Part shown: positions 1 through 64,000 of the stretch, in pieces | Position numbering within the stretch: the first letter of the stretch is position 1 | Layout of the letters: every line of letters begins with the position of its first letter | Assembly (NCBI GenBank): GCA_965235115.1 | Contig: OZ249436.1 | Location: forward strand, 24,120,001-24,184,000 | Direction of reading: 5' to 3' | Length of the DNA: 64,000 bases | Source of the DNA: Laetmonice hystrix | Lineage: Eukaryota | Made by a program: the position numbers and the translations under genes | Notes under the pieces: generated by a model | What the model saw: only the letters and a program-made list of their open reading frames with translations | The model's database searches: none | What the model was told of the DNA's origin: nothing

Positions 1-745
1 CATATGAGCAAACAATGTTAAAACGCTCTTTACATTTCTTCCTGTTAATGTATACGCTGATATTCCAATGTTTCACTCCGAATTCTTTAATGACATTCGA
101 GTTAGTAAATATTAGGTCAATAGCACTGTTTTTGGAGCCATATCTTGTTGGCTCATTAATGAGTTGTTTCAATCCTGTAAGTGATTCAAATTCTTTCAAG
201 TATTTTCTATCCGGAGAACTCAAATTTAAATAATCAATATTAAAGTCACCCAAAATGAAAACTTCTACTTTTTCTTCGGAGTATATCTGATTAACCCTCT
301 CCTTAAGTAATGCAGTAAATTCATTCAAGTTACCACTAGGTGGGCGATATAGGATGCATAAGGCTAATTTTTTTTTATGTGGATTTGAGACTTTAAGCCA
401 AAGAAGTTCTCCACAGTTAGAGCTAATATTATGAACCTCATAATCCTTAAGAGAATAATGGACGTTAGTTTTAATATATACAGCGATTCCGCCACCTTTC
501 TTCGTAGCATTACTGCTATTGCAGGACCAAGACCTGTCTAATCTTATAGGATTATAACCTTCAAAATCAAGAAGCTCATCAGGAAAGTCTTCGGTCAACC
601 AAGTTTCCGATAAAGTAAATACTTCGTAATCAGAATTCTTAATAGGGTGCTTAAAAATATCTATCTTATTTCTTACACTCTGGCAATTCAAATGGGCAAT
701 ATAAAACCCCCTGCCTCTTAGTTTAGCATTGTCAGATAAACACAT
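1..745 (-). pseudogene. 5' part of a non-LTR retrotransposon (CR1/L2-like) ORF2, AP-endonuclease domain; runs off the window edge
   Basis: Manual minus-strand translation gives APE motifs IAHLNCQSVRNK, TLSETWL, GYNPIRLDR, GGGIAVYIK, LYRPPSG, ILGDFNID. No intact ORF in the track. Confidence 0.85.
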
Positions 746-770
746 CGGCTGTGTCAGGGTAAGATATATA

Positions 771-2086
771 AGTCACACAGGAGGTACGACCTATTGCCGA
801 CTTCCGACAACCACTGGTCGGTAGTTGGTTGTCAGAGGTTGTATACAGGTTTCTGGCAGTCTGTAAAAGGTTACCAGTGTTTGGTAAGTGGTTGTTGGAG
901 CATTTTGGTCGGCTGGAGGTTTATGCTGCTGCATCAAAAACCTTCTGCTGACCAAACTGGTCGGGAAAAGGATTTTCTTGTCTTTAATCGTTTGTCCGAT
1001 CCTGGGCGACATTTCTCAGACTGGTCTCAGACTGTCTGCCGGCACTTGCCGAGCAGTTTTTGGTCGGCAAACCCTAGCAACTGACCGGCAATCAGTTGGC
1101 AAAATATACACGAGCAATCGCCGACCATTGGCCAACCAACAACAATACCCGCTGATCTGTCGTCTACCGTTCGTGGACCACTTGACAGGACAGTATAAAT
1201 TGGTGCGCACAGCAGTGGACAATCATTCCCTCTTCACCTTGCATGAAAGACGACCTGTCTGCTCTTTCACATCCAAAATACTAAAACCATGCCCTAGGGA
1301 GTCTCCACGAAGGCGAGGGGCAAGGGTAAGAGAGCTAGACGAGCCCAGACAGACAATAACAGTGATGGCAGCCTGATGCCCATGCCCAAACAAGTGGCAA
1401 GTGAGGACGAGGAAGAGAGGGAAGAGCCCCTGGTGATGGAGACTAAAGGTGGTCCCCATCAAACCACAGAGTCAGAGGAGATCCCAGCCTCTCCAGCAGT
1501 CCCAGGCTCAGAAACCAGCAAGAAAGACGACCTGCCGTTTTTAGTCTGCTCTTTCACATCCAAAATCCATGGCCTCATCCAGAACTGTCGCTGTCTTCTC
1601 TTTCTTCTTCTCTGGTACAACAGAAGAGCCAATGCAGCAGCGTCATTTTCCTCTTCGTGTTGCAGCATCAATCCCAGCATCTGGAGTTGTCTTGGTTGAA
1701 ATGGCAGAACCATGTTGGGATGTTTCGTCTTTAACAGTTTGTAGAATACTAAGCTCCAGGCAGCCCCATATTTATACCCCCTATAGTACTCTTTGAGAGA
1801 CTGCCGAGCGCCGTACGAACATCGGCAGCTAATCTGCAACAAGTTGTTCATTATCGCCGATCAGTTGCCAACAAGTGGTTGCCCATCAGTCTTCAATAAT
1901 TTTCATTGAACGGACAATTTTCGTACGACACTCGGGAACCTGTCGTACTATCGATCGGCAACTACTCGCCCAATTAAATTTATGGCAAGTTTGAGGATTT
2001 TGGTCGGCAGTGGTTGTCGTTGTTCGCAGCTTTTTTTGATTGCCAGAGGTCGGCAGTTGCTCGTATCTCTTGTGTGACTGGGGTCT
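771..2086 (-). mobile_element. Non-autonomous PIF/Harbinger-like DNA transposon (internally deleted)
   Basis: Imperfect inverted ends (agtcacacaggaggtacga at 771; tcgtatctcttgtgtgactggggtc ending ~2086, then TTA). Minus ORF 1459-1851 contains ALALLLYQRRRKRRQRQFWMRPWI, resembling the N-terminus of Harbinger transposases. Confidence 0.6.
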
Positions 2087-3381
2087 TAGGTGTCTTCTGG
2101 TAATCCCACAAGGTGCCACTGCTGGCAAGTCAGCTGAGAGTTTGTTGTAGAGAATAAGGCATACACGGATGTCAAGTGTTAGTCTCTCCCTTTGATAAAA
2201 GAGATTTTTTTTTTTTTTTGACAATCCACAGCCGATACTAGGCCTATTGCTGTGTCAGCAGTAGCACAATCCACCACACGGATAATGCTGCCTGACCAAA
2301 CACCAATACCATTGCTAGAACTCTGCCAGCAACAGCTGGCAGAAACATTAACGGTGTCTTAGAAAACAACTGGAAACGGAATGCTCAACTCAACGAGTTT
2401 GAACAAATCACTTATCCAGACGTCTCATACAGATGACCAACCCAATCGGGTGGGGATCGCACATAGAGACGTACATGAACAAATTGACAAAATAGCGGCA
2501 GAACTCTTGTCCACCAATTTCAGGCCCACTGTAAGCGCAAATCCAACAACGCATTCAGTGACCCCACACCCACCCACTGAACCCATACCTGGCCCGAGCA
2601 ACGGACAGGACATGTCCCCCAGTGGGTGAACCAACGAGACAGATCGGACAGACTGAACGAATTGAACCCACGATCACCGACAACAGCCCGAATCCGACTG
2701 CCACCGAATCGGAAAAAAGGAAAAAATGGTCATACAGTGACGTGATAAGGAGTCATCCGCCAATGACCCTGACTCCACGCACCCCTTTGCCCCAGCGACC
2801 GCCGAGGCAAACCAAAAACAATATGCGAAATATTAAACGCACAACCAACCCAGCCACAAAGAACCCTCTCACCCCGCCAGTTGCTAAAAAGACCCCTGTA
2901 ATTCATAAACCCATCAAAGGGGGCCAATGTCCTGACGTTCCGAAAAGCTCGGGAACGACGGCGGATCCTACCACATAGTACAGTCACGCAAGAAAGGATC
3001 AAATGGCAAAAAGATAATTTCAGACGCCGAACTTATCAGTACCCATGTAGCTGATAATATCAGTGATGCTATCAGGACTCTACCGAAAAGGGTAGTCTCC
3101 CGCCTCAACGGAGCTGAACCCATTGATATACATGTCTCACCGTAGGTCTATATCGATCTGTTCATTTCCAGGGGAATGACGAGGAAGCCCCAGTACGCCT
3201 CCCAGACTCAACGGCGGTCATATGGAAGCAGGCAAAGACGTGCCTGATGGCAGCCATAAGGGCAGATGTAAGAACGGATTGGCTGGCCACACTAAATGAG
3301 TCCGGCACGGCCACCCTCTGGGGAGCAGGCAAGGCCGACCTGCCACAATACGTCGCAGGAGACGAAGAGCTCATGAGCCAG

Positions 3382-3934
3382 GGGGGTGTTTCACTAACGT
3401 TTACTTGTCCGACCGGGTCGGACCATCCGTCGCTTGAAAAGTCGGACATGCAACGGACAGTGTCCAAAAAGTGTTTCACTAATCTCATCCTACCGTGGTC
3501 CGACGGAGTCGGAATGTCCGACTGTCTAATTGGGTCAATCTGGCACAGCGAATTGCTTGCAGCATATCGGTTCACTTGTAAAAAACCAATGTCTGTGAAT
3601 GCTATAATTATCAGATTCATCTAATAAGGGTACGAATACAAACATGAAAACATTCATGCCAGGAGGAGTGCACTTTAAACATTAGTAATGACGACGGAAT
3701 TTCGCAAATTGGCTGCCAAAGTTGACATGTCGAGAATCAAACAGTAGTTGGTCCGCCATGTTTTTTGGTCCGACCGCCGTGTAGCACAACTCCCGAGTAG
3801 TCCTAGAAAGTCGGACAGTCCGACCGGGTCGGACAGTTTAGTGAAACACTTTTTTAAAACACAGACGGTCCGACTGGGTCGGACATGGTCCGTCGTTCGG
3901 TCGGACTGTCCGTCGCCGTTAGTGAAACACCCCC
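3382..3934. mobile_element. MITE, PIF/Harbinger-like, inserted in the Penelope element
   Basis: Perfect TIR gggggtgtttcactaacg / cgttagtgaaacaccccc; 3-bp TSD CAG at 3379-3381 and 3935-3937; internal gtccga/tcggac repeats. Confidence 0.88.
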
Positions 3935-4403
3935 CAGATCGCGGGGGTCCGCCGCGAGTCAGCCAAAGAAGTACAATGGCTCACTAAGGAACACCTCCAA
4001 AAGAAAGCCGAGGAAGAGCGAGAGCAGGGAAATACCCTGCTAACCACGACAGGGCAACTCTCGGCCAATCACCCGGAGGCCTTCGAGAATGCTATCACCA
4101 CCACGTGTGGAATGGTCGGTAGGGCCAAGGCCGCCCTCATAAAGGACCTATCAATCAAAAGGGACAACCTCGTCAACAGCCAGCTTTCATCTACCCTTTG
4201 GGTTGTTTCACGCGCCCAACACCCGCCCAACACCCGCAGACCCAGCGACAGCACAACACTCAGCTCTCACAACGCGAGTGGGAGCTGGTGCGAGCATTCA
4301 GACGGCTGCAGTAGCCAACTCTGGACACTTGCCTAATTACATTACAAACAGAAATAACAGTAACGACTGTGACAGCGAATTAAACTCAAATAAAAATTTG
4401 AAC

Positions 4404-5735
4404 ATGAATGCTGTATTACACTTCCTTATAGAATACAAGGAAGAACGAAAGAATACGGTTGTAAATCCCTCAAAGAGACATCTTACACCCATAGAGGTAT
4501 CTGTTCTAGCCAAAGGCCTGAACTATTGCCCAACCCCGGGAGAACCAGTCTTAGGCGAAAAATACGAAGACTTAGAACGGTTCCACAACAATTTGAGGTG
4601 GAAACACCACTTCTCCTCCCTAACCCCAACCATACCGGGTTCCAGCCTTGAAGAAAAAGAAGAATAAGTAAAGCGCTCAAATATCTTTAGACCAAATACG
4701 GGCCCAAAGGCACCCCCAGGGAGTTCTGTTCTAGAGACGTTCATTATCCTAAATGAAATCAATCTAATCAATAGCACCACCATCTGCCCCAGAGATAAAA
4801 ATCTCACCAAAGCAGAGAGAGATGCTATATCCACCTTAGCCCAAGATAAGGAAATAGTGATCAAACCGGCCGACAAAGGTGGGGCGGTAGTAATCCAAAA
4901 CACTACAGACTACATAGCTGAAGCTAAATCACAACTGAACGATAGAAAATATTACACTCAAACGGACCGAGACCTGACCGAGGAGTACACCTCACAGGTC
5001 AACCAATACCTCATAGGCCTATACCAGAAAAGGGAAATAACCCACAAGGTATTGAAACGCGCAACAACAGAGAAATGGAAAACTCCCCATTCTACATGTT
5101 GCCCAAAATACATAAACCTAAGAGACCCCCACCAGGCCGACCCATAGTATCGGCTAATGGGTGCGCCACTAAGAAAAATTCGGCTCTGGTTGACATAATT
5201 CTGAGACCCATCGTACCGAAAACCCGGTCGGTCTCAAAGACACTGGCCATTTTCTACAGAAACTAGCCAATTACCGCGGTGAAATAACACCGAAGACACT
5301 CCTTGTCTCCTTGGATGTTAGTGCACTGTACACTAACATACCAAATGAAGAGGGGAGAAGAGATGCTAGGTGGCTAATCAAACACCGACCGGCAGCCCAC
5401 ATTCGAGAGGGCGAACCTTCTAACATGACGGTACTAACCCTGCTGAAAATGGTACTGGAACTGAACAACTTTGATTTCAATGGAGAGCACTTTCTCCAGG
5501 TAGGCGGCACCGCGATGGGCACCAGGGTGGCCCCTACCCTTGCCAACCTTTTTATGGCTGACTTTGAAGAACGCTTTGTATACATTTACCACACACAACC
5601 CGATCTCTGGGGTCGTTTCATAGATGACATTTTCCTTATATGGAACTCCGGAGAAGCTGAACTTATGGAATTCATACGACACCTGAACTCGGTACATGAT
5701 TCCATTAAGTTCACGAAATCTCCAAGAACACAATA
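4404..5735 (+). pseudogene. Penelope-like reverse transcriptase, N-terminal part (frameshifts and stops)
   Basis: ORF pieces 4203-4667, 4857-5147, 5075-5266 and 5311-5736 carry RT motifs including GTAMG and FIDD. Confidence 0.9.
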
Positions 5736-8700
5736 GAGTAGAGAGGGGCAAGGCGCCCCCTTTAAGGGTCAAAGCATTACCAGGCCGTCCCGTTTTATCA
5801 GCATGAGTAGTTTTTGTGTGGAAAGAAACATATAAATCTTAGCTACTTATTGCTGATATCCTTTAGCTGTATCCTTTTTACAACATTTAAAAAATGAATT
5901 ATTTCGAATAAAATTGCAAAGGGGCGTCTTGCCCCATACCAGAGGTAAGACGCCCCCCTGGAGGCGTCTTGCCCCACCCGCATACACCGCACCAAATCAT
6001 GTCCCTTACGGCGCAGCGTAATGTCACACTTCCCGCCCCCTTACGCTGCTTTACGCTCAGCATAAGGGACTTCCCTCCGCTCGCCGTAAAGTCAATTGTA
6101 ACGCACTGATGCGCACCCTTACGTCGAGCGTAAGGGGCTTCACGCCGCTCACCGTAAGGTGATATGTAACGCACTGATGCGCACACCTACGCTCGCCGTA
6201 AGGGGCTTCATTCCACTTAGCGTAAAGTCATATATGTAATGCACAGATATGCACTTTTATGTCCAGCTTAAAGGATCTTTTTGTCATATAGCCTACACCA
6301 TTATAACAGCTTACCAACAGTGCATTAGGGTTCTCTTTGGATTTATAACAGCCGTATAATAAAGAAAATATATACTACTGTATGGCAAAGAAGACATGGA
6401 TTTATGTCAGAAGTAGGCCTATACTTATATTAAAGTGTGTCTTTTAGCACATCGTAGTGCCCTACAATGTGCCATGGTGCTTATAGGTATAGACCCACAT
6501 CTATATAGGTCAATTTTAGCCGTGGTCACTCAAGCCTGGCACGCTTTGGTCACCTAGAGGCAGTGAAGGAACCGTCACGCATCACCGGTATGACTGGTCA
6601 GGCCAACATGCCCAGCTTCTACCCTCTCGCGCGTTTGTCCTCCATCCTCTGGTACACAAGCTAGTACGTACACCAGTATACGGTAGTGCTGAGTGTGGAA
6701 GGTTATTACCAGATAGTGGATAGATCACAGCCTCTCAACTTGCAATCAATCTGCAGAACCGTTTTGTCCTGTAGATTATCCCTATATTTCACATCATTAG
6801 TATAATATTATTCAGTTGACCGAGAGGTCAGTTAATTATTTAACCTTATACTGGACAACGAGATCAAAACACTCGTTCAGCAATAAAAGTTTCTTTTTGC
6901 CTTACTATATTATCTACATATATTTTAACCAACGTATGTGGAAGGGCAACATTAAATCTTATGGTACGGCTGTATTATTATCATGGATTGAGACAGATTT
7001 GGTTTGCTTATCTGGGCCTTTACAGTATGTATAGACCTAGTACACAATTCATGTTGTGCATGTGAATGGGGCTTTAATGTGTAGCAAGGAGATATTGAGG
7101 TTTGACGGGCAGGTACTGTGATACTGCGACTTTTTAATCTGTCTCAGTCTGTGGTCTCAGTCCAGTGACTGACGACCCCAACCTGAGTGATGTCGGAGAC
7201 CAATGCCTGAGCGACATATACAAAACAGAGATGCAATATCGACGGTCACCACAATAGTTGGACCATTTCGACTGATGATGGATCTCGTCTCAAAGACAAA
7301 AGCACAAAACGAAGCAACATTAGAGGAGCCGTCAATCCACTTTGGCCCACCAGGTCTTAACTAGGAAAAACAGCCTTTTACATTAATCATAGGAATATAA
7401 TTATTTGGAGCCACCAGGAAATCATGTTGAAAATCTGTCCACACACGACCATTATCACGTCTGCATAGCAGTCTGAACGGAACTGGCCAGCTTCTCCAAT
7501 GTTAGCACTGATCTATCGTTTCTTTGTAGTAATATTTGCACGATAGGCTGTCAGCAATATACATACACTTTTATGGGACAAAAGTTCTGAAGTCACCACT
7601 TCTTCCAATATCTCGGACCCACATGCTACACTCTTGCCTCTCTTGCTGATCATATTACTGCATTTTTTGCCTTCCTCTCTGCCTCCGAACTTTTAGAATT
7701 AGTTCATTGATAGTGTGTTTTGCTAAAACACTTAAAATCATCAATAGGCTATAGTATAGTATGACTTGCGTTCACTTGCACAACCGTGATAATCGAACTC
7801 TGTCAGGGTGACACCAATAGCATTTCGATGATCATTCAATAGTTCTAATCCAAATTGTATTTAATCTTATGCTTTAATATGTCATCATCAGAATGTAGTA
7901 CGTATCATCATTCTCTTCACTGTCCATAATATCATATTTGTATTGTTCAGCCCATTTAGGGGCCAACCCCCTACATTAGGTAAACAGGTAGAGGTTTTGT
8001 TTGTCCAACAATCCCTGCTACATCTGCCCATTACACAGCTCAGTGTACTCAATATTCTCTCAGCATTGGCTAGTATTGCACCTAGCGATGTGTCAGCTGA
8101 CACTGGGCGAGGTAGCCTCATCAGTTGAGGAGTTGGGGCCACCAGTTTAACCCTGTTAGCCTGTAGTGTGCTGCAAACGCGCTCGAGGGTAGAAGCTAAG
8201 ATCTGTTGACCTGATCAGTCAGACCGGTGGTGCGTGACGGCCTCTTGACTGACCAAAACTTGTCCTTGGGCCAGGCTTGAGTGAGCAGGGCTGGAATTGA
8301 CCTATATAGCACCTTGGTAAAGAAAATATACCCCCGCCCACCTGCCTGCTACAGCTATGAGATGAAGTGACCAGCACATTCATAAGCCATATACATATTC
8401 TATGGCACTAAAAGACACACATTAAGTATAATCCTGACATTATAATTCCAGCTCTTGTTTGTCATACAGTAGTAAATATATTCTTTTAATATACTTGGGT
8501 GTTATAAATCCAATTATAATTTTATAATTATAATTATAAATCCAAAGGGAACCATAAGGCACTGTTAGTAGGTTGTTGTAATGGCGCATGACAATAAGGT
8601 CTGCCTAAGGTAGTCCTTTAAGCTGGGAGTGAAGGTGTGCATCAGTGCGTGACATACGACTGTCCAGTGAGTCCCTTACGACAGGCATGGGTGTGCGCAT

Positions 8701-9685
8701 TAGTGCGTTACATGTCACCTTACGGTGAGCGGCGTGAAGCCCCTTACGCTCGACGTAAGGGTGCGCATCAGTGCGTTACAATTGACTTTACGGCGAGCGG
8801 AGGGAAGTCCCTTACGCTGAGCGTAAGGCAGCGTAAGGGGGCGGGAAGTGTGACATTACGCTGCGCCGTAAGGGACATGATTTGGTGCGGTGATATATCC
8901 AAGCCATAAAAGCCTGGCAGATTTCCTCTTTTCCCTTTTTCTATTTCACGAGTTTTCGTTTCTTTTGAATGTGGGTCTTTCAATCTGTTATGTTGAATTT
9001 TAAATAAGATGCATTTGCGGGCTGTGAAAAGCCCCCAAATTTCAAGGGGGGGGACTGGCCCCCTTTTCCTATTAAAAATGGCTATTTTGGGGGTGGGGGC
9101 CTAGATCCAAGATCGATAGGCCCAGGAAAAAGTAGGCCTGTAACCCTAGAGGCCAAATAGGCCTAAGCTAGCTTAATTAGCCCAATTCTAAACGCCCTTT
9201 TGCACCCAAGCATTCTATTTGATTTTTAACCAGTTTTATCCTTTGATATACGAATGACCATTGGGGCATGAGGCCCCCCTAGGGGCGTTTTACCCCCGGG
9301 GTGGGGGGCGTTTTGCCTCACGGGTATATTTTTTACCGAGGCGAGCGTGACATAAAATCTTCGGCGTGGATGGTCGAACTCTTTTCCCCCATTTACAGAT
9401 AGTTACTTCTGTTATGTTATCATGATAGTACTTAGGCTGAATCACACAAAGGTAATGTGACCAGAGGACAAGAGTGTTGCACAAACCTTATACGAAAATA
9501 TGCATAAAATGTAATGTTGACCTACTTTCGTGAAAATATCTCAAATCGTCTTGTGCGGCCTGGCGTCAACACTACGTCCATTAGTGCACAAAATAACCGC
9601 TAGGGAATCCCAACTCAAGGATAGATAACTGAGTTAACACTAGGGGGCGTCTTTCCTCAAGGGGGCGCCTTGCCCCTCTCTACTC
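5736..9685. mobile_element. Non-autonomous TA-targeting (Tc1/mariner/pogo-type) DNA transposon inserted in the Penelope RT
   Basis: Perfect 25-bp TIR gagtagagaggggcaaggcgccccc; TA at 5734-5735 and 9686-9687. Removing it rejoins aca-ata-ccg-ttc-ctg-gac (T-I-P-F-L-D). Confidence 0.92.
5985..8892 (-). mobile_element. CAC-ended fold-back DNA transposon (EnSpm/CACTA-like) nested in the previous element
   Basis: ~200-bp near-perfect TIRs (caccgcaccaaatcatgtcc...), imperfect inverted symmetry to ~6640/8170, ATA on both flanks; decayed minus-strand transposase-like peptide (NGRVWTDFQHDFLVAPNN) near 7400-7460. Confidence 0.8.
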
Positions 9686-9687
9686 TA

Positions 9688-10683
9688 CCGTTCCTGGACA
9701 CGGTGGTAAAAATACACAATGGAGCACTAATTACTGACCTCCATAATAAAGAGACAGATGCACACAACTATTTGCACTACTGTTCCTCACACCCTTCCCA
9801 TTGCAAAAGGGGAATCCCCTATGGGCAGTTCTTGCGGCTCAGACGCATCTGTACCAAGGAAGAAGACTTCATCAGGCATGCCCTCATCATGGGCGCTCAT
9901 TTCCTCAGCAAAGGATACCCTAGGGACCTACTTGCCCCAGGACTCATTCGAGCCCTACACTCTCCACGCCCAGATCCCACAAAAACAATGGCAGACAAAG
10001 AAGTGCCAACATCAGGCCCTGCCATACTTGTCACAACATTTCATCCCACCTTCAGTTCATTGAATAGGGTGGTAAGGAGAAATTTGGAAATATTGGCCCG
10101 ATCCGCCAGAACACAAACACTACAAGCAAGACTTCATTGTAGGTATGCGAAAACCGCCCTGCCTACGGGACCAATTGGTCCGGGCAAAGCTCTCATACCG
10201 TGTGGGCCCACCCCATACGGACCCGGCGGCAGCAGTGGCCACCCGGCAAGAACATGCAGTAACCCACACTGCAGATATTGTCCAAAGATAAATAAGAGTG
10301 GAGAAACCACATCTTCCTCTACTGGAAGACAGTATGTCACGAACGTGAACTACCACAGCTCCAACTTGATCTACTGTTTGAAATGCACAAGGCGTTCCAA
10401 ACAATATGTGGGTCAAAACAAAAGGAGAGTGATGGACAGGTTCCAAAATCACTTCTACCGAATCCAGCACCAGAAAACTACTTCTGACATGGGATTACAT
10501 TTCAACAGCGGCGGGCATCAGGGCCTAGCCGATGTAGAAATCACGATCCTGGACTTCATACACTGCGGTCCGAATTCCACCTGTGCACAACAATTGCGTA
10601 ATATCATAGAGCGGAACTGGATGTTCAAACTCAGAACACAGGTTCCATTTGGCATGAACCTAATTGATGCATCCATCTATTAA
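9688..10683 (+). pseudogene. Penelope-like RT thumb plus GIY-YIG endonuclease (C-terminal continuation)
   Basis: PFLD, YLHYCSSHPSHCKRGIPYGQFLRLRRIC, Cys linker CSNPHCRYC, NLIYCLKC..QYVGQ, ERNWMFKLRT..PFGMN. Confidence 0.92.
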
Positions 10684-11499
10684 GTTCAATCACCACAGCC
10701 AATACCAACCAGGGGCGGTCCTCTTGCCTCGTTTAAAAATTTTATTATTACCAGACCCCCCTATATGGACTGGAGGACGGTGCAACCTCTACACCCTCCA
10801 GGGCTGTCGCATAAGTGGGCAGATTTTACCAAAAAATATTCCCCCACTCCGTTGCGGCTCTCGCCCAAGTCAAAGAGTGATATCGTCACATACCTTGCCA
10901 CTGCCCTAATTAAGATGCCTGAAGAGTTCAATATGAATGAAACTTTGATAATCACCGGGCAACCCAAATAAGGGGATTGCCTTTTACCGGAATATTTGTT
11001 TGGGGATTGCCTCCATAGTATAACCAATCGGGTTGAACTTGGAGGGGGAGAAATAAACAATGTTTGATCTCTAAGGTGACATAACATTTAACATCATCGG
11101 TATTCCAATTTACGATGATGGCCGCAAGAACCCCATAGCAACGACGGTTGGGCCTGATTGTAATTCAATCACTTTCAAGATAGCATCGGCAGGAGTAGGT
11201 TGATTTCGCCTTGTCCTAATAGATCTTTGTTAAAAGAGACGTCAGATCCTCGACCTCGTGGACTAACGGCAGTGTAGCTACAATCGACCGTCGACACCCC
11301 AATGACTGGGTGTGGGATTCACCAGATAGAATTTGTGGAAAAACACAGAGTTGCATCCGAAAATGAAATAAAGTTCTTCATCCCCAATGCGTGGAAGATA
11401 CACAGTTGAAGCTTTCGGAGCAATAGCACGACGTTGGTAAGCTGTGCCGTGGCGTTCTCACCTCAAACATTAGCCTGATGGTTAGGCCCTTTGTCATAT

Positions 11500-12675
11500 T
11501 GTAAAATATCTATCTAAATTTTTAGTATCCACTGGAAAATACCTACAGGGTAAATTCTCTGCTGACATTTATTATTATGACATTTTATTAGTAGAACTTA
11601 TTCATCACGACTATATCTATTATTCTTAGGAAAATATACTCGTACCTATATATCTGAACTATACTAACCTTCTAAAAGTAACCTTCTAAAAAGTAACTGT
11701 ACCCACGTACAGGGCAGGCCAGTTGTCCAATGTATTCCAAACAAAGGTGAGACCGACCAGCGCCCTAGGTAGCTCACCCAAATTGAGAGATAAACTTTTG
11801 ACCATTTAATTCCCCATACACCATACGGTCGGGAGGTCACTGGCCTGCTCCACTCGTGATCATGTTCCACTCGTGATAGTGTCCACCACAGGGTCAAGGC
11901 CGTCTGTTGTACTCTGGGCACCACCAGGTTGGCAGATAGTGTGTATCCATGGGCCGGGCTGACCAATGGCTATTCATGGACCACGCACCCTCCCAATCAA
12001 ACATGGCGTGCTGCTAGGGGGCAGCAGTGGTCAGCGACTGTCTAAATAGAAAATGTATTAGGTTCCCAAGAGGTATGCCACCAGGTGGCACTGGCATAAA
12101 AGGGACAAGTTGTAAGAATCTAGAATTTGACCATCACGAGTGAGGGAGTGTAATAATCAGTAGTGAATCATGAGTGTACCCCCGACCCTCTCCCCGACCC
12201 TCTCCCTGATATCCCTGCTGGTATATATATGGGCCTGAAATAAAGCAAAGGCAGTTTTGGTTCGTACTGGCTGTACTACTACACACACTACTGGATCGTT
12301 TGGCTCTTCTCTACCCCACGGCACGCAGCCCCGACACCACCTTGGGCCATTCCGGTACTAGTATGGTTGGCAAGTAGCACTTTACTCGGGAATCTGGGCT
12401 TGGCGTTGGGCTGGTGATGTTTGCAAGATGGCATAATTACTAACCACTTGGGTGGAGACGTGGCCCTAATGCTCGGTCAGCTATGAGAATGCCCCCTGGT
12501 GTCGAGACGCAACACTGACGTGCTGATACTGACGGTGCTGCCCCCTAGTGAGCAAAGGTAGAACTGATGCACGGGACAGCTCTAACGTACGGGAGTAACG
12601 ACCCTCTTCGTTACTGGTGACCGCGATATATTGATACACCATTAATGAATCAGGATTAAGGTCATGATTTTTACA
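11500..12675 (+). repeat. 5' LTR (1176 bp)
   Basis: Begins tgtaaaa and ends ttttaca just before the PBS; TATA-like tatatatat at 12222-12230 and aataaa at 12239-12244. Confidence 0.9.
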
Positions 12676-12676
12676 G

Positions 12677-12694
12677 TGGTGACCACGATGGGAC
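12677..12694 (+). promoter_or_regulatory. Primer-binding site, probably tRNA-Arg
   Basis: tggtgaccacgatgggac one base after the LTR's CA end; resembles the complement of a metazoan tRNA-Arg 3' end (recalled, not searched). Confidence 0.75.
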
Positions 12695-12929
12695 TAATTA
12701 CAAGTAATTACAATTTAATTGCTTGAACGAAGGCGCTACCGCAAGGAGGCCGCCCACAGTCGGATTACTGACTTACAGATGACGCATGGAGCAACCAGGT
12801 AGGATGTGCCACATCTATTGACGCCACGCCTGAGCACCCGTGTTGACCTCAAGTCACCGCACCCTAGTTTTGGCACTCCACATAGGTAGGAACGGCGTCA
12901 CGCTTCAGTGCTTCTCTCGTTAACACAAC

Positions 12930-13898
12930 ATGGCTGCCCCGGACCTGCAGCAGGCCCGGCTTAACTTGGAAGCCACCCGGGAAATACGTCGGAGGCTAGA
13001 ACAGCACGCCAAGCGCATCGGGACTGCGGATGGCGCCAACAAGGAGGCACTGCGTGAGTGGGTGCGAGGGGTCAATTACGCCGCTGCGTGGACGGGAGCA
13101 GCTGACATAGTGTTGGGGATGGTAGGTTACCTTACCACCGGGCCCTTAGCCACGTTGGTGCGGGAATACGTGGACACGGCTGGACAGGGTCGCACCTGGC
13201 AAGGGGCCCGGCAGCCGATAATGACCGCGTTCCTCGACGAAGATGAGCGGGAATACCTGCGTTCCAAGGTAGATAAGGTGGTACAAAACCCGTATGAAGA
13301 CTCGCAAGAATATGGCTGCCGTTACATCACAGCGGTGCAGCAGGCATACGATGCGGCCGACCTACAGCTGCCCCTTATCATGGAACTTTTCAAAACAGTT
13401 TATCCAGGGCCTACGGGACAGGGCAGTGAAAATCCAGGTTTGCATGCAGCGTCCAGCCAACTTGAATGCTGCCGTCGACGCTGCCAACAACGCTGCCCGA
13501 GCGGTAGGATTGGCTGAGTTTGGGAATGGCCGGATAGAGGAGGCCATGATTGGTGCGCTCCCACTGCCACCGCCGCCACCATCACTACAGACGACACCCG
13601 AGATGCAGGAGGTGAGGCAAATCCTCAAGACTCTCCAGGGGGAGATTAAGTCTTTTTTCGCAAAGCAATGGGACATCAGAGTTCGCCACCACCTGCGCAG
13701 GTGCAACGCAACTATACTCAAGCACGTCGAAACCCTGCCCCGCCGTCAGAACATCGTCGACGTGAAGGTGGGCGGGATCGAGCCTGTTATGAGTGCGGAG
13801 CTCCAGATCACTTTGTCAGGGAGTGTCCCCAGCGCCGACAGGAAATTGCCAACGCCGTGCAGGCTGCCATGGCAACGCGTAATCAGCCGGGAAACTAA
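12930..13898 (+). pseudogene. gag: gag (frameshifted) with CCHC zinc knuckle
   Basis: Overlapping ORFs 12930-13517, 13294-13935 and 13668-13898; CYECGAPDHFVREC knuckle. Confidence 0.9.
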
Positions 13899-13913
13899 GC
13901 AGCGCGCTGGCTC

Positions 13914-16900
13914 ATGGAGGTATGCATCAACGTGAAGGTGGGCGCTGTCACATTGAGAGCACTCGTGGACACCGGTGCTTGCCGTTCCATGCTCCGTACG
14001 GATGCCTGGGACAGGATATACGGACAGGCAGGTGGGTCTGCTCGCCTATGTCCGGGACTGAGATTGCGTTCTCTGAGTGGGCACGAGATACCCACCCGGG
14101 GGCGTGGGTTAGTTAAATTTCTTGGAAAGCGTGTGGAGTTTTATGTAACCGATGAACTCCATCATGACGCTCTCCTAGGTACTGACATTCTAGCCAAACT
14201 TGGGGCTGAAATCAAGTACCAAGAACAGACGGTATTGTTGCGGGGTAAAACATACCCCTATTACACTTCAGATGGGGAGGACCGTGATGTAGCCGCCATA
14301 CACTCCGAATTGGATCTATGGATGAAGGAATTTCCCCAAACCTTTGCGAAGGAAGGTCAGGTCAATGGGTGCACGGACGCAGTGTCCATGACGATTGACA
14401 CAGGAACGCACCCCCCCATCCGGTAGCGACCATATAGGCTCCCCTTGTCCAAGCGCCGTGTAGTGGACAAGGAAATTGACGCAATGTTGCGAGACGGGGT
14501 CATCGAGCCAAGTTCGTCAGCGTGGGGTTCCCCGATCACGCTGGTACCGAAGAAGGACGGCTGTATACGTTTCTGCGTGGACTATAGGAAGTTAAATTCA
14601 GTGACTAAAAAAGATGCGCATCCCCTCTCGAATATCCAAGACATTTTTGACAGCTTTTCTGACGCATGCATCTTCAGTACGCTGGATTTGAAAAATGGCT
14701 ACCACCAAGTTCTGGTGCGTCCTGGGGAGGATAGGGAGCGAACTGCCTTCATCTGTCATCGTGGTTTATTCCAATTCTGTCGGATGCCATTTGGGTTGGC
14801 CAACGCACCAAGTGTTTTCCAGCGACTAATGAATAAGGTGCTGGCCCCCTTCATTGGGCACTTTGTAATGGTATATTTAGATGACATTGTTATCTACAGT
14901 CGCTCTCAAGAAGAGCACCAGGAACACGTGAAGATGGTCCTCACGGCACTCCAGAACCATGGGCTCAAAGCCAAGCCCTCTAAGTTTCACTTTGGAATCA
15001 GTGAGTTGAGTCTGTTGGGTCATGTGTCAGCGGATGGTATTAAGACTGACCCTGAAAAGGTAAGCGCCATCAAGGAAATGGCACCCCCCAGTGACGTTAA
15101 AGGCGTCCGCTCTTTCCTGGGGATGATGGGATACTACCGTCAATTCATGCCTGACTATGCCCGCATCGCAAAACCACTGACCGAACTCACCAAGAAGAAT
15201 GCTCGCTTCCAGTGGAATGAGCAACATCAGACAGCTTGGGCCCACCTCCGAGATACCTTGACGTCATCTCAAGTAATGGCATACCCTCGTCTAGATCGTC
15301 CGTACAAATTGTACACGGACGCCTGCGACTACGCGGTAGGTGCCATTTTAGTACAGGAGGATGACGAAGGAGTGGAGAGGCCAGTCCAGTACGTGTCAAA
15401 ACAATTGTCAGGTGCACAACTAAATAGCAAAGGAGGCCTTCGCGGTGGTCCATGCCTTAAAGAAACTATGACCGTACCTGTATGATGCGACCTTCACCAT
15501 ATATACAGATCATAAGCCGCTCAAGGCTTTATTTTTATCGGAAATTAAGAATGCACGCATACAAAGATGGGCCGTGCTGCTGGCAGAATATGGGGCACCT
15601 ATTGAATACCGTAAGGGCCCCCATAACATCCGAGCTGACATGTCCCGCATCCGTCCCCTCGGCCAGGAAGCTCCACAAGTTGCCACCATGGAAGAAGAGG
15701 ACAACGTCCCTTGGGAGTATGACCAGCTGGACCGGGAAGAGATCCGTCAAGAACAGGAAACGATGGCGTAATACATACAAGGTCAGGATGAGGACAACGA
15801 CTACATCCTACAGAAGGGCCTCCTGTACACACTGGTGCCACCTTCCGGCAAAGCTGAGTACCCTCGCTTGGTGCTGCCAACTAGCGTGAGAAGGAAGGTT
15901 ATCGCTCGAGCTCATGGAGAAGTGGGTCACCAGGGTCACCGGAAGACACTCGACCGCATCCAAGAGGTCTACAAATGGCCTAATCAACGTAAAGAGGTCA
16001 GGGAGTACATTAGTCAGTGTGCGCGTTGCTCAGTGAACCACACGAATAGGAACTACCCACCCCCTACAGACATGCCGATCGCCCAGTACCCCAGCCAAAT
16101 AGTTGGTATAGATATGTGTGGACTGTTCCCCACCTCCAGATCAGGGAACCGTTATTTACTGGCTATCATCGACCATGCCACCGGCTGGGCTGAGGCTAAG
16201 CCATTACCACAAAAGACCGCCAGTAATGTGCTCAGTTATCTTGAGTCAGAATATCTCCCTCGTTACGGTCCACCAGAAGTCATGATCATGGATCGTGGCT
16301 TGGAATTTAGAAATAAACTAGTCAAAGACTATTTGGCGAAGTTGGAAATTGACATCCGACATACAACGCCCTACCATCCCCAAACCAACGGCAAGATTGA
16401 GAGATTCCATCGGACCCTTAAAAACATCTTACAAAAATTGGTGAACGCACGAGCGGGAGAATGGAAGGAGTGTTTAGGCCCTACGCTATGGGCTCATCGC
16501 GTCAGCACCTCTGAGGTAACAGGACATTCCCTGTTCTTTTTAACGTTTGGGCGCCAACCTCCTGTCCCATGGAACCGTCTATGTACAATACCGGCGGGAT
16601 CCGAAAATGCAGTGCTCACTAACCGCCTGGAGGTCCTCAGTCAAGCATTTCGAGATGCAGCGAAAAGGACTGAAGACAGCCGCATGTACAATCAGGAATG
16701 CCTACAACAACGTGCCAGGGCAGCTTCCCTCGAAGTGGGCGACTACGTCACTGTCCGTGCCCAAGACAGGGCACCCTTGGACCCTAAATGGGATCGCGGG
16801 TACATTATCACCAGGATTAGAGGCCCTGTTATCACAGTCCTCGGGCCAGGCAATCATTATCGGACTGTGAACCGGAGTGATATCTGCATAGCCTCTCCTG

Positions 16901-17136
16901 AGTGCGATTGGGATGAACTCCGGACACGTCAAACCAGGACACAACGGACAAAGGCCCAGAAGGTCATGACCTTTAAGCCTCCGGAGATAGACCCGCCTGA
17001 ACCCCACTACAATCTATGTAGTCGGTCTGGTATTAAAAGGGCGAGCGCGGTGGAAGACCCACTCAGTCCTGAGAGGAAGCGTGCTAGACGACGAGGCACA
17101 TATGCTTGTAAGCGGAAGCCAAATAGTGAACAATAG
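13914..17136 (+). pseudogene. pol: pol: aspartic protease, RT, RNase H, integrase (in-frame stops and frameshifts)
   Basis: ALVDTGA; RFCVDYRKLN, MPFGLANAP, YLDD; LYTDAC..AVGAIL; H..H..C..C zinc finger, DRGLEF, YHPQTNGKIERFH. Confidence 0.97.
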
Positions 17137-17153
17137 CGGGACGCCAAACGAGT

Positions 17154-18932
17154 ATGTATTGCCGCTGTGCAACATTTCTTTGCATCGTCAGCCTCACTGT
17201 AATCAGGGCTGACTTGTTTCATGATGACGGCGTGTTGGTAGAAGACCAAGGGACGACTCGTATTGTGTCTGGTCTCTGGACGGTAGTCATCGTCATCCAC
17301 CCACCGTCACGTCCCAATGTCACCCTCTGGAAGCACAGCCTGCAAGTTACCTTATATAAAGCCCGTAACCAAATCAGCAGAAGACAAGGAGATGTGGGAG
17401 CATCGGATGACGGCTCTCAGCGCTCGAAGAGACGTCACGGTGGATGTGACTGCCGGGCGTCAGGAAGCGGCTATCCCCACTGGCCGTTTGACTTCGTGGG
17501 GAAGATCAGCAAGTCCCTATTCGGTACAGCCACTACGGTCGACCTTCGTGTGCTAGAGACCGCCATTCGTCAGACCCGTCAGGGCCTCAACAGTATCCAC
17601 CACAACACCCAAGAACTGCTGACCATAGTGAACCAGACACGCAGGTACGTCCATGAAAACCATATGGACTTACAATTGGTGCAACGAGAGACCATCAAGC
17701 TGAATCGTTTAGCTACCGAGACGGCTAAACGCACCGAAGCACTAGCGATATTCCGGGGTCGGTCAATATTACAACGACAGGTCGACCTGGCCGTGCTGCA
17801 GATGGAGATGGCCATGCGCGACTACCATCTACAGGAGCGCATTTACCATCAGCAGCGCCTCCAACTGGAGCAAGGATGGCTCACCGAAGACATCCTCGTG
17901 GTAGACGGTCTGGCAACCATCCTGGATCGACTTCAACAACTGGGGCATAGTACTCTGAGGCCTCACTGGTACTACCAACACGTCCGCATTACTCCACTGT
18001 GGGACCGGAGCCAGGAGCTGGCTTTCCGTGTCGTTATTCCAGCTCTACGGAAGGACAGGTACCTGACCTACCGATTTCACTATTTTAAGATACCCATCGG
18101 TGAACATTTACGACATGTACAGGGCAGGGACAGTCTTGCTGTTAACACCCTGACTGGTGCCACGTTTGTGCCCAGCAACTGTGCTGGCACGCAGCCCATT
18201 GTATGTAACCCTGTGTATGAGGAATTGGCCCCCTACATGTGAAGGAGCATTGGTCTCGGGACATGCACCAAGCAGGTGCTGCATATAGTTATCACGTCCC
18301 GAGGCAACATAACGTCTGAAGTGTTTCGAACCACTGACCACACCTCCGTAGTGGTAGCACCTTATGTAAAGATGGAGGTGAGGCTACGATGTCCTGATCA
18401 ACCCCCGCGTCGACAGACCGTATCAGGACCGGAACGAATAGCCGTCACTGCCCCATGTCTATTGGAGTCTGACACGTGGCGAGTGTCAGGACTCCAGCGA
18501 GGTCAAGAGACTATTCACGTTGTACCACCTCGATATGTGGATGTACCACGGTTGAACTTTACATGGCCAAAAGGCGTGCCGCCTACCATGGTTCAGCAGC
18601 TGAAATTCGTGCCACGGGCCGAGGTGCCACTGGTAGACATGAACAAATTCGAGACCACGACCGACGCTGGCTCATCATGGACGTTCCTACAACGACCCAT
18701 GGAGTACGGGCTAGTTGTTTTGTCCTTCGTGATGATAATTGGCCTCGTGATAGGCATATATGCCTACATGAAACTTCGTCGGCGAAAGCCAAAGAAAAAC
18801 GTTTTAACACCAACGACTCCAGAAGTTGTCCAGTTAGTGGTTAAAGACACAGAAATTCCAACATCTTATATACCGAATCCCTACCGCACATTAACAGAAA
18901 CTCTACAGACAATCGCAGAGGACAGTGTGTAA
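17154..18932 (+). pseudogene. env: env-like membrane glycoprotein (errantivirus / baculovirus F-like class I fusogen), frameshifted
   Basis: N-terminal signal peptide-like stretch, fusion-peptide-like PFDFVGKISKSLFGTAT followed by heptad-like helices, Cys-rich region, C-terminal TM YGLVVLSFVMIIGLVIGIYAYM then KLRRRKPKK. Confidence 0.85.
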
Positions 18933-18957
18933 AGTGGCTCTTGGTAGCCAAGAGCCA

Positions 18958-18973
18958 GAAAAACGGAGGGAGG
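18958..18973 (+). promoter_or_regulatory. Polypurine tract
   Basis: Purine-rich gaaaaacggagggagg directly before the 3' LTR start at 18976. Confidence 0.8.
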
Positions 18974-18975
18974 TG

Positions 18976-19908
18976 TGTAAAATATCTATCTAAATTTTTA
19001 GTATCCACTGGAAAATACCTACAGGGTAAATTCTCTGTTGACATTTAATATTATGACATTTTATTAGTAGAACTTATTCATCACGACTATATCTATTGTT
19101 CTTAGGAAAATATACTCGTACCTATATATCTGAACTATACTAACCTTCTAAAAGTAACCTTCTAAAAAGTAACTGTACCCACGTACAGGGCAGGCCAGTT
19201 GTCCAATGTAGTCCAAACAAAGGTGAGACCGAAGAGTGCCCTAGGTAGCTCACCCAAATTGAGAGATAAACTTTTGACCATTTAATTCCCCATACACCAT
19301 ACGGTCGGGAGGTCACTGGCCTGCTCCACTCGTGATCATGTTCCACTCGTGATAGTGTCCACCACAGGGTCAAGGCCGTCTGTTGTACTCTGGGCACCAC
19401 CAGGTTGGCAGATAGTGTGTATCCATGGGCCGGGCTGACCAATGGCTATTCATGGACCACGCACCCTCCCAATTAAACATGGCGTGCCGCTAGGGGGCAG
19501 CAGTGGTCAGCGACTGTCTAAATAGAAAATGTATTAGGTTCCCAAGAGGTATGCCACCAGGTGGCACTGGCATAAAAGGGACAAGTTGTAAGAATCTAGA
19601 ATTTGACCATCACGAGTGAGGGAGTGTAATAATCAGTAGTGAATCATGAGTGTACCCCCGACCCTCTCCCTGACCCTCTCCCTGATATCCCTGCTGGTAT
19701 ATATATGGGCCTGAAATAAAGCAAAGGCAGTTTTGGTTCGCACTGGCTGTACTACTACACACACTACTGGATCGTTTGGCTCTTCTCTACCCCACGGCAC
19801 GCTGCCCCGACACCACCTTGGGCCATTCCGGTACTATTATGGTTGGCAAGTAGCACTTTACTCAGGAATCTGGGCTTGGCGTTGGGCTGGTGATGTTTGC
19901 AAGACGGC
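18976..19908 (+). repeat. 3' LTR, truncated (lacks the last ~245 bp)
   Basis: Matches 11500-~12432 with about 15 substitutions by eye; identity stops after gtttgcaagacggc. Confidence 0.93.
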
Positions 19909-20125
19909 CAAAAAGTGCCTATATTCGCGTATTTTTGCCCCAAAAATGGTTAAAAAATAAAAATTTTGAAAATCTGAAAAAAATTTGCTAGGGAATGCCC
20001 TTAGTAATTACAATGCAAAATTTCAGAAAAAAATATTTAATATTTTATCTAGCTGCTAACAGACGGACGCCGGACGCTACCCCATGACAATAGCTTATCA
20101 GCCCAAAGGGCTGGTAAGCTAAAAA
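19909..20125. mobile_element. End fragment of a HINE/DINE-1-like non-autonomous rolling-circle element
   Basis: cagacggacg-type microsatellite remnant, then hairpin tagcttatcagccc-aaa-gggctggtaagcta (20091-20121) and an A run. Confidence 0.6.
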
Positions 20126-20297
20126 TGGATCTGAACTGACAATACATAGGCCTGCACATGCCCCGCATATCCCTCTCCTCTGCAGCAAGTTTGACAGAAA
20201 TCAGATTGTCGTGCACTTCTACGTCTGGAAATCCTTCATGTTGGGGGTTAAAAACAAAATTCTGGCAATATTCTGAAACGTGGCATTTGTGACTCAC

Positions 20298-20474
20298 CTT
20301 ACTCCTGTATTTTTCGTTGCCAAGACGGAATTTAATATATGGATCTGAGAAACCATTATCATCCATTGGCAGAAGATTAGTTCCCTCAACTAGGACAACT
20401 GTCACTACTGAACTCCATATCTGAGTCTTCAATTTCTTGGCTGTGTCCCCAAGTTTCACGGTTTTCTTGAAATA
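20298..20474 (-). CDS. MCTP1: Internal exon of a multiple C2 and transmembrane domain-containing protein (MCTP1/2-like), start of a C2 domain
   Basis: 59 codons YFKK...KTQIWSSVVTVVLVEGTNLLPMDDNGFSDPYIKFRLGNEKYRSK; acceptor tttttattgcag and donor gtgagt; phase 0-0. Confidence 0.9.
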
Positions 20475-20627
20475 CTGCAATAAAAATAGATCATCATATA
20501 AGTTTCTTTGTGATTAAGGGCAAAAGGAATCAAGTAATTGAAAATCAGTAAACTTTCACACCTTGGATATTTTAAAATGTCATGTTTCTTAATCTACATA
20601 CATGCATATGTGTACATAAATAACAAC

Positions 20628-23600
20628 TAGACCTGTCGTTGTTTTGACAACGATGGAGCCCATCCCTTGGTGTTACATGTCAGATGTCATATGACATGTG
20701 ATAATAAATCATTAAAATGAAGGAGATTTGACCTTGGTGTGGTGATATTGATATAGCATTAATACATAATGGCCAATCAAGCCTATATTAGGCTAGGCTA
20801 AGGATAATGCATAACCTGTCCTAGACATCATTATGACATAATACGTCATGTTATGTCACAAATCGTGGTGACGTCATACATCAGGCTATGTCATAAATAT
20901 TGATGTCAATGTAAACAGCATACATGATTTCCTATTCGTGTTCAATAGTAACTATGTCTCTATCTTCCCCCATTTACAAGATATGACACTGAATGTGTAA
21001 TGTGACTGACGTTTCAAACTCCAAGGTCACGTGGTTCAGCGAAATTACGTCATATCGCTTATAAAAAGCTACATTTTGTGAAGGTCTTAATGTAGAATGT
21101 GTCTTCCCCAAGTGGCCAAAATTTAACCAAAAATTAGGGGAAAAAGTAGCGATTTAACTGATTTGTTACCTTTGACCTATATCCCACTAGGGTAAAGGTC
21201 ATATGTCAAATAAAAGGATAAAATAAAAGAGGAGCTTGAGTAATTTCCACTGTCAAAAAATGCAAATATCCTAATTTGTCTGGGGAAAAAGTAGGTATAA
21301 AGTCACCATACTAATGACGTGATTACGTCATGACATGACGTCACGTCATGTCACTGACATTGGTAAAATGACATTTTGTAATTGTCTAGGTGCCTGCCAA
21401 GTTTGGCTCAGATATGTTGAAAAATGACAAAGATATTTCATGATCAGTGTCATTGTCTTAAGATATACTAAAATATCTACTTCCATCTGACTTCGTCACC
21501 TAAAAAATAATGGTGTTGAAGGAAAGAGCATATATGACTTCCTATTAGTGTTAAGTGGTAACCATTGCTCTATCTTGAAGGGTTTAGGATTTAGAAACTT
21601 CCGAAGATGTCCATGACATCATTGTGACATCATATGATACGCTACATCATAAATCTTGGTGTCAATTGAAAGAGCATACAATGGATATAAGTTCCTATTC
21701 CTGTTCAATAGTAACCATGGCTCCATCTTGCACCGTTTACAAGTCATAGGCTGAAGAAAATGATAACATCATGCTCCTCCTTTCATGCAGGCATGCACAG
21801 ATCCAGCACTGCATGAAAGGAGGGGCACCAAAGGTGCGAGGCGAACATGGGGGGGACTTGAATTTAGAAGGTCAAAAAACGCTATTTCTGAAGATAGATT
21901 TGAAGTTTCTTAAATTATTTCAGGCGTGTGTCGGCAGGGGTTCAGGGGGGGTCAGACCCCCCCCCCCTGCTCCGCCAGAGCATCCGCATAGATTCTTTTT
22001 CCCTTAGATTCAACGGAACAACACCGAACGAACAGGTGTTGAATCCACAAAATATAATGCACTAAAATGGCCCCTAAAAGGCGGGAAATCGCTTCTAAGA
22101 GCTTCTAATTTTAAGAGAATTCCCGAGACCCCTCTGCTGAAAATCCTAGACCCGTGGCTAGCCTAACAATAATTCTTTTTCAATTTTTCAAAAAGCAAGA
22201 GTGGGGATATAGAGGGATGTGCCCACGCCGGGCGGCGCAGGGAGGCACTGGGCAGCGCCGGGCCGCCAAGTGACATTCGCACCTATTGAATCTTTACAAA
22301 TAGGTGCGAATGTCATCCACACCTATCTATATCTCTGTCCTTTCCCTTCTCCTGCACCCCTTGCCAACTGAAAACCTTGCGCCATCGCTGCTAGCGCAAA
22401 ACTACCGCCTGACACTCAACTTTTTCTGGGCACATCTGCCCCTGGCAAGTTGGCACTGACAAGGGCTTTTCTATAGAATTTAGTATTATACATAAATAAC
22501 AGCATCAGACATATAACTTAACAGTTGAATGTGTCTAAATACAGTGTTAATTTTCTCTTTTTCATCCCGGGGAAATGTTTTATAACAGATGTATTCACCC
22601 TTGTTAATATTTCTTTTTGGTAGTTGGGAGAATAACTCAGTAAAGTCGTCGCTTGAGTTTTGAAGTTTTAATTCCTGAGGCACACGGTTGTCCGGCTTCG
22701 ACCAATATGTCACTAGGCAGTCGGTGTCTATATGTTCCTCATAGTCAAATCTATATCTCTGTCCTTTCTCTCCTCCTTCTCCCCTAGTCTCTCTCTCGTG
22801 GTGCCATATATCCCCTCGTTCACGTTTTTCCCCAGTCCCAGTCTAAAGGATGGCCGCTGGTCATTGGTCAAGACTGCCCCCTGACCGGCTCCTTTGATTG
22901 ACAGCTGCCGCCCGATGGCTGGCGTGTCATATGACTGAGAAGCTACCTCTTCTATAAACACTCCTTAAAGGGGGAGAGGGAGTATAAATAGGGCGCAACA
23001 GCCTTTGAACCAGTAGGGTGCTAATGATGTCAACCAGGAAAGAGCTCTCACAGGGCGTTCCCCGTCTCCCTTCCGCAGACCCGCTCAAGTAATGACTGCA
23101 TCTATTGTGGGTACCGCTCATCAGGACGACTGCATGGCTACCTGTCTGCTGGGCGCTGGCTGCACTGAGCACACCGTTCCTACACTTCTATCTCTCGCCA
23201 TTTAGCCAAAACGTAGTCATACATCATGAATCTTTACAAATAGGTGCGAATGTCATCCACACTAATCTATATCTCTGTCCTTTCCCTTCTCCTTCTCCTC
23301 TATAGTGTCTCTCTTGGTGCTCATATATAGCCCCCTGTTCACGTTTTTCATGTCCCAGTCTAAAAACACTTGTATTTGACAGTTACACCTATAGTTCAAA
23401 ACCACAGTTAATTCAGCTATGTCAGTTCTGAATACACATAAGCCTAATCCTCCAACCCCACCATGACTGGGAGGAAAGGGGAAGTAGTCACGACCGACGA
23501 CCGGCCCGAAATGTAAAATCTGTCCACATCAATGTGCTGGCTCACTAAACCAAGGACAGCTGGCAAAGAGTGGTCTTGTAACTTCAAGGAAACAACCTTC

Positions 23601-23900
23601 ATCAGAGTTTTGTTTTATTGCTGTCCTCCAATATAAGATTAAAAAATATGTATTAGACAGTTACACATACAGCTGCTGAGCTCTAAAGCACCGCTAATTC
23701 AGTTGGGGTTGTTCTGAACATACAGATTCTGCCAACCCCACCCTGACTGGGAGGACCGGGGGAGTCGACACCAGCAGGCCTTAGCAGCACCAATTACATA
23801 ACTCTCCACCGAGCCGGGCGGCGGGCGGTCTGTGTATCCAGAGACCGCAAGCATCCTAGTGACAAACATTATACATTGTATTGTGAAGACTATACCCATG
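20628..23900 (-). mobile_element. Composite non-autonomous Helentron-like element on the minus strand (distal boundary uncertain)
   Basis: Reverse complement of 20628-20667 reads gggatggg + hairpin (cgttgt..acaacg) + ctag, the same 3'-end layout as the plus-strand elements; 21480-23270 is an inverted copy of ~30670-32280. Confidence 0.65.
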
Positions 23901-25349
23901 AAAACTTATGATCTAGGAACTATCCTCAGGACAGAAGGTGCATGGATTTTGACAAGGTAACCGTGAAACCAGGCCAAACTGGCTAACCAGGGTGACATGA
24001 TTCCGTTAACATCATTATAATCTCATACGTCAACCTCCTGCTTTCATGCAGGCTCAGATCCAATACTGCAAGAAAGGAGGGGCACCAAAGGTGCAAGGCG
24101 AACATGGCCGAGGGGGGGGGCTTGAATTTAGAAGGTCAAAGAACGTTATTTCTAGAGTAGGATGTGAAGTTTCTCAATTATTTCATGCGCATGTCGGCAG
24201 GGTTGGACCCCCTCCCCTGCTCCCCCAGAGCATAGATTCTTTTTCCCTTAGATTCAATGGAACAACATCGAACGAAGAGGTGCAAAGCATTCTGCCTATT
24301 TTAAACTGATTGAGTGATGAATACACAAAATACTAGACCCCGTCGGAGTCACAGCCCCCAACTGAGTAGGAACAAATTTTCTGTGGGTCCAGGAACTATG
24401 TGTACTTTTGGCACGCTTGTTACCCCTCATGCTTTCTGTCAGCAAGAACGAAATCCAGAAAATGTCAGAGTTATTGCTTCGAATTTCTTTATATCCAAGA
24501 TGGCCACGAAGCAGCCATTTTTAATGATATGTTTGACCTGTGTCCTCCCTATAGACTGTCCCTGGTTATTATGTAATGTTTCACGCAAGATTAGATGCTG
24601 TTATCTTCAACTGGTTTGGAGGTACAGGCCATTAAAATATGCATGACCTTTCAGGTCGCTCAAGGTCATGAAAAATGGCGCCAAATCAAACTTCATATGT
24701 GACTTCCTATCTGTCAATAATAGTAACTATTGCCTTATATTGCACCGTTTTCGAGATATAAGCCAAAACAGTGTTATTGGGGGGGGGGAATATTAATATG
24801 GCCGCCATGTCGCCATATTTGCTCTGATCTGGCAATGTATTGGCACACACATTGCCCCTCATATGCACCTTCTTTCCACCAAATTTTAAAGACATCAGGA
24901 TCGTTTTGTCTGAGGTATTGCTCCAAATGTGTTTATATCCAAGATGGCCACCACACGGCATCTTCAACTGTTTTGAAGATCCAGGCTATTGAAAAAATGC
25001 ATGACCTTGATTGACCTTTCAAGGTCGCTCACGGTCATGGAAAATGGCGCCAAATGAAACTTCATAATTATATGACTTCCTAATCTATAAATAACACCTG
25101 ACCTCAAATGACCTTGAAATGTCAACCCAAGGTCAAATATAATGGTGTCAAAAGATTCCTCATATATGACTTCCTATTCGCTCCCCATAGTAACTTTATC
25201 CACACCTCGCCCCATTGTCAAGTTATACGCCACTAAAGTCTAATGACATTGCCAATAACACAAACATTCAGAGATGGCCATTAGACCATTGAGTCGCAAG
25301 TGTGCATGTGTCGCGTCTTAGCAAGTCGTGTAGTGTGCACCGGGCATAA

Positions 25350-26170
25350 TACCCCCATCACACTTATTCGGAATCAGCAGGAATCAAACAGAACCAGCAT
25401 TCGGGAGGGAATTTCAAATTGACCAAAATTCTTACAGCTTTGTAAGAATGGTGTTCGAATACTTAGAATGCACTTCAAACCCGCCTCGAATGATTCTTGC
25501 ACATTCCGGGTGTATTAGCTCTCGAATGCAGCTCGAAGGTAGTTGGAACACAGTAGGAATATTTAGAATGTTGTTACAATGCAGTCAGAATATTTAGAAT
25601 GCACCTCGAATGCCGTATGAGTGCAGTTCGATTGCTGCCCAAATACCGCCCGAAGTCTAGTTGGAAGGTGCCTCGAATGCTGTACGAATTCACCTCAAAT
25701 GCAGCCAGAACGCTCCCGGAATGGCCGCCGAATATGGTTTGAACATCCAAAAATGTAGTTAGAATGTAACACGAATGTCCCGAGTATAGATTCCGGCAGC
25801 AATCGAGATGCATTCGAGGTGCATTCCGGCTCATTTGAGGCGCATTCGGAACATTCTGGCAGGATTTGATTTTCCCTCGAATGCAATCATGTTTCAAATG
25901 CTCTTGGAATGCCATAAGAATATTTAGAATGCAATCAGAGTGCAATTAGACTTCGAATGCCGTTCTATATTTTTCCACTTCGAATGCACCTCAAAAGTTT
26001 TGAGCATGAGCAAAACCTTTGGGCCGGCCACAAGAATGGGCCCGAATATTTGGAATGCACTCAGAATGCAGTCAGAACTTTTAGAATGCACTTCGAATAT
26101 CCAGGAATATTCCAAGAAATTTTATTCCGACAGCATTCTGACTCATTCCGCCTCTAGTGTGACTAGGGTA
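25350..26170. mobile_element. PIF/Harbinger-type MITE
   Basis: TIR tacccccatcacact / agtgtgactagggta (12/15 match), TAA on both flanks, body rich in gaatg/cattc repeats. Confidence 0.8.
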
Positions 26171-28640
26171 TAACATAGACAACTTTTTTTACACTAGTTA
26201 GTATTGGATAAGTGTGACCTATAAATGGACCTTTGGGCCCATGGGGGGTCTTCAGACCCCCCTCCCCAGCCAGCCCCCCCCCCCCTGGTTACAGGCCTGA
26301 GTAATAGTTCTAGAGGAAAAGAATGAGGGGCGGGGTCACCCATCAATTTTAAAGGTTACAGCCTGGTAAACATTCAGCGCCTTGCTGAACATGGTAATGT
26401 GGTAACAACGCGCAGCACTGGGTAGCACTTTGCACACTCCCAGTTTCCCTTTAAAAGATGCGTGGTCAGAAGTTGCAGTATAATAATGACCAGTTCTGTC
26501 AAACTTGTCAAGGCCACGATTTTTGTCATGCACCACTCTGCCCACTTTTGTCACACCGAACATTTCCCCCTAAAAACCCTCATTTCTGCCGAAACCTGCA
26601 GGCAGCAGGGCATCATTTTCTATGGTTCCAATGATTTCTAAATGGTATTGTTCACACTGCTTCAACAGAGTGAAGTTGAAGAATGTGCTTCAACAATCTC
26701 TGCCAAAATGATCTCTGCGGCATGTTCCAAAGGTCCAAAAATTAACATCTTTCTGATTCTGTGTGCATTGGTGCTAAAGCTGTCGCAGGCTTTTTCTTTT
26801 AATCAAAATTTATTATGGCTATGATTTAAGTCAAAAACTGTTTTCTTATACTCTAAGAAGTTTCTATTTTCTGATTATGTTTACACTCAGAAACGGCAAA
26901 AGAAGGGACCAAGTCAGTTCCGTCCTGGCCACACTGATATGAAACTACAGATTTAAATTCAAACATTCTTGCATAAATAAACATGACAGCACATGAATGT
27001 AGTCTAATATAACATTGTGTAACCATAGACTAAATGTAAACAGCTATGAAGCATGCAATATACTATCTGTAATATTCGTCAATTAGATAAATTTACTCTT
27101 TTGCAACTTTCATTGTTCAAAACACTAAACTGGTCAAACCCTAGTCAGCAGCGAAGTGAACTTCTGACTATGGATATCATCTGACTATGGGGTCAAACTA
27201 TGTCACATGTGGAGGGAAATAGCAGATGCACGTTATGTCCTTTAAGAATTTACAGGCGCAGTTCGAGATGAATTTTGCTGAATTTATATTCTTTACAATC
27301 TCTGTGTCTGCTACCATCCTATCCTACTCAAGTTGTGGCACAACTTCATGGGTGGGGTATCTAAACTACCGAGTATATCCTCGATTGCTGTTCCTGGTTA
27401 CAACTGATGTAACTGTTATGAAAGGCCCGGTCGGAGTGACAGCCCCCAAAAGAGTTAGAGAAATGCAGCCTGGAACAACATTCATATTAATCATACCACG
27501 TGACAATGCATTGGCCAATGACAACACAGCGAACAAGACAACACAAGAAAATTTTGTTCTGTTCATTTTACGCTCAAAATGCAGCTATTCAGCCCGTATT
27601 TATGGTAGGTGGCTATTATGATAACAACATCAAGCTGACAATACAATGCCGCGATAAGCACTGGCACTACATCTTCTAGAAAAATGATGGTAGAAAACTG
27701 AGTAAAGCTGAGGTGGCGACATGAGCTAAGCAGGCACTTTCAACAGGTCAAAATGCTGAGTGGTAGAAGCTAGAAGTATGGACAGAAAAAAAGAGTCAAA
27801 AGTTTGAGTTACTCACTGTGGCAATGAATCCCTACAAACACAAGCACAACATAAGTATTATTCGATGACTGAAACCTTCCTTCCTTTAAATGGGTGAACT
27901 GGCTGTTGGTTCAGTTACTGTCCTCTAGCTGTTGATAGCATATAGCCGGTCTGAATAAGTTCATATTCGAAATTTCCAAAACCCATCATGGCGTTTTAAT
28001 CAGGCAAGGGTCCTGTCTAAAAGTGACCCTTCATTTGACCTTTGACCTTAGGGACAACTGGCTCCTGGGTCAGAATCCAGTTGAATCGTTACTTCTTCCC
28101 CATTTTTTCGTAAAATTTGACAATATTTGGTATTACTACTCTACAATGAAAAGTTCAAAACATACAAAGAGGGATTAGTGATTTGACCTATATTCACTGA
28201 ACCACGCGACCTTAAAATTTTCAGCAGTGGTCAGTTTAGATATTTATCGTGTTACGTGTTACTAGTTACTATTGAACATGAACAGGAAGTGATCTTTCAT
28301 TTGGCACCATTATTTTGTAGGTCATGTGACCTATGACGTCATAAGGAGGTCACCTATATTTTCCCAGGGCTATAACTTGTAAATGGTTGAAGATAGAGCC
28401 ATAGTTACCATTAAACACTAATAGGAACTCATATATGGTCATTTCCAGGGGGGAAAACCCCCACCTTTCCTTTTTTGGTGTTTTTAGGCTCTGAAACAAT
28501 AAATAATGTACCCAGATACAAAATTCTTTCCATATACGTTGTCCAAGGTGTGCTCTTTTGATATAACTAACAAAACGAATTGTGACCACCATTCACTTGG
28601 AGTAGGATGCTAAGAAAATATCAATGTTGCATTGCATTGA

Positions 28641-29310
28641 AGGGGAATGGGCTTTTGAAATTGTCAATGTTAGTGTACACTATTATTATCCCATTGAAAT
28701 TGTCAGGTTTCGTCTTCCTTATTATCATACAATTTCAAAATCCCATTCCCCCAAGGGGGTGAATGGGATTATGAAATTGTATGGTTTCATCTTCTTTTTA
28801 TTATGCCATCCCCCCGATAGGGGGATGGGATCTTAAAATTGTATGGTTTCGTCTTCCGTATCATTTTTTTTTTTTATCCCATTCACCCTTCCTTGTCTGG
28901 TTCCTTGTCTGGTTTCGTCTTCCCTATTATTATTATCCCATCCCCCGTCAGGGGATGGGATCTTGAAATTGTCTGGTTTTGTCTTCCCTATTATTATTAT
29001 CCCATTTCCCTGACGGGGAAATGGGATTTTGATTTTGTATGGTTTCGTCTACACTATTATTATTATTATCCCATTTCCCTGACGGGGAAATGGGATTTTG
29101 ATTTTGTATGGTTTCGTCTACACTATTATTATCCCATTCCCCTGTACAGGGGAATGGGATTTTGAAGTTGTCGTGTTTGCGTGTACTTTATTATCCCATT
29201 TCCACAGAGTGGAAATGGGATCTTGTTGTATGGTTTCGTGTACACTATTATTATCCCATCCCCTACGGAGGGGATGGGATTTAGAAATTGTGTGGTTTCG
29301 TCTTCTGTAT
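28641..29310 (+). repeat. Array of ~10 stacked hairpin 5' boxes of Helentron-associated (HINE-like) elements
   Basis: Units of ~60-70 bp: atcccatYYcc-loop-ggRRatgggat, a conserved ttgtatggtttcgtct-like segment, then (tat)n. Starts at 28688, 28740, 28803, 28876, 28935, 28999, 29068, 29131, 29193, 29253. Confidence 0.88.
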
Positions 29311-32300
29311 TATTTTTGGCGTCGTAGTTGTAGTAGTAGTAGTAGTAGTAAACTTGTATGTCTATCTCAGTCAATTTTCAAAATATCGAAATGAAATTTG
29401 GCACACATCTTGACAATGACGAAGTATGGTCAGGCATCGAATCCTGACGTCATGTGACGTCACGTCATAACGTGATGACGTCAAACGTATTATGAAAATT
29501 GAAGCCATTTTTAAGCTCATATTGGGAATTTTTTTAAAAACCCGTCATGGCCTCATAATCGGCCATAGGTGCTGCCTCAATTTGAGTCTTGATTTGACCT
29601 TTGACCTTTGACCTTAGGGTGAACTGGGTCATTGGTCACAAATCAGTTAAATTGCTTCTCCTTTTCTATTTTTTGGTAAAATTCGACAATATTCGGCAGA
29701 AACACTCTCTAACGAAAGGTTCACAATACGATTCCAAGGATTAGCGATTTGACCTATTTTTACCGAACCACGTGACTTTGAAGTTTGTCACTTTTGACAT
29801 TTTTTTCTAAAACTGCTTTAGTCATATAGGAATCGTGTATTTGGTCAATAGATATGTGCTGCTATTGACGATTGATCACTTTGCATATTTCTTTTCATAA
29901 ATTTACCAATATCTTTTTTATTTATGATGAAATAATGTAATCTGACGTTGACAGGCTCTACCTTAAACCTGTTTAAGATAGCCATATACAAATACAACAA
30001 TTACAAAGTGTATAGATTCAGGTATACCACTGGCTGTTTAGTTCTTGTTTTGGAAAGGTAATATGGCCAGAATTGTAAGTTTTAATGGGTATAGTCTTCA
30101 TAATAATATTTTTGCCGTCTGACTGTTGGCATCTCTGAATACACAGATCTCCCACTGTGATGCGGCCGCCGGTCCCTGGCCAGGCCGGGAGAGAGTTACG
30201 TAAGTGCTGGTGATAAGGGCCGGCCGGCCGGCCTACTCCCCCTCCCTCCCAGTGAGGGAGGAATATGATTGTGTATTCAGGTTCTATCCCCCATGATAAC
30301 TTTCCACGAAATGTTTGGGCAGGGGTTAGGGTTAATATCAGGGATAGGGGTAGGGTAGGGATATGTTTTGGGGAGGTGTAGGAACTGGGGTTAGGGGTTA
30401 GGGGTTAGGGGTTAGGGATAAGGTCAGGGCCATGAATCTTTCCTTTCCACCAAATTTCGTGGAGTTTAAGTTATCATGGGCGATATACCTGTATTCAGAA
30501 CTGACTTAGCTGTGCCTTTGAACTGTAGGTGTAACTGCCTAATGCATTTGTTTTTGAATCTTATGTAGGAGAGCTGAATAAAACAATACTACTGATTGTT
30601 GGTTGTGGAGTTCAAGTGACACGACAAGCTTTTGGTCAGCTGCACTTGGTTTAGCCTGAGCCAACAGTCTGGTGTGGATGACATTCGCACCTATTGGTAA
30701 AGTTTCATGATGTATGACTACGTGTTGGCTAAATGGCGAGAGATAGAAGTGAACGAACGGTGTGCACAGTAGACAGGTATGCAGTCGTCCTGGCGAGCAG
30801 CACACACAATAGATGCAGCAATCACTTGAGCGGGTCTGCGGAAGGGAGAAGGGGAACGCTCTGTGAGAAATACTTAAGGACTGTTTATAGAAGAGGTACC
30901 TTCTCAGTCATATAACATGCCAGCCATAGGGCGGCAGCTCTCAATCAGAGGAGCCGGTCAGGGGGCGGTCAGTTAATTGGACGTGGGCCACCGGCCAATG
31001 ACCAGTGACCATCCTTTAAACTGGGACTGGGGCCAAAACGGGAACGAGGGGATATATGAGAGCACCAAGAGAGAGAGAGAGAGAGACTAGGGGAGAAGGA
31101 GCAGAGAAAGGACAGAGATATAGATTTGTCTATGAGGAACATATAGACACTGACTGCCTAGTGACATATTGGTCGAAGCGGGACAACCGTGTGCCTCAGG
31201 AATAAAAGCTTCAAAACTCAAGCGACGACTCTACTACCAAGAAGAAATGTTAACAAGGGTGAAGAGAAAATTAGCACTGTAATTAGACACATTGAACTGT
31301 TATGTTATGAGGCTATCATTTTTGTATAATACTAAAATATATAGGAAAGCACTTTTCAGTGCACAAGTCAACTTGCCATGGGCAGATGCGCCCAGAAAAA
31401 AATGAGTGCCGGGCGGTAGTTTTCCGCTAGCAGCGAAGGCGCAAGGTTTTCAGTTGGCAAGGGGTGCAGATGGGGAGATATTTTTTCAGATGATAGGCCT
31501 GATAAAAATTCCTGCCGGGCAGCACTTAAACCATTTTAGTTTTGTGCCAGGCGGCTAAAATCGGTGCCGGGTGGCGCCGCCCGGCGCCGCCCGGCGCCGC
31601 CCGGCGTGGGCACATCCCTCTATACCCCCACTCTTTCTTTTTGAAGAATTGACAAAAAATTATTGTTAGGCTAGCCACGGGTCCAGGATTTTCAGCAGAG
31701 GGGTCTCGGGAAATCTTAAAAAATTAAAAGCTCTTATAAAACGATTTTCCGCCTTTTAGGGCCATTTTAGGGCATTATATTTTGTGGATTCATCACTCAA
31801 CTAGTTGAAAATAGCCGGAATGCTTTGCACCTGTTCGTTCCGTGTTGAAGGGAAAAAGAATCTATGTTCTGGCGGAGAATGGGGTCTACCGACACGCGCC
31901 TTAAATACTTTGAGAAACTTTACATCTATCTCCAGAAATAGCGTTTTTTGACCTTCTAAATTCCAGCAAAGAACCTCGATACCTGGATCTGTGCATGCCT
32001 GCGGGAGGAGCATGACGTTATGATGTTATCATTATTTCTTCAGCCTATAACTTGTAAACGGTGCAAGATGGAGCCATGGTTACTATTGAACAGGAATAGG
32101 AAGTCATATACATTGTATGCTCTTTCAATTGACACCAAGATTTATGATGTAATGTATCATTATTATGTCATAATGATGCCATTGACATCTTCGAAGGTTT
32201 CTAAATCCTAAACCATTCAAGATAGAGCAATGGTTACCATTTAACCCTAATAGGAAGTCATATATGATCTTTCACTTGACATTTTTTTAGGTATTTTTCT

Positions 32301-32574
32301 CAGGGCTATAACTTGTAAATGGTAGAAGTTAGAGCTATAGTTACTATTAAACAGTAATAGGAAGTCATATAGCCTACATGCTCTTTCATTTGAGACCAAG
32401 ATTCATTACATAGTATGACGTGTCACCTCATAATTACGTCATTGGCATCTTCTAAAGCTTATAGGTCATTAACTGTGCAAGATCGAGCCATAGTTTACCC
32501 TACTCAGAACATGTCATATATCACGTGACTCCCCGGGGATGGGATCAATTGTGGTATCGCCACAACGTGTCTAG
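29253..32574 (+). mobile_element. HINE-like element A (innermost of the nest)
   Basis: 5' box atcccatcccc; (tag)n; 3' subTIR ggggatgggat 32535-32545, hairpin ttgtgg/ccacaa, ctag end. Confidence 0.8.
30278..30491. mobile_element. Small MITE with internal (ttaggg)-like repeats
   Basis: cagg...cctg ends with longer imperfect IRs (ccatgataac / gttatcatgg); TSD tatt; empty-site versions tgtgtattcagaa at ~45380 and (reverse) ~23430. Confidence 0.8.
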
Positions 32575-32575
32575 T

Positions 32576-34418
32576 TATTATTCTTCCTGTAGTAAGACAA
32601 GGCTGGCCATTCGCTCAGTTTTTAAAGTATCTGAATCGAACTTGGACAGAAGGTTCACCTAGGCAAGGACACCTGGCACCCAGATGCATTACGTCATAGG
32701 ACGTAATTTGGACGTTTTATGACGTAATATTGGCGTTTTTCAGCTAAATTTTGAAGTCGTTTTTCATAGTGCTCTGAGAAGATACTCAAGAAGCGTTAAT
32801 GCCATCTGATGAACATTAAGTCCACTAATAATTTTCTAGGTGAAGTTGACCTGTGACCTTTGCCCTTAGTCGAAATTAGGTCAGAGGTCGGAAAACGCTT
32901 AAAACGTATCTTCTCCCTCAATTTTCAATAAAATTTCACCAAATTGGGCAGAGAGGCTCCTGATAGGAGGGTGCTTAAAAGTTTGGCTGGATTTTTTGAT
33001 TTGACCTAGTTTCACCCTGTCACGTGACTTTAAACATGTGCATATGTTATGTTTGCATAGAGAATATACAATTTTGTATCTATGCAATATCTAAGCAATA
33101 TCTAAGCATATTTTAGACAGGTTTGTTAGCCTGTCATACATAAAACATGTTTCAATTATTTTTTTTTCAGAATTGACCCTGTGACCTTTGACCTTTGGCA
33201 AAATTAGTTGCAATATATGGAATCGCCTGTAACTTGAAAACAAGGCAAAATAAGCCAATAGTTGCTATTAATCAAGTATAGGAAGTCATATATTGCCTTT
33301 CATTTGGCGCCATTTGTACTTCGCTACAGTGACCTTGAAAGGTCAAATCTATGACCTGCATAATTATATTCAATGCTCTGTATCTTGGAAACCGTGCACA
33401 ATAGGCCCATAGTTACTATTAAACATAGATAGGAAGTCATATATGGCCTTTCATTTGGCGCCATTTGTACTTCGCTACAGTGACCTTGAAAGGTCAAATC
33501 CATGACCTACATATATTCAATGCTCTGTATCTTTGAAACCGTGCACAATAGGCCCATAGTTACTATTAAACATGGATAGGAAGTCATATATGGCCTTTCA
33601 TTTGGCGCCATTTTTATTTCTCTGGAGTGACCTTGAAAGGTCAAATTGGTCACCTGCCAATATTCAGAGCTCTGTATCTTGGAAACCGTGCATGCTAGGT
33701 CCATGATTACTGTTAATCATGGATAGGAAGTCATATATGGGCTTTCAATTAGCGCCATCTTTTTTTCTCTGGAGTGACCTTGAAAGGTCAAATTGGTGAC
33801 CTGCCAATATTCAGAGCTCTGTATCTTGGAAACCGTGCATGTTAGGCCCGTGGTTACTGTTAATCATATATAGGAAGTCATATATGGGCTTTCAGTTAGC
33901 GCCATCTTTTTTTCTCTGGAGTGACCTTGAAAGGTCAAATTGGTGACCTGCCAATATTCAGAGCTCTGTATCTTGGAAACCGTGCATGTTAGGCCCGTGG
34001 TTACTGTTAATCATATATAGGAAGTCATATATGGGCTTTCAGTTAGCGCCATCTTTTTTTCTCTGGAGTGACCTTGAAAGGTCAAATTGGTGACCTGCCA
34101 ACATTCAGAGCTCTGTATCTTGGAAACCGTGCAAGCTAGGTCCATGATTACTGTTAATCATGGATAGGAAGTCATATATGGCCTTTCATTCGGCGCCATC
34201 TTTATTTCAATACAGTGACCTTGAAAGGTCAAATCTATGTTCCGCCAATATTCAGATTTTGTATCTTGGAAACGATGGATGATAAGCACATAGGTACTAT
34301 TAAACATGCATAGGAATTAAGTTGAGATGTTTTTTCTTCAATGTCACCTGCCTTTGTTCTTGCCCTCCTATGATACAGGAAATGGGATTTGGTGTTGCCC
34401 AGCAACCCATCGCTCTAG
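32576..34418 (+). mobile_element. Body and 3' end of HINE-like element B (5' box at 29193)
   Basis: 3' subTIR ggaaatgggat 34378-34388, hairpin gttgc/gcaac, ctag end. Confidence 0.78.
33230..34320 (+). repeat. 147-bp tandem repeat, ~7 copies, inside element B
   Basis: gtgaccttgaaaggtcaaa recurs at 33329, 33480, 33627, 33774, 33921, 34068, 34215. Confidence 0.95.
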
Positions 34419-34420
34419 TT

Positions 34421-35546
34421 ATCCCATCCCCCCGATAGGGGGATGGGATCTTAAAATTGTATGGTTTCGTCTTCCGTATTATTCCCGTAGTAGTAGTAGT
34501 AGTAGTTGTAGTAGTTGCTTTTGTGCATACAGCTCAGTCATTGATAAAGATATCCAAATGAAACTTGGCAGGGACATTCACCATGGTAGAGAGAATCGAC
34601 CTCTATAGTTATTACGTCATACGACGTCACGTCATGACGTCATGACGTATTTTGCATTTTAAACTGATAGGCATTTCTTGAAGTCATAATCCATAGTTTC
34701 CCAAAACTTTTCATTGCCTAATAATCGGGCATAGACCCTTTTCACTAATCTTCATTATTTTGACCTTTGACCTTTGACGTCATGGAAAAGTAGGTCATAT
34801 GTCCTAAAGTGGTCAAATTCCTACTCCTGTGCCATTTTTTGAGAAAATATAATACTTTTTGGTGGACAGGTCTTCTGTAGTGAGCTTTATTTGCTCGAGT
34901 CGGGAATAAGCAATTTGACCTATTTTCGCTGTACCACGTGACTTTGAAGTTTGTCACTTTTGACATTTCTTTCTAAAACCATTTCAGTCATTTAGGAATC
35001 GTCTATTTGGTCATTAGATATGTGCTGCTATTGACGATTGATCACTGTGCATAATTCTTTTCATAAATTTACCAATAATTTTTAATTTATGATAAAATAT
35101 ATCTTATCTGACTTTGCAGGCTCTACCTTAAAACTTGTTTAAGATAGCCACATACAAATAGAACAATTACAAAGTGGCAGAGGGGTCTCGGAAATCGAAA
35201 TGAAAATGAAAATTGATGTTGATAGATCACTAATATTATTGAAACAGCTGTAACTCGGAAAGGGGGCCAGGTAGAGCTATGGTTACTATTGAAGCCATAA
35301 TAGGAATATGTTCTTTCAAAAGATACCAAAATCTATGATGTATAGGGTGACGTGTTACATGACAATGACGTCATTGATAGATGACCAATAATAATTATTG
35401 AGGTCATATAGGAAGTAATAATATATGCTCTTTCGATCTACGGGCCTATCGATGACGTGGAGGTAGTCTAACATGATAATGGATCTATGATTTTCATTGC
35501 CAGGGGATGGGATACAAGATGTTGGCCCAAGCCACATCGGCGCTAG
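34421..35546 (+). mobile_element. Complete, uninterrupted HINE-like element (1.1 kb)
   Basis: 5' box atcccatccccccgatagggggatgggat, (tag)n microsatellite, 3' ggggatgggat + hairpin + ctag, flanked by TT. Confidence 0.85.
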
Positions 35547-35547
35547 T

Positions 35548-37143
35548 TATTATTATTATTATTATTGTGGTTGTAAGACAAGGGTCATATCTCAACAAGT
35601 TTTCAGAATATCTCAATGAAACTTGGCCGAACCATAGTTCATGGGCCTAAGAGCTCATATTATTTTGCGTTAAGTCATATGACATACCGTCATGATGTTA
35701 TGACGTCATAAAGACGTTTTTTAAGGGCATGGAAGCTACCTCATCTTCGAGTACCAAGATCATCTAGCCAAAAGTCATTCAAAGCAGAGCCTTACCACTT
35801 AGGGGGCAATAATTTTCTTCATCAGTTTGACCTCTGTCCTATGACCTGTCTGACTTGAAGGTCAAAACATAGATAACAGTCAAAATGTTTCTCCTCTTTC
35901 ATTTTTCGCAGACTCTTCTCTAGCTTTGGTTTATACCTTCTCCATATTGGGGCTGATCGACTGATGCCAAAATTTTTAAAATGTGACGTCATATGACCCA
36001 GTCACCTGACATCAAAATTTGGTTCTTTGGCCGGTGTACCAGAATTAAGTCATAGCTCAACCAGTTTTCGACCGATCCCAATGAAACTTCGTGTGCTTTA
36101 ACAGGGTGGGATGCAGAGCCAAATTTATGCAAATTTATTTCAATGACGTAACAGTGACGTCATCTACCTAATTAAAATAGGACTTCAGTAGTTAAACAGA
36201 TATGATCCTCGATAGCTCAGTGGGTAATACACCCGACATAAAGGCTGAAGATCATGGGTTCAATTCCCACCAAGGGCAGATTTTTTTTTTTCGTTTTTCT
36301 TGTAACAAAGGCTGAAGATCATGGGTTCAATTCCCACCAAGGACAGATTTTTTTTTTCGTTTTTCTTGTCAGACAGTACAGCTCATCTCTTTAAATGCTT
36401 AGGAGGCCTAGGCAGGGGAAATGTTGTCATGGTTTTTTTTTCTTTATTAATTTTTGATATAGAATTGGAGTACTGAGACAGTAGCGGTTTCTAACTCATT
36501 TTTCGAGTTATCTGGATGAAACTTGCAGTAAAAATTGACCACAGGAGGAATTCCTCGACTTATATAATAATACATCATGTGACACCATGACGTCATGAAT
36601 ACATTATGAATAGTGCAACCTGGTACTGCACCAGGAAAAGCTATCCAGAATTCTTTTATGCCATCTTCGTGCCCCTTAGGGGTCTCTAAATGTTAAAATT
36701 CATTTGACCTCTGACCTATGCCATTTGTCAGGTACAGATCACAGGGTTGGAAACAGTCAAAACATTATTTATGTGGAAATGTTTTGACAAAATTGCTCAC
36801 AAAATTAAAACCATTTTTTCTCTGGGGTTATGTGAAAACCAAGGTGTACACCAGTCCCCCAGGAACACTTGATGAACTTCGCAGTCCCATAATCATAGCT
36901 TTTCAAGAAATTCTGCATGATATGGTAACCAGAGCAATCGAAAGTATGTGACGCCGAGCAGTGATCTGTGGAGGCAACCATGGATTCCATGTTGAAGAAC
37001 TCTTTATGGAGGATTAAATCCAGCAAAAATTACCCTTTGCATGCAAGAAATGCAATAAATGTTTTGTTTTAATTCTTCACCATCATGGAATTAACCATTA
37101 ACAGGGAATGGGATCCATTGTTGCCTGCAACAAGCCTGACTAG
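35548..37143 (+). mobile_element. Body and 3' end of HINE-like element C (5' box at 29131)
   Basis: 3' subTIR gggaatgggat 37104-37114, hairpin ttgttgc/gcaacaa, ctag end. Confidence 0.78.
36811..37000 (+). pseudogene. Tc1/mariner-type transposase C-terminal fragment inside element C
   Basis: FFLWGYVKTKVYTSPPGTLDELR..I..AFQEI...MVTRAIESM*RRAVIC...GFHVE matches the segment that follows the SPDL motif in Tc1/mariner transposases. Confidence 0.8.
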
Positions 37144-37145
37144 TT

Positions 37146-40100
37146 ATCCCATTTCCCTGACGGGGAAATGGGATTTTGATTTTGTATGGTTTCGTCTACA
37201 CTATTATTATCCCATTTCCCTGACAGGGAAATGGGATTTTGATTTTGTATGGTTTCGTCTACACTATTATTATTATCCCATTTCCCTGACGGGGAAATGG
37301 GATTTTGATTTTGTATGGTTTCGTCTACACTATTATTATTATTATTCCTGTTGTAAGACAAAGTGTATATCTCGGTCACTTTTTAAGATAGCAGGTTGAA
37401 ACTTGCAGGGAGGGTTCATCATGGGATGAAGATCTGTGCATATGAAGCAGGACTTCATGCGACGTCATGTCTTGGTTTTATGACGTCTCAAACACGTCAC
37501 ATGGAGCATCAATTTATCAACTCCCAACACAAAACTACTGTTACTTGGGGAAATATTGGTTATAGATCCTCTTCGTGGATGGTTCTCTAAGATACTTGTT
37601 CCATAACTTGACCTTCGATCATTACCCTTTCTGAGATTCGGGTCAAAGGTCACAATATGGTTAAATCCTTACTACTCTCTCATTTTTATGAAAATCTTGA
37701 CCAAACCACTTCTGGATGTTCCTAGTGGATAGCTTAAAATTGTGGGGCCGTTGTTTAGCGATCGGACCTTTTTTCACTGAATCACGTGACATCAAAGTTT
37801 GATTTTTTGGTCAGTTTACCAGAAATCGGTCATATCTCTGGCAGTTTTTAACAGATCTTAATGAAACTTGGTAGGCTTAAAGAGGATGGGATGCTGAGCT
37901 AGATTTATGCAAACTTTTTTCTGTGACGCCACTCTTTTGTGTCATGAAGTCATCCACTTAATTCAAATAGGACCCAGGTACCTCTATACCCGTGAGTCTC
38001 AATAGCTGAGTGGGTAGCATGCCCGACTTAAAGGCTGGAGATCATCGGTTCGAATCCCACCAAGTACAAAAACTTTTTTCTCATTTTTCACACTCTGAAA
38101 ACCAAAGCACCACCAGGCAGCATATGAGGCCTTGTCACAGTCATAGTTATGAAATGTTTTGACATACATGGTTCTCAAAGATAAAGTTTACCAGAAATCG
38201 GTCATATCTCTGGCAGTTTTTAACAGATCTTAACGAAACTTAAGAGGATGGGATGCTGAGCTAGATTTATGCAAACTTTTTTCTGTGACGTCACTCTTTT
38301 GTGTCATGACGTCATCCACCTATTTCAAATAGGACCTAGGTACCTCTACAAGCGTGAGTCTCAATAGCTGAGTTGGTAGCATGCCCGACCTAAAGGCCGG
38401 AGATCATGGGTTCGAATCCCACCAAATACGGAATTTTTTTTTCTCATTTTTCAGACTCTGAATACCAAAACACCAGCAGGCAGGATATGAGGCCTTGTCA
38501 AAATCATAGTTATGACATATTTTGAAATACATGGTTTTCAGAGATAATTTTCCCATAACTTAACCTCTGTTAATTACCCTTTCTGAGATTTGGGACAAAG
38601 GTTCCAGGACTGACAGTGACAGTAAAACCAAGATGGCAGAGTGGTAAGGCTATGGGCCACTTTAGTTACTTGATAGCATACGAATGGCACCTGGCGTTTT
38701 CCTCATGACGTCCGGAGGAAATGGGATTAGTGTATTGCTTGCAATCATGATGTCTAGTTATTATCCCATTTCCCTGACGGGGAAATGGGATTTTGATTTT
38801 GTATGGTTTCGTCTACACTATTATTATTATTATTCCTGTTGTAAGACAAAATGTATATCTCGGTCACTTTTTAAGATATCAGGTTGAAACTTGCACGGAA
38901 GTTCCATCATGGGATGAAGATCTATACATATGAAGCAGGACGTCATGCGACGTCATGTCTTGGTTTTATGACGTCTCCAACACGTCACATGGAGCATCAC
39001 TTCATCAACTCCCAACACAAAACTACTGTTACTTGGGGAAATATTGGTTATAGATCCTCTTCGTGGATGGTTCTCTAAGATACTTGTTCCATAACTTGAC
39101 CTTGGATCATTACCCTTTCTGGGATTCGGGTCAAAGGTCACAATATGGTTAAATCCCTACTACTCTCTCATTTTTTTTAAATTCTTGACCAAACCACTTC
39201 TGGATGTTCCTAATGGATAGCTTAAAATTGTGGGGCCGTCGTTTAGCGATCGGACCTTTTTTCACTGAATCACGTGACATCAAAGTTTGATTCTTTGGTC
39301 AGTTTACCAGAAATCGGTCATATCTCTGGCAGTTTTTAACAGATCTTAATGAAACTTGGTAGGGTTAAAAAGGATGGGATGCTGAGCTAAATTTATGCAA
39401 ATTTTTTTCTGTGACGTCACTCTTTTGTGTCATGACGTCATCCACCTATTTCAAATAGAACCTAGGTACCTCTGCACACGTGAGTCTCAATAGCTGAGTG
39501 GGTAGCATGCCCGACCTAAAGGCTGGAGATCATGGGTTCGAATCCCACCAAGTACAGAAACTTTTTTCTCATTTTTCACACTCTGAAAACCAAAACACCA
39601 CCAGGCACGATATGAGGCCTTGTCACAGTCATAGTTATGAAATGTTTTGACATACATGGTTCTCAAATATAAAGTTTACCAGAAATCGGTCATATCTCTG
39701 GCAGTTTTTAACAGATCTTAATGAAACTTAGTAGGCTTAAAGAGGATGGGATGCTGAGCTAGATTTATGCAAACTTTTTTCTGTTACGTCACTCTTTTGT
39801 GTCATGACGTCATCCACCCATTTCAACTAGGACCTAGGTACTTCTATAGCAATGAGTCTCAATAGCTGAGTGGGTAACATGCCCGAACTAAAGGCTGGAG
39901 ATCATGGGTTCGAATCCCACCAAGTACAGAAACTTTTTTCTCATTTTTCAGACTCTGAATACCAAAACACCACCAGGCAGGATATGAGGCCTTGTCACCC
40001 TCATAGTTATGAAATGTTTTCACATACATGGTTCTCAGAGATAATTTTCCCATAACTTGACCTCTGTCAATTACCCTTTCTGAGATTTGGGACAAAGGTT

Positions 40101-43100
40101 CAGGACTGACAGTAAAACCAAGACGGCAGAGTGGTAAGGCTATGGGCCACTTTAGTTTAGTTACTTGATAGCGTACGAATGGCACCTGGCGTTTTCCTCA
40201 TGACGTCCGGAGGAAATGGGATTAGTGTATTGCTTGCAATCATGATGTCTAGTTATTATTTATTATTATTCCTGTTGTAAGACAAGGGGTATATCTCCGT
40301 CACTTTTCAAGATAGCAGGTTGAAACTTGCAGGGAGGGTTCATCATGGGATGAAGATCTGTACATATGAAGCAGGACGTCATGCGACGTCATGTCTTCGT
40401 TTTATGACGTCTCAAACACGTCACATGGAGCATCAATTTATCAACTCCCAACACAAAACTACTGTTACTTGGGGAAATATTGGTTATAGATCCTCTTCGT
40501 GGATGGTTCTCTGAGATACTTGTTCCATAACTTGACCTTGGATCATTACCCTTTCTGAGATTCGGGTCAAAGGTCACAATATGGTTAAATCCTTACTACT
40601 CTCTCATTTTTTTGAAAATCTTAACCAAACCACTTCTGGATGTTCCTAGTGGATAGCTTAAAATTGTGGGGCCGTTGTTTAGCGATCGGACCTTTTTTCA
40701 CTGAATCACGTGACATCAAAGTTTGATTCTTTGGTCAGTTTACCAGAAATCGGTCATATCTCTGGCAGTTTTTAACAGATCTTAATGAAACTTGGTAGGC
40801 TTAAAGAGGATGAGATGCCGAGCTAGATTTATGCAATTTTTTTTCTGTGACGTCACTCTTTTGTGTCATGAAGTCATCCACCTATTTCAAATAGGACCCA
40901 GGTACCTGTATACCCGTGAGTCTCAATAGCTGAGTGGGTAGCATGCCCGACCTAAAGGCTGGAGATCATCGGTTCGAATCCCACCAAGTACAAAAACTTT
41001 TTTCTCATTTTTCACACTCTGAAAACCAAAACACCACCAGGCAGGATATGAGGCCTTGTCACAGTCATAGTTATGAAATGTTTTGACATACATGGTTCTC
41101 AAAGATAAAGTTTACCAGAAATCGGTCATATCTCTGGCAGTTTTTAACAGATCTTAATGAAACTTAGTAGGCTTAAAGAGGATGGGATGCTGAGCTAGAT
41201 TTATGCAAACTTTTTTCTGTGACGTCACTCTTTTGTGTCATGACGTCATCCACCTATTTCAAATAGGACCTAGGTACCCCTACAAGCGTGAGTCTCAATA
41301 GCTGAGTGGGTAGCATGCCCGACCTAAACGCTGGAGATCATGGGTTCGAATCCCACCAAATACCGAAATTTTTTTCTCTCATTTTTCAGACTCTGAATAC
41401 CAAAACACCACCACGCAGGATATGAGGCCTTGTCAAAATCATAGTTATGAAATGTTTTGACATACATGGTTTTCAGAGATAATTTTCCCATAACTTGACC
41501 TCTGTCAATTACCCTTTCTGAGATTTGGGACAAAGGTTCCAGGACTGACAGTAAAACCAAGATGGCAGAGTGGTAAGGCTATGGGCCACTTTAGTTACTT
41601 GATAGCATACGAATGGCACCTGGCGTTTTCCTCATGACTTCCGGAGGAAATGGGATTAGTGTATTGCTTGCAATCATGATGTCTAGTTATTTATTATTAT
41701 TCCTGTTGTAAGACAAGGGGTATATCTCCGTCACTTTTCAAGATAGCAGGTTGAAACTTGCAGGGAGGGTTCATCATGGGATGAAGATCTGTACATATGA
41801 AGCAGGACGTCATGCAACGTCATGTCTTCGTTTTATGACGTCTCAAACACGTCACATGGAGCATCAATTTATCAACTCCCAACACAAAACTACTGTTACT
41901 TGGGGAAATATTGGTTATAGATCCTCTTCGTGGATGGTTCTCTAAGAAACTTGTTCCATAACTTGACCTTGGATCATTACCCTTTCTGAGATTCGGGTCA
42001 AAGGTCACAATATGGTTAAATCCTTACTACTCTCTCATTTTTTTGAAAATCTTAACCAAACCACTTCTGGATGTTCCTAGTGAATAGCTTAAAATTGTGG
42101 GGCCGTTGTTTAGCGATCGGACCTTTTTTCACTGAATCACGTGACATCAAAGTTTGATTCTTTGGTCAGTTTACCAGAAATCGGTCATATCTCTGGCAGT
42201 TTTTAACAGATCTTAATGAAACTTGGTAGGCTTAAAGAGGATGGGATGCCGAGCTAGATTTATGCAAATTTTTTTCTGTGACGTCACTCTTTTGTGTCAT
42301 GAAGTCATCCACCTATTTCAAATAGGACCCAGGTACCTGTATACCCGTGAGTCTCAATAGCTGAGTGGGTAGCATGCCCGACCTAAAGGCTGGAGATCAT
42401 CGGTTCGAATCCCATCAAGTACAAAAACTTTTTTCTCATTTTTCACACTCTGAAAACCAAAACACCACCAGGCAGGATATGAGGCCTTGTCACAGTCATA
42501 GTTATGAAATGTTTTGACATACATGGTTCTCAAAGATAAAGTTTACCAGAAATCGGTCATATCTCTGGCAGTTTTTAACAGATCTTAACGAAACTTAATA
42601 GGCTTAAAGAGGATGGGATGCTGAGCTAGATTTATGCAAACTTTTTTCTGTGACGTCACTCTTTTGTGTCATGACGTCATCCACCTATTTCAAATAGGAC
42701 CTAGGTACCTCTACAAGCGTGAGTCTCAATAGTTGAGTTGGTAGCATGCCCGACCTGAAGGCCAGAGATTATGGGTTCGAATCCCACCAAATACCGAAAT
42801 TTTTTTTTTCTCATTTTTCAGACTCTGAATACCAAAACACCCCCAGGCAGGATATGAGGCCTTGTCAAAATCATAGTTATGAAATATTTTGCCATACATG
42901 GTTTTCAGAGATAATTTTCCCATAACTTGACCTCTGTCAATTACCCTTTCTGAGATTTGGGACAAAGGTTCCAGGACTGACAGTAAAACCAAGATGGCAG
43001 AGTGGTAAGGCTATGGGCCACTTTAGTTACTTGATAGCATACGAATGGCACCTGGCGTTTTCCTCATGACGCCCGGAGGAAATGGGATTAGTGTATTGCT

Positions 43101-44550
43101 TGCAATCATGATGTCTAGTTATTATTATTATTATTCCTGTTGTAAGACAAAGTGTATATCTCGGTCACTTTTTAAGATAGCAGGTTGAAACTTGCAGGGA
43201 GGGTTCATCATGGGATGAAGATCTGTGCATATGAAGCAGGACTTCATGCGACGTCATGTCTTGGTTTTATAACGTCTCAAACACGTCACATGGAGCATCA
43301 ATTTATCAACTCCCAACACAAAACTACTGTTACTTGGGGAAATATTGGTTATAGATCCTCTTCGTGGATGGTTCTCTAAGATACTTGTTCCATAACTTGA
43401 CCTTGGATCATTACCCTTTCCGAGATTCGGGTCAAAGGTCACAATATGGTTAAATCCTTACTACTCTCTCATTTTTTTGAAAATCTTGACCAAACCACTT
43501 CTGGATGTTCCTAGTGGATAGCTTAAAATTGTGGGGCCGTTGTTTAGCGATCGGACCTTTTCTCACTGAATCACGTGACATCAAAGTTTGATTCTTTGGT
43601 CAGTTTACCAGAAATCGGTCATATCTCTGGCAGTTTTTAACAGATCTTAATGAAACTTGGTAGGCTGAAAGAGGATGGGATGCTGAGCTAGATTTATGCA
43701 AACTTTTTTCTGTGACGTCACTCTTTTGTGTCATGAGGTCATCCACCTATTTCAAATAGCACCCAGGTACCTCAATACCCGTGAGTCTCAATAGCTGAGT
43801 GGGTAGCATGCCCGACCTAAAGGCTGGAGATCATCGGTTCGAATCCCACCAAGTACAAATTTTTTTTTCTCATTTTTCACACTCTGAAAACCAAAACACC
43901 ACCAGGCAGGATATGAGGCCTTGTCACAGTCATAGTTATGAAATGTTTTGACATACATGGTTCTCAAATATAAAGTTTACCAGAAATCGGTCATATCTCT
44001 GGCCGTTTTTAACAGATCTTAACGAAACTTAATAGGCTTAAAGAGGATGGGATGCTGAGCTAGATTTATGCAAACTTTTTTCTGTGACGTCACTCTTTTG
44101 TGTCATGACGTCATCCACCTATTTCAAATAGGACCTAGGTACCTCTACAAGCGTGAGTCTCAATAGATGAGTTGGTAGCATGCCCGACCTAAAGGCCGGA
44201 GATCATGGGTTCGAATCCCACCAAATACAGAATTTTTTTTTCTCATTTTTCAGACTCTGAATACCAAAACACCACCAGGCAGGATATGAGGCCTTGTCAA
44301 AATCATAGTTATGAAATATTTTGACGTACATGGTTTTCAGAGATAATTTTCCCATAACTTGACCTCTGTCAATTACCCTTTCTGAGATTTGGGACAAAGG
44401 TTCCAGGACTGACAGTAAAACCAAGATGGCAGAGTGGTAAGGCTATGGGCCACTTTAGTTACTTGATAGCATACGAATGGCACCTGGCGTTTTCCTCATG
44501 ACGTCCGGAGGAAATGGGATTAGTGTATTGCTTGCAATCATGATGTCTAG
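37146..44550 (+). mobile_element. Five near-identical ~1.43-kb bodies of HINE-like family D plus four 5' boxes
   Basis: Boxes atcccatttccctgacggggaaatgggat at 37146, 37209, 37275, 38763; bodies end ggaaatgggat..attgcttgcaat..ctag at 38757, 40252, 41686, 43118, 44550; each has an internal ~360-370-bp direct repeat. Confidence 0.92.
37996..38068 (+). pseudogene. tRNA-like (pseudo-tRNA) sequence; two per family-D unit, 10 copies in 37996-44230, related copy at ~36207
   Basis: A-box tagctgagtgg and B-box ggttcgaatcc at tRNA spacing, T-run downstream; acceptor and anticodon stems pair poorly. Confidence 0.7.
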
Positions 44551-44565
44551 TTATTCTTTGCGTTG

Positions 44566-44570
44566 TAGTT

Positions 44571-44616
<46 letters not shown>
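44566..44616 (+). repeat. (TAG)n microsatellite at the start of a further HINE-like body
   Basis: ~15 tag units after the last ctag end; following sequence resembles 29310-29800 and 27960-28240. Confidence 0.9.
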
Positions 44617-44617
<1 letters not shown>

Positions 44618-45407
44618 TAGACATTTCGTTCTATCTCAGTCATTTTTCAAGATATCTCAATCAAATTTGGCTCAGATCTCGACCATGACAAAGTCAGGTC
44701 ACACAATCAATCATGACGTCACGTCACGTCACGTCACATTATGACGTCATGACGTCAAACGTGTCTTGCACATTGGGGCCATTTTTTTAAAAGTCATATT
44801 CGAAATTTTCAAAACCCATCATGGCGTTTTAATTAGGCAAGGGTCCTGTCTCAAGTTGACCCTTCATTTGACCTTTGACCTTTGACCTTAAGGAGGACTG
44901 GCTACTGGGTCAGAATCGGGTTGAATCGCTACCCCTTCCCCATTTATGGGAAAAAATTGACAAAATCTGGCAGTACCCCTCTACATCGAAAGCTTTAAAA
45001 CATACAAAGAGGGATTAGCGATTTGACCTATATTTACTGAACCACTTGACCTTAAAGTTTTCAACAGTGGTCAGCATTACGTAACTGCTGCTGATAAGGT
45101 CGGGAGGTGACTCCCCCATTCCTCCCAGTCAGGATGGGTTGATGTTGATGGACCCTTGTGCTGGGAACAGACTTAATTGAATAGCTGGGCATTTGTATTT
45201 ATATAAAACTGTAGGTATTACTGTCTAATATATTATATTCTTGAATCTTATATTGGAGGAGAGCGGAATAAAACAACACTGATGATATTAAGCCGTCTTC
45301 TTGAACTTAAGAGAGAATTCTTAGCCAGCTGCACCCTATATTTTCCTCCCAGTCAGGGTGGGGTTGGAGGAATGTGATTGTGTATTCAGAATACACAAAG
45401 TGACAAT

Positions 45408-46625
45408 AGACCATTTTCCGAACTACTACTAGCGCCACCTACAAGCTCCCTAGCGACGCCAAAGTCGGTGCAAGCGCACCGCGTTGCTAGCGCTTGGGCA
45501 ATAGGGAACAATGAAGAAAGAGGTGTTGAGCAAATCTGGGATTTTGAGTTTCTCCGTGTCAATATGAGCAGTTCGGGGTGGCCAGATTAATAAAACAATG
45601 GGGGTGACACGATACAGTAAATTGGAATGTCGGTAACAGGCAGAAATAACTTTTAATCGCGGTGTGAAGTTGAACGGTCATAACGTTGACTTGAGCGATA
45701 TTAGCAACATAAAGACACCTGACAGTCGGGAACATTTCGATACTGACCATTAAATGCCAGGTAACAAGCACTGTTCGTATGGAACATGTGAAAGTGACAG
45801 TAGACATGGGGCAGGAAACAGTAAACCAAGGCCATCCATGGATGATGTCAGGTTTTTTACCTTTCTGGGACCCGTCCGACAGACAGAGAGGAGGGCCTAT
45901 GTGTAAACCCGCATATAAAACTCCCATAATGTGTAAAAATTCTGCCCGTAGACTCTATGTAAAAAATCTTCGTTCCCCCAGTAGGCCTATGTAAAATTCT
46001 GCCGGTATAGGGGCCTAGGCTAGGCCTATGTAAAATTGATTTTTACCCGTAGGCCTATAGATCTATAGGGCCTAGGCTATGTAAAATATCTCCCCTTAAA
46101 TGTAAAACATTACCGCCGAATATAAAATTGAGAAATGAACAGCTGGTTCATGCGTCAATAATAATAATACATTATAAATTAATAAACTAATAATTAATTT
46201 GTTTTGGTCATGATGGCATCCCGCAAACGAAAACCTCCTGGTGAATGCCTACCCCTTGCACCTAAACAAGCGCGCCGGCCACCCGCGGCGCTTGACCCCC
46301 GCTAGAGGCCTGTCCCCAGCCCGTGTATGTCAGCTCGCTGCTGTCGATCGGCAATTCGAGGTCCGAAACACAACTTCATAACTCTACCAGTGACGCTTTA
46401 TTATACCCAAAAATAGTCACACGACGTTCTTGGAGGGATGATCGTAGTAGGGGGACGGTCCAAGTTTCGAAAGATTCCATTTTGCAAGGTTTTGTGAGCA
46501 GTTCAAAATCAGCTCTCTCGAGTGATTGTCCGTAGGTTAACACTAGCGAACGCTGGTAGTCAAGCAGGTGCTTGCCCCGTGTTTCAAAACGAGGCAGCAT
46601 AGCAACCCGCGACGGAAAACGGTCT
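45408..46625. mobile_element. Non-autonomous DNA transposon, ISL2EU/Harbinger-like
   Basis: TIR agaccattttccg / cggaaaacggtct; AT on both flanks; empty site gtgacaatctgccatagg at ~48471. Confidence 0.75.
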
Positions 46626-46654
46626 ATTTGCCATAGGCCTAGAGCTAAACCCTT

Positions 46655-47615
46655 CCCAGTCGGGAAGTGAGATAACGCTGAGATCACAGTGAGGTCACTT
46701 TTTCCTCACAGTTGTGAAGTCGCAATCATTATGATGTCAGTATGATCTCATGAGGTCAGAATGAGATGTAATGTCAGCTGGTGAGATCACACATTGATCT
46801 CACAGCAATCCCGTAATGATATCACTATGCGAGAACAAAATAGTGAGATCTTTCTGATGTCAGAATGGTATAAAATTCCGACATCATCTTGATATCACGT
46901 AATTCTCAGCTGGTGAGGTCACACATTGGACTCACAGCAATCTCATGACTTCACTATGTGAGAACAAATATTGAGACCTTTCTGATGTCAGAATGTTACA
47001 AAATTCCGACATCACCTTGACATCATGTAAATCTCAGCTGGTGGCGCTGTTATCATTGAGATTGACTAGACTGTCCGAAACACAGTCAATAGGTGAACTT
47101 CTAGCGACTTCAAATAATTCACATGTTATTCAAAAACAGCTATTTATTGTGTAAAATTACGCTTTATTTTTTCGCTAATTGTGAAAAGAACAATATAGGG
47201 ACGTAGAGATGATATTTTGTTTTTAAACAACCCAGTATAGAAAACACCAATTTGAATTTCCGACGGGAAACATCAATAGTAAGGACGGGGCTATGGGTGT
47301 TAAGCGTCAGTGCTTAACTGGCACAGGAGATACTACAGCGTGCCCACGCAATGGTTAGAACTGCCTAAGCCAGGATTTTTTCTAGAGTGTCCCTGAGGGA
47401 ACCCAGGAAGGTGCTGCGACAACGTCATTTTTAAAATATATTGGTACTGTTATGTCAGAGAGATGTCAAAATGATCTCACAGTGAGAGATCAAATGGTGA
47501 GATCACAGTGAGATCAATATGTGATTTCAAATTGATATCACAGCAATATGAGAAACATCTCATACAGTGAGATCATCCGTTATGAGATCTCTGTGAGCTC
47601 ATAGTCTTGACTGGG
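46655..47615. mobile_element. Non-autonomous DNA transposon with CCC...GGG ends (EnSpm-like)
   Basis: cccagtc / gactggg ends, TT on both flanks, many subterminal gtgagatc/gatctcac motifs; empty site aaacccttatgg at ~48498. Confidence 0.75.
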
Positions 47616-49215
47616 TTATGGCGCTTCATAGCCTCATAGGCCTGCACTGTTAACAGTTAGGCTAATGTTGTCACTTTAGGCCAGTTGTCAGTTTCGACCT
47701 GCACAAATATTTGTCAACAGTGCCTGGAATAGCGACTGCAGTAGCAGCCACAGCTAGCACGTGCTAGTGCTTCCTATACACATAGCCATATGCAAGTACA
47801 TCTGTTATAAAGTGCATAGAGTCAGGTATACCACTGGTTGTTCTATTCTTTTTCTCGAAATGCAATATAACCACAATCAGTTTTCTTGGGTATAGTCTTC
47901 ACATATTGTAATGTTGGCACTAGGATTAATGGATAACAATAATATGTTTACACTGACGGTTGGCATCTCTGAATACACAAACCACCCACTGTGCATGGCC
48001 CGCCGAATCTCCCTGCCCGGTGTTGGCAGCGTTACGTAACTGCTGCTGATAAGGTCGGAGTCCGCGGTGGGCGGTGACTCCCCCATTCCTCCCAGTCAGG
48101 GTGGGTTGATGGACCCTTGTGCTGAGAACAGACTTAAATGAATAGCATGGCATTTGTATTTATAACTGTAGGTATTACTGTCTAATATATTAGCCCCCCC
48201 CCCCCCCATATTCTTGAATCTTATATGGGAGGAGAGCGGAATAAAACAACACTGATGATATTAAGCCGTCTTCTTGAAGTTACGAGAGAACTCTTGGCCA
48301 GCTGCGCCCTATATTGGTTTATATAATTAGTGCAGTGATTCCCTACCGGGGGTCCCAGTACCCCCCTGGGGATAACTGTAAGATGTTGGGGGGTAAAACA
48401 CCACTGGGGTAACAGGGGGGTAATTGAGAAATTTGTTGGTATTGTTTAAGTGAATTCGTGTAGGCCTAAAGTGACAATCTGCCATAGGCCTGGAGCTAAA
48501 CCCTTATGGCCCTTCATAGCCTCATAGGTCTGCACTGTTAACAGTTAGGCTAATGTTGTCACTTTAGACCAGTTGTCAGTTTCGACCTGCACAAATATTT
48601 GTCAACAGTGCCTGAAATTGCGACCGCACTAGCGGCCACAGCTAGCGCGTGCTAGTATTTTGTAAACACATGGCCATTATGCAAGTACATCTGTTATAAA
48701 GTGCATAGAGTCAGGTATACCACTGATTGTTCTATTCTTTTTCCCGAAATGCAGTATAGCCACAATCAGTTTTCTTGGGTATAGTCTTCACATATTGTAA
48801 TGTTGGCACTAGGATGGTTGTGGTCTCTTGTTTCCAGACTGCCCATTGCGATGTCACCGCCCGGTCCTCCCAGTCAGGGTGGGGTTGGAGGAATCTGCAT
48901 GTCCAGAACAACCCCAGTTGTAACTGTCTAATACATTTTGTACAAGACCACTCTTGGCCAGCTGTCCTTGGTTTAGTGAGCCAGCACATTGATGTGGATA
49001 GATTTTACATTTTGGGCCGGTGGGTTGTGACTACTCCCCCTTTCCGCCCAGTCATGGTGAGGTTGGGGGATTAGGCTTATGTGTATTCACAACTGACATA
49101 ACTGACATAACTAGGGATTTGAACTATAGGTGTAACTGTCTACATATGTTTTTAGACTGGGACTTGGAAAAACGTGAACAAGGGGATATATAGCAGCACC
49201 AAGAGAGAGACATTT

Positions 49216-52200
49216 CCTAATCATTTTCCTGATGGTCGAAATACAATAACAGAAAACAGGCAGCTGGAGCTCTCGCCATCCAAATATTTCCAAGGTAGAT
49301 TGATGAATGTTGACAATCGATTCGCAAAAGACCCTACATATTTTTTGCGCTTTACATCACAGAGTTAAGGTTTATTTCAAGCAATATATCAACTGCACTA
49401 AAGGAAAGGTCAAAAACGAACTAAAGATGGTAGAAAGATCACAGCAGGTACATTATCAGAAAGAAAGGGTATAGATCATGTCACTGGAGAAGATACAGGC
49501 TTCCGACATTTCCCTACTTTGAAAGGTTCACCAGATTACTTGAAACAGACTCAGCACGATTTATTTGCAATGATCAGACAGCTAGGCATTCCCACATTCT
49601 TTGCCACTTTTAGCTGTAACAATGATTGGCCTGAAATCGTTACTGCTATTAAAGCACAACAGGGTGAAACAGTTGATGTTGACTCCTTGTCGTGGGAGGA
49701 GAAGTGCAACATTCTCGCATCAAATCCAGTCACATGTGCTCGAATGTTTGATCATCGTGTTAAACTTTTCCTACACACGGTCCTTTGGTCTCCTACTAAA
49801 CCCATAGGTGAAATTATTGATTGGTTCTACCGTGTTGAATGGCAAGCACGAGGAAGTCCTCATATACACTGTTTATTCTGGGTAAAAGATGCTCCTGTTA
49901 TAGACAGAGATTCAGACCAAGCTGTGTGTGATTTTATTGATCGATACGTCTGGTGTCAAATTCCTGAAGAAGATTTAAATCTGCGTGAAAAAGTAACACA
50001 TTACCAAAAGCACATTAAAAACCACAGAAAGAGTTGCAAAAAGGGTAATCGTCCATGTAGGTTCAACTTCCCTAAACCTGTTTCAAAGAACACCTTTATC
50101 TCAAGACCTGCAACTATGACTGATGGTCAAGTTCCAAGCAAAGCAGAAATGCAATCAGCGTCAGAGGAACTGTCTGCTGTTAGACATTTGATGAATCAAA
50201 AAGATCAGGACGAAAATATGTCCATAGATGAGGCCTTGCAAAAAGAGGGAATTGCTTGGGAAAGATATAGAAGGTGCTTTGATGTTGCAACAAAGAAGGT
50301 GTCCATTGTAATGAGACGTGAATTGAAAGATTGTTGGACTAATCATTATAACCCTTCTCTACTTGACATTTGGAATGCAAACATGGATATCCAATACATC
50401 ACTGACCCATACAGCTGTGTCATGTACATTCTTTCTTACATAAGTAAAGCTGAACATGAACTTTCTGAAATTCTACGTAACGCCCAATGAGAGCTCAGAG
50501 AAGGCAATATAGAATTCAAAAAAGAAATGAGAAAACTTGGAAATGTGTACCTCAATTACCGAGAAGTGAGTTGTCAAGAAGCTGCCCATCGCATGTGTAA
50601 CCTTCATTTGAAAGAGTGCTCACGTGCAGTGGTTAACCTACCTGTCAATGAGAATGCTACAAGATTGAGCCTCCCATTGGCAAAGATTGAAGCAAAGGCA
50701 AAAGAAAATGAAAACGATGACGACATTTGGTTTAAAAACATCATAGATAGATACCAAGCCCGACCTGATGGTGAACAATTTGATAATATGTGTCTTGCTC
50801 AGTTTGCTTCTGAATATAGGATTGTTTATACAAAATCGCAAAATACAATACAGTTAAAAGGCAATTCTGGTATGATTCAAAAAAGGAGGAGTGAAAACTT
50901 TACAGTGATTTGATACCCGAGACATTCCAAGTCGAATAAGCCAGAATTGTTTTATCAAAGTCAACTAAAAGTGTACTTGAAGTGGAGACTTGACTTCAAT
51001 GTCAATTAAGGCCTGTCGGATATGTGACATATGAGGAGTTTTATGACAGTGGAGCAGTCAGATTGTCCAAGGGTCATGCCAATAAGACGGTTAAAACAAT
51101 TGTATCAGACAACCGGTTAAGATATGAAAAAGATGCTGATGTGTTGGATAATGCTTGGGAAATGCTACAAAACTCTGAAGGTCTAGAAGATGTTTGGGCT
51201 AGTGTTTCCATTGAAGCTGAAATGAGTAGACTAGACGCAGAAAGAGAAAGTCAAGCATTTCAGGAACAATTTGACGAACCATTGACAAACGATCATGATT
51301 ACATTGCTGATGAGTCACGAGGTCAGGTGCCAGGAACTCTTGCTATCGATCACAGTGATGATGGGTGTGTCACCAAAGCCGTCAAACTAATGTTGAAAAG
51401 TATGAATAAAAAACAGCAACAGATATTTTACACCATTCGAAAGTGGTGCCTTGAAAAAGTGAACGGTGCACGTCCTGAGCCGTTTCGAATATTGCTTAAT
51501 GGTGCTGCAGGTAAATCTTTACTGATCAAATGTATCTATTACGAGGCCACTAAAATTCTTCTACAGCAACAAAGTGACCAGAACCTGCCACCAGTATTAT
51601 TGACGGCTACTACAGGTTTAGCTGCTTTTAATGTTGATGGATGCACTGTTCATTCCTTGCTGAAAATAATTAAACCGCGTAAAGGACAATACCAACCTCT
51701 GTCCGAAAATGTACTCAACACCATGACTACAAACTTACGTGAAATGAAAATACTTGTAATTGATGAAATTTCAATGATGGGAAACCAGATCCTTGCGTAT
51801 GTGCACAAACGACTGGGGCAACTGAAGCATAACAAGGAATTGTTTGAAGGAATTTCGATTCTAGCTGTTGGTGATTTTTACCAGCTTCCACCCATAAGAG
51901 CAGGTTCACCGATTTGTGTTCCAAATACATGTGACTTGTGGATGGACAATTTTCAGTCTGTTCAACTAACAGAAATCATGAGACAGAAGGATGATGCAGC
52001 CTTTGCCTCGCTCCTCAATAGACTAAGATTAAAGCAAAAGAAAGCAAACTTGACCAATTCTGACAGAGAGACATTGTTGTCATGGGTCACACCTCCTGAA
52101 AACTGCCAACAGGATGCACTGTATATTTATGCAAGGAACAAAGAAGTCGATAATCACAACGAATCCATGCTGCAAAACAAATGCACTACTATTTCAGAAA

Positions 52201-53423
52201 TTATTGCTGTCTGGTAAAACTGGTAGACTAGAGGAAAGACAGGTCTCTAAATCTAATCAAAACGATGGTCTTCCCAGTAAATTAAAAATTGCTGTTGGGG
52301 CAAGAGTGATGGTGACAAAGAATATTGACACCGAACATGGCATTACAAATGGCGCCATTGGAACTATAACAGCAATATTGCCTCCATTACAGGGTAAACC
52401 GTTACCTGCAGCAGTCTGTATCAAGTTTGATAACAATGTTGGCCGAAGGTTGATAGAAAAAAAGAAAAACGCCACCGTTCCATTTGGTTCAGTGAAAGTA
52501 ATGCCGTATGAAGAAAAAATGGATCCTGTAGAACAAGAGAGAAAGGGAGCAATCCGAAAACAGTTTCCCCTGAGGTTGGCATGGGCGTGTACCATACATA
52601 AAGTTCAAGGTCTTACTGTGGATAAAATTGTTATTTCCATGAAGTCTATGTTCGAATCAGGACACGCTTATGTTGCTTTATAATGAAGATAAAATTTATC
52701 GAAATGACGGGGTTGCAGATGGTTTGGAACTGATGACCCAACTTGATCTGTCGAGTCCTCGTGAGAATGAGGATGGTAGACTTACTGTCGTCCATCACAA
52801 TGTTGAAGGATTGGCTCAGAATTTTGAAGGTTTAGCAAATCATTTCCAGATTTTTAATTCAGACATTATGTTACTATCTGAAACTTGGCTTTCTTCAACT
52901 GGACATTTAACAAATTTCCAACACCCAGATTTCTACCTCTTGACTAAACTGAGAAAAGATAGTTACAATATACAGTCCACTGGAAAAAGGTGGTGTAGCA
53001 ATTTATGTGAGGAAAACCATTGAACACTGGGGTCTTGTACTTTCTGTTACAAACCTAGAGTTTCTTCCACAAGTTGTGAGAATAGGTGATAAAATATATG
53101 TAGCTTGTGTTGTATATAGACCGGCAAGATACTCTACAACTTTGTTTTGTCCCACGCTACAAGACATGGTAACTCGTATGGAACAAACAATCCCGAATGC
53201 TGGTTATATAATTACAGGAGACTTTAATGAGGATTTAATGAAAGACCAGAACACAATAAAGAACCTAATGACTCATAATGGTTACCAACAAATAATGACC
53301 GAAGGAACCACACTTGGAAACACATTGTTAGATGTCATTTATGTGAAAAATGTTGACTTCAAGACATGTGGTGTCTTGCAAACCTTTTACAGTTATCATG
53401 ACGCAGTATTTATGCAAATTTGA
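49216..53423 (+). pseudogene. Helentron (Helitron2-type) Rep-Pif1 helicase-AP endonuclease polyprotein, 5'-truncated and decayed
   Basis: Rep: PTFFATFS, YRVEWQARGSPHIHCLFW (HUH), YILSYISK. Helicase: damaged Walker A GAAGKS, IDEISM, GDFYQLPP, QFPLRLAWACTIHKVQGLT. APE: HHNVEGL, LSETWL, TGDFNED, YSYHDAV. Confidence 0.93.
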
Positions 53424-55316
53424 TGGTCAGTTCCTGAAATGCTAAGTATACAGTGTGTCTAAATAAAATGCTAATTACCTATTTGATCAAATTTAATGGT
53501 CAGTCCATAAAATGATAATTATACAGTGTGTGTAAAATAAATGCTAATCACATAATAATTTTGTCAAGAGACAGGCTTGTAACAATAAACCCATAAGCAT
53601 TATTTTTGCAAATTTGATGGACAGCGCATGAAATTATAATTATACAGCGTGTAAAAATGAAATGCTAATCACCTATTTATTTTGTTACTTTCATGGTCAC
53701 TGTATTGAATATTGATCCAGTGTCTGTAAATGAAATGCCAATCAGTTATTAATTTTTCAACAGACAGCCTATACTTATTAAAGGCCTCTCCGGTGCTTAT
53801 AGGCCTCTCCGGTCCTTATAGGCCTCTAATTGGTCTGTTAGTACTTTTTTTTTTCTTCTTTTCATTTTGTAGATAGCCTTAGATGCTGACAATGTGTCAC
53901 ACGACTAGCACTGGCTTAGTCAGTAAGATCTTATCACTTTAAGCAGCTTCCGTTGGGATCTGGGATAAAATAGATCCCTTTTACCCTACAGTGTTCTAAC
54001 TGCTTTTTTTCGCCCTGCAAATGGCCTTAGATGCCGACAGGGCGTAAGACCTTTTATTTTATATTGTGACGGCAGTTCTATCTTGCTTTTCATGGTGTAG
54101 ATTGCCTTAAGATGCCAACAATGTGTCAGACCACTAGCATTAGCTTTTAGTCGCCAAGATTTATTATGCTTTTTTAAGCAGCTTTGGTTGGGACCCTGGA
54201 TAAAATAGATTCCTTCTACTGTTAAGTGTTTTTACTCTTTTTTTCGCCTTGAATATGGCCTTAGATGCCGACACGTCGTAAAACCATTTATTTCATTACC
54301 AATATTTATATTGTAACAGCACTTCTATCTTGCAATGGTTTGACCTACTTTTCATTGTGTGGATTGCCTTAGATGCCCACAATGTGTCAGACCACCAGCA
54401 CTAGCTTAGTCACCAAAATCTTATCGTTCTAAGCATCTTCCATTGGGGCTGATGATAACATGGGTCCCTTTTACTCTTGAGTGTTCTAACTCTTTTTTTC
54501 TTCACCGTCAAGATGGCCTTAGATGCCAACACAGCGTAAAACCATTTATTTTATACGAGATATACAAGTCAATTTTAATTTACTTGAACTCCATTCTAAC
54601 CAATCAGATTCAAGTGAACTTGACTTCAAGTCAATTAAAATTGACTTGACTTTGTTTGTGAACCAGGCCCAGATCATTTTAACCAGCTTCCATTGGTACC
54701 GATGATAAAATAGATCCCTTTTACTCTTGAATGTTCTAACTTTTTTTTTTTCGCCGTGACGATGGCCTTAGATGCCGACACGGCGTTAAACCATTTATTT
54801 TATACCTATTATAGGCCTCTAATTGGTCTTTTAGTTTTACAGGTTGAGGGGTTGAGGGGAGGGGGGATTCCTCGGTAAGGTTTTGGCACCCACCCTTTCA
54901 TTAATTTTTGGATCCGCCGTTGGAAATTAGAACTTGGATGTATTTTGAGGGGATCCAACTCCACAATGTTTCGGCTCAAAGTGTCCTTTGACAGTTAACC
55001 ACCTATTACTGCAGTGTTGTGATTTTATCAGAGGTTGGACTTCTGACTCTTTTACAGTTTAAGCTTCTCAGCAGCCCTATTGAGCTGACCAGATATGTTG
55101 TACTCGGAGGTCAATTCCATCTTGCAGTGGTTTAAGCTACTTTTCATGGTGTATATTGCCTTAGATGCCAACAAGATGCCAGCAATGTGTCAGACCACTA
55201 GCACTAGCTTAGTCACCAAAATCTTAATATTTTAAGCAGCTTTAATTGGGACCGATGATAAATGGGTCCCTTTTACTCTTCAGTGTTCTAACTTTTTTTT
55301 ACCGTGAAGATGGCCT
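53424..55316 (+). repeat. Degenerate tandem repeats downstream of the Helentron ORF
   Basis: tatacagtgtg..aaatgctaat units at 53424-53760, then recurring gccttagatgcc(g/a)aca units of roughly 240-260 bp. Confidence 0.8.
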
Positions 55317-56744
55317 TTCGTTTCGTTTCGTTTCGTTTATTTCCACAATTTATGTTTTAGATTACAGCTGTTTCAGTAGAGATGAAGAAGTTCATATAGG
55401 TGAACTTATATACATCCTGAATAATACATAAAAGATTTGTAATATATACAATATAGCACACAAGCGTAGAACCGTTGGTTATAGTGTGGTTATATATTTA
55501 CATCTGAGAGTGAGAGAGAATAAAACACAACGTAACACAACAACAAAATAATAATTATAATATATCAAAAAATACTAATGAATAGAAAGAAAAGGTGTTT
55601 GGGGCTAATAGTAGAGATAAGGAGAGAATAGTTAAAGTTAATTATCTATTATATTCCTGATTAATTCCTTTTTTAGAGTAAATTTAAAAGTATGAATAGA
55701 AGAGTTTAATTTAATAACATCATCTTTTATAATTTTGTTGAAAATTTTAGGACCTTGATAGTATATAGATCTTTCAAGTACTTGACCTGCTATAGCAGGA
55801 AGGGAATAATGCTCCCATTGTCTAGTAGTTTGCTGTATTAGTTGATTGCGTCTACTGAATAATTCTGAGTTAATTTCCGGAATTCTGTTATGGTGTACCT
55901 TGAACATAAACACTGCCACTGCAAAGCTATATAATTCATTTATTGGCAGTATGTTAGCTTTAATAAAAAATGGGAGAGAATGCGTTCTTTGGGGTTTGTT
56001 AAATATCAGTCCGATAGCTTTTTTCTGTAGTTTAAACAGTCGGAGTAGTAATGTTTTATTAGCTTTGCCCCAAATGGTGATTCCGGTGTAGAAGTAAGGA
56101 TAGAGAAAAGAATAGTATAGCCTGATTAGAAGGTCATTACCAAGAACTGTTCTAGTCTTTTGTGGGATTCCTATTGATTTTGCTACTTTGTTGCAGAGAA
56201 ATTTAATGTGGTATTGCCATGTCAGTTTATTGTCTATTACAAAACCCAGAAATTTAGTTTGTGTGACAGGTTGAATAGTATGGTTGTTGATTATGATTTT
56301 AGCATTATTTGAGAAAATTATGTAATTTGATTTACTTATATTTAAGGATAGTTTATTGGCATTTAGCCATTTAACAATCTTGTCAAGCTCTTTATTGATG
56401 ATAGGGGATGGATCAATATTACTATTATAAGTATGGAAAAAACTACTGTCATCTGCGAAGAGGATCGGTTTCATAATTTTAGAAACATTAGAGAGATCAT
56501 TAATATATATTAAGAAGAATAAGGGCCCCAAAACACTGCCTTGTGGCACCCCTGTCTTGATGATCCTGTTCGATGATTCTTCATTTTGGTACACGGCATG
56601 TTGTTTACGTCCTCTTAAATATGATTCAATTAATTTTAAAGGGATTCCTCTAATTCCATAATTATGTAATTTAGTCAGTAGTATGTCAATATCTACTGTA
56701 TCAAAAGCCTTTGAAAAGTCCAGAAATATCCCCACTGTATTTAA

Positions 56745-57107
56745 CCCTTTCAGGGCGAACGATGCCTTGAGGCATTACCGTGCCAGGGCGGACGATGCCT
56801 TGAGGCATTACCGCCCCAGGGCGGACGATGCCTTGAGGCACTTTTTTGCCTACTTCGACCATTCCATGTAAATCCGGGCCTCTGATAGCAAGGACTGTCA
56901 ATCAACCAACTACAATTGTCGACTAGCTGTACTAACTCCTCCCCCTTACATATTACATTGATTGCTTTTGTCTTTTAGACATTTATGTGTCCCAAAATCA
57001 CGTTTTTCAAGACGAAAATCCAAAATGGCTCGCCCAGGTAGGGTGGTGCGCAAAACTGGGTCAGCCTCTGTGACGAATGTGACGTAACAAACGTCGCCGG
57101 CATAGGG
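56745..57107. mobile_element. piggyBac-type MITE inserted in the LINE RT
   Basis: TTAA at 56741-56744 and 57108-57111, ccct...aggg ends, three ~33-bp internal repeats (cagggcggacgatgccttgaggca). Confidence 0.88.
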
Positions 57108-57244
57108 TTAACTGGCTGGCTTGTGATTTAGCTAGATCATTAATTAATAGCTGCAGAGCAAGTACGGTGGAATGTTTGGAGCGGAACCCAAACTGTTTAG
57201 CATAAATACTGTTATGTTTCTCAAAGAAATTACTGAGTCGAGAG

Positions 57245-57505
57245 GGGCCTCGGGTGGCCGAGTGGTCTAAGGTGTCGGCTCCATCATGACACCTAGGACC
57301 ATCGCCTCACACCGCTGCGACCCGGGTTCGATTCCCGGCCTGGGCTGCATGTGTGAAAGGTTTGTCAGTCAGTTCCTTCCCGAAGGTCGGTGGTTTCCTC
57401 CGGGTACTCCGGTTTCCTCCACCAAGAAAAACTGACTTTCATCTCATCTTCACCACCGTGATATGACCCTGGCTGTTGCAAGGCGTAAAACCCCAAATAC
57501 CCCAT
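57245..57505 (+). mobile_element. tRNA-derived SINE with V-domain-like core
   Basis: A-box tggccgagtgg, B-box ggttcgattcc, core tttcctccgggtactccggtttcctcc, 11-bp TSD tgagtcgagag at 57234-57244 and 57506-57516. Confidence 0.92.
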
Positions 57506-60000
57506 TGAGTCGAGAGAATAACAATTTTTCAAAGACTTTAGAGAATGTAGGCAACATATTGGTCTATAGTTAGTGTATAAGTTTTTGGCACCTGATTTAA
57601 ATAGTGGTTTCACTCGGGCTATTTTTAGTTCCGTAGGGAATACTCCAACTTCTAGGGTGAGGTTAATTATATGTGTAAGGGGTGTTATGATGTGATCTAA
57701 GATGTTAATTATAAGGTTTTTAGAGATATTGTCCCAGCCCCCTGCTGCATCATTAAGGTTAGTTATGATTTTTTTGACTTCCTCCGAGGATGCAGGATTG
57801 AGGAAAATACTCGGTTGAGTCGGTGTAGGTAGAAAAGAGACAAAGTTTGTCTCTTCATATGGGATTTTATTTGCAAGATTTTGTCCAATTTGTGTGAAGA
57901 ATTCATTTAAAGTTTATTGGTTATTATTGGTTGTTGGTTATTCTCTTCACAAGTTCCATCATCATTAATAAAAAAGGTGGGGCAGTCTTTGGGTGTTCCA
58001 CCACCTGCAATTTCTTTTAGTATTTTCCACTGTTTTTTAATATCAGTTTTGGCATCAAGCAGTAGGCTTTTATAATACTTTCGTTCGGTTAATTTCAATT
58101 GTTTGTTAACTACTAGTTTACAGTCCTTATATTGTTTTACATTTTCCACTGTATGATATTTTTTTTGCTTTACATACAGTTTATTTTTGAGTTTAATTAG
58201 TTTTCTAAGTTCAGCATCAACCCAGGGCAATCTGTTTTTATATAATTTTAATGGTTCAGTTAATGGAAAGGAATGGTCAAAAGCCTCAGTAAGAATTTTA
58301 TGAAGCATGTTATAAGCTACAGTTGGGGAGTCCATCTTCAAAATATCAGTATAGTTGTATGATTTAACAGATTGGATAAACTTGTCAATATTTTTCTTAT
58401 TTATTTTCCTTTTTAGTTTAGTATTAGTTTCTTGTTTTTTATTTTCTGTGGTTATTATTAATGGGTAATGGTCTGAGATATTACTCATAAGTACAAAATG
58501 TTGAGAAATATTGCTATATGAATTAGTAAATATATTGTCGATAATAGTTTTAGAAGAATCGTGTACCCTAGTGGGTTTATCAATAATGGGAAAGAAACCA
58601 TAGGAGAACCCAGCATTTAGTAATAGATCTGCAGAGGCAGATTTCTTACTAAAGTCCACATTAAAGTCACCAAAAATAAATGTCAGAGAGTTAGATACTT
58701 TCTCCAATATACAATTAAACTTCTTTTGAAATTCAACAATATTCCTTCCGGGGGGTCTATAGATACAGCAAATCGTAGCATCTTTTTTTCCACCAAGTAA
58801 GATACCTTAAAGTTCAGTACTTCTAAATTACTATATGCTAAATCTTCTCTAATCATAATGCCAACTCCTCCTCCTAACTTCCTTGTTCTGCAGTTATTGA
58901 CACTACTATACCCAGGCAAATTATATAAAGTTGCATTTCCATTATTTAGCCATGTCTCTGTAAGACATACATTTGAAAAGGGTTAGGCAGTAGCAGCGTT
59001 CTTAGTTCAGTGTGGTGCTTTGGTAAACTTCTAATGTTCATATAAAACATACCATTTCTCAATGAATCCTTGTCATTCCATGACAAACTAAGCTGATTAT
59101 ATAAATCGTGAGAAATACATTTGGCAGATGTGATTGACTGACATTATACCAATTTCTATCAGGATCAATTTCATTTAAAGGGTAACAGTCTTCCATATCA
59201 CAGTCTGCATAGTTAATCCACTTTAAAAGGTCGAAGTCAAAGTTTTTAGAAGGTGAAATAGATTGAAATTGTAAAATTAAACCTTCATCTGATATTGACA
59301 TGAATGGTAATTCTCTAGGAGTATTTACATCACTATCAATCATTATGAAAAGTAAAGCGTAATAGAAGTACACATTTAAACCATTTCATACAGGTGACAA
59401 CAAATTTCGGAAAGAGGACCAGGTTTCTCAGTAGTACATGTTGGTGTAAAATATACAAATAGCCCAAAGTTAAGTGAAGAAAAACGGTGCAATCAAAAAC
59501 CAAAGAAATAACTAGTGAAGGTATAATATAACATTGAGATGGTTGTTTCAAAATTTCAGAGCATACATTATCCAGGAGTATGTGAAAAGGAGAGCAGTAA
59601 TAACAAAAGTAGTTAAGTGATTTGATTGAGTGGAGTGAAATGTGTACCTGGCAGAAAGGGACATTGATCAGTACAAATTCAATTCTAGAGAGTTAATTTG
59701 ATAGCTATATCGGTAATCTTTTGCGGATGACAAAGACATAAATTAAATAATGTGATTTACTTTTTACACAATATTATTACGTGAATATTATTGTGACCTA
59801 ATGAGTCACGTTTAACACATGATAGTATGAAGTAAAAATTTTTATAATAATCATAATACTTTTGATCTATTGAGTCATAAGATATGATAATACAAAGACA
59901 GTAAAGATTTATCATGATACTGATTATGATACGCTAGTATGTCATCAAAAGAGTTAAATTATAATTATGGAAAAAACTATAGGCCCCTATATACCCCTCC

Positions 60001-61985
60001 TGACTGTATTTTTCTTTTGAAATGCACGGGCATCAGGGGTAACCCAATTACTTTGACAATGTCCCTAAAGAGAAAAGTTGTATAGTCTACAGGAATCGAA
60101 CCCAGGCCCTAAGATTACTGCACCCATTCGCATAGCATAAGGTGTCGACACCCATGCCCACTCGGCCACCGCGACTCCCCTAAAAAAAGGAGCTTTGGTG
60201 GTCGAGCAGTACAATGGACCCTCCCTCCTACACACATCTTTTTGAAATGAGACGGAATCCATATTTTCCTAGTTAGAGCTACACATGATTTCTACCGAAC
60301 ATTGACTGTTAAGGTAATCCTGGCACTGGCGTAGACTTTCTTTTTCTTTTGAAATGCACGGGCATCAGGGGTAACCCAATTACTTTGACAATGTCCCTAA
60401 AGAGAAAAGTTGTATAGTCCTCTACAGGAATCGAACCCCGGCCCTAAGATTACTGCACCCATTCGCATAGCATAAGGTGTCGACACCCATGCCCACTCGG
60501 CCACCGCGACTCCCCTAAAAAAAGGAGCTTTGGTGGTCGAGCAGGACAATGGACCCTCCCCCCTACACACATCTTTTTGAAATGAGACGGAATCCATATT
60601 TTCCTAGTTAGAGCTACACATGATTTCTACCGAACATTGACTGTTAAGGTAATCCTGGCACTGGCGTAGACTGTATTTTTCTTTTGAAATGCACGGGCAT
60701 CAGGGGTAACCCAATTACTTTGACAATGTCCCTAAAGAGAAAAGTTGTATAGTCCTCTACAGGAATCGAACCCCGGCCCTAAGATTACTGCACCCATTCG
60801 CATAGCATAAGGTGTCGACACCCATGCCCACTCGGCCATCGCGACTCCCCTAAAAAAAGGAGCTTTGGTGGTCGAGCAGCACAATGGACCCTCCCCCCTA
60901 CACACATCTTTTTGAAATGAGACGGAATCCATATTTTCCTAGTTAGAGCTACACATGATTTCTACCGAACATTGACTGTTAAGGTAATCCTGGCACTGGC
61001 GTAGACTGTATTTTTCTTTTGAAATGCACGGGCATCAGAGGTAACCCAATTACTTTGACAATGTCTCTAAAGAGAAAAGTTGTATAGTCCTCTACAGGAA
61101 TCGAACCCCGGCCCTAAGATTACTGCACCCATTCGCATAGCATAAGGTGTCCACACCCATGCCCACTCGGCCACCGCGACTCCCCTAAAAAAAGGAGCTT
61201 TGGTGGTCGAGCAGGACAATGGACCCTCCCCCCTACACACATCTTTTTGAAATGAGACGGAATCCATATTTTCCTAGTTAGAGCTACACATGATTTCTAC
61301 CGAACATTGACTGTTAAGGTAATCCTGGCACTGGCGTAGACTGTATTTTTCTTTTGAAATGCACGGGCATCAGGGGTAACCCAATTACTTTGACAATGTA
61401 GTGATTAGGTCCCTATATACCCCACGTGACTGTAGTGATTAGGCCCCTATATATCCATCCTGACTGTAGTGGTTAGGAATCTATATAACCCGCCTGAATG
61501 TAGTGATCAGGCCCCTATATACCCCTCATGAGTGTTGTGGTTAGGCCCTATATACCCCACATGACTGTATTTTTCTTTTGAAATGCACGGGCATCAGGGG
61601 TAACCCAATTACTTTGACAATGTCCCTAAAGAGAAAAGTCGTATAGTCCTCTACAGGAATCGAACCCCGGCCCCAAGATTACTGCACCCATTCGCATAGC
61701 ATAAGGTATCGACGCCCATGCCCACTCGGCCACCGCCACCTCCCTAAGAAAAGGAAGCTTACGCCACCTGCCTGTAATGATTAGGTCCCTATATACACCG
61801 CCTGACTGTATTTTTCTTTTGAAATGCACGGGCATCAGGGGTAACCCAATTACTTTGACAATGTCCCTAAAGAGAAAAGTTGTATAGTCCTCTACAGGAA
61901 TCGAACCCAGGCCCTAAGATTACTGCACCCATTCGCATAGCATAAGGTGTCGACATCCATGCCCACTAGGCCACCGCCACTAGTG
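60001..61985 (-). repeat. 335-bp tandem repeat (4 full copies plus 2 shortened variants), each with a tRNA-derived head
   Basis: Period 335 (equivalent ORF starts at 60262, 60597, 60932, 61267); minus strand gtcgcggtggccgagtgg...ggttcgattcc...tttt in each unit. Confidence 0.92.
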
Positions 61986-62180
61986 ATTATGAACCTATAT
62001 ACGCCACCTTCCTGTGGTGATTAGGGCCCTGTATACCCCAGCTGACTGTAGTGATTAGGTCCCTCTATATAACCTGACTGTAGTGGTTAGGAACCTATAT
62101 AACCCACCTGCCCTGTAGTGATTAGGACCTTATGTACCCCTCCTTACTGGAGTGATTAGGTCCCTATATACGCCACCTGC
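61397..62180. repeat. ~35-40-bp minisatellite (tgtagtgattaggtccctatatac...) interleaved with the tRNA-like units
   Basis: Copies at 61397-61560, ~61772-61805 and 61980-62180. Confidence 0.85.
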
Positions 62181-62570
62181 CTGCCTGCCCAAAAGAAACC
62201 AGAAAGCTTGATCAGCATTACAGCCACACCATTGAGAAGCCTGTTTCCAACATGGTGAACGGCAGCCATCTTGGATTTCTCGGTCAAAACGAGGTCGAAT
62301 CATTAAGAAAGTACCAAAAATGAATTCCTTGACCCCAAAAACCCCAGAAAGCATATGCTGATTAGCACTGTAGCCTAGACCATAGCAAAAGTAATTTTAA
62401 AGGTAGCCCCCGGCGGCCATTTTGGATTTTGGCCCCTTGCGAAGTTAGCCCACACTTTCGCGAGGGTCACCCTCGCTAATTTTTCAAAGTAACCCTCACA
62501 GATGACAAATCCATAGAAAAACCTTTGTTTGGACTCAACGGTCACGGAAGTGCCAGAAATGACCGGACTA

Positions 62571-64000
62571 CAGTGGTGGATCACCTTTCTTCATCTTGGC
62601 TGCCGTTACTCTGTTAGGAACACCAAGCTGATTCACCCGTAAAGTACCACAGGCACCTGTCTGTTGATCTCCTAGTTCCCGAAACAATGCAGGGGAGGTA
62701 AAAAAATTGTCCATGTATAGATAATGTCCTTTGTTGAGTATTGGACTGGCTACAGGCGTGACTACATGATGAGCAAGACCTACACCATTAGGCCAATCAG
62801 ATTTTCCCGTGTACAGTTCCCAGTTGTACATGTAGCCTGTCCGGCTATCGGCAAGACACCAGGCTTTCAATTCCCACTTGTGTGGCTTAGCAGGCATGTA
62901 TTGCATCATATGTGTCCGACCCTTGAAGGCAATCATCGATTCATCGATGGAAAGGTTGCGTCCTGGGTTGAAAAATCTCTGCCATCTCTCAAGCAAAAGG
63001 GTGATGAATCGCCAGAACTGAAACCATGAAAAAGGGCACATTATGATTTACAATAAATTTATCTATTACCATCACATCTAGGCAAAGGAATATTTGCACA
63101 GCACCTTATAATTTGTCAATCAGGCATTATCTAACCAATTTATATTCATGTATTTACTGTATATAGGTAAAAGTGAAAATAAAGCCTAGAGTAGGCCTAC
63201 TTTTTTATATACATGTACTGGCAATACATGATTATATTGTTCATATCAGTAAAGCATGGGGGGAGGGGGAATTCGTTGAAAAAGAAAAATACAGTACTAT
63301 ATCATTGCAGTCATCCAATGTTTGTTTAGATCCTTGGGCTGGAATTTGATCCCTGAAATAGATCCCTGAATTCTATTTAGATAGCCAGAATTTCAGTTGC
63401 ACTTTACCTTGAAGCACCTGTCATGCTGTGGGTGGTCCCTTGGAACATTTTCTTCATTATTTGTCAAATGCAAAAACGTCATCATGTTTGAGAATGCATT
63501 GCGGCTCATTATCTTCTTTAGCCCCGGCAGTTCCCCTATGGGATTCGTCGTCCAGTGTGCCTCATAGTTTGGAAAACGTACCGTACATAACCCATCAGGA
63601 GTAGAATGGCCAGAAATGCACGAACATCTCCGATTTTACAATCCACCCACTTCCGAATCCTGGCATGTGGTTTGATCTGGTCCCCGACTGCAGAAAAATG
63701 TTGTTTGGCATACCGATTTGTCTCCGTGCAGATCAAGTCACAAACAGTGTCATCAGAGAATAAAGCAAAATGGCCGTACTCATTAGCGTCTTCTGGGATG
63801 TTTTTACGACTGCAGTCTGTTGAATCGAAGTCTTTGAGCCATCTGGCAGAATATGCTTCACTGTCACTAGTGTCAGATACATTCCTCCGTTCGTTTGGTG
63901 TGTCTCCAGATGAAAGCTTGTCACTGTCTCCATCAGATTCACTGTCGTCCGATTCCGCTTCGAATCCCAAGAAATCCTTGTTTTCCGTGTCCGAATCATC
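62571..64000 (-). pseudogene. piggyBac (PGBD4-like) transposase, frameshifted, 3'-interrupted, with a putative intron at 63018-63407
   Basis: ICTETNRYA, LSIDESMIAFKGR, QYMPAKPHKW, LADSRTGY, YMDNFFTSPALF, ACGTLR; acidic N-terminus runs off the window. Confidence 0.92.

What the first reader, a model, noticed from the sequence alone, without database searches (positions are those of the whole stretch)
17154..18932. env-bearing gypsy element (errantivirus-like) in an apparently non-insect genome
Seen: a third ORF of ~590 codons in two main pieces, starting 18 bp after the pol stop, with signal peptide, fusion-peptide-like FDFVGKISKSLFGTAT, heptad-like region and C-terminal TM anchor. Known: insect errantivirus Env is related to baculovirus F class I fusogens. 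Inference: this is a potentially infectious endogenous retrovirus-like lineage. The LTRs differ by only ~1.5% by eye, so intact siblings may exist. The cleavage site is ambiguous because compensating frameshifts appear likely around 17380-17480.
Basis: partly seen in the sequence, partly recalled or inferred. Interest (0 to 1): 0.72.

Follow-up and report, generated by a model that had tools for sequence, protein, structure and literature searches.

The report
Broken envelope-carrying gypsy element, known kind
This is a damaged copy of a retrovirus-like jumping gene in a probably worm-like marine invertebrate, carrying a broken envelope gene predicted to fold like the fusion (F) proteins of paramyxoviruses and baculoviruses; such elements were recently catalogued across animals, so it is one more example and not a new kind.

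Summary
A Ty3/gypsy LTR element (11500-19904) carries gag, pol and an env frame (17154-18932) that has one in-frame stop. Relatives confirm the suspected pair of compensating frameshifts (about 17374-17487). The LTRs differ at 14 of 929 sites. Env is F-type: 14 of 15 aligned proteins hit Pfam Baculo_F at E<=0.1, and the model matches baculovirus F and RSV F. This copy is dead: all three genes are broken, there is no furin motif beside the fusion peptide, and the 3' LTR is cut short. Related families have full-length, multi-copy env. The kind is published. Chary & Hayashi (eLife 2026, PMC13524379) list 1,512 such elements, including 74 annelid rows, 73 of them F-type. A close relative's pol has the 'mini' bridge domain of their 'ancient errantivirus' group, not the insect form. 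The host is probably an annelid, but my own test was weak. Infectivity is untested. The scan earlier noted a gB-type gypsy and an F-type copia in other genomes. New member of a known kind; low interest.

The parts
11500..12675 (+). 5' LTR, 1,176 nt, with 7-nt terminal inverted repeats (TG...CA)
   Evidence: the only reverse complement of the first 7 nt between 11 and 21 kb is at 12669-12675
12677..12688 (+). primer binding site; 11 of 12 nt match the tRNA-Arg(UCG/UCU) 12-mer (the mismatch would be a G-U pair) and 10 of 12 match tRNA-Trp
   Evidence: compared by eye with the 12-mers in supplement 1 of PMC13524379
12930..13898 (+). gag, broken over at least two frame changes; CCHC zinc knuckle near 13779-13832
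   Evidence: (zf-CCHC E 2.9e-6)
13899..17136 (+). pol in gypsy order PR-RT-RNase H-IN; stops at 14424, 15769 and 17134, frame change near 15422
   Evidence: RVT_1 6.5e-35, RT_RNaseH, Integrase_H2C2, rve; 71% identity to relative P0161 in two frame pieces
17154..18932 (+). F-type env, broken
17154..17207 (+). predicted signal peptide (residues 1-18), start methionine shared with several relatives
   Evidence: inferred from hydropathy and alignment
17374..17487 (+). stretch between two compensating frameshifts; no furin motif beside the fusion peptide in any frame
17487..17534 (+). fusion-peptide-like segment, followed by heptad-type helices
18240..18242 (+). in-frame stop in env
   Evidence: a 1,200-nt contig of run X1 is identical across it (table 8)
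18708..18764 (+). predicted transmembrane anchor (about residues 519-537), followed by a basic stop-transfer run
18956..18975 (+). polypurine tract (17 of 20 purines)
18976..19904 (+). 3' LTR, truncated at its 3' end; 14 differences from the 5' LTR in 929 nt
20298..20474 (-). host MCTP (multiple C2 and transmembrane domain) exon, AG/GT-bounded, 59 codons; the element lies antisense in what is likely the following intron

Best explanation
This is a gag-pol-env Ty3/gypsy LTR element broken in all three genes, whose env is predicted to be an F-type (class I) membrane-fusion protein and whose intact ancestors likely used it to enter neighbouring, probably germline, cells. Shown: the architecture, the breaks, the 1.5% LTR difference, and env's sequence similarity to F-type proteins. 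Predicted: the class I fusogen fold, and the 'mini' bridge domain in pol that marks the published 'ancient errantivirus' group. Inferred from Drosophila gypsy and paramyxovirus F: in intact family members env would be made from a spliced subgenomic RNA (pol appears to overlap the env start, which argues against reinitiation after pol), enter the secretory path, be cut by furin just before the fusion peptide, form trimers on budding particles and refold its heptad helices to fuse membranes. This copy can at most be a passive remnant. Identity as a decayed ancient errantivirus: about 0.9. Env-mediated cell entry by the family: about 0.55.
For: Domain order and LTR/PBS/PPT. 14 env relatives at E 5e-171 to 5e-26; a profile of them finds 3,547 representatives at E<=0.001 and 415 at E<=1e-30. 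Baculo_F at E<=0.1 in 14 of 15 members, best 9e-10. The profile's only hits below E 0.2 among solved structures are two 'fusion protein' sequences (9w4c/9w4d, E about 1e-5). Foldseek top hits: RSV F, E 2e-10 and Culex nigripalpus NPV F, E 3e-15. VIA Z 11.3 to post-fusion RSV F (286 aligned, rmsd 8.4) and Z 9.8 to its head domain (200 aligned, rmsd 4.8). R-x-[KR]-R stands directly before the fusion peptide in 12 of 14 relatives and in 41 of 43 full-length members of seven clusters (71 listed members examined). One env cluster has 14 of 15 listed members full-length, and two of its sequences were each seen on 11 contigs. The bridge of pol relative P0161 is modelled as helices 587-604 plus short strands 610-613, 616-619 and 631-632, about 97 residues between the RNase H and integrase Pfam hits, as described for the 'mini' domain. 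9 of 10 catalogue elements labelled Arg_UCG_UCU are polychaete F-type.
Against: This copy's own Baculo_F score (20-22 bits) is below Pfam's cut-off of 24.1. The env model is middling (pLDDT 61.6, pTM 0.41; HR2 region <50) and Foldseek TM-scores are only about 0.2-0.36. The bridge was modelled on a relative (71% identical over that half), not on this copy. No placement in the published RT tree was possible. For mechanism: in Drosophila an Env-less gypsy still reaches oocytes (PMC4276936 passage), and PMC13524379 says transmission is unknown outside Drosophila.
Confidence: 0.85

Rival explanations
1. Same identity, but the family replicates inside one cell like an ordinary retrotransposon, and env is carried along or serves something other than infection.
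For: No infectivity data exist for non-insect elements. Env-less gypsy still reaches oocytes. Many cluster members are fragments, e.g. only 3 of 14 and 5 of 15 listed members are full-length in two clusters.
Against: The furin site, fusion peptide and anchor are kept across 22-49% identity. Among 112 further relatives of 540 aa or more, 109 have a C-terminal hydrophobic stretch, and 81 of the 84 with the fusion-peptide motif have a basic motif upstream (loose pattern).
Confidence: 0.3
2. A recent, independent capture of a viral F gene by one gypsy element in this host.
For: Fold hits are to exogenous viral F proteins.
Against: Those hits are only 9-14% identical, whereas env relatives are 26-49% identical and probably sit beside related pol genes in six other elements, with a shared clade in both trees.
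Confidence: 0.03
3. An insect-type errantivirus (insect host, or a horizontal transfer from insects).
For: The Pfam hit is the baculovirus F family. The MCTP exon separates insects from other animals only narrowly (43 of 59 identical to several insects, 45 to octopus, abalone and horseshoe crab).
Against: The bridge is short and of the 'mini' type, not a second RNase H fold. The PBS is Arg/Trp-like, not Ser/Lys/Leu. The exon falls outside the insect-crustacean group in a weak tree.
Confidence: 0.03

Closest known systems
'Ancient errantiviruses' with F-type ENV (Chary & Hayashi, eLife 2026, PMC13524379), especially the polychaete elements
   Same: gag-pol-env order, Ty3/gypsy domain order, F-type env with signal peptide, furin site (in relatives), fusion peptide and anchor, RNase H plus 'mini' bridge (in a close relative), Arg- or Trp-type PBS, LTR length in the range of the Trp-primed polychaete elements (about 0.9-1.2 kb).
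   Different: This copy is not intact and would fail their catalogue filter.
Drosophila gypsy / ZAM / Idefix (genus Errantivirus, insect group)
   Same: Three-ORF layout and an F-related env with signal peptide, furin site, fusion peptide and anchor (PMC4276936 passages).
   Different: No pseudo-RNase H duplication in the bridge, a different primer tRNA, a CCHC knuckle in gag, and a probably non-insect host; the spliced env mRNA and infectivity known for gypsy are untested here.
Baculovirus F (Ld130 type) and paramyxo-/pneumovirus F
   Same: Predicted class I fusogen fold.
   Different: 9-14% identity only; these are fold relatives, not donors shown by any test here.

Membership tests
Ty3/gypsy LTR retrotransposons | pol domain order PR-RT-RNase H-IN | tested here: met
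Ty3/gypsy LTR retrotransposons | LTRs with TG...CA ends, PBS and polypurine tract | tested here: met
   (3' LTR truncated)
Ty3/gypsy LTR retrotransposons | target-site duplication | tested here: inconclusive
   none seen, but the 3' end of the element is missing
Ty3/gypsy LTR retrotransposons | RT classifies with Gypsy Database profiles | not testable with these tools
   no GyDB library on hand
ancient errantivirus, F-type (operational: env-containing Ty3/gypsy) | third ORF after pol encoding an F-type glycoprotein | tested here: met
ancient errantivirus, F-type (operational: env-containing Ty3/gypsy) | furin site plus fusion peptide in the family's env | tested here: met
   12 of 14 relatives; lost in this decayed copy, where the fusion peptide remains
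ancient errantivirus, F-type (operational: env-containing Ty3/gypsy) | RNase H followed by a 'mini' domain (N-terminal helices, three small strands) | tested here: met
   model of relative P0161, 71% identical to this copy over residues 483-1073; judged from secondary structure only
ancient errantivirus, F-type (operational: env-containing Ty3/gypsy) | placement in the 'ancient' RT/connection clade | not testable with these tools
   reference sequences not available; the best RT relatives are unnamed
intact elements of the Chary & Hayashi catalogue | continuous ORFs with full RT and IN | tested here: not met
   stops and frame changes in gag, pol and env; this copy is not filed as an intact element
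insect errantiviruses (Errantivirus in the strict sense) | duplicated 'pseudo' RNase H in the bridge | tested here: not met
   (on relative P0161)
insect errantiviruses (Errantivirus in the strict sense) | env expressed from a spliced subgenomic mRNA | not testable with these tools
   needs RNA reads of this host
insect errantiviruses (Errantivirus in the strict sense) | insect host | tested here: inconclusive
   59-codon MCTP exon leans non-insect with weak support
HSV/gB-type env gypsy elements | class III (gB-like) ectodomain | tested here: not met
   the model has class I long helices and all listed PDB hits are F proteins

The most novel reading that the evidence does not exclude
The family is still amplifying in this genome as a truly infectious, retrovirus-like agent, in a marine host group where the published survey found no intact element (brachiopods, phoronids, lancelets, echinoderms, sponges) or passing between individuals. 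That would extend the known range and give a non-insect setting in which to watch env-dependent spread.
Probability: 0.08. Interest if true: 0.45.

Novelty: new member of a known kind. Interest (0 to 1): 0.15.

Why it matters
On its own, little: it is one more decayed F-type ancient errantivirus, and it agrees with the published view that env-bearing gypsy elements are old and widespread. The open question, whether non-insect elements use env to infect germ cells, cannot be tested on this dead copy. A young family in a tractable invertebrate could help answer it through expression and insertion data. Small additions: a probable pol/env overlap in the family, and a large pool of unnamed relatives (415 representatives at E<=1e-30).

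Tried and rejected
Searching the host genome for intact siblings: no genome is held, so the copy census is open. Sequencing runs: three holders, one sample, one study, possibly the source of the window; no RNA holder listed, which says nothing about expression. Contigs laid on the element show diverged relatives (e.g. 30 differences in 289 nt and 24 in 276 nt in pol) but are too short to show an intact copy, and their depth is no copy number. RSKR at 17421 as the cleavage site: rejected, because it lies in the non-homologous frame. LTR end at 12428: rejected; the inverted repeat and PBS place it at 12675, and its last part has no second copy in the window. Host phylum from the MCTP gene: only one exon is in the window; the best matches are unnamed (51-54 of 59) and named taxa are not resolved. 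RT neighbours for clade naming: the top relatives are unnamed. Accessions for env relatives: none given. Pol-env co-divergence by Mantel test: not significant. Earlier scan notes by sequence: none. Literature: three searches; no claim of absence from print is made. The paper's figures and its GitHub sequences could not be seen and may contain this family.

Full report
Observation. The env frame runs 17154-18932 (592 codons) with one in-frame stop at 18240-18242, and 17 nt separate it from the pol-frame stop. It has a hydrophobic N-terminus, the segment FDFVGKISKSLFGTAT at 17487-17534, long predicted helices after it, and a membrane anchor near residues 519-537. The suspected compensating frameshifts are real: 6 of 6 relatives match a second frame over about 17374-17487 (scores 69-99, against 16-26 for the other frames). 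The stop is not an assembly slip, since a 1,200-nt contig of run X1 is identical across it (this run may be the source sample).

The element. The 5' LTR is 11500-12675, bounded by 7-nt inverted repeats and followed after one base by a primer binding site. That site matches the tRNA-Arg(UCG/UCU) 12-mer of PMC13524379 supplement 1 at 11 of 12 positions and tRNA-Trp at 10 of 12 (compared by eye). Gag (12930-13898) has a CCHC knuckle and at least two frame changes. Pol shows protease, RT, RNase H and integrase in gypsy order, with three stops and one frame change. A polypurine tract precedes the 3' LTR (18976-19904), which lacks its last 247 nt or so; no target-site duplication remains. The shared 929 nt differ at 14 sites (1.5%), so the insertion is young, but without a host rate it cannot be dated. 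The pol stop at 17134 looks premature: 6 of 9 relatives align past it up to their C-termini, so the family's pol probably overlaps the env start (short alignments, 8-11 identities). The element lies antisense to a host MCTP exon (20474-20298), probably in its following intron; no other MCTP exon was found in the window.

What env is. A word-seeded search gave 14 relatives among 7,999 candidates scored, at 26-49% identity. A profile of these found 3,547 representatives at E<=0.001 and 415 at E<=1e-30 among 1.84 billion. Pfam Baculo_F matches 14 of 15 aligned proteins at E<=0.1 (best 9e-10); this copy scores below the curated cut-off. The profile's best solved relatives are two 'fusion protein' sequences (E about 1e-5). 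The AlphaFold2 model is middling (pLDDT 61.6, pTM 0.41). Its top Foldseek hits are nevertheless RSV, hPIV3, NDV and henipavirus F in the PDB (best E 2e-10) and a baculovirus F in BFVD (E 3e-15). TM-scores are low (about 0.2-0.36); VIA gives Z 11.3 (286 aligned, rmsd 8.4) to post-fusion RSV F. A furin motif stands just before the fusion peptide in 12 of 14 relatives and in no frame of this copy; the RSKR at 17421 is a by-product of the shifted frame.

Env belongs to the family. Six pol relatives (62-75% identical over RT) share an exact longest-contig length with an env relative or cluster member, which suggests shared contigs. Pol and env trees both recover a clade of this element and three relatives (support 0.99 and 0.985). 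The distance correlation over all 7 is weak (rho 0.55; 322 of 5,040 permutations). One env cluster has 14 of 15 listed members full-length, all with the furin motif, and two of its sequences occur on 11 contigs each, which points to recent amplification of intact env in a related family; other clusters are mostly fragments (3 of 14, 5 of 15). Contigs from the holder sample show diverged copies but cannot show an intact sibling, and no genome was held for a census.

Host. The one host exon is closest to unnamed sequences (51-54 of 59 identical), then octopus, abalone and horseshoe crab (45), chiton (44) and insects (38-43); the only named annelid, Ridgeia, gives 40 over a shorter match. It falls outside the insect-crustacean group in a weakly supported tree. 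Earlier AI notes on this genome say 'probably annelid'; I could test that only partly. 9 of 10 catalogue elements with the Arg_UCG_UCU label are polychaete F-type, which fits but proves nothing.

Comparison with what is known. From PMC13524379 I read the abstract, Introduction, Results sections 5 (part 1), 6, 7 and 8, Discussion (part 1), Methods section 14, passages by search, and parts 1-2 plus searches of supplement 1 and the other supplements. It reports 1,512 intact env-carrying Ty3/gypsy elements across invertebrates, absent from Echinodermata and Porifera; the element table has no brachiopod, phoronid or cephalochordate row. Annelids have 74 rows, 73 F-type (counted). Its 'ancient' group has RNase H plus a 'mini' domain; the insect group has a second, pseudo-RNase H. 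A model of pol relative P0161 (pLDDT 81.6) shows two helices and three short strands in a bridge of about 97 residues, the ancient type. From PMC4276936 I read passages only: gypsy env is made from a spliced RNA and cut by furin, anti-Env antibody blocks infection, yet an Env-less provirus still reaches oocytes. Other papers were seen as search listings only.

Mechanism. Intact family members would reverse-transcribe from an Arg or Trp tRNA and integrate as gypsy elements do (established knowledge). Env would be made from a spliced RNA, cleaved by furin and displayed as a class I trimer that fuses particle and target membranes, letting somatic cells seed the germline (inferred; about 0.55). 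The rival, that env is carried without an infectious role, stays open (about 0.3). This copy can do neither.

Verdict. It is a decayed new member of a published kind; interest 0.15. It would rise only if the host lies outside the surveyed range or the family proves active and env-dependent.

Noticed in passing
window:11493-19907: One contig in each of runs X1 and X3 joins the left and right flanks, skipping the element (40 letters on the shorter side, letters between unknown), and 3-4 contigs leave the window at 11499. This fits an empty site, or other copies of the flanking repeat, and a later deletion of the LTR end and target duplication.
   Followed up: partly
window:13896-13901: The last gag piece and pol are in the same frame, separated by a single stop; this could be read-through or decay.
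   Followed up: no
window:12615-12622: A second copy of the first 8 nt of the primer binding site lies 62 nt upstream of it, inside the LTR end.
   Followed up: no
window:12930-18932: About nine lesions (four stops, five or more frame changes) seems many for LTRs 1.5% apart; the copy may already have been defective when it inserted.
   Followed up: no
window:4143-5736 and 9625-10683: Pieces of a Penelope-like RT / GIY-YIG element left of the LTR element (label by eye from the translation).
   Followed up: no
window:49402-53423: Helitron-like Rep/helicase and endonuclease pieces (label by eye).
   Followed up: no
window:55638-58806 (-) and 62568-63047 (-): Non-LTR RT/endonuclease pieces and a piggyBac-like transposase piece (labels by eye).
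   Followed up: no
window:37270-44532, 33214-34253, 59999-61996: Tandem arrays: five units of about 1.43-1.49 kb, about seven of 147 nt, and four or more of 335 nt.
   Followed up: no
window:20921-23262 versus 30672-32371: A long, interrupted inverted duplication (arms 81-96% complementary, 7-11 kb apart).
   Followed up: no
P0214, P0216: Two gypsy pol relatives carry an extra precomputed Pfam domain, PF01661 (recalled as the macro domain).
   Followed up: no

Follow-up and report, generated by a model that had tools for sequence, protein, structure and literature searches.

A bracket-like stack of nested non-coding rolling-circle transposons in Laetmonice hystrix

HINE/DINE-1-like elements are characterized by subterminal inverted repeats (subTIRs) of 11-13 nt (about 12-15 bp), an inverted repeat beside the 5' subTIR, and a microsatellite; HINEs are further described as non-coding, with central tandem repeats in some copies, a 3' stem-loop, and insertion at TT (PMC4067079; Thomas, Vadnagara and Pritham 2014). 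In the oyster element Cg_HINE and the clam element DTC84/pearl, a left module (subTIR, inverted repeat, and microsatellite), a satellite-like centre, and a right module (subTIR and palindrome) have been distinguished, and the accessible text of these reports leaves the role of the microsatellite open (PMC7492417, PMC3879986). With regard to repeated termini, Chellapan et al. (2016) described non-canonical Helitrons of Fusarium oxysporum in which the first 73-85 nt are repeated before a single 3' end, and explained them by a model in which self-insertion close to the 5' end is followed by a round of copying that starts at the leftmost 5' end and stops at the first 3' end (PMC5148889). Tandem Helitrons attributed to termination bypass have been reported from bat, silkworm, and plant centromeres (cited in PMC4067079 and PMC5148889). 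A later review derives complex Helitron loci from insertion, deletion, tandemisation, and recombination, without, in its accessible text, the stack grammar described here (PMC12628747). Finally, the TinT (transposition-in-transposition) approach dates repeat families by who sits inside whom (PMC3014933).

Layout of the stack and class of its elements

The locus described here lies in a 64-kb stretch of Laetmonice hystrix contig OZ249436.1 (hereafter, the window) and is a stack of nested non-coding rolling-circle transposons that can be read as brackets (Table 1). About ten 5' boxes had been predicted to lie head-to-tail at 28.64-29.31 kb; the array is present, and its count is 11 units (28,641-29,310), i.e., eight with a hairpin and three that were judged by eye to be decayed (28641 has the right arm only, the hairpin of 28690 is collapsed, and 28877 has no hairpin). 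Headless bodies follow downstream, their order reversed relative to the heads. A regular expression for hairpin boxes identified 28742, 28937, 29001, 29070, 29133, 29195, and 29255 in the head array and 34423, 37148, 37211, 37277, and 38765 downstream of it, and one for 3' ends (ATGGGAT...CTAG) identified nine, all on the + strand (32539, 34382, 35507, 37108, 38721, 40216, 41650, 43082, and 44514); the rest of the 64 kb held just five scattered + strand look-alikes, and since the boxes are palindromes, their minus-strand matches are the same boxes read in mirror image. A less strict annotator, applied to 28,001-46,000, returned the string (((((((( ) ) ( ) ) ((( ) ( ) ) ) ), in which 13 boxes and 9 ends parse into 9 last-in-first-out pairs. 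All nine ends match the arm of the paired box, in agreement with the predicted reverse-order pairing.

Table 1. Features of the stack and its context, by position in the window
Feature	Position	Strand	Remarks
Outer head array, five 5' units	28641..28934	+	Bodies not identified
Head unit 28740		+	J-like, extended palindrome; reading of sequence
Head unit 28807		+	K-like, one mutation in arm; reading of sequence
C-type 5' box (hairpin, 27-nt spacer, (TAT)n)	28935..29000	+	Head of body starting 44,553
Double D-type box, identical heads 69 nt apart	28999..29132	+	Head of D5 body (43,119-44,550)
E-type 5' box	29131..29194	+	Head of body 35,547-37,143
b9-type 5' box	29193..29254	+	Head of body 32,575-34,418
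Innermost complete A-type element (box, (TAT)2, body, 3' repeat, stem-loop, CTAG)	29253..32575	+
Headless b9-type body	32576..34418	+	Starts with residual (TAT)2; ends GGAAATGGGAT + stem-loop + CTAG
Intact K-type element	34419..35546	+	Sibling insertion directly after preceding CTAG, within (TAT)n of E host
Headless E-type body	35547..37143	+	Starts with (TAT)6; ends GGGAATGGGAT + stem-loop + CTAG
Nested D cluster	37144..43118	+	Boxes 37146, 37209, 37275 first
Contents of D cluster	D1 body to 38,757; intact D2 38,758-40,252; headless D3 to 41,686; headless D4 to 43,118
Headless D5 body	43119..44550	+	Closes double box 28,999-29,132
Headless C-type body, first ~520 nt	44551..45074	+	Starts with residual TAT; closes box 28,935
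Broken Helentron-type transposase gene, context only	49402..53420	+	Several frames, 5' part missing

Intact copies elsewhere in the genome carry heads and bodies that are far apart in the window. The original prediction joined box 29193 to body 32576-34418 and box 29131 to body 35548-37143, and each pair is indeed united in one intact copy. The E-type copy (L021:566-2222) aligns to 29131-29194 with q1-64 (100%) and to 35547-37143 with q61-1657 (98.2%). The b9-type copy (L023_24:9009-11060) aligns to 29193-29254 with q1-65 (90.8%; the loop of this box is inverted in the window relative to copies elsewhere), to 32575-34316 with q62-1804 (94.3%), and to 33214-34418 with q852-2052 (94.8%); the b9 body contains 7.2 copies of a 147-bp repeat. 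A C-type copy (L016:363-2629) is likewise split between 28935-29000 (q1-66, 98.5%) and 44589-45074 (q74-549, 90.9%). Given these split alignments of E, b9, and C copies, the stack is at least six layers deep; it also continues beyond 44,550, where it had been expected to end, as the C-type body reaches 45,074, near which it is broken off by unrelated insertions or repeats. The A-type element aligns with copy L020:366-2585 over its outer parts (q1-972 to 29253-30233, 94.5%; q2159-2220 to 32513-32574, 100%) and differs from it in the middle. The element at 34421-35546, predicted to be intact, is a K-type element complete from box to CTAG, and the same box-to-end pairing was found as an outer pair at another locus (L022x). 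The boxes at 28999 and 29068 had been assigned to two D bodies; their pairing with D5 holds, but the two boxes are the double head of one element. Over 134 nt they match the double head of L019 without a difference (100%); this D element carries two boxes 69 nt apart but one body, and its flanks are non-element (unique) sequence. Six D boxes (28999, 29068, 37146, 37209, 37275, and 38763) thus stand against five D bodies. No bodies were identified for the outermost 4-5 head units in the window or the next 40 kb.

Tandem Repeats Finder reports the head array as a 69-bp repeat (6.4 copies, 75% match), and two of the D boxes are identical, as would be expected of a minisatellite in which a 62-69-bp unit multiplied through slippage or unequal crossing-over, with the matches to bodies being coincidental. 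This explanation is scarcely credible, since different families are represented among the units, each unit aligns to an intact head whose body lies downstream in mirror order, and shuffles (below) never attain the observed pairing; with a unit match of only 75% and units that pair with distant bodies, classification as a minisatellite or satellite was rejected.

The individual elements look like non-autonomous Helentrons of the HINE/DINE-1 type, and their anatomy is the one predicted. SubTIRs are present at both ends (an 11-nt arm matches the 3' repeat), an inverted repeat forms a hairpin beside the 5' subTIR, intact copies carry (TAT)2-12 behind the 5' block, and a palindrome precedes the 3' end. 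Insertion is at TT without target duplication: at 8 closed stacks that lie between non-element flanks, the outer flank has T before ATCCCAT and T after CTAG, and intact paralogues, used as empty sites for three hosts, show only a 0-4 nt T/TAT overlap. The two 5' hairpins that were folded gave -14.2 and -15.6 kcal/mol (z -5.7 and -6.9), values equalled by 0 of 200 shuffles. While 17 end types were catalogued in the sampled arrays, folding was limited to two 3' ends, which have a 5-6-bp stem between 3' repeat and CTAG and whose stem-loops, folded alone, were no better than shuffles (z -1.6 and -0.7). No open frame of at least 250 aa was found in 19 sampled loci or at 28-46 kb of the window. The broken gene downstream of the stack encodes parts of Rep, a PIF1 helicase, and an AP-type endonuclease (Pfam: Helitron_like_N, 1.4e-31; PIF1, 5.8e-17; Exo_endo_phos, 2.2e-05), and its endonuclease piece has 150 matches in the genome, many within open frames of 2,800-3,600 aa; the number of long open Helentron frames, over 100, is a hint that the system could be active to this day. 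An autonomous Helentron with ATCCCAT-type ends was not found, the flanks inspected being those of one intact relative of the broken gene; its 1.9 kb of upstream and 2.6 kb of downstream sequence contained neither an ATCCCAT box nor a matching end.

Pairing and landing site across the genome

Nesting, pairing of heads with bodies, and a constant position and phase of insertion were observed directly, as was their genome-wide frequency. The genome contains 3,673 strict hairpin boxes (control, 0), and 2,114 of these (57.6%; control, 0) have ATGGGAT 28-50 nt upstream; the first 100 such boxes listed comprise 71 box-to-box and 29 end-to-box junctions (hand count). Because some composites recur with one architecture at two loci, these junction counts overstate the number of independent events. 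The first 100 boxes include 23 arrays, of which 22 were sampled; these gave 56 bracket pairs (29 innermost and 27 outer). Sixteen of the 27 outer pairs reproduce box/end combinations of intact innermost elements, as compared to a mean of 3.4 and a maximum of 10 in 10,000 shuffles; nine others are absent from the dictionary of innermost elements, yet are self-consistent, and two (L021 and L023_24) show a family conflict. Over 11 nt, the head arm and the reverse complement of the 3' repeat have no mismatch in 50 of the 56 pairs and one mismatch in six, and mismatches in outer pairs add up to 3, whereas shuffles gave 29.2 on average and never fewer than 15; even uncommon arm variants (ACGGGAT, AAGGGAT, ATGGGCT, and GGTGAATGGGAT) are paired correctly. 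Ends lie on the same strand in 58 cases, against one doubtful end on the opposite strand. Eight of nine stacks with a visible outer end are balanced, L019 being an unbalanced closed stack, and at one locus (L033x) four families form a closed stack, (((()))), that lies between non-element flanks. Collapse or mis-joining of repeats during assembly, which the highly repetitive nature of the region would invite, is a very improbable source of this order, as the same bracket rules hold, with correct closure, at numerous independent loci whose flanks are unique, and junction sequences are family-specific.

Guests share the orientation of their host and land at a T^T located approximately 30-34 nt past its hairpin. 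The 27 hairpin-to-guest gaps range from 31 to 43 nt, and 13 of them measure 34 nt; a 3-nt phase is kept by 65 of 67 box-to-box spacings, with 34 at the shortest (hand count). This landing distance is similar to that between tail repeat and cut site at natural 3' ends, where ATGGGAT and CTAG are 29-30 nt apart in 47 of 58 cases. The (tat)n behind each box had been proposed as the landing pad; while a site behind the box is indeed used in many families, the F family, which has no (TAT)n, is targeted as well, at ccttat|t, 31 nt from the hairpin.

It could be argued that boxes are not recognized at all and that (TAT)n simply offers a dense one-strand run of TT to elements with an ordinary TT preference and regional clustering. 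Insertion of Helentrons and HINEs between two Ts within T-rich sequence has been reported (PMC4067079), the junctions keep the TAT phase, and the F family is targeted less (15 of 166 boxes, versus roughly 41% for the others). We nevertheless regard this explanation as improbable. Among about 46 (TAT)≥4 loci in the first 9.4 Mb of contig C1 only ~8 are at known boxes (hand count), yet a TAT repeat is present in just 1 of 24 outermost 5' flanks; in hosts with 5-6 residual TAT units the guest follows unit 1-2 in 6 of 6 cases; the F family is hit at an equal distance; and the exact junction CTAGTTATCCCAT occurs in 65 of the first 100 end-to-box cases (hand count). As most of the sampled (TAT)≥4 loci are away from boxes and a family without the repeat is targeted, plain (TAT)n is insufficient as a landing pad.

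Proposed mechanism, composites, and insertion order

We consider it highly probable that the stack was built by non-autonomous Helentron-type (HINE/DINE-1-like) elements that repeatedly inserted at one fixed place in resident elements. The insertion point would be the T^T downstream of the resident 5' hairpin, in most families inside a short (TAT)n, and its orientation would be fixed because (TAT)n has TT on one strand only. Each insertion would cut the host into a head of ~62-69 nt and a headless body, and a later guest would split the newcomer likewise; with repeated splitting near the head, heads would therefore accumulate on the left, and the corresponding bodies would follow on the right in the opposite order. 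A second favoured spot would be the T^T right after a resident 3' end (CTAG|TT), giving rise to siblings within one host.

Some bacterial transposons that move as single strands through HUH enzymes (IS608 and IS91) use targets that resemble their own ends. By analogy with these bacterial elements, a Helentron enzyme might also find its target via end recognition. The right arm of the hairpin equals the 3' subterminal repeat in sequence and orientation, and from this shared sequence and the similar distance to the cut site we infer that the site may be chosen through this arm, head and spacer resembling a 3' end to the transposase, with the cut site ~30 nt away. That the 5' box is a built-in landing pad mimicking the element's own 3' end, with the enzyme docking on resident ends, is a tentative proposal to which we give less than an even chance. 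If true, end-docking would cover both hot spots, behind the head and directly after the tail, by one rule, and would represent a safe-harbour strategy that spares host genes.

Nested composites would sometimes be re-copied from alternative ends, yielding double-headed or two-bodied elements, so that one layer would not always equal one event. Such forms exist: the D element with two heads and one body occurs both at L019 and in the window, one head is combined with two bodies at L021 and L023_24, A-in-A dimers with the same 3.38-kb outer variant are found at L020 and L027_34 (outer bodies 96.9% alike), and three-box D heads with 99% identity lie on another contig (L002). The double-headed and two-bodied elements imply that a layer can come pre-assembled. 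All these forms, which the Fusarium model also predicts (PMC5148889), would fit a stack that was largely pre-nested, with composites copied as units (from an outer 5' end to a later 3' end) or segmentally duplicated. We regard this as unlikely, if still a serious contender: the outer array at 28,641-29,000 has no near copy of its combination (best non-self match elsewhere, 81%), the window layers belong to six families that each match independent intact copies, (TAT) lengths at junctions vary between loci, and composites still require an initial nested insertion. Under such pre-nesting, the box order would record events that took place elsewhere.

Under repeated insertion at the locus itself, the array was predicted to list insertions in order of time. 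The nesting order stands, but one D element has two boxes, and siblings, namely the intact K-type element (34,421) and the D cluster (37,146), are absent from the head array. Divergence had also been expected to rise from inner to outer elements; no such gradient was found among the five D bodies, whose identities to the majority columns of 14 copies are 99.0 (D1), 95.9 (D2), 98.2 (D3), 98.4 (D4), and 98.9 (D5), the outermost body (D5) thus not being the most diverged. As a signal of age there is only the state of the four outermost head units, all of which are decayed or altered.

Comparison with known systems

Helentron target choice has so far been described as "between two Ts", and a fixed landing site carried by the element itself would be a concrete rule that lends itself to testing; if true, it would suggest a possible role, in this lineage, for the puzzling microsatellite of DINE-1/HINE elements. 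In practical terms, head arrays will be mistaken for minisatellites, and headless bodies for truncated copies. Bracket reading, provided that composites are recognized first, yields the relative insertion order of many families at one locus. TinT, by comparison, is statistical and uses random retroposon nestings, whereas the nesting here is site-specific and multi-layered at single loci (PMC3014933).

The published HINE account mentions a preference for TT and T-rich sequence and adjoining Helitrons, and its accessible text includes neither a fixed internal landing site nor ordered stacks; the microsatellite, which is GTCY there, is TAT here (PMC4067079). The layout is modular as in Cg_HINE and DTC84/pearl, and the word "nested" is absent from the accessible text of both reports (PMC7492417, PMC3879986). 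Termination-bypass arrays are likewise head-to-tail in one orientation, with direct CTAG|TT|box junctions being similar, but they consist of repeats of one element, complete or 3'-truncated; as neighbours here differ in family and the heads of six families lie apart from their bodies, a bypass array was rejected for this locus.

The closest precedent in the literature accessible to us is that of the Fusarium Helitrons with repeated 5' ends. Multi-family ordered nesting, which the original prediction did not know to be described, has a partial precedent in 5' termini repeated via self-insertion (PMC5148889). The D double head fits the Fusarium model, and it is only this D element that has multiple 5' termini, most arrays being balanced nests; in the accessible text on Fusarium, one nested case is reported and others are inferred (PMC5148889). 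Unlike in Fusarium, the Laetmonice hystrix stacks are full nests with bodies, involve many families and at least six layers, and keep a constant distance from the hairpin, and over half of all boxes lie directly behind another element.

Heads and bodies of split elements in the window

The assembly that was examined (627 Mb in 35 contigs, with the window on contig C1) carries, in the window, an array of head-to-tail units of about 62-69 nt, each of which represents the 5' hairpin unit (box, or head) of a HINE/DINE-1-like non-autonomous Helentron; all structural hallmarks of this type listed in the accessible text of PMC4067079 are present in the stacked elements. A unit consists of (T)TATCCCAT extended by 4-5 nt, a loop of 4-8 nt, a complementary arm with ATGGGAT at its end, a spacer of about 27 nt (resembling ...TTGAAATTGTnTGGTTTCGTCTTCC) and a short (TAT)n. 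Eight of the 11 units retain the hairpin and three (28641, 28690, and 28877) were judged by eye to be decayed; two boxes folded as single-stranded DNA gave -14.2 and -15.6 kcal/mol, a stability equaled by 0 of 200 shuffles. Tandem Repeats Finder reports the array as a 69-bp tandem repeat with 75% match, which is how it would usually be annotated. Nine 3' ends, all on the + strand, were identified downstream of the array; each is composed of GGnnATGGGAT, a 5-6-bp stem-loop and CTAG, and continues with TT, after which comes residual TAT leading into a headless body, another box, or another element.

The original prediction proposed that these 3' ends close the heads in reverse order, as in nested parentheses. 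Since the window has only three kinds of 11-nt repeats, matching of these repeats alone was not relied on, and intact copies from other loci were aligned to the window instead (see table). Specifically, box 29193 had been predicted to belong to body 32576-34418 and box 29131 to body 35548-37143; an intact b9-type and an intact E-type copy, respectively, align to both parts. The two-piece alignments thus identify three hosts (b9, E, and C families), each split within (TAT)n and in mirror order, with other elements occupying about 3.3, 6.4, and 15.6 kb between the two parts. For the D family, boxes 28,999 and 29,068 had been assigned to D bodies as separate heads; while a D body does close them, the two boxes represent the double head of one element, as their 134 nt are 100% identical to the head of a D element elsewhere (L019), in which two boxes spaced 69 nt apart precede a single body and the flanking DNA on either side is ordinary. 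Reading these boxes as a double head yields a conflict-free parse of the window, C( Ddouble( E( b9( A ) K ) [D4( D3( D1 D2 ) )] ) ..., in which element K and the D cluster each represent a sibling insertion within a residual microsatellite. Near 45,074 the C body is truncated, giving way to unrelated repeats. Neither the window nor the 40 kb that follow it yielded a body for the four leftmost head units; this downstream sequence has only one further + strand end, 10.2 kb past the right edge of the window. As the outer array has no copy above 81% elsewhere in the genome, it is not a duplicated block. In the assembled sequence, the nested, reverse-order arrangement is confirmed by the split alignments and extends to many further loci; with the corrections given here, the first interpretation of the stack was largely right.

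Features of the window and alignments of intact copies from other loci (q, position in the intact copy)
Feature	Window position	Intact copy	Copy segment	Identity or remark
Partial C-like body running into unit 28641	27,957-28,689
Head array	28,641-29,310
Unit 28740	28,728-28,790
C-type head	28,935-29,000	L016:363-2629	q1-66	98.5%
E-type head	29,131-29,194	L021:566-2222	q1-64	100%
b9-type head	29,193-29,254	L023_24:9009-11060	q1-65	90.8%, loop inverted
b9-type hairpin loop	29,193-29,221	L023_24:9009-9037		reverse-complemented between identical arms
b9-type body	32,575-34,418	L023_24:9009-11060	q62-1804 and q852-2052 (overlapping)	~94%
K	34,419-35,546
E-type body	35,547-37,143	L021:566-2222	q61-1657	98.2%
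tRNA-like segment, E body	36,200-36,370
D cluster	37,144-43,118
tRNA-like segment, D body (example)	37,990-38,070
C-type body, aligned part	44,589-45,074	L016:363-2629	q74-549	90.9%
Helentron-type gene	49,402-53,420 (+)			5' part missing
Tandem repeats	53,420-55,317			roughly 190-270 bp
AT-rich stretch	55,400-59,300 (-)			by eye
Array of ~330-bp units	60,000-62,200			by eye

Several further features were observed in and around the stack. The partial C-like body directly 5' of the array continues into unit 28641, of which only the right arm remains; the junction has the appearance of a deletion that joined a 3' repeat to the right arm, identical in sequence, of the following head. In unit 28740 the palindrome is longer than the usual arms, with inverted spacer sequence on its left side, and flipping of a hairpin or cruciform would be expected to produce the loop inversion seen between b9-type copies. 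The E body and each D body contain tRNA-like segments (acceptor/T-arm-like, ...GGTTCGAATCCCACC...), in which ARAGORN identified no tRNA. To the right of the stack, a long AT-rich stretch was taken by eye for a retroelement remnant and is followed by an array of units with tRNA-like ends.

Stacks across the genome

A strict hairpin pattern identified 3,673 boxes genome-wide (0 in the reversed control), and 2,114 of these (57.6%) have ATGGGAT 28-50 nt upstream (control, 0); by hand count, the first 100 junctions listed included 71 box-to-box junctions and 29 boxes directly behind a 3' end. CTAGT(N0-18)TATCCCATnnCC occurs 914 times (control, 30), and 65 of the first 100 matches listed have the zero-spacer form CTAGTTATCCCAT (hand count). 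Both types of junction are very dense at C1:23.4-26.0 Mb, and the window falls within this large cluster of elements. The bare 12-mer TATCCCATNNCC was rejected as a box count, as its 43,505 matches are mostly an unrelated satellite with a period of about 870 bp, in which the 12-mer (TATCCCATCCCC) lies beside (GAAA)n and lacks the hairpin arm; this satellite, found for example at C1:373,000-510,000 (including C1:373000-375000, L037) and 2,454,000-2,465,000, may be derived from a different HINE-like 5' end.

Among the first 100 strict boxes, 22 of 23 arrays were sampled (20 regions and two extensions; one apparent near-duplicate was excluded). Together with the window, last-in-first-out pairing of these arrays gave 29 innermost pairs, which are intact elements, and 27 outer pairs, in which guests separate head from body. 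In 16 of the 27 outer pairs, box and end are combined as in an intact innermost element (shuffled ends: mean 3.4, maximum 10 in 10,000 shuffles); nine others have box types absent from innermost positions in the sample and are mutually consistent (e.g., three loci combine H boxes with e8 ends, and I boxes are paired with e12 ends in three cases), and two conflict. In 50 of 56 pairs, the 11-nt head arm was identical to the reverse-complemented 3' repeat of its partner end, and in the other six it differed by one base; over the outer pairs the mismatches total 3, as compared to a shuffle mean of 29.2 and minimum of 15. The rare arm variants ACGGGAT, AAGGGAT, ATGGGCT, and GGTGAATGGGAT are each paired with their own matching end. 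Eight of the nine stacks with an outer end inside the retrieved DNA are balanced, including a closed stack of four different families, (((()))), with ordinary flanks (L033x).

A small number of loci depart from simple nesting. Two heads are combined with one body at L019 and in window element D5, and each of L021 and L023_24 contains one additional headless body that belongs to the family of its neighbor. These exceptions could represent copies of a nested pair that start at the outer 5' end and stop at the first 3' end, or that start at the inner 5' end and read through the first 3' end; copying between alternative ends of a nested pair is the model drawn for Fusarium Helitrons in the accessible text of PMC5148889. 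Gain or loss of one of two adjacent identical heads would be equally expected to produce them. In addition, A-in-A dimers that share a 3.38-kb outer variant are present at two loci, and three-box D heads recur on other contigs. Recurrent and unbalanced composites indicate that a layer is not always a single event at its locus, and junction counts thus overstate the number of independent insertions. At C3:5,605,161-5,642,676, the three-box D head has six matches at intervals of about 7,465 bp, which represent a tandemly repeated block that includes a head array.

Elements insert one after another at a constant position downstream of the 5' hairpin

Between the host hairpin end and the guest ATCCCAT lie 31-43 nt, with 34 nt in 13 of 27 junctions, and 65 of 67 box-to-box spacings fall into a 3-nt series, with 34 at the shortest spacing and then 18, 7, 3, 2, and 1 (hand count). 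A 3-nt series weighted to its shortest member indicates insertion in TAT phase with a bias to hairpin-proximal units; consistent with this, in all six hosts with 4-6 TAT units remaining behind their guests, the first guest follows unit 1 or 2. Guests have the orientation of their host throughout (58 same-strand ends versus one doubtful opposite end), which is sufficiently explained by the fact that (TAT)n carries TT on one strand only. The (TAT)n behind the 5' box had been proposed as the landing pad; while guests do enter it in TAT phase, the F family, which has no (TAT)n behind its box, is also targeted, at ccttat|t, 31 nt from the hairpin, in only 15 of 166 boxes. Plain (TAT)n was rejected as an explanation of the pattern, as only about 8 of about 46 (TAT)>=4 loci in the first 9.4 Mb of C1 are at known boxes (hand count) and a TAT repeat is present in only 1 of 24 outermost 5' flanks.

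A second hot spot lies immediately after resident 3' ends, where ATGGGAT to the end of CTAG measures 29-30 nt in 47 of 58 natural ends. Both hot spots would thus be placed about 30-34 nt downstream of one motif, GGnnATGGGAT, on the same strand, and this shared motif and distance make a head plus its spacer resemble a 3' end with its cut site. It is possible, although we hold this reading only tentatively, that the enzyme locates its targets by docking on resident ends; targeting may also be purely structural, through melting of the AT-rich run beside the hairpin.

Time order, autonomous partner, and comparison with known systems

Topology implies that inner insertions are later than outer ones, and the box array had been read as a list of insertions in time order. 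The sole supporting sign is the state of the heads: decay or alteration affects the four leftmost units as well as unit 28,877, and the remaining six units are intact. The predicted rise in divergence from inner to outer elements did not appear among the five D bodies, which match the majority sequence of 14 copies at 99.0 (D1), 95.9 (D2), 98.2 (D3), 98.4 (D4), and 98.9% (D5) identity. As copies of old, diverged donors can insert late, these values argue neither for nor against the insertion order. Layer identity to arbitrary intact copies (94.5, 94.3, 98.2, and 90.9%) was rejected as a clock, being non-monotonic and comparator-dependent.

A broken Rep-PIF1-endonuclease gene that lacks its 5' part is located to the right of the stack. 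Its endonuclease piece has 150 genome matches at 54-96% identity, many within uninterrupted frames of 2,800-3,600 aa (e.g., C2:38434360-38434806), and judged from these sequences the matches suggest many lineages and possibly live elements. The 3' homology of the broken gene to an intact relative on C2 passes through tandem repeats that both share and stops at 55,317 with no recognizable end. No shared inverted repeat or hairpin was found in the flanks of this relative, no long open frame was found within the sampled stacks, and no autonomous partner with ATCCCAT-type ends was found at the broken gene, in the flanks of the one intact relative, or in the sampled stacks.

The accessible text of the literature consulted (PMC4067079, PMC12628747, PMC7492417, PMC2374699, PMC13085455, PMC5148889, PMC11136912, PMC3879986, PMC11417382, and PMC6947457) contains no description of stacks in which several families are nested in order at one set position behind a 5' end, and the word "nested" is absent from the accessible text of the oyster, clam, and 12-Drosophila papers. 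To the limited extent that this literature shows, ordered stacking of multiple families is new. A 2025 review (PMC12628747) describes, in its accessible text, complex Helitron loci in oyster and gives no bracket grammar for them. The closest precedent in the accessible texts is the Fusarium report (PMC5148889), in which 5' termini of 73-85 nt are repeated and a model of self-insertion is proposed.

Follow-up and report, generated by a model that had tools for sequence, protein, structure and literature searches.

The question raised by this locus is how five near-identical copies of a 1.43-kb repeat came to lie head to tail while the short boxes at their 5' side, here called heads, do not alternate with them. 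In the window (the whole stretch of DNA that was analysed, 64,000 nucleotides of eukaryotic sequence rich in repeats), bodies A–E start at positions 37346, 38834, 40270, 41701, and 43135 and end in CTAG at 38757, 40252, 41686, 43118, and 44550. They are 1412–1419 nt long, recur with periods of 1488, 1436, 1431, and 1434 nt, and differ pairwise by 1.7–5.2% (identity of 94.8–98.3%). Six family heads start at 28999, 29068, 37146, 37209, 37275, and 38763; five of the six copies of their 56-nt core are identical, and the copy at 37209 differs by one base. Bodies A and B are directly headed. Bodies C, D, and E are headless, and each follows the previous CTAG after 15–18 nt of (TTA)n. Coordinates and alignment agree with the preliminary description, which had counted six boxes against five bodies, the last three of them unheaded. 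The features of the family are as follows:

28997–29128, forward strand: two family heads (28997 and 29066), one pairing with body E and one surplus
37144–37272, forward strand: two stacked family heads (37144 and 37207), which the nested reading pairs with D and C
37273–38757, forward strand: intact family element A, with a hairpin head, a 16-nt (TTA)n tract at 37331–37346, a 372-bp duplication at 37813–38546, the 3' subterminal repeat at 38717, and CTAG
38761–40252, forward strand: intact family element B, the most diverged body (4.7–5.2%)
40253–41686, forward strand: headless body C, placed by the body alignment
41687–43118, forward strand: headless body D, C-like in the first ~890 nt and A/E-like in the second subrepeat, with the switch between ~42340 and 42590
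43119–44550, forward strand: headless body E, overall nearest to A (2.1%)

By their sequence organisation, head and body belong to a single non-coding rolling-circle element of the Helentron type (HINE) of about 1485 bp and form its opposite ends. Its anatomy can be read directly from the DNA. The head comprises TT, an 11-nt subterminal repeat beginning 2 nt behind it, a second copy folding onto the first as a 12-bp stem, 27 nt, and the 16-nt (TTA)n tract. The predicted stability of the stem was -12.8 kcal/mol (z score of -5.04), which none of 200 shuffled sequences equalled. The body ends with the complement of the first head repeat, 30 nt, a weak stem, and CTAG followed by TT. The exact complement starts 41 nt before the CTAG end in A–E and 40–44 nt before it in four bodies of related families (X1–X4, listed below), and all nine tails of the cluster end in CTAG-TT. 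Stems of 4–8 bp were found at the expected place in all five tails folded, with z scores from 0.61 to -1.60, none of them significant. The head hairpin pattern matched 11 times in the 64-kb window, always on the forward strand, always within 28.9–38.8 kb, and each time starting with TT; it was absent from 100 shuffled windows. The possibility that the box is an independent minisatellite was rejected, since its first repeat complements the 3' repeat of the body and head and body align as one element.

The layout reported for DINE-1/HINE elements comprises a non-coding sequence with subterminal inverted repeats, an additional 5' inverted repeat, a microsatellite, central tandem repeats, a 3' palindrome, and TT flanks (PMC4067079; for the oyster Cg_HINE, PMC7492417), and the criteria given there, as far as the available text goes, include subterminal inverted repeats of 11–15 bp located 2–4 nt from the 5' end and ~38–60 nt from the 3' end. 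Further sources on end structure and oyster arrays are PMC11417382 and PMC8268682. The element described here shares the lack of coding capacity, the subterminal repeats, the 5' inverted repeat, the microsatellite and central repeats, and the TT flanks, whereas its 3' end differs from that of HINE/DINE-1 in being CTAG/TT with a weak stem. The central tandem repeats are 372 bp × 2 in A–E and 147 bp × 7.2 in X2, and none of the 23 reading frames listed for the window was one of at least 150 aa within 28.6–45 kb. Each subrepeat of A–E contains a tRNA-like stretch, a candidate only, as ARAGORN predicted 0 tRNA genes in the window. The Rfam search gave five matches in 35.5–44.6 kb, all far under the curated thresholds.

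The array forms the inner part of a 16-kb nest of about six families on the same strand (28.6–45 kb), with totals of 16 heads, 10 bodies, and 9 tails. Its order is 11 stacked heads (28630–29313), X1, X2, the head at 34419 with X3, X4, three heads, A, one head, and then B, C, D, E, and F. The heads differ by their subterminal repeat (CCCC, TTCC, or TCCC), and the tails carry the complement. The remaining features of the nest are listed below:

28630–28932, forward strand: five outer decayed heads (~28630, 28686, 28740, 28801, and 28874) without a matching body in the window; the head at 28686 was read by eye
28933–28996, forward strand: head of the CCCC/GTA-body type, the best partner for body F
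29129–29190, forward strand: the only TCCC head, an exact complement of the X4 3' repeat alone
29191–29250, forward strand: non-family TTCC head, the last-in-first-out partner of X2
29251–32574, forward strand: head and body X1 of the (GTA)n type, with ~2 kb of other repeats inside and the tail motif at 32535
32575–34418, forward strand: headless body X2, with central repeats of 147 bp × 7.2 and the tail motif at 34378
34419–35546, forward strand: intact element (head and body X3) directly abutting the CTAG of X2; aligned over the border between head and body, it is 75% similar to head 29251 with X1
35547–37143, forward strand: headless body X4, partly 71–73% like the family body, with the tail motif at 37104
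44551–45074, forward strand: body F of the (GTA)n type, 75% like X1, with no tail found downstream

Parts of the nest lay outside the preliminary description. The four related-family bodies X1–X4, which have the same end type, fill the 8 kb between the two groups of boxes, and body F of a sixth family follows E, in addition to about ten further diverged heads. The outer head at 28801 is 97% identical to the head at 34419.

The junction sequences indicate where the copies entered. All ten heads downstream of 28933 are either preceded by (TTA)n or flush behind CTAG-TT, and in the nested reading the flush positions would hold a remnant of the host's tract. In the intact element, the tract contains 5 of the 172 TT dinucleotides and all four TTATT words, figures to be read with the fact that the cluster was noticed because of its tract-sited heads. 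Heads sited in the tract are not accounted for by a preference for bare TT, which the literature gives as the rule. When the nested blocks were removed by hand, the restored tracts measured 29 nt for C, 20 nt for D, and 22 nt for E versus 16 nt in the intact copies; therefore, insertion was not a clean split. The tract appears to have been retained or lengthened in each round, for which a short duplication, a carried-over flank, and slippage are equally possible.

The order of heads and bodies was then read as a set of brackets, in which heads open and bodies close, scored from the head at 28933 onwards by the subterminal repeat and the head/body type. Strict last-in-first-out pairing matched in nine of ten pairs; first-in-first-out order matched in four of ten and was rejected. 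Four of the pairs are adjacent and trivial. Among the six non-adjacent, predictive pairs, five matched, as do 72 of 2400 assignments (P = 0.03), with type labels assigned by the analyst; on the subterminal repeat alone, P was 0.06. The most specific pair joins the TCCC head at 29129, which has 0 mismatches to the GGGA repeat of X4, 8 kb away, and one mismatch to each of the other eight tails, and X4 sits where last-in-first-out order predicts the partner of this head. The only failure is body F against the family head at 28997. F was rejected as the partner of a family head, being of the GTA type, although its short-junction score was weak (11 vs. 8). It fits the head at 28933, one step further out, and therefore one family head is surplus. 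The bracket reading is unbalanced: that head and the five outer ones are without a body, and the tail of F is missing. The points counted against nesting include these unbalanced brackets, the modest P of the pairing, and the variants and junction T shared by C and D, which are expected from local duplication as well.

The array is probably a product of nested self-insertion of HINE copies rather than a true satellite. In the proposed mechanism, the ~1485-bp element would be moved in trans, presumably by a Rep-helicase-endonuclease protein, and would insert at TT, its preferred target being the (TTA)n tract that it carries 27 nt downstream of the 5' hairpin. A copy entering the tract would split its host into head and body, with the tract persisting on both sides, and the strand asymmetry of the tract would fix the orientation. 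From the bracket-like match of the ends, we infer that repeated rounds placed the heads first and the bodies after them in reverse order, leaving bodies of the same family head to tail and headless, and that related families whose ends are of the same kind were inserted at this site as well. Ordinary exchange between adjoining bodies probably began later, D being a likely C/E mosaic. Insertion of the family into its own (TAT)n, as proposed in the preliminary description, stands as the best explanation and gains independent backing from the pairing of the other families of the nest, while certain parts of that proposal were overstated.

The relationships among the bodies bear on how far the array could have grown locally. 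In the five-body alignment, private substitutions numbered 46 in B, 14 in A, 10 each in D and E, and 8 in C, and shared variants numbered 8 for C+D, 4 for B+C, and 3 each for A+E and B+E. The outermost pair, A and E, differs by 2.1%, compared with 5.1% for A–B and 4.7% for B–C. The closeness of A and E, with the ~5% divergent B in between, is not the pattern of an array that expanded through exchange between adjacent units, so far as the alignment indicates. Five units that are 1.7–5.2% apart, with neighbours not systematically closest, do not form a classical satellite in the sense of a long array homogenised by unequal exchange. According to one alternative, nesting seeded only the first body-body junction, after which headless units spread by unequal crossing-over and the heads multiplied by (TTA)n slippage. 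It draws on C and D, which have the eight variants and a junction indel (an extra T in both) in common and show just 7 differences in the first 888 columns, on the heads, which form nearly invariant direct repeats of 63–69 bp between microsatellites, and on the signs of exchange in D. The preliminary description had argued that unequal crossing-over should duplicate box and body jointly; this does not hold, since it need not do so once two bodies touch. The alternative nevertheless appears unlikely: neighbours are not generally closest, each body carries 8–46 private substitutions, and separate multiplication of the heads would not give six heads for five bodies in two groups flanking correctly paired other families.

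The ends of the family copies changed less than expected, with one change in 97 nt (56 nt of heads and 41 nt of tails) versus about eight expected (Poisson p of 0.003). The effect weakens when real interior windows serve as the comparison, as 8% of 41-nt windows were unchanged and 18% of 56-nt windows had at most one change. These quiet ends lean towards copies derived from separate functional donors; the identity of the heads could instead reflect recent slippage or conversion.

Insertion of whole blocks of transposition products is about as unlikely as local crossing-over. Such blocks would be multi-headed chimeras, nicked at the outermost head and stopped at the first tail, or a headless circle rolled into a concatemer after a cut at the tail-like site of the head. 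Multiple 5' termini moving as a unit are described for the Fusarium Helitron2 in the available text of PMC5148889, and the six surplus heads fit such products, for which they are a good explanation, though for the surplus heads only. The GGRRATGGGAT motif lies 29 nt from the first TT in the family heads and 30 nt in their tails (29–33 nt across all tails), so that the head end resembles the 3' end in repeat-to-TT spacing, judged from these motif distances, and the tract before C, D, and E has its full length of 15–18 nt. However, a headless concatemer, in which neighbouring units come from one template, predicts a clade of C, D, and E, and the number of alignment columns grouping these three against A and B was 0. 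The three trees splitting A,B from C,D,E gave AU p values of 0.029, 0.003, and <0.001; the best of them passed the SH (0.59) and KH (0.13) tests, and SH rejected two of the three. A single headless concatemer as the source of C, D, and E is thus unlikely on this alignment, because no column unites the three bodies and AU rejects all three such trees. Whole-block products also leave unexplained why X2 and X4 pair with distant heads of their own type. An assembly product, with collapsed or haplotype-switched repeats, a missing sixth body, and D as an assembler chimera, would account for the mosaic of D between the types of its two neighbours but is very improbable, given the many private differences in all five bodies, the absence of N in the window, and the fact that collapsing one repeat cannot create end matches across different families.

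Within the preferred reading of nested self-insertion, body D and the surplus head may be connected. Between D and C, the first 888 columns contain 7 differences and the last 529 contain 17 (Fisher p of 0.001, with the breakpoint picked after inspection). The second subrepeat of D has five derived states in common with A and E, polarised by the first subrepeat. A triplet test of D as a C/E mosaic gave p of 0.001, or 0.05–0.06 when corrected for 60 triplets; one site (column 1095) contradicts the mosaic, and for the 3' part alone the C+D grouping passes AU (0.15). These alignment data are suggestive of a mosaic. An origin of the five sites that B and C share in conversion by subrepeat 1 was rejected, as the neighbouring diagnostic sites of C keep the subrepeat-2 state. 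The 3' part of D differs from E at 9 of 528 positions and that of A at 8 of 518; D is about as far from E as A is and therefore does not represent a recent E copy. If a deletion had joined one C-like body to one E-like body, the product would be D, exactly one body would be gone, and the six heads would be balanced, a scenario that the alignment can only suggest. That the surplus head marks a truly lost body is given somewhat less than an even chance. The surplus head, the mosaic D, or both may also come from a double-headed donor (PMC5148889), slippage of the 63–69-bp heads, a recombinant donor, or an assembly switch, and a double-headed donor or slippage explains the surplus head equally as well as a deleted body. 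The lost or collapsed body of the preliminary description is one reading among several, since surplus 5' ends are a known product of self-insertion in the passages available from PMC5148889 and the five outer heads are bodiless too.

Several known systems share parts of this organisation. Clustering of HINE copies beside related copies was mentioned by Thomas, Vadnagara and Pritham (2014, PMC4067079); in the available text of that paper and of PMC7492417, HINE/DINE-1 and Cg_HINE are described as clusters and as tandem arrays formed by termination bypass, whereas here the copies are nested in order in their own microsatellite. For FoHeli, a Helitron2 of Fusarium oxysporum, self-insertion near the 5' end and multiple short 5' termini were reported (Chellapan et al. 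2016, PMC5148889), and three tandem copies in Metarhizium were explained in the same paper by two 5'-end insertions or by rolling circle. The FoHeli cases are few and have multiple 5' ends with one 3' end, and the passages available name no microsatellite target; the present nest, in contrast, has ten elements of about six families at one site, with ends pairing in order. McGurk and Barbash (2018, PMC5932611) described how a double insertion can seed a satellite, with site preference yielding tandem copies that unequal exchange may expand, although the tandems in the part of that work available are complete elements around a duplicated host target, while here the target is internal and the unit is deprived of the 5' end that mobility requires. 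Paramecium Helitrons are reported to target one strand of telomeric repeats, which fixes their orientation (PMC13085455, available in part); that target is a host repeat, and here the tract is carried by the element. Truncated plant Helitrons form rolling-circle arrays with more 5' than 3' ends (Xiong et al. 2016, as summarised in PMC12628747 and PMC8268682). Those arrays, as summarised, repeat long 5' parts without the 3' terminator, whereas here the 5' head is missing from the unit and the 3' end is retained. In the main texts covered by the literature search, no description was found of HINEs from several families nested in order within a microsatellite of their own. The element type and self-insertion were already known; new here are how deep the nest is, the pairing of ends in order from one family to the next, the position of the (TTA)n target inside the element, and an array made of headless bodies.

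The locus offers a checkable route from transposon to tandem array in which an internal target makes the headless body the unit, distinct from the routes in the available text of the 2025 review (PMC12628747). The passage from transposon to satellite proposed in the preliminary description is retained as a possible satellite seed, but five unhomogenised copies are not a satellite. Nests of this kind also give the relative ages of families and provide an approach to target choice in Helentrons. Repeat annotation would report a 63–69-bp minisatellite and a 1.43-kb satellite here and miss the transposon. As to the reason for the tract preference, a tentative and rather doubtful proposal is end mimicry: the head repeat with 29 nt and TT would copy the true 3' geometry (repeat, 30 nt, and TT), so that the transposase would target a resident copy at a fixed distance, with the TTA tract lengthening in each round and the nests renewing themselves. 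If this is true, nests strip their own 5' ends, so that elements once mobile become immobile tandem units primed to expand into a satellite, and they preserve the order in which families were active.

The distribution of the ends was also surveyed elsewhere. The scan of metagenome contigs for the head pattern gave six loci, all isolated hairpins and none with a BLAST match to the window; the family tail was found in no prokaryote genome searched, and the head pattern in no viral contig. For the 28.9–38.8 kb region, four sequencing runs of one organism contain 27–57% of the sampled words, and a fifth (share of 0.11) counts as no evidence. About 5 kb from the nest lies one further feature:

49402–53423, forward strand: broken Helentron transposase gene with Rep, then Pif1 helicase, then endonuclease, from domain matches

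These three domains together are a hallmark of Helentrons. No matching head or tail was found near this remnant. Its domain matches are Helitron_like_N (1.4e-31), PIF1 (5.8e-17), and Exo_endo_phos (2.2e-5), and it is possibly kin of the protein that mobilised the array.

Relatives of the repeats in the nest (the same-strand cluster of non-autonomous Helentron copies at 28.6-45 kb) were also found outside it. They are listed with the other features of the window and the polymerase III-like places within the nest bodies.

Features of the window (strand given where assigned)
20049-20513, minus strand: C2-domain coding stretch (Pfam C2, 1.1e-8)
20620-22968, minus strand: second cluster of nest-type repeats, a tail (3' end) at 20666 with a related headless body
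27961-28446, plus strand: fragment 85% like F, the body following the five 1.43-kb bodies; without head or tail
36213-36268: 56-nt A/B-box-like stretch in X4, a related-family body
38003-38058 and nine homologous places, the last to 44219: the same stretch in the 372-bp subrepeats
49402-53423, plus strand: gene for a Helentron transposase, broken into four reading-frame pieces, with Rep, Pif1 helicase, and endonuclease
55638-58806, minus strand: fragments of a presumably LINE-like element
60002-61980: tandem repeat, 335-bp unit x 4.2, 98% identity, among 34-bp repeats
62568-63047, minus strand: DDE transposase fragment (DDE_Tnp_1_7, 7.1e-36)

The tail at 20666 is of the same kind as the nest tails, and the 1.5-kb stretch ahead of its body is 76% like the interior (30874-32292) of X1, a related-family body inside the nest. 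Judged from these likenesses, the locus is a second, inverted cluster of the nest's repeats. The neighboring C2 coding stretch probably belongs, as one exon, to a host gene with multiple C2 domains. The F-like fragment lies directly upstream of the head stack, in which one of the outer, decayed heads (5' hairpin end; 28726-28783) has become a 58-nt near-palindrome, with 50 of the 58 positions fitting. In place of its left side stands the right arm, together with the bases after it, copied in inverted orientation; a single-stranded hairpin that folded back and primed its own synthesis would produce such a structure.

The 56-nt stretch, present in every 372-bp subrepeat and in X4, resembles the consensus of polymerase III A and B boxes. 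It is perhaps a captured tRNA-derived SINE head; neither ARAGORN nor Rfam made a call at the 38003-44219 places or the X4 place. On the minus strand, the 335-bp unit also carries a stretch that looks like the B box of a tRNA. An LTR-retrotransposon-like run of frames with interrupting stops was observed at 12924-18932 (plus strand), in the order of putative gag-, protease-, reverse-transcriptase-, integrase-, and then envelope-like frames, labeled by their motifs.
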